From Pirellulales bacterium (GTDB taxonomy: Bacteria; Planctomycetota; Planctomycetia; Pirellulales; Thermoguttaceae): a stretch of DNA of 64,000 nucleotides. Position 1 is the stretch's first letter. Each line of letters begins with the position of its first letter. Of the stretch, positions 1-64,000 are shown one piece after another. The DNA lies in NCBI GenBank assembly GCA_963844755.1, contig CAWJPM010000008.1, forward strand, positions 69,788 to 133,787. The letters are read 5' to 3'. The position numbers were made by a program, and so were the translations under genes. The notes below the pieces were generated by a model that ran no database searches, was not told where the DNA came from, and was given only the letters and a program-made list of their open reading frames with translations.

Positions 1-474
1 GCAATCTATGGAGTTATTGAAAAATAATTCGTTGGTGTCCAGGATGGCGCACGATGAGTAACCGGAGCCGATTTCCATGATTCGCTTCGGACGGATGTGG
101 CGGATCATCGAGTAGAGAATGATCGCGTCGCCGTAAGAATAGTTCGGATTCTCGTAAAAATACCGCAGTCCTTTTGTTTTTTTATCGGGGAAAGGGAGGT
201 CCTGATAGTGCGGATGCAATGCCCGCAAAAGGGCAACCTGTTGCTCTTCGCGTAAGTCGATGCCCGGCAGAGTCCGAGGGGGCGGTCCAAAAAGCCGTTT
301 TTCCTCTGATCGCACTTGTTCCAGCGAAGGAATGGGCGAATAAAAATGACCCGGGGGAACAAATTGCTCGTAAGACGCTAATTTGCCGCGGAGTTGTTCG
401 ACTTCGGCTTTAAAGCTCTTTCGGCGCTTTGACCACGGCAGGCGATCTAAAAGTAAACGGTGAAGTTGTGCCAT
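1..474 (-). CDS. class I SAM-dependent methyltransferase, N-terminal part (C-terminus lies beyond the window edge)
   Basis: Absent from the ORF track because it runs off the edge. My translation from ATG at 474 downward gives MAQLHRLLLDRLPWSKRRKSFKAEVEQLRGKLASYEQFVPPGHFYSPIPSLEQ...YFYENPNYSYGDAIILYSMIRHIRPKRIMEIGSGYSSCAILD. IMEIGSGYSS resembles SAM-binding motif I. The gene is divergent from the glycosyltransferase at 950. Confidence 0.6.
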   Translation of the reverse strand, partial: MAQLHRLLLDRLPWSKRRKSFKAEVEQLRGKLASYEQFVPPGHFYSPIPSLEQVRSEEKRLFGPPPRTLPGIDLREEQQVALLRALHPHYQDLPFPDKKTKGLRYFYENPNYSYGDAIILYSMIRHIRPKRIMEIGSGYSSCAILDTNELFFNNSIDC

Positions 475-612
475 CACGATCCGAAGGCATGCAGGCCGAT
501 TGCAGTGAACACTAAATTTTATTAAAGCGCGGTTATAAAGCCGTGCATGAGAATATCAAGGAAGATAATTTTATGTCAAGAGATCGTTGATTTCACAAAA
601 TCATTCATAAAG

Positions 613-699
613 CTGGAGTTTTGCAAATTACCCCATCTCCCGACCACTGTCAGTGTGCCGGGAGAGGGGTGCCTGATTTTCCGTTTTGCATAACTCCAG
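613..699 (+). repeat. divergent copy of the ~90-nt REP/MITE-like element (terminal inverted repeat plus CCCC.CTCCC...GGGAGAGGGG core hairpin)
   Basis: ctggagttttgca...ccccatctcccg-N17-cgggagagggg...tgcataactccag. It has the same architecture as the copies at 9061, 14312 and 21972. Confidence 0.45.
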
Positions 700-949
700 T
701 AAGTAAAACACTATTGGTGTTTTTACGGTCGATCATTAGAATGTCTGAGAAATCTTTTTTCCCAAAAAGGAGGATTCCAGGTTGACCGGAGAACGGATTC
801 TCGAATGGCACTGTAATCGGGGTAGTCGTTTATCTCTGCCGAAGCCGGTTTCGTTGTTGAATCCAACTGGTTCTCCGCATTTTTAAAGCAGGCCGCGAAA
901 TTATCTCACCGCGGCAATTTATTTCAAAATAAACGGCGAGTCGTTTGCC

Positions 950-3310
950 ATGCAATCAGATAGTTTGATTGAACGTGAACATCGAGACGCGGCGGAATTA
1001 AACGCCGCTTTGGTAGAAGCGTTGGCGGCGAGAATTGATAGTGAAGCCAGGCACATACGGCAGATTTCCGAGATCGAAGCACGATACAAAGAACAACTCG
1101 CTGCAAAGGAAGTTGAAATTGCGAAAATGGAATCTGTGTGGAAGCGGCGGTTCTTTGAAAAAGAGCAATCGTGGATATGTGAACTATCGGCAAAGGAAGA
1201 AGAGATAGACCGAATTTATAATTCTCGCATTCTGCCTATAATGTGTTTATTATCTCGCGTCCGTCACTGCCTGTTGCCGACCGATTCTATACGGGAAAAT
1301 ATTGCAAGGAGCATATTCCGGACATCGAAAATACTGTACCGTTGCTGCCGATTAGCGTTGTCGCTGTTTATGGAAAACTTGCGCCACAAAATGATCGCTT
1401 CCCCGGACAATAAATTATCGCCCGATAAGTATGACGTCTTTTTCTTTTCGATTATTGATTGGGACTTCCGTTTTCAGCGCCCGCAACAAATGGCCCGTCA
1501 ATTCGCGAGCGCTGGCCACAGGGTGTTCTATGTGTCTCAAAAGTTCACGGCGAGAAAAAACGTCAAAATCAGGCCGATTGAAGAAAATATATATGAATTA
1601 TTTTTGTCCGGAGATCCGACCGTTAACGTCTACAAACATCAGGCATCCGAATATGTCCTGATAAAAATGGCGGACTCACTCAACAAATTTAGCCTCGATT
1701 CGAAGTGCAGCACGGGAATTCTGCTGGTTCAGCTGCCGTTTTGGACAAGCCTTGCGGAAAAGATGCGCGCACGGTTGGGGTGGCCGATCGTTTACGATTG
1801 CATGGATGAACATGCGGGATTCGCGACGGATAGCGAATCAACGGTCGTGGATGAACAAAGACTTTTTGAACAAGCGGACCTGACTCTGGTTAGTTCCGAA
1901 TTGTTGCGGAAAAAAGCCCTTAAACGGACTCCGCGCGTCGCGTTGGTGAGAAACGCGGCAGATTATAAGCACTTCGCTTTTGCCGCAGAAAAAAGAAAAG
2001 CCGCAAGTTCAAGGAAGATTACAGTCGGTTATTATGGGGCAATCGCCGACTGGTTTGACACTCAATTAGCGGCCAACCTGGCCATGTTGCAGCCTGATTG
2101 GGAGTTCCAATTTGTCGGCCATACTTTTTCCACCGATTTGAATCTTCTAAGAAATATTAAAAACGTTAAATTTCCAGGCGAAATGCCTTACAGCAGATTG
2201 CCGGAAATTCTCAAGAGATGGGACGCCTGCATAATCCCCTTCCGGAAAGTTCCGCTGACGGAAGCGACCAATCCCGTGAAAGTATATGAAATGCTGGCTG
2301 CGGGCATGCCCGTGGTTTCCGTGGACTTGCCGGAAATTCGCCCTATCGAGCAAGCCGGCCTCATAAAGACGGCCGAAACCGCCGCCGAGTTTGCCGAACA
2401 GATCAAGCGGATGATACGCGATCAATCGCCTGAATTGATCAAAGCCCGTCAAGCCTTCGCCAGGGAAAATACTTGGGCGGATCGCTATCGCGTAACAACC
2501 TCCGAAATCGTTTCCATTTTTCCCAAGGTAAGCGTCTTAATAGCCATACACAACAATCTGGAACTGAACAAGTCCTGCCTTTCCAGCATCCTCGGCAAAA
2601 CCGACTATCCGAATTACGAGGTCATATTGGTGGATAACGCCTCGACCGACGGCAGCCGGGAGTATGTGTTGGAATTATCCGGAAACGACAGCCGTGTAAG
2701 GGTCATCTTGAACGAAGAGAATGAAAGTTTTGCCAAGGCCAACAATCGCGCTTTGGACGCGGCCACGGGAGAATACATAGTTTTTCTGAATAACGACACG
2801 ATTGTCACCCAGGGCTGGATTACCCGCTTGTTGCAGCATTTAAAGAGCGATCCGGCCATCGGCATGATCGGTCCCGTAAGCAACGCCGTCGGCAACGAGG
2901 CAAAAATTGAAGTCGATTACACATCGCCGGATGGAATCGATGCCTTTGCTTCGTTATATTACCGCAAACATGACGGCGAGATATTCGATATACCGGTGCT
3001 TGCGCTGTTTTGCACCATGATCAAACGTTCTATTTTGGAAAGCGTCGGCCGGCTTGACGAGAGCTATGGCGTAGGCATGTTCGAGGACGATGATCTTTGC
3101 GTGCGCATAAAAAACGCCAATTTTCGGCTGGTCTGTGCGGAGGATGTTTATATTCATCACTTTCAGCAGGGAACTTTTAAACTCTTGCCGCCCGATGTTT
3201 TTAAGCAGGTATTTGAGGACAATCGCAAAAGATTTGAAGAGAAATGGGGGCCATGGAAACCCCACCAACCGCGTAAGCCGGCGGCTGCGACAAAAGTAGG
3301 GTTCCCCTGA
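950..3310 (+). CDS. multidomain glycosyltransferase: N-terminal coiled coil, GT4-like (GT-B) domain and C-terminal GT2 (GT-A) domain
   Basis: Intact 786-aa ORF. The N-terminus is heptad-like and Glu/Lys/Ala-rich. The middle contains YDVFFFSIIDWDFRFQRPQQMARQFASAGHRVFYV and a C-terminal GT-B half (PVKVYEMLAAGMPVVS). The C-terminus has VSVLIAIHNN...YEVILVDNASTDGS and a DDD motif typical of GT2. Confidence 0.75.
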   Translation: MQSDSLIEREHRDAAELNAALVEALAARIDSEARHIRQISEIEARYKEQLAAKEVEIAKMESVWKRRFFEKEQSWICELSAKEEEIDRIYNSRILPIMCLLSRVRHCLLPTDSIRENIARSIFRTSKILYRCCRLALSLFMENLRHKMIASPDNKLSPDKYDVFFFSIIDWDFRFQRPQQMARQFASAGHRVFYVSQKFTARKNVKIRPIEENIYELFLSGDPTVNVYKHQASEYVLIKMADSLNKFSLDSKCSTGILLVQLPFWTSLAEKMRARLGWPIVYDCMDEHAGFATDSESTVVDEQRLFEQADLTLVSSELLRKKALKRTPRVALVRNAADYKHFAFAAEKRKAASSRKITVGYYGAIADWFDTQLAANLAMLQPDWEFQFVGHTFSTDLNLLRNIKNVKFPGEMPYSRLPEILKRWDACIIPFRKVPLTEATNPVKVYEMLAAGMPVVSVDLPEIRPIEQAGLIKTAETAAEFAEQIKRMIRDQSPELIKARQAFARENTWADRYRVTTSEIVSIFPKVSVLIAIHNNLELNKSCLSSILGKTDYPNYEVILVDNASTDGSREYVLELSGNDSRVRVILNEENESFAKANNRALDAATGEYIVFLNNDTIVTQGWITRLLQHLKSDPAIGMIGPVSNAVGNEAKIEVDYTSPDGIDAFASLYYRKHDGEIFDIPVLALFCTMIKRSILESVGRLDESYGVGMFEDDDLCVRIKNANFRLVCAEDVYIHHFQQGTFKLLPPDVFKQVFEDNRKRFEEKWGPWKPHQPRKPAAATKVGFP

Positions 3311-3493
3311 ACCGCTGCCGCCGCGTTTATTGAGAGACAGGAAAATAACGTCGTATTTTTTCATCGGAGCCGGGCCGTGTCGGCCCGGAAATGCCGGGGC
3401 GACACGCCTCGGCTCTGATTTTTTTCCACGTCATTCATTATCTGAGACTTAGTTGCCCGCATCGTAACGGCGCTGCGAGGAAAGGAGGCTCTT

Positions 3494-5451
3494 TTGAAGG
3501 TTTTGGCGCTGAAATTTCTCACGGTTCTTCTCTTGGCATATTTTGCCGTCGTTTTTCTACAACAGGCTACGCGCATCCTCGACGGTTACGATGCGGCTTA
3601 CTTCGCCAACGTGGCGCGGAACTTCGCGTTCCAACAGCGTTACGGCGTTTGGGACAACGGCGAATTCGTAACGTGCCCCGTTGAGGCCACAACCGGGCCG
3701 GCCATGCTCCTGCCGGTGGCCGCCGTCTATTGGTGCTTCGGCGACTGGGTGTTCCTGCCGGGTGTTGTGGGCGCGATTTTATGCCTAAGCGTGCTCGTCT
3801 TTGACTGGATAATTGCGGTTCCCGGCGATTCGCGGCAATCGGCCTGGCACTACTTTTCCTTGTTAGTCGCCATAATAGTGATGTTTTCGATCACGGCCAA
3901 AGGGTCGGATCACCGGTATTTCTACGCCTCACAGGGTGACGCGCTGGCGGGCCTGCTGCTGCTGGGGATGACTGTAACCCTGGGACGGGCGTACCAACGC
4001 GATCGCGCAGGATTTCTGGGCGGCATTAAGTGGAATTTTCGCGGCTATGGCGCTAAATACCAAAGTTTATTACAATCCTGCCCTTGACGGCCTGGACGGC
4101 GTTCGTTGTCATCTCCGCGGCGTTTCGGTGGATTCCGCGCCGCGCGGTTGCAATCGCGATAATTACATCCGCCGCGACTCAGGGCTGCTTCGCCTTGTTC
4201 AATCTGTGGCAAATCGGATCGCCGCGAGGATATCTATCGTACCTCCGGCAGTTTTGCGTTTTTTTCTGCAGGCCGGGATCGGGCTTAGGCGGTTCCAAAC
4301 CCCCACTCGGGCAACTATTCGCCGATCACGTGAATCAGTACTTTCTGGAATTCGGCTGGTGCGGCCTGGTTCTTCTGCTTCCGCTATTGGGCGGCTTGGT
4401 CTGCATGTGCCGATTGATTCGCAATCGGGGGTCGGCGGACGGTTGGATGGGTGTCGGCTGTACGTTTCAGATCGTGCCATTGCTCATGTGGTGGTTTTGT
4501 TTCTCCGACTTGACATGGACGAGGCATATCGCCCCAATCCTGGTGATACTGCCCTTCACCTGCCATTTTCTTTTTAGCGACGCGTGGCGCAAAACGCAAT
4601 CATGGTTCGCAAGAGCAGTGATTGCCGGCGGGTGGCCGATTTCATTGGCAGCAGCTTGCATGTTGTCGCCGTCGCGAGTTTGGGATCCGCCGCGGCTGAC
4701 GCCAGGGCCCCATGCCCGGAGCGTCGCCCTTCTGGAGTATGCCCGGGATATCGAAGCTTTACGCCTCGAACAACCCGATGCCCGGTTCTGGGGTTCCGGC
4801 TGGTGGAGGCACTGGGACGTGCAATTGACAACTCACGTGAAACTCTTGAACCTCCTCGAGTCGCCAAAGGGCGCGGCTGGCCCGGGGCAGGAAAATCATG
4901 ACTACTTGATCCTGTCGGATTACTTCAATTGGGAACACAATCCGGTCGCCACCTGGGTCGTCGAACGCAACCGGAACAATATCATTCTTTCGAGAGGGCC
5001 TTTCCAGTTGTGCCATTTGAAGCCTCCACCCGCGGCATTGGCCGGTGTAAAAGCATCTGCTTCCTACGAAAATCCCTCTATGGCGGGCCGCACGCTCGAA
5101 GCCTTGAACAACGGCTTCGATCCCTTCGTGCGGTTCACCTGGTGGGACCACGGCGGAACGAAGGAGTGGGTGCAATACGACTTCCCGGCCGAAACGCGCC
5201 TGTCGGCCGCCGAAGTTTATTGGTACGACGACAGCGTGTGGAAGGGCCGCTACGGCGTGCCCGAATCGTGGCAATTGCTATACAAGGACGGAGCGGATTG
5301 GAAGGAGGTGGAAAACGCCGGCGAGTTCGGCGTGAAACCGGACGCCTTCAATCGCGTGACGTTCAAGCCCGTGAGCACCACGTCGCTGAGGCTTGTCGTG
5401 AAACTCCGAAGCGGATTGCTCGGCGGAATTCTGGAATGGATAGTTGAGTAG
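3494..5451 (+). CDS. polytopic membrane protein (ArnT/PMT-like glycosyltransferase fold suspected) with a C-terminal discoidin/galactose-binding-like beta-sandwich; reading frame broken near 4040-4090
   Basis: AAGGAGG at 3482-3488 sits 5 nt before a TTG start. ORFs 3494..4087 and 4084..5451, plus a short stretch of frame 0 (AALSGIFAAMALNTKVYYNPAL), are all hydrophobic. The C-terminal 130 aa reads WVQYDF...AAEVYWYDD...WQLLYKDGADWKEV...LRLVVKL...GILEWIV. Confidence 0.55.
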
Positions 5452-5582
5452 CTTGGAACACCTTCGAAAACCACGAAACGGACAGGTTCGGTTTGCCGGA
5501 ACGGCCCGGGGGGTGCTTGGCACAAACCGATACTGTCCCCCTTTTCTTAGAGGCCCTGTGCCAAGCATCTGGAGAATCTCTG

Positions 5583-6189
5583 ATGGTTGGCAATAAAAAA
5601 CTGATGCTGTCGGTTTCGCGGCTGCTGTCGCTGATTCTCTTGCTGCTGGCTGGATTTTCAGCCTATTATATTTTGATTCGCCATCCAATTACCACGGATC
5701 CCATCTATTTTTGGAATTACAGCCATTTATATTTTCATCAAGAAGCCGCCGTCAGTGCGGCCGTATTTGGCGCCTTGTTAGCCCTGGGATGCGCAGGCGT
5801 GTTTAAAAGTATTGCGCAATGATTGGTGGATATTGCTCGTGCCCGTTCTGATGATCGTTTGCGCCGGTCGAGCTGGCGCACTGGTGGGATTTATGATCCA
5901 GTCGGCGGCTGGTATAGCCGTCGGCATTCCGATCTACCGGCGGCTGCGAGGAAGCGAAATGCCCGGCGAAATCAGTCTCACGGGATTGCTCTTGTCGTGG
6001 TTCATGGGCGGATCCGCAAATGCTTATGCTGTTTGGATCGCCCTTCACTGGAAGATCAATTTCAGTTACGTATACTTTAGCGTCGCCTTTATCGAGATAA
6101 TTCTTTTTCGGCGGTCGTTGGCCGATGCGATCGCCGCCGTCACAGAACGAGTAAAGTATGCAGATTCACTCCCGGGCAATGGACTGTAG
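5583..6189 (+). CDS. hypothetical membrane protein(s): two overlapping hydrophobic ORFs, possibly one frameshifted gene
   Basis: ORFs 5493..5822 (likely start ATG 5583 after GGAGA) and 5812..6189. Both have multiple predicted TM helices. I recognise no family. Confidence 0.3.
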
Positions 6190-7925
6190 CGCTTTGGGCA
6201 ATTTTCATACTGCCCCATGCCCTGGTGCCATCATACCTATCGACGAATGCGTGCGGCACGTTATTTTTCCCAAAGCAGGTCGCATTGTTCGGCCGGCACG
6301 TGTTTGACCCCAACAATATTTGGTCTGTTGATACCGAGGTATTTTCCCAAAGCTGCTTTCATCATCGGTTATCTGCTCGGCGGCGAGTATGCTCCTGCGA
6401 TTTTCAAACTTGGCGTCAATGGTCGTCGGGCATGTTGCTGATAGAAAACTATTGTCATCGCAGACTTCAATCTTCTTACCGGCCTTTTTTGCCGTCATAT
6501 CCTTGATTTCCACGCCGATTTTAGGATATTTCATGACTTGCGTTTATCTGGAGCCGTTCAATTTTTTGTCCGTGTCGGCCATGATGATCGCGGCAATGGA
6601 TGCTCTGGAGCATCTTGACCGCAATGCCGTCATTTTGTCGTTCATCCTCTGGCGGCGTTCGGTTTCCTATACAAGCAGCAGGCCGTGTTTTTCGCCCTGC
6701 CGATTGGCATCGATTTTAGACGGCTGCATTGTCGGTGCGTTGCATTCGGCAAAGATCATGCCGGCCGATGATTCTGGTTTGCCGGAGGAGTGCTGTCGGC
6801 GATAATCATCGTGTCGCCGTTTCTTGCGCAAAACTATATTTTAACAAAAAACCCGTTATTCCCCTTGTTAACGGCGTATTCCATTCGGAATTGATATCTC
6901 CCAGTAATTGGCAAGGATATCCGTTTCGACCAACCGTTTAATCTTGGGAGCCTGGCCGAATTGACGTTTCACGGCGAGCGGTTTTGGGAGTTGGGCTCGT
7001 TTGCATTTGGCGTTAATTTTTTCCTGTTATCGTGGTTAATTCCGCTGGCATATTCATCCGCGGAAATAATAAGGCGTTAAAATCGGGCCTCTTGGCGATA
7101 TTTGCGGCATCCCTGTTGCTGTGGTGGAAAATAACCAGTCCGAACATGCGTTACTTTGTCGGACCGTTGTCTGCCGGCGCCATTTTACTCGGTCTGACCA
7201 TGAACGAGATTTGGGAGAGGATCCGTCGCGATCGTCTTGCGTTGTCCTTTGGGAGTCGCGACTCTGGCGATTGCCATGATAGTAAATGCGGCATCGCTGT
7301 TAAACACAGTCGAGTATTGTTGTCAATATCCCTTGCTCGAGGCATTCACCAGGCAAGTATAACGGATTCGGCCAGGCGCGGTTGATCAAGGAAATCAGGA
7401 AAGTGTTTTTAACGGCCTATGCCAGGTTCGGCAAAGAGGGGTCGTGCCTGCTGGTTCAGGAGTCATTACTTATGCTTGGCCGACCAGCACATAGAAATGC
7501 TGGGAACAACATATCTGCCGAAATTGGGCCGCAATGCAGAATTGGCGAAATGAAGATGACGCATTTGATTGGATTTTCCGGAAAAAAAATTCTCTTGCGT
7601 TATTATGAAACAGAATCTCGATGGCAATAGACCGAATTGCAACATCCGACTGTTGTGTTCTCCGCGATTCCGCGAAATAGTGAATGTCGAGTTTGCCCAT
7701 GCCGGATTTCTCTTGTTAACGCCAAAAGCAAACAATGACAAGCCCTGAGCCGGATAAATGAAGCTTTGGTAGAAAATATGCCCTTGACCGGAATTCCAAT
7801 GCCGCGATGTACAAGTGCAATTGCCATCGGCTGGAATGGATTCCAGACACGGGGGCAATCCGTGCTGGCAGTGCTGTCATGCGGCGTATCCAACGCCGAA
7901 ACAGTCCAGGGAAGGAGATGTGCAA

Positions 7926-8995
7926 ATGATAAGCATTCTGCGCCAGGAAGCGACAATACCGTTCGGCCGATCCCGGCGGAATCCAGGAACTCAATATCGC
8001 CGTTCTCATTCCCTGCTACAACGAGGAATTGACCATAGCTTCGGTGATAGCCGACTTTCAGGCGGAACTTCCGGACGCGACCATCTATGTGTTCGACAAC
8101 AATTCGACCGATCGGACCGCGGAAATCGCCGACCAGGCCGGCGCGGTGGTTTTAAGAGAGAGGCGGCAGGGAAAAGGATTCGTCGTGCAATCAATGTTTC
8201 GCATGATCGATGCCGACGTATACATAATGATCGACGGCGACGCCACTTATCCGGCCTCCGATGTGCGCCGCCTGATCGCCCCCATCCAACAAGGCGAGGC
8301 CGATATGGTGGTCGGTTCGCGTCTGCACGCCAAATCAAACAGCAAATTCCGCCAGTTGAATTTGTTGGGCAACCGTATATTTCTCTCCACCCTTAAACGC
8401 CGTGTTCCACGTCCGCCTCACCGATATCCTTTCCGGATACCGGGCCTTTAGCCGCGAATTCGTCAAAACCGTCGCCCTGGTCGGCGGCGGATTCGAGGTG
8501 GAAACGGAACTTACCATCAAGGCCCTCGAGGCGGGCTTCCGCGTGGCGGAAGTTCCGGTCGATCTCAGCACACGGCCCGAGGGCAGCTTCTCCAAAATCC
8601 GGCCGCTGCACGACGGCCTGCGCATCCTCGGAACGATCTTCGCACTCTTGCGTGATTATAAACCCCTGACTTTCTTCGGCGTACTTGCCATTGCTTTTGT
8701 GATGGGCGGTTGCACCGCCGGCATGCCCGCAATTATTGACTATATCCGATCCGGCGTTGTTCTGCATGTGCCATCCGCGATCCTGGCGGTCGGCATGGTA
8801 TTGCTGGGAATGCTCCTGTTTACCGCGGGTCTTATTCTTCACTGCATGACGCGAAGGATCCGCGAAATTGAATACCAACTCCGCCGCGGCGTCGTATCGG
8901 AACGATTGCCCGCGCAATCGTTCCAAGCAAGCTCCGGGGCTAAACCTGGAATACGACATTTACTTGTCCCCACGCCGGATCTTGGGAGCAAGTAA
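7926..8995 (+). CDS. GT2 family glycosyltransferase (polyprenyl-phosphate sugar transferase/GtrB-like) with C-terminal TM helices; two frameshifts
   Basis: AGGAG at 7913-7917 precedes ATG 7926. IAVLIPCYNEE, DNNSTDRT and IDGDATYP are GT-A signatures. The frame changes near 7975 and near 8392 (AAA run), joining ORFs 7815-, 8029..8451 and 8402..8995 (LNAVFHVRLTDILSGYRAF). Confidence 0.75.
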
Positions 8996-9020
8996 AACAA
9001 CGTGCTCAATGCGCAACCAA

Positions 9021-9046
9021 AGCCCCCGGTGAAATCACCGGGGGCT
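9021..9046. terminator. perfect 12-bp hairpin between the convergent GT2 and eno genes
   Basis: AGCCCCCGGTGA-AA-TCACCGGGGGCT followed by an A/T-rich tract. It lies 26 nt after the GT2 stop. Confidence 0.55.
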
Positions 9047-9060
9047 AAATATTTATATTA

Positions 9061-9150
9061 GGAACTCCAACAAAACCTCCCCTCTCCCTTTGGGAGAGGG
9101 GCTAGGGGTGAGGGCGTTTTTGAAAGTGTAGCAGGTTTTGTTAGAACTCC
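9061..9150 (+). repeat. ~90-nt REP/MITE-like element, copy 1
   Basis: ggaactccaacaaaacct-cccctctccctttgggagagggg-ctaggggtgagggcg...aggttttgttagaactcc. Near-identical copies lie at 14312..14400 and 21972..22061. Confidence 0.8.
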
Positions 9151-9175
9151 TTAAAATATTTGATGTCAAAGATCG

Positions 9176-10464
<1,289 letters not shown>

Positions 10465-10731
10465 TTAATCTCCTATAGAAATGTTTTATTATTTTACCGC
10501 CAAGGGCTGGTCACTTTAGTGAACCAGTTGGCCCGATAAAATATGGTCCAACTATAAAGGTCTTCTGAAAACGTCCTATTTTGTATCATTAATCCGCACT
10601 TGACTAGTGGGGCAAAGACAATGATCCTAAGGTATCTGTTGTGATGATATTTGCCCCATTGCCTCTCGGGGGTGATATTACAACTGTTGACCCGTCGAAT
10701 AGTTTCAAATAACTCACTAAAAAGGGTGGTA

Positions 10732-11967
10732 TTATTCATCTCCAAGCCCATTCATGGAATCGGCGGTCCCGGCCAAGGCGGCTTCCAGTTGTAGCATCTC
10801 CTCATCGGCAATCGGCGTCCCAGGCAAAAGATGACGCGGAAGAAAAACCGCGTTGGCAATCATGGTCGGGATAACCGCGCTGCCGATGACCGCGGCAACA
10901 AGGAACGAGTATTGTTCCTTAGTCACAATGTTATGGGTCAGGCCGTAAAGGGCCGATATTGTGCCGAATGTCAATCCGGTTGACATCATGAGCGTGTAAT
11001 ACCAGCGTTCTTTGCTATCCTTTCTGAACAGGCCAATGACGGGAAACAGACCGAAAATCTTGGATACGACTTTTCCGCTAAATAGAACTAGGAACACCAT
11101 GGGAGCCGACATCAGCACCGGCAATGAAACCAAAGAACCCGCCCTAATGAAGTAAAAGGGCGTAAGGAAACCTATAGTCAGGGTTCGCAAGCGCCGGACA
11201 TAAAAATGATCCCGGCCGATGGTCTTGGCAAGGACCATGCCCGCAATATAGGCCGGCAATACGGCTTCGCTTCCCGCCCAAAGCGATAGTGCGCCTAATC
11301 CGCAGAGAACCAACAAAATCCATTTTGTTCGGATGGCGGCCGTGCGATTGCCATACCAGGCAATTATGCGCGACGTAAGAAAAGGCAGCAGCAGTAGAAC
11401 GGCGGCGCAGACTCCGACAAAAATAGCCGTTTTGTAGGTGAACGGGGCAAACACAAGCCCCAAGGCAATAACCGTGCCCAGATCGTTGACAAAACAAGCG
11501 CCCAGAATGCCCTTGCCGAATTCGGTCTTGTTGAAACCGGACTCCAGCATCACGGCATAGACCACGGCCATGGACGTTGTTGAAAGGGCTATGCCGGCCA
11601 GCCAACTTGCCGAAGGATCCCAACCTAAAACGAATCTTGCCAATGCGGCGCAACCCAGAAACGGGGCGATAAAACCGAACAGCCCGACGACCATAACCTC
11701 CCAAAACTTGGCCTTCATGGCGTCCGGATCGAGTTCAGCCCCGGCCAGGAAGGTCAGTAAAACCGCGCCGATCGAGGCCACGAATCGGAGCCAATCCAGA
11801 TCCGCGCCTAGGGCATTGGGGTGAAAGAACCGATCGGCCACCACGGCCGCCGCCATCCCAACGCAGATTTCCACCAGTGCCATGGACATCCGCAAGTGAC
11901 TGGCCAACATGGTGGCAAGAACGGCAAGGGCCAGCCAGATCGCGGCTATTGCATAGACGTGTTCCAT
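10732..11967 (-). CDS. cation:proton antiporter (Na+/H+ exchanger family, CPA-type)
   Basis: Intact 411-aa ORF with about 11-12 TM helices and a typical Na_H_Exchanger-like sequence (GLFGFIAPF, LSTTSMAVVYAVM). It lies directly downstream of the fluoride riboswitch. Confidence 0.75.
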   Translation of the reverse strand: MEHVYAIAAIWLALAVLATMLASHLRMSMALVEICVGMAAAVVADRFFHPNALGADLDWLRFVASIGAVLLTFLAGAELDPDAMKAKFWEVMVVGLFGFIAPFLGCAALARFVLGWDPSASWLAGIALSTTSMAVVYAVMLESGFNKTEFGKGILGACFVNDLGTVIALGLVFAPFTYKTAIFVGVCAAVLLLLPFLTSRIIAWYGNRTAAIRTKWILLVLCGLGALSLWAGSEAVLPAYIAGMVLAKTIGRDHFYVRRLRTLTIGFLTPFYFIRAGSLVSLPVLMSAPMVFLVLFSGKVVSKIFGLFPVIGLFRKDSKERWYYTLMMSTGLTFGTISALYGLTHNIVTKEQYSFLVAAVIGSAVIPTMIANAVFLPRHLLPGTPIADEEMLQLEAALAGTADSMNGLGDE

Positions 11968-11985
11968 CGAAGTTCCTCGGTACCA

Positions 11986-12113
11986 ACAAAAAAACCCTGT
12001 CTCTCGGCAGGGCTTGTTGGCACAGAGGTTTTAACCCCTGCCGTGAGGCTATCATGGCAGGAGTCATCAGCCCGGTTTCGGGCGGTTGTACGGGGGAACT
12101 CCATCCCCTTCAG
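11986..12113 (-). promoter_or_regulatory. fluoride riboswitch (crcB motif) aptamer at 12056-12110 plus expression platform with an intrinsic terminator at 11988-12015
   Basis: The minus-strand RNA reads GGGGAUGGAGUUCCCCCGUACAACCGCCCGAAACCGGGCUGAUGACUCCUGCC. This matches the conserved GAUGGnGUUC...AACCGCC-hairpin-GGCUGAUGAnUCCU core, and GGAGU/ACUCC can form the pseudoknot. It is followed by hairpin CUCCUGCC..GGCAGGGG and then AAGCCCUG-CCGAGAGA-CAGGGUUUUUUU. Confidence 0.85.
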
Positions 12114-12120
12114 CTTTTAT

Positions 12121-12149
12121 ATTATCGTCATTTATAAACGGATTGTCAA
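12121..12149 (-). promoter_or_regulatory. sigma70-type promoter for the riboswitch-antiporter-eno transcript
   Basis: The minus strand reads TTGACA (12149-12144), a 17-nt spacer, then GATAAT (12126-12121). This places the start about 5-10 nt before the aptamer. Confidence 0.6.
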
Positions 12150-12304
12150 GTAAAGATTAGTGCTGATTAGCCCTCCCGATCAAACCTACTCATCACCTAT
12201 AATCAGTGGCCAATTCTTCCCCTGTAAAACCCTCGTGCAATTTGCTATGATCTTTGCCGTAAACCGTTTACAGTCAATAAAATGCCCTGGATTACGGCAA
12301 CAAT

Positions 12305-12334
12305 CGTGGAAAAATCGCAATTTGGTGACCAAAA
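12305..12334 (+). promoter_or_regulatory. copy A of the 32-nt CGTGGAAAAATCGCGATTTTGGTGACCAAAA motif, 20 nt upstream of psd
   Basis: cgtggaaaaatcgcaatttggtgaccaaaa. See the findings for the five-copy alignment. Confidence 0.6.
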
Positions 12335-12353
12335 TCGCGCTGAAGTACAACCT

Positions 12354-13257
12354 ATGCCGGAGAATTTTCGCTCCGTGCAACCGGGGGGTGGGGTGTGCTA
12401 TCGCATCGAGTTGGCCTGGGGCGTCTGGCGCCGCTGGTGGCTGAAAAAATTCCGCCCTGGTTACGTGCGGCGAATGGCCCAATTGCGCCGCGGCAGTTGC
12501 GACGCCGCCCCGCACGAAATTCTCGATCCCCGCGATCTGAAATACTGCCGCAACGTGTGCCAATGCGATTGGGACGAGGCCGACGATCCGTTTCGCTGGC
12601 GCGAGCCGTCTGCTTTTTGCCCGTTGGGGATTGGCCGAACTGCAAATTTTCGGCTGGCCGCTTTTGGCGCTGACAATTTTGTCCGCGATATATGTTTGGT
12701 ATCTGGCCTTTGTGCCGGGAATTTTATTGTGTTTGGTAGTGCACTTCTTTCGCGATCCCAAGCGGCGCGTGCCGGCAGGGCAGGGGGTAATCGTTTCGCC
12801 GGCCGACGGCAAAATTACCGAGGTGGCATACCTGGAAAATGAAGATTTCATCGGAGGGCCGGCGGTGCGGATCAGCATATTTTTGTCGATTTTTAACGTG
12901 CATCTGAATCGCGCGCCGGTCGAGTCGAGGGTAATCGCCTTGCGCTATCGGCCCGGCGGATTTATGAGCGCCACGCGTCCGGAAAGCGGAATAAGCAACG
13001 AAAACACCTGGATCGGCTTGGAAGAGGAGTCGCCGCCGCACCGGCGCTTAATCGTGCGGCAAGTTTCCGGGGCGATTGCCCGGCGGATCGTGTGCGATCT
13101 TCGGCCCGGCCAGCTCGTTGCCCGCGGGCATAAATTCGGCATGATCAAGTTCGGCTCCCGCACCGAATTGATCCTGCCACAGTCCCAAGACCTTAAACTT
13201 GAAGTGAAAGTGGGCGATCGAGTCAGAGCGGGGACCACAGTAATTGGGAAATGGTAA
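12354..13257 (+). CDS. psd: phosphatidylserine decarboxylase-related protein (short Asd-type) with an N-terminal Cys-rich extension; frameshift near 12605
   Basis: ORF 12282..12842 (start probably ATG 12354; ...HEILDPRDLKYCRNVCQCDWDEADDPFRW) joins ORF 12631..13257 (VSPADGKITEV...FNVHLNRAP...GMIKFGSRTEL). Confidence 0.75.
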
Positions 13258-13260
13258 TCC

Positions 13261-14310
13261 ATGAAAATCAACGATCTCGAACTGTTTCTGGTTGCCATTC
13301 GGCTTGAAGAACTGAAACAGACCGTTCGTTCGCTGCTTGTCCGCCTGGTCACTGATTCCGGGATTGAAGGTTGGGGCGAGGCATCGAGCAATTGGCGGGA
13401 ATCGGAACTCTCCGGTCGGCAAAATGCACTCTTGGCCGTGCTCAAAGGGCGAGACATTTTCGACATCGAAGAGTTGCACACTCTCGATGCGTTGTCGTCC
13501 CCCGGGCTACGCTGTCCAGTGGAGATGGCCTTTTGGGACCTGGCCGGCAAAGTGGTTGGTCAGCCGCTGTTTAACTTGTTTGGAGGCATTTTTAGGCGGC
13601 GGATTCCGGTGGCCGTGCGTTTGCCGGGCGGGCAGCCCGAGCGAATCGGCAAAATCGCCCGGGAACTGGCCGCCCAAGGTTTTCACAATCAGGTGATCGC
13701 CTCAAGCGGCCGTGCGGAAAATGATTTGCGCATTCTGGCGTCGGTTCGGGAAAACGTGGGCGACAGGGTGCAACTCCGCCTGGACGGACAAGCTCAATAC
13801 AGCTCGGAAATCGCCCGCGATCTGTGCGTCGAATTGGAATACGCCGATTTGGAGTTCTTTCTCGATCCCATAAATACCCGGGAGCTTTATCCCCTGGCTT
13901 CGCTGAGTCGGCAGACGCCCGTGCCCTTGGGCGTTTGGCGGACGATTCATTCGCCGGCCGACGTGCTGGCCGCAGTGCGATGCGGGGCGGGAAAGTACCT
14001 GGTGGTGGATCTCAACCAGATCGGCGGCATCGCCCCGGCACGGCAATGCGCTGCCATTGCCGGCGCCGCACAAACAAGGGCCTTATTGGGCGGGCGGCCA
14101 TCGCTGGGTCCGGGCACGGCCGCCATGCTGCATCTAGCCGCGGCAACGTCTGCATTTTCGGATTGTCAAGAATGCGCCCTGCACCAAATGCGCGACACGG
14201 TGCTTAAAAATCCCTTGGAAATCGTCGACGGCATGATCACAGTCCCGCAAGGCCCGGGCCTGGGCGTGGAGATCGATCGAAGAAAAGTGGAAAAATACAT
14301 TACAGAATAA
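13261..14310 (+). CDS. mandelate racemase/muconate lactonizing enzyme family protein (enolase superfamily)
   Basis: Intact 349-aa ORF starting 4 nt after psd. It contains GIEGWGEA, EMAFWDLAGKVVGQPLFNLFGG and LDGQAQY...DP. Confidence 0.7.
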   Translation: MKINDLELFLVAIRLEELKQTVRSLLVRLVTDSGIEGWGEASSNWRESELSGRQNALLAVLKGRDIFDIEELHTLDALSSPGLRCPVEMAFWDLAGKVVGQPLFNLFGGIFRRRIPVAVRLPGGQPERIGKIARELAAQGFHNQVIASSGRAENDLRILASVRENVGDRVQLRLDGQAQYSSEIARDLCVELEYADLEFFLDPINTRELYPLASLSRQTPVPLGVWRTIHSPADVLAAVRCGAGKYLVVDLNQIGGIAPARQCAAIAGAAQTRALLGGRPSLGPGTAAMLHLAAATSAFSDCQECALHQMRDTVLKNPLEIVDGMITVPQGPGLGVEIDRRKVEKYITE

Positions 14311-14311
14311 A

Positions 14312-14400
14312 GGGCTCTCACAAAACCTCCCCTCGCCCTTTGGGAGAGGGGCCGGGGGTGAGGGCTTTCTTAAATGCACAGGAGATTTTGATAGAGTTCC
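14312..14400 (+). repeat. ~90-nt REP/MITE-like element, copy 2
   Basis: gggctctcacaaaacctcccctcgccctttgggagaggggccgggggtgagggc...ggagattttgatagagttcc, immediately after the stop at 14310. Confidence 0.75.
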
Positions 14401-14430
14401 GAACAGTGAGCTTCACTCTTCTACTCTGCA

Positions 14431-14868
14431 TTAACTCCTGATATAGTCTTTCATAAAGCGGTTTTCCATGGCCAGGCGGTCGTGCTGGGCTTTGACCAGG
14501 TCGCCTATGGAAACAAGGCCGATCAGGCGGCCTTCGGCAAGGACCGGAATGTGGCGAATCCGCTTATCGGTCATCAGGCCCATTACCTTATCGATACTGT
14601 CGCCGGGCGCGGCGGTTATAAGCGGGGAACTCATTACCGTGGTCACTTCCACGGCGGCTAAGGGCAAATTGCTTTTCGCGCAGTGGTAAAGTATGTCGCG
14701 TTCGGTGACGATGCCCAGCAATTCCTGCTCGCCCGAGGGCCCTTGCCGGGCCACCAACAAAGAACCGATCCGGCGTTCCACCAGCGTATGCGCCACCTCG
14801 TCGAGCATGGTCCCCGGCGCGATGGTATGCACAACACTGCCCTTTGCACTAATAATGTCTTGGATCAT
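14431..14868 (-). CDS. CBS domain pair protein
   Basis: Intact 145-aa ORF with two CBS-like repeats (GIVTERDIL, IRHIPVLAEGRLIGLVSIGDLV). Confidence 0.75.
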   Translation of the reverse strand: MIQDIISAKGSVVHTIAPGTMLDEVAHTLVERRIGSLLVARQGPSGEQELLGIVTERDILYHCAKSNLPLAAVEVTTVMSSPLITAAPGDSIDKVMGLMTDKRIRHIPVLAEGRLIGLVSIGDLVKAQHDRLAMENRFMKDYIRS

Positions 14869-15039
14869 GCCGCACTCTCCAAAAAAAGGCGATTAGTTTG
14901 CCGCGTCTGTTTAGACCACTTGTCCATTCTTGCTGCTCACACTGAATTTTAGACCACCGGTTTGGTAAGGTCAAAGGCAATTTATTAATCCTCCATTTAG
15001 CCCAAGCACTTGTGCCAGGCGGAATGCCCGGATTTTATG

Positions 15040-15759
15040 CTATTTATGCGGTTGTTCTTGCGGAATTCGTTCTAATATAATTACAACTCCTTTCCCGAGA
15101 GCTCGGTTTCCGTAAACTCCTGGACTAACCTCAAAATCAGCATCTCTAGAAAATGAATCCGGACGGCCGGCGCCAGGGAGAGATAAATCCAATCGCAATT
15201 TTTGACCCTTAAAACAATAGATACATTCATTTATACTGTTTTTGTCGAAAATATCCATCCATTTAGGTTCGTGATTCAGATAGATTTTGCAGTTGTTTTC
15301 GTTGAGTGTAATGATTTGTTCGGCGCCATTGTACGACATGGGCTTCTCTGTAACATCATAGAGCATCTTCCATTTTCCGAATACTAAACGCTGTTCTTGA
15401 TATAGGATATTAAGCCGGTGTCTATACCAAGCGCAAATTATAGCGACGATTACGAATAATATCAGCAGAGACCTGATGCTGTACTGATATGTTCTTCGGT
15501 CTTTAACACGCCGAGCGATTTCTCTGGCAAGTTTCCGCGGTGCATTCCTTATAAGCACAATGCCGGCGCAAATATACGGCCAAAGAAATACGATGGTCGC
15601 GAAGGGCAGAAATAATATCAATAGAAAATCAGATCGGCTGATAAAGGCAAAAAGCAAAAGCAATTCGATGGCGATAATCCGCAAACCGACGATAACGATT
15701 ATTGAACGTCTTGGCTGAATCGTTACTTCATCATCACTATTACTGCCGGATTGTTGCAT
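15040..15759 (-). CDS. membrane protein with a C-terminal TIGR03067-like (Planctomycete lipocalin-like) domain
   Basis: 239 aa and low GC. It has N-terminal TM helices followed by GKWKMLY...IYCFKGQKLRLDLSLPGAGRPDSF, which resembles the TIGR03067 pattern. Confidence 0.55.
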   Translation of the reverse strand: MQQSGSNSDDEVTIQPRRSIIVIVGLRIIAIELLLLFAFISRSDFLLILFLPFATIVFLWPYICAGIVLIRNAPRKLAREIARRVKDRRTYQYSIRSLLILFVIVAIICAWYRHRLNILYQEQRLVFGKWKMLYDVTEKPMSYNGAEQIITLNENNCKIYLNHEPKWMDIFDKNSINECIYCFKGQKLRLDLSLPGAGRPDSFSRDADFEVSPGVYGNRALGKGVVIILERIPQEQPHK

Positions 15760-15766
15760 AGAACCA

Positions 15767-16513
15767 TCAGGGATTGTTCAAAGATGCCGCTTTTTCCTTT
15801 GAAGTGGAGAACTTTGTGGTGTCCACGTAGGCGTACAGGCCGCCGACTCGCCGGGCAAGTTCTTTGAGGAAGCTTTCCTTATCGGGCTGGGCATCCGGGC
15901 CGAATTCGATGATATTCATGCTGATTCCGACGGACCAATCATGTATCTTTTCCATCTCTTGCGGCGTAAGTTTCGGATCGTCGCCGTCGGTAAGGAAGAA
16001 AATTACGTCGGGCTTCAAGGAGCAGGCCATGCGCAGGGCGGCCTCGTGATCGGTTCCGCCATTGGCTTCTATAGAGTTCAAAAAACGCTCGACGGCCAGT
16101 TTATTTTGCCCGGTGCCAAAAACCAGTTTTCCAGGCGTGCCGCTAGGATTAAAGAGCACCGGGCGATGGTTGTAAAAGATGATTTGAAACTGGTGAACGG
16201 TATCCAGGTTCTTCAGACTGGCTAATAGTTCCGCCTTCACCGCCTTAAGCGATGCGCTGCCGTCGCCGCCCATGCTCCCCGAGCGATCGAACACGTAAAC
16301 GAACTTATAGCCCTCGCCCATCAGGCCGAACATGCCGGTGCGGGCCTTGCCGCCGCCCTTGGGGCCGACGGAAAACCCCAGACCATCGAATTCTTTCATG
16401 CCGCTGGGGTCATTGCCGGCCTTGGGTTTATCGGGCTCGGCCCCAATGACCAGGGCCGATAGACCCAATCCAATGAGAAAAATGATCGCAAGCGGACGAA
16501 TGATACGGCACAT
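15767..16513 (-). CDS. secreted von Willebrand factor A (vWA) domain protein
   Basis: Within ORF 15767..16606 the likely start is ATG 16513 (MCRIIRPLAIIFLIGLGLSALVIG signal). The MIDAS motif is VFDRSGSMGG, followed by GGTDHEAAL and FFLTDGDD. Confidence 0.75.
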   Translation of the reverse strand: MCRIIRPLAIIFLIGLGLSALVIGAEPDKPKAGNDPSGMKEFDGLGFSVGPKGGGKARTGMFGLMGEGYKFVYVFDRSGSMGGDGSASLKAVKAELLASLKNLDTVHQFQIIFYNHRPVLFNPSGTPGKLVFGTGQNKLAVERFLNSIEANGGTDHEAALRMACSLKPDVIFFLTDGDDPKLTPQEMEKIHDWSVGISMNIIEFGPDAQPDKESFLKELARRVGGLYAYVDTTKFSTSKEKAASLNNP

Positions 16514-16624
16514 ATCTATATTGTACGTTAGCAATAAGCGATCAGCAATCAGCTTTTTATTCCCGTAGGGTGCGTGAAACGCACCGAATTCATGTGGATT
16601 TTTCATAGGTGTGTTTCACACACC

Positions 16625-17119
16625 CTACTGATTCGTCCACCTCGTATCCGCAAGGACAACCGAAGTCTCGATTTGCCGCGGGGAGATTTTCCAAAACTGT
16701 TTCAGCAAGCTGTTTTTTTCATCGGTGGGCAGAAGCCGATAGCCGTTTTTCCGGTAAAAGGCCACGGCCCAAACGGCATCGGCCCAGGTGCCGATCAATA
16801 TGGGTTTTTCCGATGTAGTCTCCAGATATCGCAATAATTGCGTGCCGATGCCCCGATTCCTTTTATCGGTTCGCACATAGGCATGACGAATGAGAGTGAC
16901 TTCACCCTTGTCTTGAATTCCCATAACCCCGATCAAGTCGTTTTCATCCGCAAATCCCCAGAAGCATACGCCGTCGCCGATCTCCCATTTAAGTTGTTCC
17001 AAAGGCATGTATGGCTCGTGCCAGCAATCGGCCGGTATGACGCCCTTATACGCGGTTGCGGCGTCGTTGACGATCTGGAATACTACTTCAAGATCCTGGT
17101 CCGTGCATTTTCTTATCAT
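16625..17119 (-). CDS. GNAT family N-acetyltransferase
   Basis: Intact 164-aa ORF. The RNRGIGTQLL motif (acetyl-CoA binding Q/RxxGxG/A) sits in a GNAT-sized protein. Confidence 0.75.
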   Translation of the reverse strand: MIRKCTDQDLEVVFQIVNDAATAYKGVIPADCWHEPYMPLEQLKWEIGDGVCFWGFADENDLIGVMGIQDKGEVTLIRHAYVRTDKRNRGIGTQLLRYLETTSEKPILIGTWADAVWAVAFYRKNGYRLLPTDEKNSLLKQFWKISPRQIETSVVLADTRWTNQ

Positions 17120-17227
17120 TTGTGATGATTACGAAAGAACTCCAGGCACAAGTGCTTGGGTTTCTGCGTTGGGCAGCAGTTTAACTGCTGCCCCAACATT
17201 GCAGGCTAAACGGATAATATAATATTA

Positions 17228-18506
17228 TTATGAGCCGCCGTGCGGTTGTTGGTGTTTGAGTTCGGCCATCATGAAACTGATAGCGCGGAGATATTCGCGG
17301 GCGGAGGCGACGTAGTCGGCCAAGTTGCGGGCATCGTTGGCGGAGGTAAGAAATTGATTGAAACGGTTCCATTCGATCTTCCAGTTTTCACCCACCGCGG
17401 CGTCGCGCAGTTGGTTGATGATTTCCATGAGCTTAACGATGAATTTCTCATCGGGCAGGCAATCGCAACTCACATAAGGACCGCGGCCGAAATGCCGGCC
17501 ATCGAATGAGGGGGCCTCTTCCGCGCCGCCGTAATGCCGCACCATGGCCGTTATGCCGCTTAAGACGGCAACCAAAAGTGAAATAATGGCGAAAGTCCAT
17601 TTTTCTATAGCACAAAAACCCAATGCCGCCAAAAAGGCCATGCCGAGGATTGTCCATATCAGGGGATGAACCGGTCGTCGATTTTGATCGCCCGCCTCAC
17701 CAGCCGACTGGGCGCCGGGATCTTGAGCGATTTGCCGATCCAACACCCGGGCGCAAACCACAGTGATGTTGTCCGGCCCGCCGCGGAGGTTCGCCAGATC
17801 GACCAGGGCCTTTACTGCCTCGGCCGGGGGCAGGCAAACCAGCACCGCGCCGATCTCCGCATCTTCGACCTGACCGGAAAGCCCGTCGCTGCACAGCAGA
17901 AACGTGTCGCCAGCCTGGCAGGGATGCGGGCCTTCCAGATCGACTTGCACGTTCGGATTCGGTCCCAGCGATCGTGTAATGATGTTTTTACCTATGAAGT
18001 TTGTGATCGGCTCCTCGTACTTCTGGCCGGTGGCTTGCAGTTCCCAGACCAGGCTATGATCGAAGGTAAGCTGATCGATCTTTTGCCCGCGGACGCGATA
18101 TGCCCGGCTGTCGCCCGACGTGCGCCAAAAGAGCCCCTTGGGGTAAGATCACCAACACCGTGGCGGTCGTGCCCATGCCTTTAAACTCGGGACTGGCCTG
18201 TCCACGGGTGTAGATTTGATTATTTGCATCCACTAAGGCGGCTAAAAGAGCGTCGGGCGGCGATTTGTCGCGGAGTTTCTGATACGTCAGAGGCACGATG
18301 TCGGTGGCGATCTTGCTGGCCAATTCCCCGGCAGCATGTGCGCCCATGCCGTCGGCCACCATGAACAGATGCCCCCGCCGCATAAAATCCTGCTGATTGC
18401 CCGCCAAAAACACGGTAAAGCTGTCTTGGTTATTGGCGCGGCGCAACCCCAAGTCGCTTAACGCTGCATTTTCCAAACATTTTTTCCAAGACAGAGACTG
18501 GGGCAT
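17228..18506 (-). CDS. PP2C-family Ser/Thr phosphatase with a C-terminal 2-TM plus helical extension; one frameshift near 18117
   Basis: ORF 18054..18506 (FMVADGMGAHAAGELAS...GMGTTATVLV) plus ORF 17228..17950 (LLCSDGLSGQV...GGPDNITVVCARV). Removing one G from the GGG at about 18117 restores [28 protein letters not shown]. Confidence 0.85.
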
Positions 18507-18775
18507 TGATTTAAATATGGAGAATATAGAGTAAATGCGTATTATAGGTTAAATTTATCGCCTCAAATCATGCAGGAAATTAGTCAAATTGGCAGTTTAG
18601 CCGAGATTTGTAAAAAATCCCAATCCCTCAATTATATATTAGTTTCTAATAAAATCACCAAGCCATGGCTAAATAAGTACCTTGCAAGTTATTCTAAGAT
18701 GGTCTAATATTTCGTTACTTGGCGAAACGATAGAAGTAAAGTTTCTAACCTGTTATTTTAAGGAGGATCAAAGTA

Positions 18776-19574
18776 ATGAAGTGGATTTCTCTAGCAATCG
18801 TTGGTGTTACCCTGGCAATTGGCGTAGCAATGGCTGAAGCCCAAGACCGTGTCACCCGCTCGCCATCCACAAAGGATCAGGCTGCCGGCGCTAAAGTCAG
18901 CCAAGGCCAGGCTGCAATCGATCAGGCGGCGGCGGATCAGAAATACTCCTTGATCTTCTTTTGGAGGGATAAGAACACAAATACGGACAAGGCATGGAGT
19001 AATTTTTCTTCGGCCGCGGCCGGACTAGCGGATTCGGCTGCTGTGGTTTCCGTCCAAATCACCGATCCCGCCGAAAAGCAACTCGTTGATCGGTATGGCG
19101 TGGCCCGTACCGCCATGCCCATGGTGATGGCAGTCGCTCCATGCGGCGCTATTACCAAGGGATTTACCGGCGCAGTCGATGAATCCAAACTCCGCATCGC
19201 CTTTGTAAGTCCCTGCACGGCCGAGTGCATGAAAGCCCTTCAGCAGCGACAAATTAGTCCTGCTTTGCGTCGAACCCGCGTCCTCGCAGGTCAAGGAAAT
19301 GTCATTGCAAAAAGGCGTGCAAGATTTCACCGCTGACCCGCAATACGCGAAAACCAGCGCAGTGGTGGTTCTCAATGCGGGCGATCAGGCGGAAGAATCG
19401 TTTCTGAAAGACTTAAAAGTTGATGCGAAAACGCCCACTCAAGTCACGGTGCTATTGTCCCCGCCCGGCTCGGTACTCGGCACGCTTGTGGGAAACGTCA
19501 CCCAAGCCCAGATCGTCGCCAAAATAAAAGAAGCATCGACTTGCGGTCCCAATTGCGCTTGTCATCAGAAATAG
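18776..19574 (+). CDS. secreted protein with two thioredoxin-fold-like repeats (no CxxC) and a Cys/His-rich C-terminal tail; frameshift near 19250-19300
   Basis: Strong SD (AAGGAGG) and a signal peptide MKWISLAIVGVTLAIGVAMA. ORFs 18776..19336 and 19299..19574 join. The two halves align with each other (YSLIFFWRD.../...VVVLNAGDQ...). The tail is STCGPNCACHQK. Confidence 0.5.
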
Positions 19575-19586
19575 GAGACACAATCC

Positions 19587-20799
19587 ATGCGTTTACGAAC
19601 CATTGTTTTGCGCGAAATCTTTGAGCGCAAGAGCCAATTGCTCACCAGCTTCCTGGCGATTCTGCTGGGAATCACGGTGATCGTTTCCATCAAAAACATC
19701 TCCTATTATTCCGAGATGGCCGTGGCGCGGGAAATGGACTCGCTTGGAGCAAATGTCCTGGTGTTGCCAAAGTCGTCTACCTTGCAGGATTACTATGCAG
19801 CCGACATGCAGGGTGAAACCATTCCCGAGGAATACGTGACGCAACTTGCCATGTCCGACCTCGAAGGACTCGATAACCTTTCGCCGAAGCTATCGGTTCC
19901 GGTGGAAATTGGCGATAAGACCTTCACGCTTACCGGCATCTTGCCTAAAAGCGAGTTCCAAGCTAAGGCGGCTTGGGGCGGCGCGGGCATCTTTTCTCGG
20001 CCCATAGGTTGCGGGGCCTCGGTTGGCATGATGGGATCTGATGACAAGAAGACGCTAGCCCGCAAGCGGGTCATCGACACGCTGGAAGACAACGAAGTTC
20101 TAGTGGGAGCCGATGTTGCCGTAAATATTGCATTGAAAGATGCCGACACGCTCGAACTGCTCGGCAAAAAATTCACGGTAACTGCGGTATTGCCACAGAC
20201 GGGCACTGTAGATGATTCGCGCATCTTCGCCCATCTCCACACAGTGCAAGACTTGACCGGAAAAGGGCCGGTCATCAACGCCATTGAAGTCATCGGCTGC
20301 TGCCAGCAGATTTCCAAAGGGTTGGTGGCAAAAATCAATAGCCTGTTGCCCGATGCAAAGGTAGTCACGATCACGCAGATCGCCGATGCCCAGATCAAGA
20401 TCAATCGGATGATGTCCAACCTCTCGCTAATGTTCCTTGTGATTATAATTTTCGTCGGCGGAGCCAGCATTGCAAATTATATGTATGCGAACGTCTTCGA
20501 GCGGAGACGGGAAATCGGAACGCTGATGGCGCTGGGCACTGACTCGCGGTTGATTCAGAAAATATTTCTGTTAAAAGCCTTATTGTTGGGCGCTGCCGGC
20601 GGGATTTGCGGTTATGTGCTGGGCACGATCCTGGCCGTAGTGCTAGGCCCAAGGTTGGCCGGCGTGCCTGTGCTGCCGATGCCGCTATTAGCGTTAGTGG
20701 CGATAGGCATTTCCGTCAGTCTTACCATTGTGCGCAAGTTATTTTCCCGCCAGGCGAGCAGCCCGACTCGACCCTTGTTCTACTTTCCAGGAGATCTGA
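19587..20799 (+). CDS. ABC transporter permease, FtsX/MacB-LolC type; frameshift near 20735
   Basis: The first 385 aa of ORF 19587..21497 show a TM helix, a large periplasmic domain and three further TM helices. After a +1 shift the C-terminus reads [14 protein letters not shown]...QEI*, the canonical FtsX end, with a stop at 20797-20799. Confidence 0.8.
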
Positions 20800-20802
20800 A
20801 CC

Positions 20803-21497
20803 ATGTTACGAATGGAAAACGTTTCCAAAAAATATCGTCATCGCGGCCAAATTGTGACGGCCTTGGACGGCGCCGACCTGAGAATATCCAAGGGCGACTT
20901 CGTGGCCGTGGTCGGCCCCAGCGGGAGCGGCAAAAGCACGCTATTGCTGATGCTGGGCGGCATGTTATCGCCCAGTTCGGGCCGCGTGCTGCTGGAAGGA
21001 GAGTCGATCTACGACTTGAAATCCGACCAGCGCACAGACTGAGAAAAAAGAAGATAGGTTTTGTCTTCCAGACGTTCAACCTCGTAACTTATCTATCGGC
21101 TTTGGAAAATGTGCAAATCCCGCTGTATCTTGCCGGGCTGGAGGGCAAGGCCCAAGCGGAACGAGCCACATTTTTGTTAGACCGCGTGGGATTGGCCGAC
21201 AGACTGCATCACAAGCCCTGCGAGCTTAGCGTGGGACAGCAACAGCGCGTCGCACTGGCGCGGATGCTGGCCAACGATCCGGCGGTGATTTTGGCCGACG
21301 AGCCGACCGGAAACCTGGATCCCGAGACTACCCAACATGTAATCAAGTTTCTCGAGGAGGTCAACCAGGAAGGCCGCACAATCGTCATGGTGACCCACGA
21401 CCCCCGCGCGGCTGAAAAGGCGAAAAATACCCTGCGATTAACCAACGGGGCAATCATCTCAAACAAACAGGACTGGGAAGAATTACATGTTGCATGA
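20803..21497 (+). CDS. ABC transporter ATP-binding protein (LolD/MacB-type); frameshift near 21035
   Basis: ORF 20803..21042 (Walker [10 protein letters not shown]) continues in the frame of ORF 19587..21497 ([41 protein letters not shown]). Confidence 0.85.
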
Positions 21498-21531
21498 AGA
21501 GATTCAAAACTGCCCCGACGTGGAAGTATGC

Positions 21532-21590
21532 TTGACAGGCGAGCCGGGGGCTGATAAAAATTGCCAAACGACAAACTTATCCTTTGGCAA
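21532..21590 (+). promoter_or_regulatory. sigma70-like promoter plus inverted-repeat operator upstream of arsR
   Basis: TTGACA (21532-21537), a 17-nt spacer, then TAAAAA(T). It is followed by TTGCCAAA-N14-TTTGGCAA (21561-21590), a dyad of the kind ArsR/SmtB repressors bind. Confidence 0.5.
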
Positions 21591-21606
21591 TGCGTCATGC
21601 GACATT

Positions 21607-21981
21607 ATGTGGGATTTCATGGCTGTTACCAAGGCCTTGGCCGACGAAAACCGGGTCCGCATGCTGCTGGCCCTGCAGAAGCAAGAGCTTTGCCTATGCC
21701 AGCTCATCGAATTGGTAAAACTTGCCCCGTCTACGGTCTCAAAACACATGTCGATTCTTCGAGCAGCGCGCCTGGTCGATGCCCGCAAGGACGGCCGCTG
21801 GATGTATTACCGGTTGGCCGGGGCAAAATCTTCACCGATCGTCCAAAGGGTCATCGAGTGGGCGAGGAAATCGTTGGCCGACGATCCGCAAATAATCGGC
21901 GACGCGAAACGACTGGAACAAATTCTCAAAATGGACGCGCACAAATTGTGCGAAAGCCAATGTTCGCCTAAGGGACTCTAA
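21607..21981 (+). CDS. arsR: ArsR/SmtB family metalloregulator
   Basis: ALADENRVRMLLALQKQELCLCQLIELVKLAPSTVSKHMSILRAARLV. This shows the ELCxC metal site and the wHTH. I chose the start at ATG 21607 inside ORF 21487..21981. Confidence 0.85.
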   Translation: MWDFMAVTKALADENRVRMLLALQKQELCLCQLIELVKLAPSTVSKHMSILRAARLVDARKDGRWMYYRLAGAKSSPIVQRVIEWARKSLADDPQIIGDAKRLEQILKMDAHKLCESQCSPKGL

Positions 21982-22061
21982 CAAAACCTCCCCTCTCCCA
22001 TTGGGAGAGGGGCTAGGGGTGAGGGCGTCTTTGGATGTGTAGCAGGTTTTGTTGGAATTCC
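21972..22061 (+). repeat. ~90-nt REP/MITE-like element, copy 3, inside the arsR-arsC spacer
   Basis: gggactctaacaaaacctcccctctcccattgggagaggggctaggggtgagggcg...aggttttgttggaattcc. It overlaps the last codons of arsR. Confidence 0.8.
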
Positions 22062-22112
22062 TAAGTAAATCCGTTCCCTTAAAAAATAATTCCTCGCCCC
22101 ACATATACATGC

Positions 22113-22577
22113 ATGAATGATTCGACCACACAGTCCAAGAAACTAAAAATCCTTTTCTTATGCACCGGCAACTCGTGCCGCAGCCAGATGGCCGAGGCAT
22201 GGACGCGGGAACTGATCGGCGATCGCATCGAGGCCTATTCCGCGGGGATCGAAGCACGCGGTCTTGATCCGCACGCGGTTAAAGCCATGGCCGAGGCAGG
22301 GGTCAATATCGCCGGCCAAAAATCAAAGCGCATCGATGCGTTGCGGGACGTGGATTTCGATTACGTGGTAACAGTCTGCGACCACGCCCGGGAAAACTGC
22401 CCGGTATTTCCCGGCAAAGCCAAGGCCATTCATGCCGGCTTCGACGATCCGCCCCGTTTGGCGGCAGTCGCCCGAACTGAAGAGGAGCGCCTTGCCCCAT
22501 ATCGCCGCGTGCGGGATGAAATCCGAGAGTTCGTCAAAAATCTACCGAGTTTAATTGAGGAATGGTCTGTGCAATGA
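22113..22577 (+). CDS. arsC: arsenate reductase, low-molecular-weight phosphatase (thioredoxin-coupled) type
   Basis: [17 protein letters not shown]-loop (CX5R) with downstream Cys residues; 154 aa. Confidence 0.85.
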
Positions 22578-23629
22578 GTGCAACCGCCGTAAAAAAACTA
22601 TCGTTTCTCGATCGCTATCTGACGCTGTGGATCTTTATTGCCATGGCGGCCGGCGTGGCGCTGGGGCGATTAGCGCCCGGTGTGGCGGCTCTGATCGACA
22701 GCTTCAAAATGGATAAGACCACGAGCATCCCCATTGCCGCCGGCCTGATCCTGATGATGTATCCGCCCTTGGCCAAGGTAAGATACGAAGAGTTGGGCGA
22801 CGTATTTCGCAATTGGAAGGTGCTGGGGCTCTCGCTGGTGCAGAATTGGGTGATCGGCCCGGTGCTGATGTTCGGCCTGGCCGTGATTTTCCTCCGCGGT
22901 GAGCCCGGCTATATGACGGGCCTGATCCTGGTGGGCCTGGCACGCTGTATTGCGATGGTCATCGTGTGGAACGATTTGGCCCGTGGCGATACTGAATATG
23001 CGGCCGGATTGGTGGCCTTTAACAGCATTTTTCAAGTTTTATTCTATAGTCTTTACGCTTACGTTTTCATCACCGTTTTGCCGCCGCTTATGGGGCTTAA
23101 GGGCGACGTGGTCGAAGTGACCATCGGCCAGATTGCCAAGAGCGTTTTCATTTATCTGGGCATCCCGTTCTTGGCCGGCATGATTACCCGGTTTGTCCTT
23201 GTAAAATGGCAAGGGCGAACGTGGTACGAGGAAAAGTTTATTCCCAAAATCAGCCCCATCACGCTGGTCGCATTGCTTTTTACGATCGTAGTGATGTTCA
23301 GCCTGCAAGGTGAAAAAATCGTGAACGAACCGCTGGACGTGCTGCAAATCGCCGTGCCGCTTTTGATATACTTTGTCGTAATGTTCCTGGTCAGTTTTTA
23401 TATGGGTCGCAAGATTGGCGCCACTTATGCCCAAACCGCGACCCTCTCTTTCACAGCGGCCAGCAATAATTTCGAGTTGGCGATTGCCGTGGCTGTGGCG
23501 GTTTTCGGCATGCAAAGCAATGTGGCCTTTGCCACGGTGATCGGCCCATTGGTCGAGGTTCCGGTGATGATCGGACTGGTGAACGTCGCGCTCTATTTCC
23601 AGCGGCGTTATTTTGGGCAATCTGAATAA
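22574..23629 (+). CDS. acr3: arsenite efflux permease, ACR3 family
   Basis: ATGA overlap with ars[15 protein letters not shown]...MMYPPLAKV...[10 protein letters not shown] is typical of Acr3; about 10 TM helices. Confidence 0.85.
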
Positions 23630-23734
23630 GCTGGAAAAGAATTCATTCAAGTTGGATTTATAATCCGCTCTGGCGGCAATCGGCCTGCGACGATATACTC
23701 CGCGCGACTTTTCCTTGTCTTGGGCGCTATCGCT

Positions 23735-24525
23735 ATGTTCTTATCCTATCGAATGATAATATCGCTTGCCCGCCGGGCTATTTGTGCCGGGACTCTATTG
23801 GCAATCTGTCTTTTGCCGGCTCAAAGCGGGTGCGTCGAGCGGCGGATGACCGTGCGGACCAATCCGCCGGGGGCACTGGTTTACGTGGACGATTACGAGA
23901 TCGGCACCACGCCGGTTTCGACCGATTTCACGTATTACGGCACGCGGAAAATCCGCATAGTGAAAGACGGGTACGAAACGTTGACCGTGATGCAGCCGAT
24001 TCCGACGCCGTGGTATCAATTTCCGCCGGCCGATTTTATCACCGAGAATTTCGTGCCCGGCAAAATCCGCGATCAACGCATCCTCGATTACCAACTGAAG
24101 CCGCAGATGATCGTGCCGACCGATCAACTTCTTTCCAGGGCGGAGGGATTGCGGCACGCCAATTTGGTCGTTCCGGCAGGGGCCGTGGTGTCGCAGCCCA
24201 ACGGATTAGCGCCAATATCCAGCCCGGCGCCAAGGCCCCATAGTGCAACCGGGCACACCCAATGCCATGCCCGGCACTTTACCCGGTACAATGCCCGGCA
24301 CTAATCCGTATCCGCCTGCCAAATGCCTACCCGCAGCCGAATACTTCAATTCCACCAGGCACGTCTAATCAGCCCAATACATATCCGCAGCCGAACACTT
24401 CAATTCCACCGGGGAATTCCATACAGCCAAACGCTTTTTCACAGCCAAGTATGTTGACGCCGCCCAACTACAACCCTCCCCCGGATATCGGCGGCCAAGG
24501 CGTTCATCCGCTGCCGCCAAGGTGA
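23735..24525 (+). CDS. PEGA-domain lipoprotein with a Pro/Asn/Gln-rich repetitive C-terminal tail; frameshift(s) around 24200-24300
   Basis: Lipobox LLPAQSGC. The PEGA-like core is VRTNPPGALVYVDDYEIGTTP...IRIVKDGYE. The tail continues in ORF 24262..24525. Confidence 0.65.
24331..24438 (+). repeat. 2 x 54-nt tandem repeat encoding PQPNTSIPPG(T/N)S(N/I)QPN(T/A)(Y/F)
   Basis: ccgcagccgaatacttcaattccaccagg... and ccgcagccgaacacttcaattccaccggg... are directly adjacent. Confidence 0.8.
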
Positions 24526-24568
24526 AAAAAACAGGTAGTAGGTGGTAGGTAGTTCTAGTAGATTGACT

Positions 24569-24934
24569 CTACTCGTTTGGCAGTAATGATTTTGCCAATC
24601 CACGAATCAAGCGTCCAACTGTATCTGTCAAATCGCATAGTTGCGTTGTTGTTGCTTCAGTAAAATAGTTTAAACCTTTGCTAATCAATATTTGTGTTTC
24701 GAGTTCTCGAAGTGAACCCATTGCTATGGCCAAAAAATTGCGGAAATCACGTTTAGTGTTACGTCCTTGACCTTAAGCGATGTTAGAAGGAATTGATACC
24801 GCCGCCCTGCGCATTTGACTCATTAGCCCATAAACTTCTTCTTTAGGCAGGCTCTTTGTAGTACGGTAAATAAGCATTACCAACTCCATGGCTTTCTGCC
24901 ACGCAATAAGATCTCGATAATTCTTTCCAGCCAT
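24569..24934 (-). pseudogene. four-helix-bundle protein (23S rRNA intervening-sequence protein family) with an in-frame TAA at 24773-24775
   Basis: My translation is MAGKNYRDLIAWQKAMELVMLIYRTTKSLPKEEVYGLMSQMRRAAVSIPSNIA*GQGRNTKRDFRNFLAIAMGSLRELETQILISKGL... The family motif is SNIAEG, so GAA to TAA. It is absent from the ORF track because both halves are under 60 aa. Confidence 0.75.
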
Positions 24935-25010
24935 AGCAACTCCTTGGCTTCATATATACCAAACCAATAGTCAAATCCAAACTACATACTACCTACAACC
25001 TACCACCTAC

Positions 25011-26084
25011 TTATTTAATTCCCGCCCCTTTTTGCATGACGCCCTTTACGCCCAGCATTTCGGGATGCCGGGCGATTTTATCGGAGAAGACCCGGGCGTC
25101 GTCGACGATGGGTTTCAGTTCGCGGCTTACTTCGTCGATGTTTCTGGCCGCCCGGTTTATGTGCTGGTACAACTCGGGATTATTGACCAACTGGCCGATG
25201 GTGCCTTCGGAGCTGTTCAGGGCCTGGCTGAATTTGAGCATTTCGCTTACGAGTTTGTCGAGTCTTTCCGTGCCGCGGTCGAGGTTGTCGATAAGCGCTT
25301 CACCCCGTTCGCCCAAGGGTTTGGTGAATCCTTCCATATTTTGCAGGTTGCGATCCACCGCGGCCATGGTCTCGCGCATCTTGATGACCGTGTCGTGGGT
25401 GTCTTTGAGCATCTGCGGCATTTGCTGCATGGCCGAGCGGAGTTGATCCTGAGTTTCGCGGTCGCCGATTATATTTCTGGTGCTGGTCATGATGTCGTTG
25501 GCCTGATCCACTGCGTTACGAAATCCTTCGCGGTTTTGTTCGAGCACGGAATTCAGCGTATCCAAGGTAACGGTAAGTTTTCTGCTGGCTGTGCTCAAGT
25601 CGCTGCTGGTGCTTTGCACGGAGGATATGGTGCTGTCGAATTTCTCCTGGATATTTGCGATCAATTGGGTGGGCTCGGGAGAGTACACGCCATTGAGCTT
25701 GTCGCCGTTTTTCCAAAGTTCCGGCGAGATCGGTTCGTTGGGCGAGCGGACGAATTCCAACGAGGCGTCGCCCAGTAAATTCGTTAGCACGCGGCAGACT
25801 TCATTCTTGTGCAGGCTGTATTTATCCTGAATCGCCACGGTGACCTCCACCTTGGTGTCATCGTCGGCAAAGCGGACATTGGTAACCCGGCCGATAAGAA
25901 TGCCGCTTTTGCGCACGGGCGTGCCTTCGTTTACTCCCGGGGCCTGATAGAAAGTGATATAAAGTTTATATTCGCCGTGGATGATCTTGGGCATTTCGCC
26001 GAACATGGCGGTTAGTATGCCCAAGATGAGCAAGGTGGCAAAAACCATCAATCCCACGCGAAATTGCATTACTCGTTCGTCCAT
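25011..26084 (-). CDS. mlaD: MCE/MlaD family substrate-binding protein with a long helical C-terminal extension
   Basis: Intact 357-aa ORF with an N-terminal TM helix plus an MCE domain (YKLYITFYQAPGVNEGTPVRKSGILIGRV). Confidence 0.8.
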   Translation of the reverse strand: MDERVMQFRVGLMVFATLLILGILTAMFGEMPKIIHGEYKLYITFYQAPGVNEGTPVRKSGILIGRVTNVRFADDDTKVEVTVAIQDKYSLHKNEVCRVLTNLLGDASLEFVRSPNEPISPELWKNGDKLNGVYSPEPTQLIANIQEKFDSTISSVQSTSSDLSTASRKLTVTLDTLNSVLEQNREGFRNAVDQANDIMTSTRNIIGDRETQDQLRSAMQQMPQMLKDTHDTVIKMRETMAAVDRNLQNMEGFTKPLGERGEALIDNLDRGTERLDKLVSEMLKFSQALNSSEGTIGQLVNNPELYQHINRAARNIDEVSRELKPIVDDARVFSDKIARHPEMLGVKGVMQKGAGIK

Positions 26085-26087
26085 GAT

Positions 26088-26922
26088 TTATCTTCCATTT
26101 TGTTGGCGCATTTCCATCAGTCGTTCACCCGCCTCGCCGCGCACGAATTGGGTAACGCGGGGATCCGGGCAGCGTTCGATTTGGTTTGGGGGGCCGTCGT
26201 AAATAATTTGCGGCTCTTTTTCTTTTAAGCGCTCCAAGCGGATACATCATCACCACCCGATCGGCCGTTTTCTGCGCGGTGCGCATGTCGTGCGTGACGA
26301 TCACGCTGGTGACGGGATGACGCCGCCGCGTGCTGACGATCAACTCGTTGATCACGTCGCTCATGATCGGGTCCAGGCCCGTGGTCGGCTCGTCGTAAAG
26401 GATGATTTCCGGTTCCAGGGCCAGCGCCCGGGCCAATCCCACCCGCTTTCGCATTCCGCCGGAAAGCTCGGCCGGTTTTTTGCCCAGCACGTTTTCCGGC
26501 AGGCCGACTTCGGCCAGCCGAGCGGCAATTATGCGATGGATTTCCTCGCCGGTTTTATGAGTATGTTGGCGCATGGGGAAGGCGATGTTCTGGGCGATGG
26601 TCATGCTGTCGAACAAGGCCGCCTGCTGAAATAAAAAACCGAAACGGATCCGCTGCCCGGTAAGCTCTTTTTCTGGCATGGCGGCCAGGTTTTTGCCGTC
26701 GAAATACACCGCTCCCCGGCTGGGGCTCAGCAGGCCGATCATGGTTTTCAGTAGCACGGTCTTTCCGCAGCCGCTTTCGCCGATAATAGCCACGGTCTGC
26801 CCCCGCGAAATCGACATATTGATCCCGCGCAACACCCGGTGCCGTCCGAAATCGACGTCCAAGGAGTCGATTTGGACCAGGGGCTTGTTCGATTCGGTTG
26901 TGGGAAGCGAATTAGTGACCAT
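26088..26922 (-). CDS. mlaF: ABC transporter ATP-binding protein (MlaF-like); frameshift near 26233
   Basis: Walker A GESGCGKT, LSGGMRKRVGLARAL and ILYDEPTTGLDP. Removing one G at about 26233 restores ...YPLERLKEKEPQIIYDGPPNQIERCPDPRVTQFVRGEAGE... and a stop at 26088, 4 nt before mlaD. Confidence 0.85.
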
Positions 26923-27023
26923 TGTATATGAAGTTATAAGTTAGAAGTTTTAAGTTATAAGTGAAAAAGTGTCTGGCAATGCTTTTCCCTTTGAACTTAA
27001 AACTTATAACTGAAAACTTAATA

Positions 27024-27904
27024 CTAGCTCGTAATTTTCGGCGCCTCCGGCCAAAGGGTGTAGTAAATGCCGTCGAGGAATATGCCCAATAACAAGTTTA
27101 AAAGCATGATAATGACAAATGAAATGACAAAGGCCGACGTAGCGGCGCGGCCCACGCCCTCGGCGCCGGGTTCGCAATTAAAACCGCGATGGCAGCCGAT
27201 CAAGGCAATGGCTGCGCCGAAAAATAGGCTCTTGAATATGCCCGCAAACAGGTCGAAATGCCCGACAAAGCGCTGCGAGTTTTCCAGGTAATGATGCGAA
27301 TCGATGCCTAGAATATAAACCGAATAAAAATATCCGCCCGCCACGCCCATGGAATCGGCCACTATCGTCAGCGCGGGAATGAGCATCAAACAGGCCAGGA
27401 ACCGGGGAACCACCAGGTAATGGATGGGATTTGCGCCCATGCTGGCCATGGCATCGATCTGCTCGGTAACGCGCATGGTTCCCAACTCGGCGGCCATGGA
27501 ACTGCCTACCCGGCCGGCAAGCATCGTGGCGGCCAGCACCGGGCCCAATTCACGCACAAGGGACATATTAATCACTACACCCAACCTGGTCTCCATATTC
27601 ATCATGCGAAATTGCACGTAGGTTTGCACTGCCATTATCATGCCGATAAAAGTGCCCGTGATGGCCACCACCGGAAGGCTCAGCCGCCGATCTGATAGAA
27701 ATTCGGCAAAATGGTCTCACGCCGCGGCATGCGCGTAAACAGCCAGCCCAACATGCGATAACCGAACAGCGAAATGCTGCCCAAGCCGGCCATCCAATCA
27801 AGCATCATTTCGCCAAGGTCCGCGATCCAGTTGACAAACCATTGCATAAACCTGGCGGTGCGGGATTGGAACTTGGATTCGGGAATATTTGTTGCTGTTG
27901 CCAT
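27024..27904 (-). CDS. mlaE: ABC transporter permease (MlaE-like); frameshift near 27675
   Basis: ORF 27680..27904 (...ILPNFYQIG) joins ORF 27024..27671 (..[34 protein letters not shown]). Confidence 0.85.
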
Positions 27905-28423
27905 GGGAAGACTGTTTAATTCAATAACGACTCATTTTGCTAATTCAATTTATACAACCTATTTTTACAATCTTAGTGATGATGCAATAATACCTTTCCT
28001 TACTTCGTCGTTCCGAGTTTCCGGCTTGAGTAAAGTCTGCCGGTTATTACAAATGGGCATGATAGAGAATTTAAAGAAGAAGAATTGCAGTCAGTGGCAC
28101 TGGTGTTTCGCCAGTGTTGGCAACAATACATACAGGCAAGATGCCCGTACTACCGGTCGCGCATAAATAACCCCCCCGTGTATTCACCTTGTGGTTTACC
28201 ACAACAATACTTATACCGCTATGGTATTAAATAAACGGTTGCGGAGTTTAGGCACCGTTTTAACGCCCCAGGATCGCGGCTAAGAGGCTTTGACAATTAG
28301 GCTACAAAACTTGCCATGGATGACGGTGCTTGCCCTGGATAAGCGTACAGCTGGCCGGTGGACAAAGAAACAGATTGTAGATGACTTGGCGGGGCATTAG
28401 GGTAGAAATAAGGAGGATTTAAA

Positions 28424-28846
28424 ATGTGGAAAGCCTTTAGTATACTTATATTTCTTACATTGCCCGTCATAGGCTGCTCTCGTTTGCCAAAGGAAGCGGA
28501 AACATTTTTAAAAGAAGCGGAATCGGCTGCGACATTGCTCGATATGGGCCCTTCCAAAGAGGAATGGGCAGAAAAGGAAGCAAAACTTAAGGACCTTTTG
28601 ACACGCATTCCGATTGATGCGAAATGTTTTGATATTTGCAAAAATATTTCCCTTGATGTCTTTTTGGGCGGCCTCCAGAATCGTGAAAGAATAGAGGAAT
28701 TCCATAAGCGCAGTGAGTCGGCTACTAAGTCACACAAGAGCATCGTAGATATACCCGAAACGGTCGCTTCCCAAAGGACTGGCGTAGAACTTAAGCAGAC
28801 GAGCAAAAATATTCGAGAAGAAATAGAAAAAGCATGTAGTTTATAA
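28424..28846 (+). CDS. hypothetical lipoprotein, low GC
   Basis: Strong SD (AAGGAGG), signal peptide plus lipobox LPVIGC, helical Glu/Lys-rich body. Confidence 0.55.
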   Translation: MWKAFSILIFLTLPVIGCSRLPKEAETFLKEAESAATLLDMGPSKEEWAEKEAKLKDLLTRIPIDAKCFDICKNISLDVFLGGLQNRERIEEFHKRSESATKSHKSIVDIPETVASQRTGVELKQTSKNIREEIEKACSL

Positions 28847-28877
28847 ATTAAGGGGTAGAAATACGGAGAATGATTCT

Positions 28878-29234
28878 GTGCCATCAAACCAACCAACTAA
28901 AAACCCGGGTATTGCTGCCGTATTGGCTTTTCTTTTCCCGGGGGTCGGACAAATCTATAATGGGCAAATCAGTTCTGGCCTGGGCATAGCAATAGTTGTA
29001 GCATGCCTAACGGCTTGTGGGTTTTTTTTGTGGCCACTGCTGATTTTTCCTCTCATTATTTGGATAATCTCAATTTTTACTGCTTATGGAGATGCTGAAA
29101 AATATAACGAGAAAATAACTCAATCACCTCCCACGGCAATCGTTACTGACCCTGATGATTGGCAGAATCAGAACGTGGAGATGGATCCACAGCGGGCGGA
29201 GTGGGCAGCTCGGGCCGGGCGGAATATGCGATAG
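28878..29234 (+). CDS. small membrane protein with a TM2-like motif
   Basis: GIAAVLAFLFPGVGQIYNGQ followed by two further TM helices. GTG start. Confidence 0.5.
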   Translation: MPSNQPTKNPGIAAVLAFLFPGVGQIYNGQISSGLGIAIVVACLTACGFFLWPLLIFPLIIWIISIFTAYGDAEKYNEKITQSPPTAIVTDPDDWQNQNVEMDPQRAEWAARAGRNMR

Positions 29235-29329
29235 GGCCAGCAGCTATTTCACGTGAAATAACTTATAACCCGATGCTGGGAAATGCGGGGGGCTAAATAT
29301 TCATCGATCACAGATTTCTATTGCGGAAA

Positions 29330-31888
<2,559 letters not shown>

Positions 31889-31975
31889 TTTGCTATTCTC
31901 CGTGATCGTCTTTTCCTACTGACTTGCCCTGGATGCCAAAATGTCAGGTTAAGACAAAGTTTCACCCGGGATTCA

Positions 31976-32548
31976 TTATGACGCAATTGTCATGCCATTG
32001 GCATGTTTATCATTCAACTTATATTTAGCTTCGCTTAACAGGTCTCGTTCCCTTTGGATTTCCAACTCCCACTTTTCGGCCCCATCGAAGCAGATGAGTT
32101 GATCTAATTGCCTCGACGCCTCGTCGAACCGGCCGGTGTGCCTTAGCACGGTCGCCAACATCAGGCTCGCATCCAAGTCGCGGGGGTTTTCATTGAGCAT
32201 TTTATTCAGCACTCGCTCGACCTGGTAATAATCGCCTTTCAAATACAGGTCAACCGCTTGACCGAATGGGTTCTCGCACTTGCCCGCTTTGTCCTTTGCC
32301 GCATCGTGCCGCAATTTCATGGCGGAAACTATCGCCGCTATGCACCAAACTACCGCCAGCGATGCCCATAAAGTATTACGCAGGCCGGGAGTTATCAGTT
32401 CTGTCCAACCAAAGCTGCCCACCATCACCGCGCTGAGCAATGCAGCCGCAATAACAGCCACGCCCAGAGCCGACCAACTGCCACGCATCCAAATATGCGG
32501 AAGTCCAGGCCATACATATATCGCCCAAGGCTTTTTTCGCATGGCCAT
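31976..32548 (-). CDS. membrane-anchored TPR-like protein
   Basis: AGGAGG lies 5 nt before ATG 32548 (MAMRKKPWAIYVW...). There are two TM helices and then a TPR-like helical domain. The ORF-track extension to 32632 (MATQAWPWH...) just reads through palindromic word repeats. Confidence 0.6.
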   Translation of the reverse strand: MAMRKKPWAIYVWPGLPHIWMRGSWSALGVAVIAAALLSAVMVGSFGWTELITPGLRNTLWASLAVVWCIAAIVSAMKLRHDAAKDKAGKCENPFGQAVDLYLKGDYYQVERVLNKMLNENPRDLDASLMLATVLRHTGRFDEASRQLDQLICFDGAEKWELEIQRERDLLSEAKYKLNDKHANGMTIAS

Positions 32549-32830
32549 CGATCCTCCTTGAATTTTTCGCAACTTCACACTCTTCGGTGCCATAGCCAAC
32601 TTTCGGTGCCATGGCCACGCTTGCGTGGCCATGCCCCGGAGATTTTCCGAACTTCACATGCCCACAAAAGCGTGGGCATGGCACCCAACCTGGTCGTTTC
32701 CATATTGGAAAACCACTGGGGCATCGGCCAAGGAATTGTAACTTCTAAAATAGCCTGAATCAAGGCAACTAAAAGAACCACAGGGGGTTAGGATTGCAGA
32801 CACCCGTCGAATCTGCAAAACTAAAACGTT

Positions 32831-33318
32831 ATGCAGTACCAATTCTCTTCCGCTGCCGAACGAGCTTTGATTTACGCGGCCGGTTGCACCAGTCGTGCCG
32901 ATTACGCCGAGCTGGCCGCACCGGCCCTGCTTTTGGGATTATTGGCCGAATCGGAATGCCGGGCGGCATTAATGCTAGCAAAACACGGCGATAACCGCGG
33001 AATCCGTATATCAGCAATGGCCAAAATCTGCAAATATTACCACCTGATGGTGGTGTTCAGACTACTCTGCTGGGAATTATCACGCCCGAACTTGACCGAT
33101 CGCTTCAAATCGTCACCCAATTGGTGGCGGAATATATGAATCCCCCCATGTTGGAGACAGAACATCTGCTACTCGCGTTGCTGGCAGCCGAGGACGAACT
33201 GGCCCAATGGCTTAGCCAGCGGGGGGTACGATCAGCGGAAATCGAAGCCGATATCCGCAAACGCCATGGTTATCGAGAAGGGCCATTGCCCCTCGAAGCC
33301 GAGCCAATATCGAAATAG
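32831..33318 (+). CDS. Clp_N (Clp repeat) domain protein, frameshifted around 32990-33050
   Basis: Two Clp_N-like repeats: AAERALIYAA...PALLLGLLAE and LDRSLQIVTQLVAE...ETEHLLLALLAAE. ORFs 32831..33139 and 33121..33318 are joined through a third frame. Confidence 0.55.
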
Positions 33319-33336
33319 TGGACAGTGGGCAGATGG

Positions 33337-33470
33337 ATTGCAGATTGCAAGTTTCAAATTGCAAATTGTAGACCGCGAGCCGGAGGCGAGCAGTTGGCAG
33401 GGTTCAGGGATTCAGGGTTCAGGAGTTCAGGATTCAGACTTCGTCCCTCATCCTTCATCCCTCATCCTTC
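33337..33470 (+). repeat. low-complexity word-repeat block (ttgcaa words, then ggttcagg(g/a)a x4, then tccctcatccttca x2) abutting the thiE ATG
   Basis: Read directly: gcagattgcaagtttcaaattgcaaattg ... ggttcagggattcagggttcaggagttcaggattcag ... tccctcatccttcatccctcatccttcATG. Confidence 0.8.
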
Positions 33471-34560
33471 ATGCCTCGCCCTTTTCGCATCATCGATGCG
33501 GCGGCGAATCGGGCCCGGGAAGGATTCGCGTGGCCGAGGATTTTGTCCGCTTCGTGCTCGATGATCGGCATCTTACCGAACAATGCAAGCAGTTGCGCCA
33601 CGATCTGACCGCTTTATTGGGCCAGATACCCGGCGAACAACTTCTGGCCGCCCGGGAAACGCAGGCCGACGTGGGCACCACTTTGGCCACTCCGTCCGAA
33701 GAGCATCGCTGTGATGCGACAGAGGTGCTTTTGGCCAATTTCGCCCGGTTGCAAGAATCGCTCCGCAGCCTGGAGGAATTCGGCAAACTCATGGATCCAG
33801 TCTGGGCGGCCGAAATCAAACAACTCCGCTACCGCAGTTACACCTTGCACCGGGCGGTTGAAATTACCCGAACCAGCATCAAGCGGCTTGCCAACGCCCG
33901 GCTGTATGTGCTCATCGACGGCCGGACCACGCTCGACGATTTCCGCCAATTGGTTCAAGCGTTAATCGCAGCCGGAGTGCATATACTTCAACTTCGCGAT
34001 AAAAAACTCGACGACCGGCAATTGGTCGAGCGTGCCCGGCTTCTGCGAGAATTAACCTGGGGGACTGTCCCGATTTTCTCGCTAGGGAAAATGGGACTGT
34101 CCCCTTTGTACGTAATAAGACCTTGTTCATAATGAACGATCGGCCCGACCTGGCGGCAGTTTGCCATGCCGATGGAGTTCACCTGGGCCAGGAAGACCTT
34201 TCGGTCAAGGACGCCCGGGCGATTGTCGGCGCCGATGCGCTTATCGGCGTATCGACGCACACCATCGAACAAGCCCGGCAAGCGGTCCTTGAAGGCGCCA
34301 ACTACATCGGCACCGGCCCGACGTTCCCCTCCGGCACAAAGCAGTTCGAAAACTTCCCCGGCCTGGAATTTCTTAGAGCAGTAGCCGCCGAAATCCGCCT
34401 TCCCGCCTTCGCTATCGGCGGAATAACGCCAGCCAAACTGCCCCAAGTATTAGCAACCGGAATCACCCGCATAGCCGTAAGCGGTTCAATCACCTCCGCC
34501 CCCGATCCTGTCTCTGTGATGTGTGATTTATTGGAACAATTAGGAATCGAGAAACCTTAA
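33471..34560 (+). CDS. thiE: thiamine-phosphate synthase, long form with an N-terminal regulatory-like domain; frameshift near 33526 and a palindromic insertion at 34058-34110
   Basis: MPRPFRIIDAAANRAREGF/RVAEDFVRFVLDD (N-domain as in cyanobacterial long ThiE), then LYVLIDG...HILQLRDKK...LFIMNDRPDLA...ADGVHLGQEDL...IGVSTH...YIGTGPTFPS..K...AIGGI. Confidence 0.8.
34059..34104 (+). repeat. 46-nt imperfect palindrome (GGGGACTGTCCC-GATTTTC ... GAAAAT-GGGACTGTCCCC) inside the thiE coding region
   Basis: ggggactgtcccgattttc-tcgctagg-gaaaatgggactgtcccc. The thiE frame differs before (frame 2) and after (frame 1) this block. Confidence 0.75.
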
Positions 34561-34878
34561 TCCGTTTAGCTTGGACGCTCGTGACCGTCTGATTTTAAGC
34601 CTGAAAGGCTTGACTACGACAGCCCAGGGCAGAGCGGCGAGCCCTGGGTCACCGGGCGCACCAAAATCCGAAGCTCTGAAAGAGCGCAGCTACCATCCGG
34701 ATGAACCCATCCTCAAGTATCACCTAAATATCTATGCGATTGAACCACTGTCTTTCACACATCATTGGCCCAATTTCTTTCCTTGAAATTATGCCAACGC
34801 TTCTGCTACAATACCCGCGACGCATTCCGCAAAAACAGACACAAACGACCAACATGAACCGTGCAATGAACCTTTCAA

Positions 34879-34910
34879 ACGTGGAAAATATCTCGTTTTG
34901 TTGACCAAAA
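34879..34910 (+). promoter_or_regulatory. copy B of the 32-nt CGTGGAAAAATCGCGATTTTGGTGACCAAAA motif
   Basis: acgtggaaaatatctcgttttgttgaccaaaa. Confidence 0.55.
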
Positions 34911-34953
34911 AACTCCCCGCAAAACCAAGACTACTGACGCCCGGCACCCTACA

Positions 34954-34986
34954 ACGTGGAAAAATCGCGATTCTGACACCAAAAAA
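34954..34986 (+). promoter_or_regulatory. copy C of the 32-nt motif, 75 nt downstream of copy B and about 100 nt upstream of the CYTH gene
   Basis: acgtggaaaaatcgcgattctgacaccaaaaaa. Confidence 0.6.
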
Positions 34987-35087
34987 TTACTCGATTATTG
35001 CACTTAAACCAATGATCATCCATGACTTAAAGAAATAATTCACCAATCCCATCCCTCCCATGAAACTCCGCTGGTACCAATTCAGCC

Positions 35088-35647
35088 ATGCAATACGAAG
35101 TCGAACAAAAATTTCCCGTTAGCGATATGCAGGCTTTGCAGGAGCGTTTGATCGCGCTTGGGGCGACGATTGGCGAAACGCAGGTGGAGGTCGATCTGTA
35201 TTTTGCCCATCCGGCCAAGGATTTTGCAAGACGGACGAGGCCTTGCGGATTCGCCGCCAAGGGGCGAAGAATTTTATTACTTACAAGGGGCCAAAGGTTG
35301 ACATCACGACCAAGACCCGGCGGGAAATGGAGCTGCCTTTGCCCGATGGCGAAGAAGCGGCCAAAGATTGGGGCAGTATGCTGGAGGCTTTGGGCTTCGA
35401 GCCTGTCGGCGAGGTGCTCAAGTGGCGGCGCAAGGCCCGCATTCTATGGCAAAGTCAGGCCATTGAATGTGCTTTGGACGACGTGCAAGGACTGGGCGAG
35501 TACTGTGAACTGGAGCTTATAACCAACTTCGCCGATCTGGAACCGGCCAAGGCCTGCATCGCCGCCCTGGCCGAAAAACTCGGATTAAAACAAAGCGAGC
35601 GGCGAAGTTATTTGGAACTGTTGCTGGAGGCCGGAGGCCGCGGGTAA
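35088..35647 (+). CDS. CYTH domain protein (CyaB-type class IV adenylate cyclase / thiamine triphosphatase fold); frameshift near 35235
   Basis: MQYEVEQKF (ExExK signature). ORF 35088..35522 joins ORF 35243..35647 (LRIRRQG..FITYKGPKVD...RREMELPL...ECALDDVQGLGEYCELE). Confidence 0.75.
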
Positions 35648-35862
35648 ACGAAAAAACCGCTTGCGGTTTCGCGTGGTGCATGGGATTACTGGGCAGTAAA
35701 CTGCCCAGCCCTTATGAGTTATAGTGTGAATTCTGGAATTATTTACTATTCTCCGTGTCCTCCGTTTCTCCGTGGTGATCTCTAGCCCCTAAATTAAAAC
35801 TGCACTTTCGTTGAAATGGGGAATCTGCGATACTTGGCATGGGTTTTATGGAAGGAACCGAC

Positions 35863-37194
35863 ATGTCAGAATCCAAACCATATACGATATTCTTTTCAGC
35901 CGGCGAGCCCAGCGGGGATCTGCACGGGGCCAATCTGATTCGGCAGTTGCAAAAACGCTGCCCGAATCTGCAAGCGGTCGGGTATGGCGGGCCGAAAATG
36001 GCCGCTGTCGGATGCCGGCTGCATGCCGATCTTACCGCCTTGGCCGTGATGTGGATCGCCCGGGTGCTGGTGAATCTTCATAAATTTTGGGGACTTGTCA
36101 GCCGGGCGGACCGCTATTTTCGGCATCATCGGCCGGATGCGGTGGTGCTGATCGACTATCCGGGCTTTAACTGGTGGATCGCCCGGCGGGCGAAACTGCA
36201 CGGGATTCCCGTGTTTTATTACACCCCGCCGCAAATCTGGGCCTGGGCAACCTGGCGCGTGCGGAAAATGCGGAAGTTTGTCGATCATGTATTGTGCAGC
36301 CTGCCCTTTGAGGAAGAATGGCTGCGCAAACGGGGATGCAACGCCACGTTCGTGGGCCATCCGTTTTTCGACGAGGTCGAGCGATACAGGCTCGATGAAA
36401 AGTTTATCGAAGAACATCGGCGGCAAAGCGGGCCGCTGCTGGCGATCCTGCCCGGCTCGCGAAATCAGGAGGTCGCCAACAATCTGAAATGGTTCCTCAA
36501 GGCGGCGGCGATTGTCCGCCGGCGGGTGCCAAACGTCCGATTGGCCATGGCCTGTTTCAAACCGCACCAGGCCGATATCGCCCGGCGGGAAGCTGAGGCG
36601 GCCGGATTGCCCGTGGAAATTTGCCTGGGAAAGACGCCCGAACTGATGTCGCTGGCCGATTGCGCAATGGCCGTTTCCGGCTCGGTATCGCTGGAACTGC
36701 TGTATCACGCCACGCCCACGGTGATTCTTTATTGGATCAGCCGCTTGGGTTATTTTGTGCAGGGATTTTTCCGCAAGGTGAAGTACATTACGCTGGTCAA
36801 TTTGCTATCGACCGATGAACTTTATCCGCAAGACCTGACGCCTTACGATCCATCGCAGGCGGATGCCGATAAAGTGCTTTTCCCGGAATATTTGACTTGC
36901 GAGGACAAATCGGAACAAATAGCGGGCCATTTGATCGAGTGGCTCACGGATCCGGCAAAGCGGGCGGCACGGGTCGCGCAATTGGAGGCATTAAAGGAAA
37001 AGGTCGCCCACGGCGGGGCATCCAGCCGGGCGGCGCAGTACATCCTCGACGTGCTTTCCCGGCGCAGTCACCCTATTCCCCGGCCGCATTACCTGCCCGT
37101 TCATGAAAAAGTGGGCAGTGGACAATGGACAGAGGGCAGTGGGTGGAGGACAATGGGCAGTGGACAATGGAAAGAAAAAAGTGCAAAATACTGA
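35863..37194 (+). CDS. lpxB: lipid-A-disaccharide synthase; the C-terminal ~30 aa read into a word-repeat block
   Basis: MSESKPYTIFFSAGEPSGDLHGANLI...IDYPGFN...PQIWAW...LPGSR. The tail ...KVGSGQWTEGSGWRTMGSGQWKEKSAKY is encoded by the repeat at 37112-37170. Confidence 0.85.
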   Translation: MSESKPYTIFFSAGEPSGDLHGANLIRQLQKRCPNLQAVGYGGPKMAAVGCRLHADLTALAVMWIARVLVNLHKFWGLVSRADRYFRHHRPDAVVLIDYPGFNWWIARRAKLHGIPVFYYTPPQIWAWATWRVRKMRKFVDHVLCSLPFEEEWLRKRGCNATFVGHPFFDEVERYRLDEKFIEEHRRQSGPLLAILPGSRNQEVANNLKWFLKAAAIVRRRVPNVRLAMACFKPHQADIARREAEAAGLPVEICLGKTPELMSLADCAMAVSGSVSLELLYHATPTVILYWISRLGYFVQGFFRKVKYITLVNLLSTDELYPQDLTPYDPSQADADKVLFPEYLTCEDKSEQIAGHLIEWLTDPAKRAARVAQLEALKEKVAHGGASSRAAQYILDVLSRRSHPIPRPHYLPVHEKVGSGQWTEGSGWRTMGSGQWKEKSAKY

Positions 37195-37245
37195 ACCCTG
37201 AACCACTGACCACTGAACTCTGACCACTGACCCCCTGAAACCACT
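37112..37245 (+). repeat. word-repeat palindrome block: (g/a)cagtgg/acaatgg words, a 20-nt A-rich centre, then ccactga/ctgaacc words
   Basis: gggcagtggacaatggacagagggcagtgggtggaggacaatgggcagtggacaatgg ... ctgaaccctgaaccactgaccactgaactctgaccactgaccccctgaaaccact. Confidence 0.75.
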
Positions 37246-37248
37246 TCC

Positions 37249-38029
37249 ATGTTTGGCGAGCCCGGCCCTACTCAAGGCGATATTCATTTCAAACTATTGG
37301 GGATGCCCATCCGCATTCACCCGTTGTTCTGGCTGATAGCGGTGATTTTGGGGGCAAATAGCGGGGGAGTGATTGAAGTACTGATCTGGGTAGCGGCCGT
37401 ATTGGTTTCGATACTGATCCATGAATTGGGCCATGCCCTGGTGATAAAAGCCTTTGGATTCCATCCGTGGATCGTGCTTTACGGCATGGGCGGTTTGACT
37501 ATCCACGACCCGGCCGAAAACTACAATTCCAAGGCCAATACGACTTTGGGGCAGATTTCGATCAGTATTGCCGGACCCTTGGCGGGTTTTTTATTGGCTG
37601 CAGCGCTATTGGCGGCGCTTTATTTGGCGGGGTTTGGAGCATCAAATCAGCTACGAACACCCTTTCAACTTAAGACCTTATTGGAGGGAAGTGATTAGTT
37701 TGCAGGATTTGATCAGAGGCTATCATGAACCAAGCCGGTTGGTGAGCTTTGTCAACGACATATTTTTCATCAGCATTTTCTGGGGCCTGATGAATTTGCT
37801 GCCCATCTATCCTTTGGACGGCGGGCACATCGTGCGGGAAATTCTGCTTTACTTCAATCGCCAGGAGGGAGTTTGGCAATCGCTAATTCTTTCCATATTT
37901 ACGGCGGGACTGATCGCAGTTTTCGGACTGGTTAAATTGCACGACTACTATATCGCTATTTTTTTTGCCTTTTTGGCCTACGAAAGCTTCATGGCCTTGC
38001 AAGCCGTTTCGCACGGCGGCAGGTGGTAA
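37249..38029 (+). CDS. M50 family (site-2 protease-like) membrane metalloprotease; frameshift around 37600-37690
   Basis: HELGHAL zinc motif in ORF 37249..37698 and NLLPIYPLDGGHIV in ORF 37568..38029. Confidence 0.8.
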
Positions 38030-38294
38030 CGGAGTCAGGATGACTTTTTTGGAGAAATATCAAACAATCGGTCGATTAGGCATTGAAATGCTGGCGAGAT
38101 AGTGTAATTATTATTAACAGACATTGCTGATATCTGGTAAGAAACATTGCTTACCAGGATAAAAGCACACGATTGTACATCGGCGAAGGTGGCCGAAAAT
38201 TAGGATATTTTTATAGTGGCCGACTCAATGGGAACTTCAACGATCTGAAGTGGCCAACTCGGCCGAGCCGCGAACCTTTAAAGGAGGGACAACA

Positions 38295-38429
38295 GTGGCC
38301 AAAAAAGTAGCGAAAAAGGCTGCCAAGAAAGCACCAGCTAAGAAGGTAGCCAAGAAAGCAACCGCTAAGAAGGTAGCCAAAAAGGCGCCTGCCAAGAAGA
38401 AGATGTCCGGTTCGTGCTGCTGCAAGTAA
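38295..38429 (+). CDS. 44-aa Lys/Ala-rich histone-H1-like basic protein ending in CCCK
   Basis: AAGGAGGG (38281-38288) sits 6 nt before GTG 38295. My translation is (M)AKKVAKKAAKKAPAKKVAKKATAKKVAKKAPAKKKMSGSCCCK*. It is too short for the ORF track, which lists only the antisense 38237..38425. Confidence 0.55.
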   Translation: MAKKVAKKAAKKAPAKKVAKKATAKKVAKKAPAKKKMSGSCCCK

Positions 38430-38614
38430 GCAACTTGTAAGCAGAGGACCTACCGGCCTCGCTTCATTCGGACTACGACGAGAAAGGGCCGTCGGAATCT
38501 ATGTATTTCGGCGGCTCTAAGTGTTTGCAGGGAAAGGGGTTATGGATTAGGGATTTGGAGATTGGGAACACTGCTTATCCCTGGGGAATTAAACTTTTTT
38601 TCGCCCGCCTGCTG

Positions 38615-39348
38615 CTATTGCCAGGGCCAGACTATCCGGTGTGCGGCGGATTTGGGCGTTTGCGAAGCGGATGCACTGTTGACGGCAGTCGGATTGGCGT
38701 TTTGTTGCAAGTATTGTTGCATCCAAGCCGGTTGATAGAAAATCGCCATTGTCAGTATGGCCAGCTTGGCATAAGTGGAAAGGTTGGCCCAACCACTATG
38801 GCCGAATATTTTTAAGGCGGTGCCAAAGGAACTTTTAAAATGTAATCCGTGCGACCACTCGATACTCCAAATTTCATCGAGAAACAGATGCGACATGTAT
38901 CCCAAGACCACTGCTCCGGCCTTGTATAATCGCAAGTTGGTGTCGCCGGAGGCCAAGAGATAGCCTATTTCGCCGAAGATGGCCGCGGCGGGCAAACTGT
39001 GAAACATGCCGCGATGAACGGTAAAACGCTGTAATAACCAGGCTCCGCCGAAGCGAATCAATAAATATAGTCGCGGCCCCGATAATGATGATCATCTCAT
39101 GCGATAGGCCCATCTGCTGAAAGATAATGAATCAGCATGACAGGCACGACCGCGGCGGCAAAGGCCATGCTTTCGTGAAGCGGTCGGCCGGGGCCGGAAT
39201 CCAAGTCGGGAAGCATTCCCGACACCCCGCACAATCCGCCCGCCAAAATGCAACTGGGAATCGGCACATCGTATAGAAAATAGGCCGCCGTTCCATAACC
39301 GGCGCCAAGAATACTGCTGAAAGTGATGTGTGTTTTAAAGCCGGCCAT
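38615..39348 (-). CDS. membrane-bound metal-dependent hydrolase (YdjM/DUF457-like); two frameshifts
   Basis: ORFs 39097..39348 (MAGFKTHITFSSILGAGYG...), 38874..39113 and 38615..39061 (HRGMFHS...SHLFLDE) are colinear pieces. Confidence 0.6.
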
Positions 39349-39719
39349 TGGAAGGTAACAGGCGATTGGGAATAGGTATTAGGGTGCAGACCAAAATGTG
39401 GGAGTGGGTTTTAGCGAAAATGGGGATTTGGGCCAAGAGCAATTGGATAATCGGCAAATTTCGCTTCTTTGTTTATAATATCGGATCTTCTCTATTTCAT
39501 CAGGGTTACCTCTGTTCTCTAATTCCTTACCCCTCTCTCTAGCCCCTAATCCCTAACTCTACTCCCTGCAAAACAAACCGCCCTGGACATTATTGCGGGT
39601 TTTGAGTACCTTCCGCCCCTTCGATCGCTTATCGCTAATCTCATCACTAGTTTGTGGGACGACTTTAAAAGTCGTCTTCCGATGTTTTTTTAAAATTATC
39701 ATATAAACCGGAGAAACTG

Positions 39720-41813
39720 ATGGCTTCGGTGGTTGCGGCGCCAGCGCCGTCGCTGGGCTCGATGGCCCGGCTCCAAGATCTGATATTGCCTGTAGGGATC
39801 ATCTCCAGCGTTCTGGTGATCATGATCCCCTTGCCGCCGGCATTGATGGACGTGTTGTTGTCCTCGAACATCACAGTTGCCGTGCTCGTGCTTTTGACGA
39901 CCGTTTTTGTGCGCACGCCGCTGGAATTCAATATATTTCCCTCGCTGCTATTGGCCACCACGCTATTCCGCCTGGTTTTGAACGTTGCCACAACGCGACT
40001 GATTCTGACCCATGCCGGGGCCGACGGCTTGTGGGCGGCCGGCGGAGTGGTAAAAGCCTTCGGCGAATTCGTGGCCGGCGATAAGATCGTGGTCGGCCTG
40101 ATTATATTTGCCATTATCGTGGTGATCCAATTCGTGGTGATTACCAAGGGGGCCACGCGGATATCGGAAGTGGCGGCCCGCTTCGCCTTGGACGGCATGC
40201 CGGGCAGGCAGATGGCCATCGACGCCGATCTGAACGCCGGAACCATCGACGAGCGGGAGGCCCAGCGCCGCCGCCTGGAAATAACCCAGCAGGCCGACTT
40301 TTTCGGGGCCATGGACGGTGCCAGCAAGTTCGTGCGCGGCGATGCCATAGCCGGCATCGTGATCACGCTGATCAACATCGTGGGCGGATTGTTCATCGGC
40401 ATGATCGAATCGGGCATGACATTCACCCAGGCCGCCGATATTTTCACAAAACTGACCATCGGCGACGGCCTGGTCACCCAGGTGCCGGCGTTTTTGATCT
40501 CCTTGGCCGCGGGCTTGCTGGTGACGCGGAGCAGCCAGGATTCCGATCTGCCCGCCGATTTTATCAAGCAACTGTTTTCGCGTCCGCAGGCGTTGGCCGT
40601 GGCCGGGGGGTTTTTGGGAGTGCTCATGTTCACCCATCTGCCGCGTATTCCCCTGATGGCCATCGGGGCCGCTTGCGTGGGATTGGCGCTTACGATTACG
40701 CGGCGAGAGCACCGGGCCGCCGCCGCCGTTAAGGCCAAAAAACAGGCCGATGCAGCCAAGCATCCAGAGGAGCGCGTGGAAGATTTCCTGGCGGTCGATC
40801 CCATGGAGGTCGAAATCGGCGTGGGCCTGATCCGCCTGGCCGATCCGAAACGCGGCGGCGATCTGCTGGAACGAATCCAGCGAGTGCGGCAGAACGTGGC
40901 CGCCGACATCGGCGTTATTTTGCCCAAGGTCCGCATCCGCGACAACATGCGCCTGGAACAGAATCAGTACCGCATCAAGATCGCCGACATGGTAGTGGCC
41001 GAGGGAACCGTGTATCCGGGCATGTATCTGGCCATCGACTCGCGCATGACGACCGGGAAGATCCACGGCATGGCCACCAAGGACCCGGCCTTCGGCACGC
41101 CGGCGGTGTGGATCGAGGCGGGCTCGCGCGAACAGGCCGAGATGTACGGCTACACCGTGGTCGAGCCGGGCAGCGTTATCGCCACGCATTTGACCGAAAC
41201 GGTGCGGAAAAACGCCGACGAGATTCTAACCCGCGACGCCGCAAAACACCTCATCGACGAATTGAAACGCACTTCGCCCGCGGTGGTCGACGAACTGATT
41301 CCCGGCGTTATGAAGTTGGCCGAAGTGCAGCAGATCCTGCAATTGTTGCTGCGCGAGTCGGTGCCCATCCGGCAGTTGGGGCCGATTTTGGAGATCCTGG
41401 GCGATTATGCCCCGCGCACGAAAGATCCGATCCTGTTGACCGAATACGTTCGCCACCGCCTGGCCCGGACGATTTGCACCCGCTATCGCGACAAGGAGCA
41501 TTGCTTGTACGTGGTTACGCTCGATCCTGCCTTGGAGGATCGGATTCGCTCCGGTTTCGACCACAACGAGCACGGGATGTTTATCCGCATGTCGCCGCAG
41601 GCCGTGGAGGCGATTTGCCGCATGATTTCGGCCGACGTGGAGAAACTGGTCACCGCGGGCCATCCGCCGATCGTGCTGGTGAGCCCGCAAATCCGCGCCG
41701 TTTTGAAACAGATGACGGCGCCGCACATCCCGCAGTTAGTAGTGCTAAGTTACAACGAAATCACCCGCGATACGAAGATCGATTCGCTGGCGATGGTTTC
41801 CGAAGACCGTTGA
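39720..41813 (+). CDS. flhA: flagellar type III export apparatus protein FlhA
   Basis: Intact 697-aa ORF. FPSLLLATTLFRLVLNVATTRLIL, FVVITKGATRISEVAARFALDGMPGRQMAIDADL. Confidence 0.95.
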   Translation: MASVVAAPAPSLGSMARLQDLILPVGIISSVLVIMIPLPPALMDVLLSSNITVAVLVLLTTVFVRTPLEFNIFPSLLLATTLFRLVLNVATTRLILTHAGADGLWAAGGVVKAFGEFVAGDKIVVGLIIFAIIVVIQFVVITKGATRISEVAARFALDGMPGRQMAIDADLNAGTIDEREAQRRRLEITQQADFFGAMDGASKFVRGDAIAGIVITLINIVGGLFIGMIESGMTFTQAADIFTKLTIGDGLVTQVPAFLISLAAGLLVTRSSQDSDLPADFIKQLFSRPQALAVAGGFLGVLMFTHLPRIPLMAIGAACVGLALTITRREHRAAAAVKAKKQADAAKHPEERVEDFLAVDPMEVEIGVGLIRLADPKRGGDLLERIQRVRQNVAADIGVILPKVRIRDNMRLEQNQYRIKIADMVVAEGTVYPGMYLAIDSRMTTGKIHGMATKDPAFGTPAVWIEAGSREQAEMYGYTVVEPGSVIATHLTETVRKNADEILTRDAAKHLIDELKRTSPAVVDELIPGVMKLAEVQQILQLLLRESVPIRQLGPILEILGDYAPRTKDPILLTEYVRHRLARTICTRYRDKEHCLYVVTLDPALEDRIRSGFDHNEHGMFIRMSPQAVEAICRMISADVEKLVTAGHPPIVLVSPQIRAVLKQMTAPHIPQLVVLSYNEITRDTKIDSLAMVSEDR

Positions 41814-41869
41814 ACAGATGTAAAGCCGCGACCATCGGTCGCGCTGATTAATGAAAAAGGATAATTACT

Positions 41870-42136
41870 ATGACAAAACACCTACTCGAAATCACCTTTG
41901 TGATTTCAACAATCATCGTTGCATTCCTTCTCGGAACACATTTCGTTGACAATAAAAAAGACACCGAGAAATATGTCAAACAACTTGTGGCAGAGGCAAT
42001 TAATGCCAAACAATGCGATGATACGCCGATTGTGATTATGTATCTTAAAGATCAGGAAAAAGAAAAACAAACGGAAAAAATCGAAACGTCGGCAAAAAGA
42101 ATGGTTGGGTTATTCTTCGACTGTTGTGAAAAATAA
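41870..42136 (+). CDS. hypothetical small membrane-anchored protein, low-GC orphan; may continue to about 42270 through a frameshift
   Basis: 88-aa ORF with one N-terminal TM helix and a Lys/Glu-rich body. ORF 42105.. continues the coding-like sequence (KSDLDYFIKWDEEKGWFNTENSHP). I recognise no family. Confidence 0.35.
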   Translation: MTKHLLEITFVISTIIVAFLLGTHFVDNKKDTEKYVKQLVAEAINAKQCDDTPIVIMYLKDQEKEKQTEKIETSAKRMVGLFFDCCEK

Positions 42137-42377
42137 CATTTATCTTCCAAAATCCGATTTGGATTACTTTATCAAATGGGATGAAGAAAAAGGTTGGTTC
42201 AACACTGAAAATAGTCACCCAAGAAACGAATTACTTTGGCGTATTTTTGCTTGCCGGTATATCAAGGTGATATTTTTCGCGACCGACCAACCTTCGGTTG
42301 GTGCCCGTCGCGGCTTTACAATTATTTTATCAATAACCGATTTCCCAATCCCTAATCCCCGATCCCCGATCCCTATC

Positions 42378-43639
42378 ATGGAACTCAAAACCTATCGAGC
42401 GGCGACGATGAGCGAGGCCTTGGCGCTTGTTCGTCGAGAATTGGGCCCCGACGCGGCGGTGCTGCACACGCGCGAAGTGCAAAAAAGGCGATTATTCGGC
42501 CTGTTTTCCGGCAGTCGGATGATCGAAGTGACGGCATCGCGGGGCGTGAACGTTCCCAGCCGCCTGAAAGCAAAAGAGCACGCGGAGACGGCATCGGCAA
42601 AGAATATCGGCGTCGCCGACATACGCCCGGCCTCGTGCGTCCGCATCGCCGGCAGTTCTTGATTCACCCCGGCAGCAGTCGGTCCTATTGCCCGGCGTGC
42701 ACGAGCAAATCGCCGACTTGCAGACGATGGTCAAGGAACTTTGCCGGCGCTCGAAAACCAGCAGGGTCGGCGATTTGCCGGAAGAACTCTTTACACTGTT
42801 CACCAAGCTGATCGACGCGGACGTGGGCGAGGACCTGGCCCAGGAATTGGTCGAGCGGTTGCGCCGCGAATCCCGGGGCAAACTGGGCGATTCCGTGATG
42901 CTCCAAACGCGGATCGCACAGATGATCGAAGCCGATATCAGCGCGGCGGGGCCGATCGCCATTACCCCCGGCCGTTGCCGCGTGGCGGCTTTGGTGGGTC
43001 CCACCGGCGTGGGCAAAACCACCACCATCGCCAAGCTGGCGGCCAATTATCGCCTTAAAGAGAAACGCCGCGTGGGCCTGATTACGGTCGATACTTACCG
43101 CATCGCGGCCGTCGAGCAGTTGCGAACTTACGCGAACATTATCGACTTGCCCATGCAGGTCGTATCCACGCCGAAGGAGATGCACGAGGCCGTGCGGCAA
43201 ATGGCCGGCATGGATCTGGTGTTGATCGACACCGCCGGACGCAGCCCGAAAGACGAAATCCGCCTGCAGGAACTCAAGGCCTTTATCAGCGAAGCCTCGG
43301 CCGACGAGGTGCACCTGGTCCTAAGCAGCGTGGCTGCGTCGCGCACTCTGCAACAGACCGCCGAACGCTTCGCCGCGGTCGGCGCTACCGCTCTCATAGT
43401 TACCAAACTCGATGAAGCCAACGGCCTGGGGAACTGTACTGCCGGTGTTGCGATCGAGCCGCCTGCCGGTAAGTTATCTTACAAATGGTCAGAATGTGCC
43501 GGATGATATTGAAATAGCCGATTCGCGGCGATTGGCGAAATTGATTTTGGGACTGGAAAACGATAATCGGTCCGGCGATCGGCAATGGCAATGGCAGATC
43601 GGCGGAAATGAACAATCCAACTCCAAACTTCAAGCATGA
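42378..43639 (+). CDS. flhF: flagellar biosynthesis GTPase FlhF (SRP-type); frameshifts near 42660 and 43420
   Basis: MELKTYRAATMSEALALVRRELGPDAAVL..., then VALVGPTGVGKTTTIAKLAA, DTYRIAAVEQL, LIDTAGRS and TKLDE, then ...LPVSYLTNGQNVPDDIE in ORF 43412..43639. Confidence 0.9.
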
Positions 43640-43803
43640 CAGGGTTAATAGATGTAACTTTAATGACAAAAGGAGTTTAGAAACAGGAGAAAAAGTCAAC
43701 TTTCCTCGGGCATCGGCCGATAATGGGTGAGCATTATCGATACCCGATGTGCTGTTAAACTAGAGTGAATATATAAAGTTTAATAGCAACCCAGGAACAA
43801 CTC

Positions 43804-44037
43804 GTGGCACGAATTTATTGCGGAATCCTCGGCCTGCTGTCGTTTTTGACGACCCTGGTACGCGGCTGGATTCACGGCGGCGACGCGGAATCGATTCTCC
43901 GGACCGCTTGGCTTAACTTACTGCTTTTCGGCATCATCGGACTTGTCATCGGCTGGATCGCCGGACGGATCGTGGAGGAAAGCGTTAACGCCCGCTTGGC
44001 TGCCGAACTGTCCGAAAAGATGAATGATGAAAGATAA
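43804..44037 (+). CDS. hypothetical 2-TM small protein occupying the position where flhG usually sits
   Basis: 77-aa ORF with a GTG start and two hydrophobic helices. It has no ATPase motifs. Confidence 0.4.
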   Translation: MARIYCGILGLLSFLTTLVRGWIHGGDAESILRTAWLNLLLFGIIGLVIGWIAGRIVEESVNARLAAELSEKMNDER

Positions 44038-44128
44038 AGATGATGAAGGATGGATGCGGAAGACTGAAAAATGATAACTGATTTGAGAAGGATCTCAAAA
44101 GGCCAGCGCTAAACAATAGCGCGTCATC

Positions 44129-44924
44129 ATGGAGGATCGCATGGCAACTACTCTTGCTCCGGACGATGTTGAGCAACTGTGGATCGAATTTAAAAGGGAC
44201 ATGTGCAACCAGGAGCTCCGCAACCGGCTGGTGGAACGTTATCTGCCGCTGGTGAAATACAACGGCGAGCGGATTTGGGCCCGTCTGCCGGAAGGAGTCG
44301 AACTGGACGACCTGATCTCGGCCGGCGTATTCGGGCTGATGGACGCCATCGACGCCTTCGATCTTTCCCGGGGCGTGAAATTCGAGACATACTGCGTGCC
44401 GCGTATCCGCGGGGCCATGCTCGACGAACTGCGAACCATGGACTGGGTGCCGCGACTTGGTCCGCTCCAAGGCCAGCAAGCTCAACGAGGCCATGAAAAG
44501 CCTGGAGGCCAAACTGGGCCGCCAACCGACGGAAATCGAACTGGCCCAGACCATGAGCATCTCCGTGCCCGAGCTGGAAAAAATGATGCTCGACGCCAAC
44601 GCGGTGAATCTCATCAGCCTCAATAAAAAATGGTACGAGACCGACAGCTACAAAGACGTCCGCGAGATCGACATCCTGGAAGATAAGAAGGGTGAAGATC
44701 CCACGCGGCGGATTCAAAAAAACGACCTCATGCGTCTGGTCACAAAGGGCTTAAACCGCAACGAGCGGCTGATTATCATCCTCTACTATTACGAAGAACT
44801 GACCATGAAGGAGATCGGCGCAACGCTGGACCTGTCGGAAAGCCGCGTGAGCCAGATGCACAGTTCGATAGTGCAGCGCCTGCAAGGCCAACTCGCCCGC
44901 CGCCGCCCGGAATTCGGGTCATAA
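44129..44924 (+). CDS. fliA: flagellar sigma factor FliA (sigma-28); frameshift near 44455
   Basis: ORF 44129..44626 (LVERYLPLVKY...DLISAGVFGLMDAIDAFD...FETYCVPRIRGAMLDELR) joins ORF 44457..44924 (ERLIIILYYYEELTMKEIGATLDLSESRVSQMHS). Confidence 0.9.
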
Positions 44925-45138
44925 TATTCAGTAACCTCTTTGTAGTAAACAAGTTACAATTTACACAGTTCTCTTTTCATCCCTCCATCTTTCTGACTGT
45001 ATCATTTTTCTACTCCATATTGCTGGCTAGAGCTGCAATTCAACCACGACAAACGGTCGCGGTTTTATGGACAAGCGACGTGCTTCCGGGCAGCCTCTGT
45101 TAGAAATTCAATATTTTTGAAATTCGATAACAAATCGC

Positions 45139-45184
45139 TTGACATTGCTTACTTAAGTCGGTATAAATACCTACATCATGTAGG
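45139..45184 (+). promoter_or_regulatory. sigma70-type promoter and TACA/TGTA dyad operator upstream of blaI
   Basis: TTGACA (45139-45144), a 17-nt spacer, TATAAA (45162-45167), then CCTACAT-C-ATGTAGG (45170-45184). BlaI/MecI operators contain TACA/TGTA dyads. Confidence 0.6.
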
Positions 45185-45204
45185 CAATATTGAGGATTTA
45201 TACA

Positions 45205-45606
45205 ATGAAAAAACGCGAATCCGCTCCGATTTCCGAAGCACAGCGGGAAATCATGAACATCGTTTGGGCCGGCGGTGAAGTGGGCGTGGCCGAGGTGTGG
45301 CGCATACTTTCCACCCGCCGACCAGTGGCCCGGAACACCGTATTGACCCTGATAACACGACTGGTCGATAAGGGTTGGCTCGAGCCGCGGCGCGTGGGAA
45401 ATGCCTATCGCTACACCGCCGCCCGGCCTCGCGAACAAGCCAGGGCGGAAGAAATCCGCCGCCTTGTGGACACGGTTTTTGAAGGATCGGCGGAAGGATT
45501 AGTAATGTCGCTCTTGGAAGGCGGTGAACTGTCGCCGGAGGAGTCCCAACGCATCCGGGCGATGATCTTGAAGGCAAATCGAAAAGGCGGGAGGGAAAAA
45601 TCATGA
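45205..45606 (+). CDS. blaI: BlaI/MecI/CopY family transcriptional repressor
   Basis: ISEAQREIMNIVWAGGEVGVAEVW...ARNTVLTLITRLVDKGWL...YRYTA. It is translationally coupled (ATGA) to blaR1. Confidence 0.85.
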   Translation: MKKRESAPISEAQREIMNIVWAGGEVGVAEVWRILSTRRPVARNTVLTLITRLVDKGWLEPRRVGNAYRYTAARPREQARAEEIRRLVDTVFEGSAEGLVMSLLEGGELSPEESQRIRAMILKANRKGGREKS

Positions 45607-48476
45607 GCTTCCTTTTGCATCTATATCCCGGCGATAAATATTCGTTATTCATGGCCGAGATTCTGCTTCAGGCGACAGTGGCAACTCTGGCGGCCTGGCT
45701 TTTGGCGAGGATTGTTTTCCGCCACAACGCAGCGGCTCGCCATAATGTTTGGTTGTTTGCACTGATTGTCGTAATTTTCAGTCCGGCAACCACATATATC
45801 GCCGATTCAGCCGGTCTTTGCATCTTAACCGTATCAATGCCCAAGACTCCTTCCCTTACAACTGTAACTGCAAATCCGGATATCGCATATCCCCCGATCA
45901 ATGAAGATATTGACTTCAAACCGTTAAATACTCAGACGGATGCTCGGCGGCTGACTGATAACGAATATGCCGGAAAGCAACCGGCGGATACCGCCGGTTT
46001 TTCGGTCCAGGATGTATCGAAGATTACGCCGAAAGCGGAAAATTCGTTTACCACCGCCGACCGGCTCCGCATATTTGCCTTTCTCGCGATAGCAATTTGG
46101 AGCTTGGGCATATCGTACATGCTGATTCGCCTTGTCCGGCGCGGATTCGCACTGCGGCGATTGTATGCGACGATCCGGTCGCCTGACGAGGATGATAATT
46201 TACGGCCGATGTTCGCCGAAATCAGCCGCGTCCTGGGCATCAATCAAGTGCCGCGAATCATGCTTTGGACCGAAAAACGAATTCACATCACGCCGATTAT
46301 CGCCGGAGTTTTTCGACCGGTTATCATTCTTTCCCAGGAATTGGTTGACAGTTTGGAGCGAGATGAGCTACGCGACGTGCTGCTTCATGAGTGTGCCCAC
46401 GTGCTACGGCGCGACACGCTGATCGGACTGTTGCAGCGGATAGCCGATGTGTTGTTTTGGCCGTATCCGCTTGTATGGTTCATGAATCGCAATTTGTCTC
46501 GTGCCCGGGAAGAGGTTTGCGATAATTACGTACTGCGGCAAACCGACGGCCCGCGATATGCGCAAACGCTTTTTGATCTTTCCCGGCGAATCCGTCCCCT
46601 TTCACCCGGTTTGGCCCACGTAGGACTGTTTCAATACAATTGGCCGTTGGAACAGCGTGTGGCCGGACTGCTCGACACAAGGAGAACTGTTATGACAAGA
46701 ATCAGACCTTTTACCATGAGCGTGTTGGCGGTTTTGTTTGTAAGCGTTGCGGTTTTGGCGGCCGGCACCAAAGCCCAATCGCCGGCTTCTAAAGACAAGT
46801 CCGATGACTCCCAACCAACTGTCCTACGACGTACGGTAAACAAATCAGTCAAAGATTTTTCGGAGAAAATCGACCTTTCCACGCCCGAATCGGCTTGGGC
46901 CGCTTATCAACGTGCAAATGTAAACAAGAATGCCAAATCTGTGGCGGAGCTAAGCTATTGGCGCGATTCCGGCCTCAACACAATAAATGCGATGGAGAAA
47001 TTTTTTAAGGGAAAGGACATAGACGTTTTTTTACAGGCCATACAAAATTCTGAAATAATCGAGGTCGCCGTTTATCACGATGATTTTGCCGAAGTGATTT
47101 CTAAATTGAACTTTCCGGAGGGTGTCGGCCGCGATCCTTATAGCGCCAGAAGCTTCGGAAGGATCAACGGCTTGTGGAAGAACCTGGGCGAGGACCGTTT
47201 CTCAAGCCTGGAAGCCGCCAGGAGTAAATTTGATCAAAAAAAGGACGGCCTTTGGAAGAATTTTCTGGAGACCAAAGACATAGTCACCGGAAAAACGAAA
47301 CCGTTTAAGGGCGAAATAATATCGCCGGAAAATTATGAGCGGGCAAAATCTGATACCCCGGATAGCGACAAGCTTCTATTGATGGGCTTGGTCGAGAACT
47401 TCTTTCTGCACAACGCCCGGGATATTACCGCCAGAAAATCGCTGGAATGGGGCAACGTCGAAAAGAATCCGGACGGAACCCGATCGATTCGCTATAAATT
47501 TGAAGCAAAAATTTGGGACCGCGATACGATGATCGGCGAACAGAAATTCACCTTCGACAAGGACAACGTGATTATCAGCTTCGAACATATCACTCCGCCT
47601 CAGAAAAAGGAGGCAGGCAATCAGACTTGGACGAACTGGAACAACGGCCAAAGCATTGGCTCATTCTTCGCCGTCGCCGGCACTGCAAAGGAAACGGTCG
47701 CCGTGGGTATTGATGGACTCATCGCCACCCGCAACAACAGCACCGGCGCTTGGACGACCCAAACCTTCACCGGCGATCCCGACTTTCGCGCGATTGTTTA
47801 TGCCCATAATCAATATGTTGTCGTGCGCGAAGCGGGTTCCATCATGACCAGCCCGGATGGACTCAAATGGACAAATCGCACTTCTCCCACCAAAAATGAT
47901 CTGCGGGGATTGTTTTGGGACGGACATCAATATCTCGCCGGCGGGACCTGGGGAACGATCTTGTCCAGCCCGGACGGCATTAAATGGACCAGCCGCGACT
48001 CAGGAAGCAAAATAATCCTTTCCAGTTTCAGTTACTCGGGCACGCGTTATGTTGCCGTCGGGAATGATGGCATTCTCATCAGCAGTGATTCCGTTACTTG
48101 GACGACACCCAAGACCGCGCCCACGTCGGTTCCATTCGAATCCTGCACCTGGACGGGCAATGAGTTTCTCGCTTGCGGACTTGGATTGGACGAAAATCCG
48201 ACCATCTACACCAGCCCGGACGCCGACGTCTGGACGCTCCGTGACACCACCATCAGGGCATCTCTCCGGGCGGTGACTACCATCAACGGCACGATTTACG
48301 TCGCAGGCGACAGCGTCATCGCGAAATCCACTGACGGCGGAACGACGTGGACGGACACCTACAACAATTCTGGTATGAACAAACTCTTCATGGGTTTGTA
48401 CAGCAACGGCGAGTATTTGATTGCCGTCGGATTCAATCACAACGTATGGGCAATGCCAGTGCCAGCAGCGCCATAA
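45603..48476 (+). CDS. blaR1: BlaR1-like M56 peptidase signal transducer with a ~560-aa extracytoplasmic extension ending in a BNR/Ycf48-like beta-propeller
   Basis: Intact 957-aa ORF with 4 TM helices and HECAHVLRRD (HExxH). The C-terminus has repeated S(P/S)DG..WT units (TSPDGLKWTNR, SSPDGIKWTSR, SSDSVTWTT, TSPDADVWT, KSTDGGTTWTD). Confidence 0.8.
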   Translation: MSFLLHLYPGDKYSLFMAEILLQATVATLAAWLLARIVFRHNAAARHNVWLFALIVVIFSPATTYIADSAGLCILTVSMPKTPSLTTVTANPDIAYPPINEDIDFKPLNTQTDARRLTDNEYAGKQPADTAGFSVQDVSKITPKAENSFTTADRLRIFAFLAIAIWSLGISYMLIRLVRRGFALRRLYATIRSPDEDDNLRPMFAEISRVLGINQVPRIMLWTEKRIHITPIIAGVFRPVIILSQELVDSLERDELRDVLLHECAHVLRRDTLIGLLQRIADVLFWPYPLVWFMNRNLSRAREEVCDNYVLRQTDGPRYAQTLFDLSRRIRPLSPGLAHVGLFQYNWPLEQRVAGLLDTRRTVMTRIRPFTMSVLAVLFVSVAVLAAGTKAQSPASKDKSDDSQPTVLRRTVNKSVKDFSEKIDLSTPESAWAAYQRANVNKNAKSVAELSYWRDSGLNTINAMEKFFKGKDIDVFLQAIQNSEIIEVAVYHDDFAEVISKLNFPEGVGRDPYSARSFGRINGLWKNLGEDRFSSLEAARSKFDQKKDGLWKNFLETKDIVTGKTKPFKGEIISPENYERAKSDTPDSDKLLLMGLVENFFLHNARDITARKSLEWGNVEKNPDGTRSIRYKFEAKIWDRDTMIGEQKFTFDKDNVIISFEHITPPQKKEAGNQTWTNWNNGQSIGSFFAVAGTAKETVAVGIDGLIATRNNSTGAWTTQTFTGDPDFRAIVYAHNQYVVVREAGSIMTSPDGLKWTNRTSPTKNDLRGLFWDGHQYLAGGTWGTILSSPDGIKWTSRDSGSKIILSSFSYSGTRYVAVGNDGILISSDSVTWTTPKTAPTSVPFESCTWTGNEFLACGLGLDENPTIYTSPDADVWTLRDTTIRASLRAVTTINGTIYVAGDSVIAKSTDGGTTWTDTYNNSGMNKLFMGLYSNGEYLIAVGFNHNVWAMPVPAAP

Positions 48477-48575
48477 TGCAAAATGTCAAATCCGTTAACA
48501 TAGGGTTAAAACCGCCCTGAAGCCAACGCCTATGTTGGAACGGAAGTTGTACTCCCGTCCCAATAGACAAATCAG

Positions 48576-48613
48576 GGGGCGGCAGTACAACTCAACTGCC
48601 GCCCCAACTTTTG
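48576..48613 (+). terminator. intrinsic terminator-like hairpin after blaR1
   Basis: GGGGCGGCAG-N10-CTGCCGCCCC followed by AACTTTTGT. Confidence 0.5.
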
Positions 48614-48856
48614 TAACTTTATCAATCTGAGACTCAATAAATAAAAAAATTCCTCCAGGCGTGTCCGGCACGGCATTGGCGGGAGGGCAAGTGGAAATAT
48701 GCCACGCTCGGGCGTTACCTGGAGGAAAAGTATTTGGTGTTAGGGTATTTAGCTAGACTGCAAGCGGTTTCTTTTTTTCAGTTGTCATGTTTGCGCGATC
48801 GTTCTCTTCGCTCCATCCTGAAAAATTCATCATTCAGCGTTCAACATTCATCATTT

Positions 48857-49081
48857 TCAACGTGGTTGGTTGGGGCGTTGACGTTTATAGCGTTTTGGAA
48901 CCGGCCCAAAATCCCTTTCCCAGCGCTCGGTCAAATGCCGCAATTGGACGTTGATGCGGCGGGTGAAATCGAGGTAAGCACGCAATTCCACCCGCACCGG
49001 CACGTCCCAATGGTCCCGGCCGATGCTTACAAAGTTGAGCAGGTTTTGATCGAGGTTATTCATTACCACGTTCCTTAACAT
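48857..49081 (-). CDS. hypothetical small basic protein
   Basis: 74-aa ORF (or 68 aa from ATG 49063). I recognise no family and there is no clear SD. Confidence 0.3.
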   Translation of the reverse strand: MLRNVVMNNLDQNLLNFVSIGRDHWDVPVRVELRAYLDFTRRINVQLRHLTERWERDFGPVPKRYKRQRPNQPR

Positions 49082-49261
49082 CGTCTTCTAGTAACACTAC
49101 GTAAGACATGCCCGGCAGGTTCAGAGTTCGTGGTTTATCAGAAAAAAGACCGGATTAGCGTCAAATCGGCAAGTCGCAATAAATACGCCCGGCAAAACAC
49201 GTTAGTGCATGCCGGGCGCAATGAGAAAGTATGTTTTAAACTTTATATAATCGGAATTTCT

Positions 49262-51448
49262 TTACTCGGATTTATCCTTAGCCGGCGGTTTTTCCGGAGT
49301 TTTTTCATCGCCTGCTGGATTGACCGGTTTTTGAGCTTCCGACCTGTGCCGCAAATGGGAAATCGCCCGGTACAGATCGCGCGGGGTAATAAATCCTTTT
49401 TTGTCCACGTCGATGCGGTCGAAATTTTTCTGGATCCCAGGCGGGGCTTCATCCTTAGTGAGTTTTCCGTCGTGGTTATTGTCGAAGTTTTGGAAAAGCC
49501 TGGTAATTCTCTCCTCAAATGCACATCAGGCCGAGAACCGTGGATAATTCACCATGGAGGATCCTGCGGGCGGTCCAAAACCTTGCCCGCCAAACCAGCC
49601 GACCGGCCGTGCCCATTGCGGGCCGGGGCCGGGCAGAACGGCATGCAATAAATGCTTCATGCCCTGGGAAAATTCCTCAAAGCTCAGTTGATTGTCATGG
49701 TTTGTATCCAGGCGGTCAAAAAGGGCCTTAGGATTGAATTCCTGGCGATGCGGTCTTGCATTATAAGACAACAATTGCTGATACCAGTTTTGTCCATTGG
49801 GCTGCCAAGGACGCCGCGGCCCGGGCCCGTATGCCATCCCAGGAGCCATCCAAGGGGCCATGCGATGATGATTGGGTCTTCCAAAATTGGCCTGCCAGGG
49901 AGGGTTGGGCGGTCCCCAATGACCATACTGTTGCCAAGGATGATTCGGCGGTCCCCAACGCCCATATTGCTGCCAGGGACGCTGTTGCAGGGTTCGAAGG
50001 CAGCCCAACGATGCGGAGGTCCATATCCGGGCCCAGCCCAGGGCCGTTGTTCTGGTCCGTTAAAGTGCGACCCTCTCATCCAAGGCGGTCCTGCGTTAGG
50101 TCCCGGGAAATTAGGACCTGCCATTTGCGGAGGTCTGCCGTCCGGTCCGCCTCGGCCAAACGGCGGCCCGTCCATTCGTCCACGTTGCCCGCCTGGTCCA
50201 CCAAACGGTTGTCCTGGCATCCGATCAAATCCTGATTTCGGGCCACCAGAACGCTGTTCTGCCATCCACCTGGGCCCCATTCCTGGTCCGCCAAAGCCTT
50301 GTCCGCCCATCCAACCAGAATCCCTTTCTGGTCCGCCAAAGCCCTGGCCGTGCCATCCAACCGGGACCCATTCCCGGTCCTCCGAAGCCCTGTCCGCCCA
50401 TCCGACCAAATTGCCCACCTCGTCCGCCAAAGGGCGGTCCTGGCATGGCAGTGGCCGGTTCTTTGGCATCAATCTCACCCATTTTTTGCAGCAGGGACTT
50501 AATTTGATCGATTTGCGACAGGGTGCCGCGAATCAAGAGTTGTCTGGTGCTTGGATCGGCATCTACTTGAGGAGCACCACTAGTGCAGCCTTTGGATGCA
50601 TCGTCGCCGCCGAAAAGCTTGTTGATCGAAAGCACGGCCGTTTGCGGATCGACTATTCTCAAGCGGATCACCACCACCTGGCGAGCGTCTTGTTGCATCT
50701 GATCCAAGACGGCCCGAATCGTGGCATGTTCGGCGGGCCGGGCAAGAACGATCAGGTGGTTGGTCTTTGGATCGATGTCCATGCGCACATCGGGTTTGCC
50801 TGCCAACAAGGTTTGCAGCACTTTCAACGTCGTTTGCGGATCGGCCTCGTTAATAGTATAAACTTGCACTTGAACCGGTCCATCCGGACCATCGACGCCG
50901 GCTGGTTTTTGAGGCGGTTCTTCACCAGGTCCCCGGAAAGGCGGCCCTGCCATCTGATCAGGTCGCCCTTCTGGTCCGCCCATCCGACCGGGTCCCATTC
51001 CCTGCCGGCCAAACGGTCGTCCTGTCATCTCACCAGGTCGTCCTTCAGGTCCACCGAAACGGCGGCCAAACGGCGGCCCTTGCATCTGATCAGCTTGTCC
51101 TTCCGGTTCGCTAGAACGACGGCCAAGAGGCGATGGTTCGCTACCCGGACCTGGGCGATGCTGATTAAGTGCAGCGGTTAATTCTTCCTTGGTGATTTTT
51201 CCGTCGCCGTTGGCATCGGCCAGGAATAGCAGTTGTTTAAACATTTCCTGCATGCCCGGAGGAAGTTCATCCTGAGTAATAAACCGTCGTGATTGGCATC
51301 CAGGCGGTTAAACAAGATTTCAGGATTTGGCCCGGCAGGTCTGGGCTTTAGAAGGTCCCGGCGGCCCGGCTGGATCTTCCGCCAATAGATATTGGGGAAG
51401 AAAAACGATAGTTAACCCCGTCAGCAAACAGAGAATTAGCCTGTGCAT
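49262..51448 (-). CDS. secreted multi-EF-hand protein with central secretin-N (GspD N-domain-like) repeats and Gly/Pro/Met-rich tandem repeats; several frameshifts
   Basis: AGGAG plus ATG 51448 and signal peptide MHRLILCLLTGLTIVFL. EF loops are DANHDG, DANGDGKITKEEL, DTNHDNQLSFEEF, DNNHDGKLTKDE and DVDKKGFITPRD. VQVYTINEADPQTTLKVLQTLL...DPKTNHLIVLARP is secretin_N-like. ORFs 50225..51253, 49684..50478, 49526..50008 and a frame ending at the TAA at 49262 are colinear. Confidence 0.65.
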
Positions 51449-52439
51449 TGTCAGTCTCCTAAACTGAGGGAATTGAAGGCATTACAACACATTCCACAGA
51501 CTCTAACCCCTGAAACCAAGTGATAGTTCCGATAATTCCGGCAATTTCCACAAACACGCCTTTGTGGTTGAAAAAAAATGAGACCGGCTTTGAACCGAGT
51601 TCTGTAAATGTCTGGGATAAGAGGTCTTGCGAGGTGACTGCCCATTCTTTTGCAATTACTTTGGTGGTCTGTCAGATCAACGTGCCACAGATCGACAGTA
51701 CAGGCCCAAAATTGACGAATAATTTAGCATTAAAATCCGCCTCTTTCGCCCATTTCCTGTCTCCTATCTCCATTTCCTATCCCCTAAACCCTATTTTTCA
51801 TTCCCAACTGCCTGTTTCCTGCGGCCTAATGGCCAGATAGATATTGTCCAGATTTCGGCAACCGCCTATAATCCCGCCGCATTAGAGGGTTTTTTCTTTA
51901 TTGGAAAATTTTATTGCCGTGTAGAACCCGCGGCAGTGGAACTCCGTATAGTAGTGCAGGCAGCGGTTGATAGGATGGTTTCTTAAACCGCCTGCTACAA
52001 TCGGATAGGACGATTTTTAAAATCGTCTTAATTATGCTTGTCGGATTTGTTTGCTTTTTCCGCTTGGCTTTTTGACGGCGGCGAGACAAAATAGGAGTAA
52101 GCGCCAGATCGCGCACAACAGATACAAATCGCGGATGAATTGTCGCGTAAATTCACCGCGTCGATGTGGCCGGAAAACACCACGCGATTAGGCAAGGCAA
52201 CGCGAAAGAGGAAGTCGGGCCGTCAAAGGCGTTACAAGCAAAAGGCAGCAGGAAATCCGCACGAGCGAAGGGTTTTGAGTTTGATTTAATCCACGGCGCA
52301 ACGCCGGCCGATGACACCAGTGCCAACAATGCTAGAGCCCATTGGAAATGTCACGGCGGATGCCAAGCGAGGCGACGGTGGAAGGTAAGGTTTACAAGCA
52401 AGGACGCGAATTTGACCTCGTCCTTAAGGAGAGACAGCG

Positions 52440-52721
52440 ATGCACATTTACGGTCCAAATCAACTGCACGGCCCGCAATCGGTCGGAGCCCCGCACAACG
52501 TCCGCAACACCCAGGCGCCCGCGAAGACGGAAAATACGTCTGCGATCCACGATTCCGTGGAAATTTCCGATGCCGCGCGCTTGGTGGCGGAAGCCCGCGA
52601 TATTCCCGACATCCGGCAAGATCGCGTCAATGATATCCGCCAGGAGATCGCCTCGGGCACATACGAAACCGAGGCCAAACTCAACGCCGCGGTGGAGCGA
52701 TTGCTGGATGAAATCGGGTAA
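52440..52721 (+). CDS. flgM: anti-sigma-28 factor FlgM
   Basis: 93 aa, with AAGGAGAG before the ATG. The C-terminus IRQDRVNDIRQEIASGTYETEAKLNAAVERLLDEI matches the FlgM sigma-28-binding region. Confidence 0.8.
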   Translation: MHIYGPNQLHGPQSVGAPHNVRNTQAPAKTENTSAIHDSVEISDAARLVAEARDIPDIRQDRVNDIRQEIASGTYETEAKLNAAVERLLDEIG

Positions 52722-52933
52722 TGACTTTTCGGCAAACTTTTCGGTAGGCAGTTTTCAGTCAACATTTTTCGGTTTAGCCGCGGAATCGTGCCGCGCATAT
52801 AACAGGTTAATTCTACCGGCAGAAGCCGTGGCCATGCTTAAGTGGCCATTTTGCAGTGCTTAACATACCCACGTTAAACGTGGGCATGGCGCCAGTCTGT
52901 GCTTGGGAAACACGGGCAAGATGCCCGTGCCAC

Positions 52934-54375
52934 TTAAACTTTCACGTCTGCTTCAGCGATGCCAATCGTGCCGTATTTTGTGCGGATGGGGGCGATAACT
53001 TCTTCAAGGAACTCGTCCACCTGTTGCGGGGCGCGGCCGACGAATTGCGAAGGTTCCATCACGGCCGTGAGATCCACTTTGGCAAAGGCCGGATCGGCGG
53101 CCAGCCGGGCAATCAAATCGTTTTGGCCGCCTTGTTCTTTGACTACTGCCGCGGCGGCCTGGCTGTGACGGCGGATCCGCTCGTGCAGATCCTGCCGGTC
53201 GCCGCCGGCGGCCACGGCGGCCATGAGGATGTTTTCGCTGGCCATGAAGGGCAATTCGGCCGCCAAATGGGCGGCAATCACCTTGGGATAAACCACCAGC
53301 CCGCCGGTCACGTTCTGGCAGAGGATTAGCACGGCGTCGGCGGCCAAAAAGGCCTGCGGAAGCGTGAGGCGGCGATTGGCGCTGTCGTCCAGCGTGCGTT
53401 CCAGCCATTGCACGGCCATGGTTTGCGCGGCGCTGGATTCGAGACTCATTACAAATCGGGCCAACGAGCAGATCCGTTCGCATCGCATGGGGTTCCGCTT
53501 GTAGGCCATGGCCGAGGAGCCGATCTGCTCGGTTTCAAAGGGTTCTTCCAGTTCCTTGCGATGGGCCAAAAGCCGGATGTCGGTGGCCATTTTGTGGGCG
53601 CTTTGGGCAACGCCCGAGAGCACGGCGAGCGCCTGGGAATCGATCTTTCGCGAATAGGTCTGGCCGCTTACGGCATGAGCGGCGTCAAAGCCGATCTTGC
53701 GGCAGATGAGTTTTTCCAATTTGTGGACTTTTTCGTGGTCGCCGTGGAAGAGTTCCAGAAAACTCGCCTGCGTGCCGGTGGTTCCTTTTGAGCCCAGGGC
53801 CTTGAGACTTGCCAAACGATGTTCGATTTCGGCCAGGTCCATGACAAAATCGTACGCCCAGAGACAGGCCCGCTTGCCCACGGTGGTCGGCTGGGCCGGC
53901 TGCAGATGCGTGAAGCCCAGGCAAGGCAGGTCGCGGTACTTTTGGGCGAACTCGGCCAGAGTCGCTCGATCACCGCCACCACCCGGCCGCGGATACGCTG
54001 CAAGGCCTCGCGTAATAAAATCAGGTCGGTATTGTCGGTAACGTAGCAACTGGTAGCACCAAGATGGATGATCGCCCGGGCGTCGGGACAGACGTCGCCG
54101 TAGGCATGCACGTGTGCCATAACATCGTGGCGCAAGCGCCGCTCGTGACGCTCGGCATTCTCGAAATCGATATCATCCACGTGGGCCCTAAGCTGTTCGA
54201 TCTGTGCCCGGGTGATGGGCAGCCCCAGTTCGGCCTCGGCCTCGGCCAGTGCCACCCAAAGCCTGCGCCAAGTGCTGAACTTCCGTCGCGGCCCCCAAAG
54301 GGCGACCATCTCCGGCGAGGCGTAACGGGTGATAAGGGGATTGTCGTATTGGATGTAGTCGGGATTATTTGTCAT
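52934..54375 (-). CDS. purB: adenylosuccinate lyase; frameshift near 53975
   Basis: ORF 53668..54408 (start taken at ATG 54375: [23 protein letters not shown]...[12 protein letters not shown]) joins ORF 52934..54049 ([16 protein letters not shown]...[15 protein letters not shown]). Confidence 0.9.
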
Positions 54376-54378
54376 GGT

Positions 54379-54410
54379 TTTTTGGGCACTAAATCGCGAT
54401 TTTTCCACGT
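54379..54410 (-). promoter_or_regulatory. copy D of the 32-nt motif, ending 3 nt before the purB ATG
   Basis: The minus strand reads acgtggaaaaatcgcgatttagtgcccaaaaaaccATG. Confidence 0.6.
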
Positions 54411-54456
54411 TACTGATGTGGCTTACTGATTATTTTGCTTAAAAACAAGTGAATAA

Positions 54457-54487
54457 CTTTGGTCACCAAAATCGTGTTTTTCCACGT
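54457..54487 (-). promoter_or_regulatory. copy E of the 32-nt motif, 78 nt upstream of copy D
   Basis: The minus strand reads acgtggaaaaacacgattttggtgaccaaag. Confidence 0.55.
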
Positions 54488-54665
54488 TTATACGCTCACC
54501 TCCCGCCATCTTTCGTTCCAAAGGGGGAGTCCATTCGCAGTCAAAACCTATGTATGAGAATTATTATAATAATGCAACGCGATGATTGTAGCAGATCGTG
54601 CTGCGGATTTCTAGTAAAGAATTGGCCACTTGGAGCAAATAACATAAGCCATTTTGATTGGAAGA

Positions 54666-55076
54666 TTATTTGTTAGATTTACTACCGGTAAGTAACGTGA
54701 AAGAAAATGTATTCGGATCATCTTTATTTGGTAAATTAATATCTTGGCGAATTGCCAATACTAATTCTCTAAGCAATGCGTCCTGTCGATCTATTGAAAA
54801 GTTTTCATTTGAAAGCTCATTGTTTAATTCCATCCATACAGAAATGACAGTTTGCGGTGCAATAATTGCTAAATCATTGCTTGCATGGGCCATTTTTTCA
54901 AGAACCTTTTTATCACCTTTGTTATTTGCGAGATCCGAAAGTGCAGAAAGGAATGTTTTGTAATGATTGATTTTCTCCCGTTGCCATTCCATTTTACGTT
55001 CGTAATACTTCGTAAGGTAAAATGAAAGCGCCGCTCCTGCAACTGCTATAATGGCAGCCCATACTGAGGCTTCCAT
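54666..55076 (-). CDS. hypothetical protein with one N-terminal TM helix and a helical domain; low-GC orphan downstream of vapC
   Basis: 136-aa ORF at about 37% GC, 19 nt after the vapC stop on the same strand. I recognise no family. Confidence 0.5.
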   Translation of the reverse strand: MEASVWAAIIAVAGAALSFYLTKYYERKMEWQREKINHYKTFLSALSDLANNKGDKKVLEKMAHASNDLAIIAPQTVISVWMELNNELSNENFSIDRQDALLRELVLAIRQDINLPNKDDPNTFSFTLLTGSKSNK

Positions 55077-55095
55077 AATAATGTCTCCAATAAGA

Positions 55096-55494
55096 TTAAG
55101 TTAGCCAATCTTCTATCCGCAGATTTGGGATTTTAACAAAATCCGCCGTATTATGCGTCACCAGAGTTAAATCGTTAGCCAGTGCAATAGAAGCAATCGC
55201 AAGATCCATAAAGCTGAAAACGATTCCTTGACGGATAAAACTTCCTCGAATCTTGCCAAATTCGAACGCGGCAAATTCATCGAATGGAAGAATTTTCACG
55301 TCTTCGATCAATTCGTTTTCGATTAATTTCAAGAGTTCACTTGGATTATCCCGGCTGTAAGCCCAGGCATATAATTCACCAAGGACTATAGTAGGTAAAT
55401 GCAGCCTGCCTGCATATTGAATAAACTTATGTGTGAAAATGGTAGTTCTGCGGAGATGCGCGGAGCAGATATTGGTATCCAATAGAAAACTCAT
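55096..55494 (-). CDS. vapC: type II toxin VapC (PIN-domain ribonuclease)
   Basis: MSFLLDTNICSAHL..., LGELYAW, FMDLAIASIAL and THNTADF carry the PIN acidic residues. There is a 4-nt overlap with the upstream antitoxin. Confidence 0.85.
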   Translation of the reverse strand: MSFLLDTNICSAHLRRTTIFTHKFIQYAGRLHLPTIVLGELYAWAYSRDNPSELLKLIENELIEDVKILPFDEFAAFEFGKIRGSFIRQGIVFSFMDLAIASIALANDLTLVTHNTADFVKIPNLRIEDWLT

Positions 55495-55736
55495 TCGGGA
55501 ATCTCCCTGCCCGTGTCGCATTTTCGTTGACGGTGCAGTTCATCGAGGATTTTATCGTCTTGATCGGTCCATGAGTTGGCAAGTGCACCTGCCGAATTTT
55601 TAAGTCCTTCGCCCCAGGGACGTGATTTTTTGGCGACTGATAGGATTACCCGTACTTCTTGTCCGTCGCTTATGCCGGGATTTTCCTTTAGCTCTATAGT
55701 ATTTCCGTGAACAATGCCGTGTACGATTTTATTCAT
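55491..55736 (-). CDS. vapB: type II antitoxin (VapB-like, small beta-barrel N-domain plus C-terminal toxin-binding tail)
   Basis: 81 aa. GNTIELKENPGISDGQEVRVIL and the position and overlap with vapC support the call. Confidence 0.65.
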   Translation of the reverse strand: MNKIVHGIVHGNTIELKENPGISDGQEVRVILSVAKKSRPWGEGLKNSAGALANSWTDQDDKILDELHRQRKCDTGREIPE

Positions 55737-55854
55737 GAATTTTACCTCCTTGGCTTAATTGCCATTTTAATATTAACAAATTCCGAAGCATTTTTTTTAT
55801 CTCCCATCATTATATCATAACATAACGATTAACCAAGATGTCGGCTCAAGAGCA

Positions 55855-56178
55855 GGAGCCCCGTTGAACGGGGCTGACAGAGAACGGCATATCGGGACGC
55901 CTTTCTTACTCGGCGTAAACGCCGGGCCTAAGACCGCCTGCGGCGGACAACGCCCATAAATGGGCGTAAAACTTGAGGCATAAATCGGGTTCCCACGCAG
56001 AGCGTGGGAACGAGTGATTCGGTTGGTGCCCGGTCGCGGCCAATCTTAACGCTCCCCGACCAACCTGCGGTCGGTGCCCGGTCGCTGCTAAACAATTCCC
56101 AATCCCTTTGGTGGTCAGTAAACTGACCACCCCACTTTATCTCCAATCCCAATAGCGCGACCAATGGTCGCGGCTTTA
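55855..56178 (+). repeat. array of at least 8 different short perfect hairpins plus a 20-nt direct repeat
   Basis: AGCCCCG-ttgaa-CGGGGCT; GGCGT-aa-ACGCC; CCGCC-tgc-GGCGG; CGCCCAT-aa-ATGGGCG; GTTCCCACGC-aga-GCGTGGGAAC; cggttggtgcccggtcgcgg / cggtcggtgcccggtcgctg; GGTGGTCAG-taaa-CTGACCACC; GCGACC-aat-GGTCGC. Confidence 0.8.
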
Positions 56179-57610
56179 CATATTTGTGGCGTCATCGGTG
56201 GCGCCGGAGATGAGGCGGTCCATGGCGGCGGCCAGTTCGGCGTTGTGGCGGTTGTCCTGGGCGTAAATGCGGCAGATGCGGTAGCAGATGGCGATGCGGC
56301 GGAAGAGTTCGCGGTCGTCGAGGCTGCGGATTCGGCCGTTTACCGGATCGTAAAGGAAATTCTGGCCTGCCGCCGGAGTATGGGCGCCGGGGCGATGCAC
56401 GTGCCGGGCGGTATCGACGCGGATGGGCAAGTCCTTCAGTTCCTTGGGCAGGGCGCCGCGCACGGCCGCCTCGAACGATTTTTCGCTGCCAAACACGCTG
56501 CTTTGCTCGGATTCGCCGGGGGCGAAGAAAATCGTCTGCTCGCAGGCCATTTTCCAGCGGAGATGCCGGCCCAGGAATTGCTGCCATTGCCGGCCCAGGT
56601 CGCGGAGTTTCGGGTCGTTGCTTTTCGGCCAGGCGGAAACCTGCATCAACAGCGACCATTCGGTCAATTGCTGATACTCGTCGAGATGTTCCAGCGGATT
56701 GCCCGGAAAGAGGAATGGTTTGCTTTCCAGGAAAAGTTCCTGCAATCCCAGGTCGATCGCCCGGACGGTGCGATGAAAATATATGGCCCGAAACAGTTCG
56801 GCCCGCATGGAGATGAACCGCACCAAGGCCGACAGGCCGCGTTCGTGGATGGTAAGTCCTTTTTCGGTGAACATGCTGTAGTGCAGGAGCCGGTCGAGGT
56901 CGAAGGCCTTGGTGCTGTAGCCGGACATGTAGGCGTCGCGGAGCACGAAATCCATGTTGTCGACCGTGTACAGGCCGCTGAACAGGCTGCGCAAAAAACG
57001 CAGCCATTTGGGCACTGTTGGGGCGCAGTTAAACTGTCGCCAACCTTGTTAGTTTTTGAGGCCGGGTGATGAGGAATGTGATCTGCTGGGGATCGAGCGT
57101 TTCGCCGCTATCGAGACTGGTGTTTGGATTGCGGCGAATGCGGGCGATCAGATCGGCAAAGTCGCGGCGGATGATTTCGCTGCCCAGGGTTTCGTGGGTC
57201 AAGCCATAGTCGGCCAGAAAATGCTCGTCGAAAAAATGGCCGAACGGCCCGTGGCCCACGTCGTGCAAAAGCGCGGCCAAGCGCATGAGCGATTCGACGT
57301 AACCGCGGCTGGGCACGTCCGGACAAACGTCTTTGAGGCTGTCGAAAAGCGTCTCGACCGTGCGGCTGGCCAGGTGCATCGAGCCCAAAACATGCTGGAA
57401 CCGGGTGTGCTCGGCAGTGGGAAAGACCCACCAGGCCGTTTGCAACTGGTGAATCTGGCGGAGCCGCTGCAGCCAGGGATGGTCGATGATCTGCTGCTCG
57501 GTCGCTTCGTCGCCGGGGGCGTCCGAAGCGAGGGCACTTACCGAGGATGTGAAGGGAATATACCCGTGAATCGGATCGTGGCTTAGGCTTTCGTGCTGGA
57601 AATCTCGCAT
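56176..57610 (-). CDS. HD-domain deoxynucleoside triphosphate triphosphohydrolase-like protein (SAMHD1/Dgt-like); frameshift near 57020
   Basis: ORF 57029..57610 (RFQHVLGSMHLA...LLHDVGHGPFGHFFD) joins ORF 56176..57015 (YTVDNMDFVLRDAYMSG...). Confidence 0.75.
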
Positions 57611-58094
57611 GGACGGTATTATGACAGGGCTAGTGGATAGGGACTAGAGGCTAGGGGTTGATTGACTGAGTCACTGGTCTAGGTTTAAGAGCCTATGCCA
57701 AGACATAAAACTTCATACAGACAAGGATTAGAACTGCGAATTCATCGCGATTAGCCCTCACTAGCGCTCTCCAATGGAGATGGGTCAGGATGGCTAAGTG
57801 CGATTGGAACAGTATCAAATTGTGAATCAAACTGCAAATGAAATGGGAAACAGTGAGAATATAGGATGACTGGCGAATATACAAAGAGTTTACCGTGTAA
57901 AATATTTGAAAAAATGTATTCGATTCGGTCAATCGGCAAAGAATGAACAACCCAATTCATTTTCCCAGTTTTGCCGACCGATCTAGCGTAAGGCGGCGTG
58001 TGGTAATACACTTTCGTCTAGAACTATTGACTTTTCCGATTAGGAAAACTGCGTCAATTAAAGCTTCCTCCTCAGTTATTTAAGGAGTTTTGCA

Positions 58095-60297
58095 GTGATG
58101 CGTATTGCAACTTGGATATGTTCGGGACTGATTTGTTTTGTTATTGCTCTTGGAAGGTCGAATCTTTGCCGAGGCGGTTCCTCCCGGCGAATTCTTATTT
58201 CCCGATACTACCCGGGGTTTTATAGCCATAACCAAATTCGACACGTTAAGCGAGAATTACAACAAGACCCAACTGGGAAAACTTACCGCCGATCCGAAGA
58301 TGGAGGCGTTCACGAAGGACGTGCGGCGGCAGTTTGAAATCCGCTGGTCGGCGGTTCACGCCCGCCTGGGATTGACCCTGGACGATTTGAAGGAAGTGTC
58401 GAGCGGCGAGGTGTGCGTGGGACTTATCGAGCCGGTTGAAAACACCTCGGCCCTGGCGATCGTGATCGATGCGACGCGGGAAACTGGACAAGGCCCGCGA
58501 ACTGATGGACCGGGTAAAAAAGAATCTTACGGACCAGGGCGGCAAGCGAACTGTTTTGAAAGTGGAGGAATGTCCCGATCAGGTGATTCAATTCGAGATG
58601 CCCATTCCCCCGGAGGAGCAAGAGGCCGCGGCCAGCAAATTACCTGGGGGTCGGCAGACTGAATCGGCCAGGCGCGGCTGCGGGCAAGGATCAGCCCAAG
58701 CCCCGCTTGTCATATTATGTTCTGACTGGAAACGTGCTATGTTCTTCGGACGATTTGGCGGTCATGCGAGGGATTCTCGGCCGGCTGGCGGGCAAAAAAG
58801 GCGGCAGCTTGTCGGAGGTTGAGGGTTTCAACAAGGTCCTGGAGCGATGCAAGACGGATATTCCCGACATTACGCCGCAAATTCGCTGGTTTATTTATCC
58901 GTTGGGCTATGCGGCGGCTGCCCGGGCCGCCCAACCGCCGCAACAGCGCCGCAAAGGCAAAAGCATCTTGGAAATAATGCGCAACCAGGGCGTGGGGGCG
59001 ATTCAAGGGCATGGGCGGATACGCCAGTTTTTCATCGGAGGGATTCGACCTGGTGCACCGCACCGCCGTATATGCCCCCTTGCCCTACAAGAATGCCATG
59101 AAAATGCTGGTGCTTCTTAACGGCAAGGATTACACGCCGCAAAAGTGGGTGCCGCGCGAGATTGCCACATACAGCACGTTATATTTCGACGTCCTTAATG
59201 CCTTTGACAATTTCGGTCCGTTGTTTGACGAACTGTACGGGGCGGGCGAATCGGGCGCATGGGCCGACGTGCTTAAAGGAGAGAAAGAAGATCCCAACGG
59301 GCCGCAAATCGACCTGCGCGAGGAGTTGTTCAAGAAACTGGGACAGCGGGTGTCGATGTTGACCGATTATGAATTGCCCATCACCACCGCCAGCGAACGG
59401 CTGTTGTTCGCCATCGAGAGCACCGACGACAAGGCCGTGGCCAAGGCGCTGCAAAAGTGGTTTGGAAACGATCCTACCGCCAAGCGGCGCGAAATCGACG
59501 GTCACGTGATCTGGGAGATCGTGGAAAACGAGGGGCCGGAGATGGACACGCCCGGAGGTTTCGCTGGGAGACGTGCCCGACCTGGTGCCCCAGGCGAAAC
59601 GGAAAAAGACCAATCAGCAAAACGTCATGCCGCACGCGGCGTCCACGGTGGTGGACGGGAACCTGTTCATCGCCTCGCACTTGGATTTCCTGCTGAAAGT
59701 GTTGAGGTCCGACGATCCGCTGGTCAAGGACGTTGATTATCAGATGGTCAAGGAAACCATCGATCAAATGGTTCCGCAAGACAAGTGCGGCAGGATATTT
59801 TCGCGGACCGACGAGGAATATCGCCCCACGTATGAAATGATCAAGCAGAACAAGATGCCGGAAAGCGAGTCGATGTTTGCCAAGTTTTTGAACAATCTTT
59901 TTGGGGAAGGCAAGAAGGGCGCGAGGCAGCAAAAGATCGACGGCAGCAAAATGCCCGACTACGAAATGGTGCGCCATTACCTCAACCCGGCCGGCATGCA
60001 AATAACAAGCGAGAAAGACGGCTGGTTCCTTAAGGGTTTCACACTGAATATGGAAGCCGTTAAAGGCGAGCAAACCGTTCAGTCATCGCAATCGCAGACG
60101 CCGGCGGAGCCGCAAACGAAACCGGACTCGCAAAACTCATCACGCTCCAAAAACGCCCGCCGAAGCAAAAACGCCGGATGGTCCAGCCGACATCCGCGGA
60201 TCCGGCAACGCCGCCGGAAAGCAAGACTCAACTGGAACCGCAAGTGCAAGCCGAATTGCAATCGAAGCAAGCGGAAAACAGCACGGTTAAAAAATAG
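58095..60297 (+). CDS. large conserved-looking secreted protein of unknown function; multiple frameshifts
   Basis: Signal peptide MMRIATWICSGLICFVIAL. Colinear pieces are ORFs 58138..58662, 58707..59120, 59011..59736 and 59573..60361. The Lys/Gln/Pro-rich tail ends at TAG 60295-60297. Confidence 0.5.
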
Positions 60298-60325
60298 AGA
60301 ACCGAACTGTGCATCTGTTCTTATT

Positions 60326-62829
60326 TTACCCGCGCGGCCCGGCGGCGCTGTCCAGGCGTAACCAGAAGGGATGCTGGCGGTCGCCGCGAGTGCGGACGTC
60401 TTCGAGGAGCGTGCGGAGATCGGGCTGGAGAAACGGCTCCCTGGCGTTGATCGTCTGCCCGTTGACGTCGATGCTTGCGCGCTGTTTGAAATCGAGCATC
60501 TGCGGCGAGAGCCAGACGGTTACTTGCGCGCTTCCGGCAAAGACGTTGATATTGTTTCCGGTGATCTTTCCCTTGACTTGTGCGGCCCGAGTTCCGGCTG
60601 GAGGGGGCCAGTGATCGGGATCGACCTGCGATTTGGGCGGCATGCCTTCCAACTCCACCCACCAAAAAAAGGAATCCCCATCGCGCATCGTCGAGCAGGT
60701 GAATTCGCGGGGAAAGAAATTGCGGCGGAATCGGCCCATCCAATCGAAGATTCGCAGTATTTCCTCGTGAAAATCGTCGTGGCCGCGGCCCTCGTACTCG
60801 ATCACGGTGGCATCGTAACCGCGCTTCAAGTAGCGGTCCAGATCAAGGGCGTTTTTGGTGAGTTTTGCGCCGTCGAGTTCGCCGAGAACCACGTAAAAGG
60901 GCACGTATTTGGCGTTTTCCGAATAGAAGTTGCAATAGCGGTCGGCCTGAGCCGAGATGGGGATCACGCCTGCCCAAAGATCGGGATGGGCCAGGCCGAT
61001 GTCCCAAGCGGCGTCGCCGCCCATGGAATAGCCGGACAAGTAAACGCGATCGGTGTCGATGGAAAACCGGCGGCAGGCGTCGCGGAGCTGTTCAACACGG
61101 CGGCGTGTTCCCGGGCGGAGTAGTTGTATTGTTTTTGATGTTCCACGGTCCACTCCGGGGCGATTACGATGTAACCGTATCGGGCCGCATGACCGTTGCG
61201 CGACATGGAGAAGGGCGGGGGCTTTTTCAGCCGGCTTTTTCTCGCCGGGCTGTTTTTCATCCGGTTTTATTTCACCTGCGCGGGAGGATTGGCGGCGTTT
61301 TCGTTTTTTTCCGAGGCCTGGCCGGGTTTAACCCAATCGCCCGCCCACCAGTCGATCTGGCTTTCGGCGGTATTGCCCGCGCCGCTGAGCGTGACAATGG
61401 CGGGATATAGTTTATAGGGATCGTATTCGGGCGGGAGTTGCACCCAATAAGTAATCGGCGGCTCCTTGGGCAAACCGGGCACTTCCAATTTGTAATAACC
61501 CGGCTGCTGGGGCGAGACTGCCTGGGGCGGATCGACGGGCGGTTTCATGTGCGATAAAAGATCGGCGATCAGACCGGGCGACGATCCTTCCTGGGATTTG
61601 AGGCCGTCGAGAATCGCTTCTCGCTTGATTTTTACCGGCTCGTTCAGATATTCCCGCAATTTGCCGCGGAGGTTGTATATCGACAGGGCCACGGGCAATT
61701 GGTCGATGGCCGAATCGCTGCCCAAGAGCCAACCGCTTGTGGCCAGGGCCAGTTTTTCTTGGGCCGGCATTTGGGCGTCGTCGGCGTTTTGCAGGAAAGC
61801 GGCCATGCGATCGATGGTGTTGAAACTCAATTCGGCGGCCATTTCATCGCGAATTTTACGAAGTTGTTCCCGCTGGTAAGCGTCGGGAATTTTGGGCAGC
61901 AAGGCGTCGAATTTATCCAAGGTTTTAACGCAGCGGGCGGCCTTGGTTTCATAATCTTGCAGCATGTCTCCGGCGCCTTGGAGGATTTCGCCGCCCACCT
62001 CGTCGGAAGGAAATTTCTTCAGGCCATCCCAAACCAAGCCATGCTGGCCGGCGTCGCGGCGGAGTTTCAATTCCGTCAAAAGCTGTTGGGCCGACAATTG
62101 CTTGATGGCCCTCAGGGACGGGGCCAACTGCTCTTTCAGGTCTTTCCGGTCGGGAAATGCCTGCAACAAGTCGTCCAGGGCTTGCCGGGCCTCGGCGTAG
62201 CGCTCGGCCTGCAGGTAGAAGCGGGCGATTTTCTTGTAATTTTCCACGTCCTTGGTATTGATCTGCTTCAGGAGGATTTTTTGCAGCACGTCGCGGGGAA
62301 TGGAACTGGTGGCGATGCGCATGTCCCAGACGTGCGTAATGCCCTCGACCTTGGCCCAGTGGGGCGTCAGCTCGGTGATGCCTTGAATTATGTCAACCGG
62401 GCCTTTTACCGTGTACATGGTGAAGATCCGCCGGCCGAATTCGTCGAAAGGCTGCACGCGCATGGCCGGCCCGACGCTGCGAATGATCTGGCCGTTGCGC
62501 ATGGCGCGTTGATGGAGGTTGAATTTTTCCTCGCCCTGCCCGGCCTCATCCTGGCGGACCTCCTTTACCAGGCGTTTGGAAACGAAAGTGCGGCTGAGAT
62601 CGTCGTCCATCAACAAAATCGTGGGGGCCGGCCCTTCGCCGTCAGGACTGAAGGGCTGCGGAATGTCGGCCAGACCGGTGATTTCGCCCAGTTTGCCGTG
62701 AAGCGTTCGGCCGTCTTTTAATACCACGTCGGTTGCCAAGGCCTGTCCGGCCGGGATAATCGCAATTGCCCAGCAAAAAATCCAAGCCAAAAATATGCCC
62801 GGCGATGCACGGCCGAATCGGATCATCAT
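60326..62829 (-). CDS. secreted protein with an N-terminal helical/TPR-like region and a C-terminal alpha/beta-hydrolase (esterase/peptidase S9-like) domain; frameshifts near 61265 and 61130
   Basis: ORF 61267..62829 (signal peptide, ...YWVQLPPEYDP..YPAIVTLSGAG), ORF 60964..61260 (..GYIVIAPEW) and ORF 60326..61153 (VYLSGYSMGGDAAW nucleophile elbow, GELD, GRGHD). Confidence 0.65.
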
Positions 62830-63269
62830 TTCGCTAACCTATTCGCACTATGTATTCCATACATTTCATTGTGAATCAGTGTTAAAACAAGTCAAGCGCC
62901 GGGTGCTCTCTATATTCTAGCATCGAGAACTGTTCCCATGGGTTGCCATAACTCAAGTGATAACAACGCAATGCGTATGAAATCAAAAATGCAGAGGGGA
63001 CTGTGAATGGCATTAATGTCGCCAAATGCTGGAATCATTTAGAGGGAGTAGTTGCAACCCCCCGGCCAATTGACTATATTATCAGGTAATTGGCGACACA
63101 TTGGGAAATCTACCACTAGTGATATTTCATCTCAGAACCGAACGAGGAAAAAAGAGAAGGGCGTAGTCCGGCCATGGAGACAACTTGAAATACTCGCAAG
63201 CGTCAAGGTTGCAGTTCCAGGAATGGATTTATTTCGTCGCTACTTTTTCATTGGTGGAGGGCCATACAC

Positions 63270-64000
63270 ATGAGAATCCTAATTCCTACGATATTAATGC
63301 TCATAATTCGCACCCCGGTGTTATTCGCACAAGATGTGAAAATCCATGATGCTGCGAAAACGGGAGACCTTACCTCTGTACGGGTGCTGCTTGAAAAACA
63401 ACCGGCGCTTATCAATGCCAAGAACAAGGATGGTCAAACCCCGTTGCACATTGCAGCCACGAATGGTCGTAAAGAGGTGGTGGAATTGTTGTTGGAAAAA
63501 GGCGCCGATGTAAACGCAAAGGATAATTACGAAGGCACGCCACTACACTGGGCCGCATATTATGGACACAAGGAAGTGGCTGAACTGCTACTCTCCAAGG
63601 GAGCAGCGATTAACGCTAAAGAAAGAAAAGGTTGGACTCCGATACATTACGCCGTTTGGAAAGGCCACAAAGAATTGGCCGAATTACTCATTTCCAGTGG
63701 AGCAGATATTGACACAAAGCAAATGGAAGATTCGACACCGCTTCACATAGCGGCCATGAACGATAATAAGGAAATGGTTGAACTATTAATTGCTAAAGGA
63801 GCAAAGTCAGATGCGAAGGACCAAAAAGGCAATACACCCTTACAATATGCAATCGCTAAAAACCAAATAGAAACCTCGATCCTGCTCTATCGTTATGAAT
63901 GCACCAAAGTGCAGCCTGCAATATCCACGCTACCACCGAAACCCAATATCGCGGATCGCTACAAATGGAAAAGCAAGTCTTCCAAGGTGGCGAGTTCCTT
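63270..64000 (+). CDS. secreted ankyrin-repeat protein (3' end beyond the window)
   Basis: Absent from the ORF track because it is open at the edge. GGAGG precedes ATG 63270. Signal peptide MRILIPTILMLIIRTPVLFA. There are at least 5 ANK repeats (DGQTPLHIAATNGRKEVVELLLEKGADVNAK ...). Confidence 0.8.
   Translation, partial: MRILIPTILMLIIRTPVLFAQDVKIHDAAKTGDLTSVRVLLEKQPALINAKNKDGQTPLHIAATNGRKEVVELLLEKGADVNAKDNYEGTPLHWAAYYGHKEVAELLLSKGAAINAKERKGWTPIHYAVWKGHKELAELLISSGADIDTKQMEDSTPLHIAAMNDNKEMVELLIAKGAKSDAKDQKGNTPLQYAIAKNQIETSILLYRYECTKVQPAISTLPPKPNIADRYKWKSKSSKVASS

Follow-up and report, generated by a model that had tools for sequence, protein, structure and literature searches.

Organization of the locus

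The window, a 64,000-nt stretch of DNA from an uncultured planctomycete of the Thermoguttaceae (Pirellulales), carries on its minus strand a gene for a cation/proton antiporter, followed by an enolase gene, eno (Table 1). The antiporter gene is preceded by a leader that comprises a sigma-70-type promoter, an aptamer of the fluoride riboswitch family, two successive hairpins, a run of seven U residues and a Shine-Dalgarno-like sequence.

TABLE 1 Features of the leader, the antiporter gene and the eno region in the window
Feature	Position	Strand	Description
Sigma-70-type promoter	12121..12149	-	TTGACA (12149-12144), 17-nt spacer, GATAAT (12126-12121); 11 of 12 consensus positions
Fluoride riboswitch aptamer (crcB motif)	12051..12117	-	RF01734, full model; covariation over 77 related aptamers
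Hairpin 1 (putative anti-antiterminator)	12035..12064	-	Minimum-free-energy fold; CUCCUGCC (12063-12056) with GGCAGGGG (12042-12035)
Alternative helix (putative antiterminator)	12005..12043	-	CGGCAGGG (12043-12036) with CCCUGCCG (12012-12005), 8 bp
Intrinsic terminator	11988..12015	-	Stem AAGCCCUG / CAGGGUUU, loop CCGAGAGA, then U7 (11994-11988)
Shine-Dalgarno-like GAGGA	11974..11978	-	Read from the sequence; 6 nt ahead of the antiporter ATG
Cation/proton antiporter gene, 411 aa (Na_H_Exchanger fold, CPA2-like)	10732..11967	-	PF00999, E 5e-33
Promoter-like intergenic block, 57 nt	10568..10624	-	TAGTCA (10606-10601), 17-nt spacer, CAAAAT (10583-10578)
Enolase gene (eno), split	9176..10458	-	Two ORFs in different frames
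Terminator-like hairpin after eno	9079..9101	-	10-bp stem with 8 G-C pairs, then AGGUUUUGUU

A match to PF00999 (114.8 bits, cut-off 26.2) assigns the product of the first gene to the Na_H_Exchanger superfamily, which bears out the first-pass annotation of this DNA in placing the riboswitch ahead of a cation/proton antiporter. Against the CPA2 model TIGR00932 it scored 109.5 bits, below the cut-off of 238.3. The nearest solved structures are those of T. thermophilus NapA (4bwz) and of KefC. Residues 22 to 364 align with NapA (PDB 4bwz, 5bz2, 5bz3) and E. coli KefC (8bxg), which share the PF00999 fold family, and the TM4 "ATS"-like and TM5 acidic motif regions fall into register, but the similarity is distant (E 6e-9). 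Unlike KefC, the antiporter has no C-terminal KTN domain. The paired aspartates (DD) found in TM5 of the electrogenic CPA2 proteins NapA and NhaA are absent; an ND motif at residues 161 and 162, present in 78 of the 80 orthologues, aligns with the DD pair of NapA. An exact-protein look-up for the antiporter returned no record, and the base composition of its gene showed no anomaly.

The eno gene is interrupted in this assembly. Enolase_N lies in the ORF from 10458 to 10018 and Enolase_C in that from 10021 to 9176, and the tblastn match to enolase shifts from frame -2 to frame -1. In an alignment with the intact orthologues, which are 427 aa long, the window lacks one G of a run at 10045-10044: its GTGGC corresponds to GTGGGC in the relatives. 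Two neighbouring genes contain similar 1-nt indels, one in an A run near 8394-8396 and one near 12606-12612, and the frame break in eno is therefore probably an assembly or sequencing error. The split had been overlooked in the first-pass annotation. No second enolase locus was detected by tblastn within the 64-kb window. Transcripts that run on through eno, should there be any, would probably terminate at the hairpin after the gene.

Identity of the aptamer

The only Rfam match in the 64 kb was the fluoride riboswitch family RF01734. It covered model positions 1 to 64 of 64 with 59.1 bits, for a gathering score of 34, and an E-value of 7.4e-14 calculated for 64 kb, both strands and 4227 families. 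Over positions 9000 to 12700, Rfam at its E-value threshold gave no further RNA family in the spacer between the antiporter gene and eno. The core of the aptamer, as read from the sequence, is GGGGAUGGAGUUCCCCC-GUAC-AACCGCCCGAAACCGGGCUGAUGACUCCUGCC at 12108-12056. In P1, GGGG (12108-12105) pairs with CCCC (12096-12093) and encloses AUGGAGUU, a loop of the GAUGGnGU form. A pseudoknot joins GGAGU (12102-12098) to ACUCC (12064-12060), and the AACCGCC and CUGAUGA junctions flank a short P3 (12083-12079 with 12074-12070), so that AACCGCCCG-AAAC-CGGGCUGAUGA agrees with the consensus. The aptamer shares with RF01734 the P1 stem and its GAUGGAGU loop, a pseudoknot of 5 bp with ACUCC, the short P3 and both junctions, AACCGCC and CUGAUGA. 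None of the nucleotides conserved in the family is missing, and we found no point of difference other than the host, an uncultured planctomycete.

We then examined how these helices vary, using 77 related aptamers. A hand-written regular expression for the core was too strict, recognizing 8 of 80 loci, and was replaced by Rfam scans and our own covariance model. Overall, 96.6% of the cells in the alignment are paired, and 10 of the 14 pairs have changed on both sides; these values were reached by none of 500 shuffles. P1 and the pseudoknot are paired in 100% of cells. Changes on both sides occur in three of the four pairs of P1 and compensatory variants in the pseudoknot (GAGGU/ACCUC, GGGGU/ACCCC and GGCGU/ACGCC), and all five pairs of P3 covary. 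The fold of the 141-nt leader has a z-score of -4.97 relative to 200 dinucleotide shuffles.

The surrounding elements were compared in 15 Pirellulales relatives. All 15 keep the TTGAC of the promoter and the A/T of its second hexamer, whereas the spacer varies; transcription is predicted to start near 12115. Hairpin 1 is paired in 98% of cells, with an invariant stem, and the terminator, whose stem is AGCCCUG..CAGGG, in 98.9%; the loops of both differ among the relatives. A pattern scan lists this terminator, at 12015-11992, as terminator-like. The window and two relatives (L001 and L002) have GACAGGG where the remaining relatives have GGCAGGG. Conservation extends to the sequence around the antiporter start, GAGGAACUYCRAUGGAACA.

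Much of this organization had been anticipated by the first-pass annotation. The crcB-motif aptamer that it read on the minus strand was recovered with all its quoted elements in place, as were the TTGACA-17-GATAAT promoter ahead of it and the two hairpins and U7 terminator that follow. The distance between aptamer and antiporter ATG, which it gave as about 90 nt, is 84 nt when measured from the 3′ end of the aptamer to position 11967. Two of the checks that it proposed, a cmsearch with RF01734 and a comparison of homologous loci, came out in its favour, the former with a score above the gathering threshold and the latter with covariation in P1, the pseudoknot and P3.

That the element resembles the family by chance or has decayed, and regulates nothing in this genome, is extremely improbable. 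Frameshifts in three nearby genes are the one observation that could point to decay, but they are single-base indels typical of sequencing errors, in genes whose orthologues are intact. Against it stand the E-value of 7e-14 and the full set of conserved family nucleotides. In addition, nothing is broken from the promoter through the aptamer, both hairpins and the terminator to the regulated ORF, and these parts are 80 to 97% conserved in relatives. By its sequence, then, the element is a genuine fluoride riboswitch of the crcB motif class, and we infer fluoride binding itself from membership in the family.

A candidate antitermination switch in the leader

The leader contains four segments with alternative complementarities. 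Segment 1 can pair with segment 2 over 10 bp and segment 3 with segment 4, or else segment 2 can pair with segment 3 over 8 bp. The first-pass annotation had supposed that a GGCAGGG segment pairs alternatively with the aptamer tail or with the 5′ arm of the terminator, and folding yielded both pairings. When the pseudoknot strands were blocked in a nascent transcript extending to the terminator 5′ arm, the antiterminator helix was the minimum-free-energy pairing, at -32.0 kcal/mol. In a nascent transcript ending in the terminator loop, the terminator 5′ arm went from free (0.00) to fully paired with the middle segment (1.00) once the pseudoknot strands were blocked. Of the 22 further four-segment loci put through this in silico test, 13 switched as the window did and 9 did not.

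At equilibrium, the full-length leader with its pseudoknot strands blocked reaches -63.0 kcal/mol with the terminator, compared with -48.7 kcal/mol when the antiterminator is enforced. The terminator is thus favoured in both states, and the switch can work only if it is kinetic, as we assume here. A purely thermodynamic switch was rejected, because equilibrium folding of the full leader did not produce the antiterminator even with the pseudoknot strands blocked.

The antiterminator helix is paired in 96.7% of cells in the 15 relatives, but its eight pairs never vary. Because the pairs are invariant, the helix shows no covariation, and the covariation test in this clade says nothing either way. 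We gave no weight to a shuffle test of the complementarity between segments 2 and 3, which has low power for short, G+C-rich segments and in which the heuristic shortened segment 3 of the window. A four-segment layout built from different sequences occurs in other phyla (L016, L026, L058 and L078), and 13 related loci have a simpler, direct layout.

These properties fit a fluoride-ON antiterminator under kinetic control. In the absence of fluoride, the 3′ tail of the aptamer, ACUCCUGCC, would pair with GGCAGGGGU and sequester the 3′ strand of the pseudoknot. CCCUG would then be left free for CAGGG, the terminator would form before U7, and the transcript would stop ahead of the gene. In the presence of fluoride, the Mg2+-F- complex would lock ACUCC in the pseudoknot with GGAGU. 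The freed CGGCAGGG would capture the terminator 5′ arm, CCCUGCCG, as it emerges from the polymerase, the terminator would be too late to form, and RNA polymerase would enter the antiporter gene. The antiporter would presumably offset the acidification or ion imbalance that accompanies HF entry. We consider it very probable that the region from 12149 to 11988 is a complete, promoter-driven fluoride riboswitch leader that controls transcription of the antiporter gene by conditional termination, and most likely the riboswitch turns this gene on as fluoride rises.

The crcB riboswitch of Bacillus cereus is a transcriptional ON switch that acts by way of a Rho-independent terminator, probably under kinetic control. 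The mode of action that we propose for the window is the same, but the architecture differs. In B. cereus, as in the 13 related loci with the direct layout (e.g., L024, L036 and L072), the 3′ strand of the pseudoknot is itself the 5′ arm of the terminator. In the window, an extra hairpin is inserted, which creates the four segments (1:2 plus 3:4, or 2:3) and gives the leader the appearance of a classical attenuator.

The element might also, or instead, act on translation. CCUC (12028-12025) can pair with the GAGG of the Shine-Dalgarno sequence, so that ligand-free transcripts that escape termination would be translationally silent. The minimum-free-energy folds of the leader in the window and in L001, L002 and L005 contain GUGCCAACAA/UUGUUGGUAC together with CCUC/GAGG, and in the unconstrained ensemble the probability that the Shine-Dalgarno bases are unpaired is at most 0.01. 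Moreover, a recognizable terminator is missing from about 22 of 60 related leaders, which may act on translation. Against this, the extended helix is paired in just 61.5% of cells in the 15 relatives, and the Shine-Dalgarno sequence is mostly paired in the modelled ON state as well (unpaired probability 0.05 to 0.12), so that the model fails to separate the two states. As the window also has a strong, conserved stem-plus-U7 terminator, control of translation appears unlikely, and we retain conditional termination as the preferred mechanism.

Relationship between the antiporter gene and eno

According to the first-pass annotation, the riboswitch governs a single polycistronic antiporter-enolase transcript. 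Fluoride would then induce, from one leader, both a transporter for pH or ion homeostasis and extra copies of a glycolytic enzyme that it inhibits. Part of this proposal holds. The two genes are on the same strand, and a pattern scan found no terminator-like site in the 273-nt spacer (10731-10459), which makes read-through possible; the terminator-like hairpin at 9101-9079 lies downstream of eno. The order antiporter-eno is kept in L001, L002, L003 and L005. More broadly, an enolase gene is found within 4 kb of the antiporter gene in about 17 of the 80 loci and is the most frequent gene directly downstream of it (6 of 75). Some layouts are tight: in L074, 18 nt separate the end of eno from the antiporter gene.

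What does not fit a single transcript is the promoter-like block within the spacer. It is nearly invariant in L001, L002, L003 and L005, and the rest of the spacer has diverged or been deleted. The window sequence, TAGTCA-17-CAAAAT, matches 8 of 12 consensus positions, which is why the pattern scan did not list it. In L004, the equivalent sequence (TAGACA-17-CAAAAT, 9 of 12) lies upstream of eno, and a TauE gene on the opposite strand, located between eno and the antiporter gene, rules out their co-transcription. The block has thus been kept before eno where the antiporter cannot drive it, which argues that eno has a promoter of its own, and the block is likely to be that promoter. A metagenome scan with the block as the query found one contig; as its arrangement and identities were those of L003, it provided no independent context.

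The enolases of the window clade are just 57 to 62% identical to other antiporter-linked enolases and track the lineage, whereas the enolase encoded beside the antiporter in L012 shares 84% identity with a Nitrospirales enolase. The eno gene of the window therefore looks resident, and it is possibly a housekeeping gene. Furthermore, L006 to L011 have the riboswitch-antiporter unit but no eno, and in this assembly the reading frame of eno is broken.

There is a precedent for a fluoride-controlled enolase gene. In Enterobacter cloacae FRM, fluoride induces eno 176-fold, and the gene lies in an operon under riboswitch control (PMC5533749). As in the window, a fluoride riboswitch heads a cluster that includes an enolase gene, in the order riboswitch-ppaC-uspA-eno-gpmA-crcB (PMC5533749). 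In that strain, however, co-transcription of eno was established by RT-PCR, and the cluster encodes a CrcB exporter (PMC5533749). In the window, the first gene codes for a CPA-type antiporter, and eno is 273 nt away, beyond a spacer with a promoter-like block; the 25 of 54 Pfam families listed for the ORFs of the window include neither the CRCB nor the CLC family. All in all, the single-transcript proposal is possible but doubtful. Our reading is that eno may receive some read-through from the antiporter gene, yet appears to be served by its own promoter, and co-regulation of the adjacent enolase should not be assumed in annotation.

Linkage of the riboswitch to the antiporter in other bacteria

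The comparison covered 80 loci with homologous antiporters, drawn from more than 15 phyla. An aptamer lies on the same strand within 450 nt upstream of the antiporter gene in 59 of them, and in 5 more it is located farther upstream on that strand, at the head of a longer operon, for a total of 64 of 80. No aptamer was present in the retrieved DNA of 15 of the 80, all of them close homologues. The antiporter orthogroup is thus linked to the riboswitch in about 80% of cases, in many phyla.

The gene class itself was already on record for the family. Na+/H+ antiporters are the second most common class of genes associated with fluoride riboswitches, according to a 2024 review (PMC11139923), and enolase genes are often found in fluoride riboswitch operons (PMC11139923). 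Both associations, which the first-pass annotation had described as known, are therefore in the literature, and the aptamer of the window precedes a gene class already listed for RF01734 (PMC11139923).

As a riboswitch, the element is of little importance, being detected by a standard Rfam scan. It adds one further example, from uncultured planctomycetes of peat and soil, to a class described in 2012. The fluoride riboswitch, or crcB RNA motif, was reportedly introduced by Baker et al. in Science that year (335:233). For annotation, its value is that the 411-aa transporter can be marked as putatively fluoride-responsive.

A bolder interpretation is that the orthogroup represents a dedicated fluoride-stress transporter rather than a generic Na+/H+ exchanger, that it has spread horizontally, and that the regulon is wider and includes dynamin-family GTPases. 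It draws on the identity of the homologues (65 to 97% over more than 15 phyla), on the 160 of 411 positions that are at least 95% identical in the orthogroup, and on the ND motif in place of the DD of NapA. We found no study in the searchable literature that tests a role of this antiporter in fluoride tolerance. We regard the interpretation as improbable overall. The strong linkage of the orthogroup to the riboswitch is nevertheless a modest lead, as is the recurrence of dynamin-family GTPase genes behind fluoride aptamers; either can be pursued in any cultured carrier and does not require this window.

Genes for dynamin-family GTPases are located directly behind fluoride aptamers in seven related loci, and a homologue is present in 11 of the 80. 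We found no paper that discusses an association between dynamins and fluoride riboswitches. If true, this linkage hints at membrane-remodelling functions in the fluoride regulon.

The riboswitch aptamer and its association with antiporter genes

Scanning all 4227 Rfam families against the whole 64-kb window returned the fluoride riboswitch aptamer, RF01734, as the sole match at or above the gathering score. The minus-strand sequence from 12160 to 11960 is identical to that transcribed in the first-pass annotation, and the aptamer, promoter and U7-tailed terminator read from it are all present. The RF01734 match is not due to chance. The 141-nt leader folds better than every one of 200 shuffled versions (z = -4.97). 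In every sequence-level test the aptamer came out as a member of the crcB motif family; the riboswitch is real and intact.

A search for relatives of the downstream antiporter, in which each species was represented by a single genome, confirmed 336; we retained the best 80 of these (L001 to L080). Rfam detected a fluoride aptamer in 18 of the 19 loci first tested. A covariance model of our own, built from those matches and run on the window and the 80 loci, identified 77 aptamers. The helices described at first reading hold up in this 77-sequence alignment: P1, the pseudoknot and P3 are paired in 96.6% of cells, and 10 of 14 pairs have changed on both sides. The pseudoknot covaries too, with the variants GGAGU/ACUCC, GAGGU/ACCUC, GGGGU/ACCCC and GGCGU/ACGCC. 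None of 500 shuffles reached the observed values, and slid controls were 43 to 62% paired.

Among the best 80 of 336 relatives, an aptamer lies on the same strand at most 450 nt upstream of the antiporter in 59, most commonly at 80 to 112 nt, and heads a longer operon in 5 more. Upstream sequence was cut off in 1 locus, and neither our model nor Rfam found an aptamer in 15. The orthogroup is thus riboswitch-linked in about 80% of cases in this set.

Some loci carry several fluoride aptamers, each in front of a different gene: three in L025 and L046, and two in L038, L079, L080, L072, L024, L061, L050 and L074. Among these genes, L046:5314-7086 encodes a protein with MutS domain V and L025:5713-6180 one with a HIT domain; the loci with several aptamers look like small fluoride-response islands. 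Flanks of related loci also hold an nhaA-I RNA (RF03057; L047:17-75, minus strand) and a group II intron domain (RF00029; L006:7367-7447, plus strand).

Features of the riboswitch-antiporter-enolase region of the window, and dynamin-family genes in related loci
Feature	Position	Strand	Details
Promoter	12149..12121	-	TTGACA-17-GATAAT; 11/12 consensus positions (simple consensus scan)
Fluoride riboswitch aptamer	12117..12051	-	RF01734, 59.1 bits (threshold 34), E 7.4e-14, full model
Segment 1	12064-12056	-	ACUCCUGCC; aptamer tail, contains pseudoknot 3′ strand
Segment 2	12043-12035	-	CGGCAGGGG
Terminator-like stem	12015..11992	-	followed by seven U (simple consensus scan)
Segment 3	12012-12005	-	CCCUGCCG
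Segment 4	12001-11995	-	GACAGGG, then U7
Antiporter ORF	11967..10732	-	411 aa; first ORF downstream of riboswitch; PF00999 Na_H_Exchanger, E 5e-33
57-nt block	10624-10568	-	TAGTCA-17-CAAAAT and imperfect palindrome CACTAGTCAAGTG
Enolase_N ORF	10458..10018	-	
Enolase_C ORF	10021..9176	-	frame differs from Enolase_N
Dynamin-family gene	L025:2210-3954		
Dynamin-family gene	L038:2212-3953		
Dynamin-family gene	L046:3702-1936	-	
Dynamin-family gene	L047:2179-3920		
Dynamin-family gene	L054:2230-3637		
Dynamin-family gene	L072:3787-3132	-	
Dynamin-family gene	L079:5289-7185		

A probable four-segment expression platform

The leader contains four mutually complementary segments. Left unconstrained, it folds with segments 1 and 2 paired (hairpin 1) and segments 3 and 4 paired, so that the terminator is formed. 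When the pseudoknot strands were blocked to mimic the ligand-bound aptamer in a nascent transcript ending at segment 3, segment 2 paired with segment 3 (antiterminator; -32.0 kcal/mol). In a uniform in silico test, the fraction of the terminator 5′ arm held rose from 0.00 to 1.00 upon block in the window, and 13 of the other 22 four-segment loci evaluated behaved in the same way. The alternative pairings proposed in the first-pass annotation appear in the predicted nascent fold, but not at equilibrium: even with the block, the full-length leader favors the terminator state (-63.0 versus -48.7 kcal/mol). Given this preference, the switch would have to be kinetic. In such a model, the outcome would be decided during passage of RNA polymerase across the U tract. 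Kinetic control is the general view of how transcriptional fluoride riboswitches operate.

Variation among 15 Pirellulales relatives falls in loops and spacers; neither the promoter hexamers nor any of the four segments changes. Pairing reaches 98 to 99% of cells in hairpin 1 and the terminator and 96.7% in the antiterminator, and none of the three helices showed covariation within this clade. The four-segment design recurs with other sequences in other phyla (e.g., L016, L026, L058 and L078), which on sequence grounds is independent support for the proposed mechanism. By heuristic classification of the related leaders, thirteen loci have a simpler design in which the pseudoknot 3′ strand is itself the terminator 5′ arm, and a recognizable terminator is absent from about 22. 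The best-studied fluoride riboswitch uses a direct-competition platform, in contrast to the four-segment platform of the window, which is an ordinary attenuator-type design common to many relatives. The riboswitch belongs to a class already known, and on its own it is of little interest.

The output genes

The PF00999 match agrees with the cation/proton antiporter assigned earlier. The protein scored 109 bits against TIGR00932, the NCBIfam CPA2 model, under its cut-off, and the solved structures closest to it are those of Thermus NapA (4bwz, E 6e-9) and KefC. The closest proteins (97%, 95% and 89% identical) come from Thermoguttaceae metagenome-assembled genomes (MAGs) of a peat experiment, and the next ones from Pirellulales MAGs. 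Among the best 80 of 336 relatives, antiporters 65 to 72% identical occur in Desulfobacterota, Omnitrophota, Nitrospirota, Myxococcota, Bacteroidota/Ignavibacteria, Spirochaetota, Armatimonadota, Actinomycetota, Lentisphaerae, Margulisiibacteriota, WOR-3, Bipolaricaulota and others. In this set 160 of the 411 positions show at least 95% identity, and conservation is unusually high for a membrane transporter. At residues 161 and 162 the protein carries ND in place of the ion-binding DD pair of NapA, the closest protein by structure; ND is found in 78 of these 80 orthologues and the motif F[VI]NDLG in 76. We found no experimental study of the orthogroup in the searchable literature. The most novel possible reading concerns this output gene rather than the RNA, and does not depend on the window.

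In seven related loci the gene immediately behind a fluoride aptamer encodes a dynamin-family GTPase (PF00350, about 555 to 580 aa), and 11 of the best 80 of 336 antiporter loci contain a homologue. The window has none, and the observation does not depend on it. No searchable paper brings together fluoride, riboswitch and dynamin.

Enolase and the operon question

Na+/H+ antiporters rank directly behind exporters in frequency among riboswitch-associated genes, and enolase is often found in fluoride-riboswitch operons (Stockbridge and Wackett 2024 review, PMC11139923, citing Baker et al. 2012 for both). Enterobacter cloacae FRM has a fluoride-induced, riboswitch-headed operon containing eno (PMC5533749). 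The first-pass annotation was therefore correct in treating both genes as fluoride-linked; this biology is already textbook.

Its further proposal, an antiporter-enolase operon, fared less well. The genes share a strand, the 273-nt spacer between them has no terminator-like site by consensus scan, and a terminator-like hairpin follows eno. Their order is conserved in the close relatives L001, L002, L003 and L005; among the best 80 of 336 loci an enolase lies within 4 kb of the antiporter in about 17, and enolase is the commonest immediate downstream gene (6 of 75). However, four relatives keep a 57-nt spacer block with almost no change, whereas the remaining spacer has diverged or been deleted. 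In L004, another close relative, an opposite-strand TauE-family gene separates antiporter and eno, yet the block is still upstream of eno and scores as a promoter (TAGACA-17-CAAAAT, 9/12). Neither Rfam nor our model found a second aptamer before eno in these relatives, and window-clade enolases are 90 to 97% identical to each other but just 57 to 62% to other antiporter-linked enolases. A riboswitch-driven co-transcript of both genes is thus possible but rather doubtful, and the block is probably an eno promoter or operator.

The enolase beside the riboswitch-antiporter of another Thermoguttaceae MAG (L012:1974-3239, minus strand) is 84% identical to that of a Nitrospirales MAG (L023:95-1465, plus strand) and 61 to 62% identical to the window-clade enolase, which suggests a horizontally transferred copy. 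By contrast, the identities within the window clade make its eno look like a resident lineage gene that has a promoter of its own. Read-through out of the riboswitch transcript may add to eno expression, but nothing in the sequence requires it.

Assembly quality and surroundings

In the window eno is split: alignment with four close relatives places the loss of one G from a GGG run (GTGGGC to GTGGC) at 10045-10044 on the minus strand, and the orthologues in L001 to L005 are intact 427-aa ORFs. A tblastn search of the window with an intact orthologous enolase detected no further enolase locus. In a GT2 glycosyltransferase gene (7900-8995), an A run near 8394-8396 (plus strand) is one base too long, and a psd-like (phosphatidylserine-decarboxylase-like) gene (12306-13257; 316 aa) has an extra base near 12606-12612 (plus strand); both genes are intact in L001 and L002. 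Altogether, 1-nt indels break three of seven syntenic genes, and many same-strand ORFs abut elsewhere (e.g., 3494-5451, 19299-21981, 33266-34560 and 58707-60361), arguing for an error-prone assembly rather than pseudogenes and suggesting uncorrected long reads.

The psd-like gene is divergent and lies upstream of the riboswitch, starting at about 12306. Among the Pfam families listed for window ORFs (25 of 54), none is CRCB or CLC. An arsenic-resistance-like cluster at 21487-23629 (plus strand) comprises an ArsR-type HTH_5 regulator, an LMWPc (ArsC-type) phosphatase and an SBF/ACR3-type permease.
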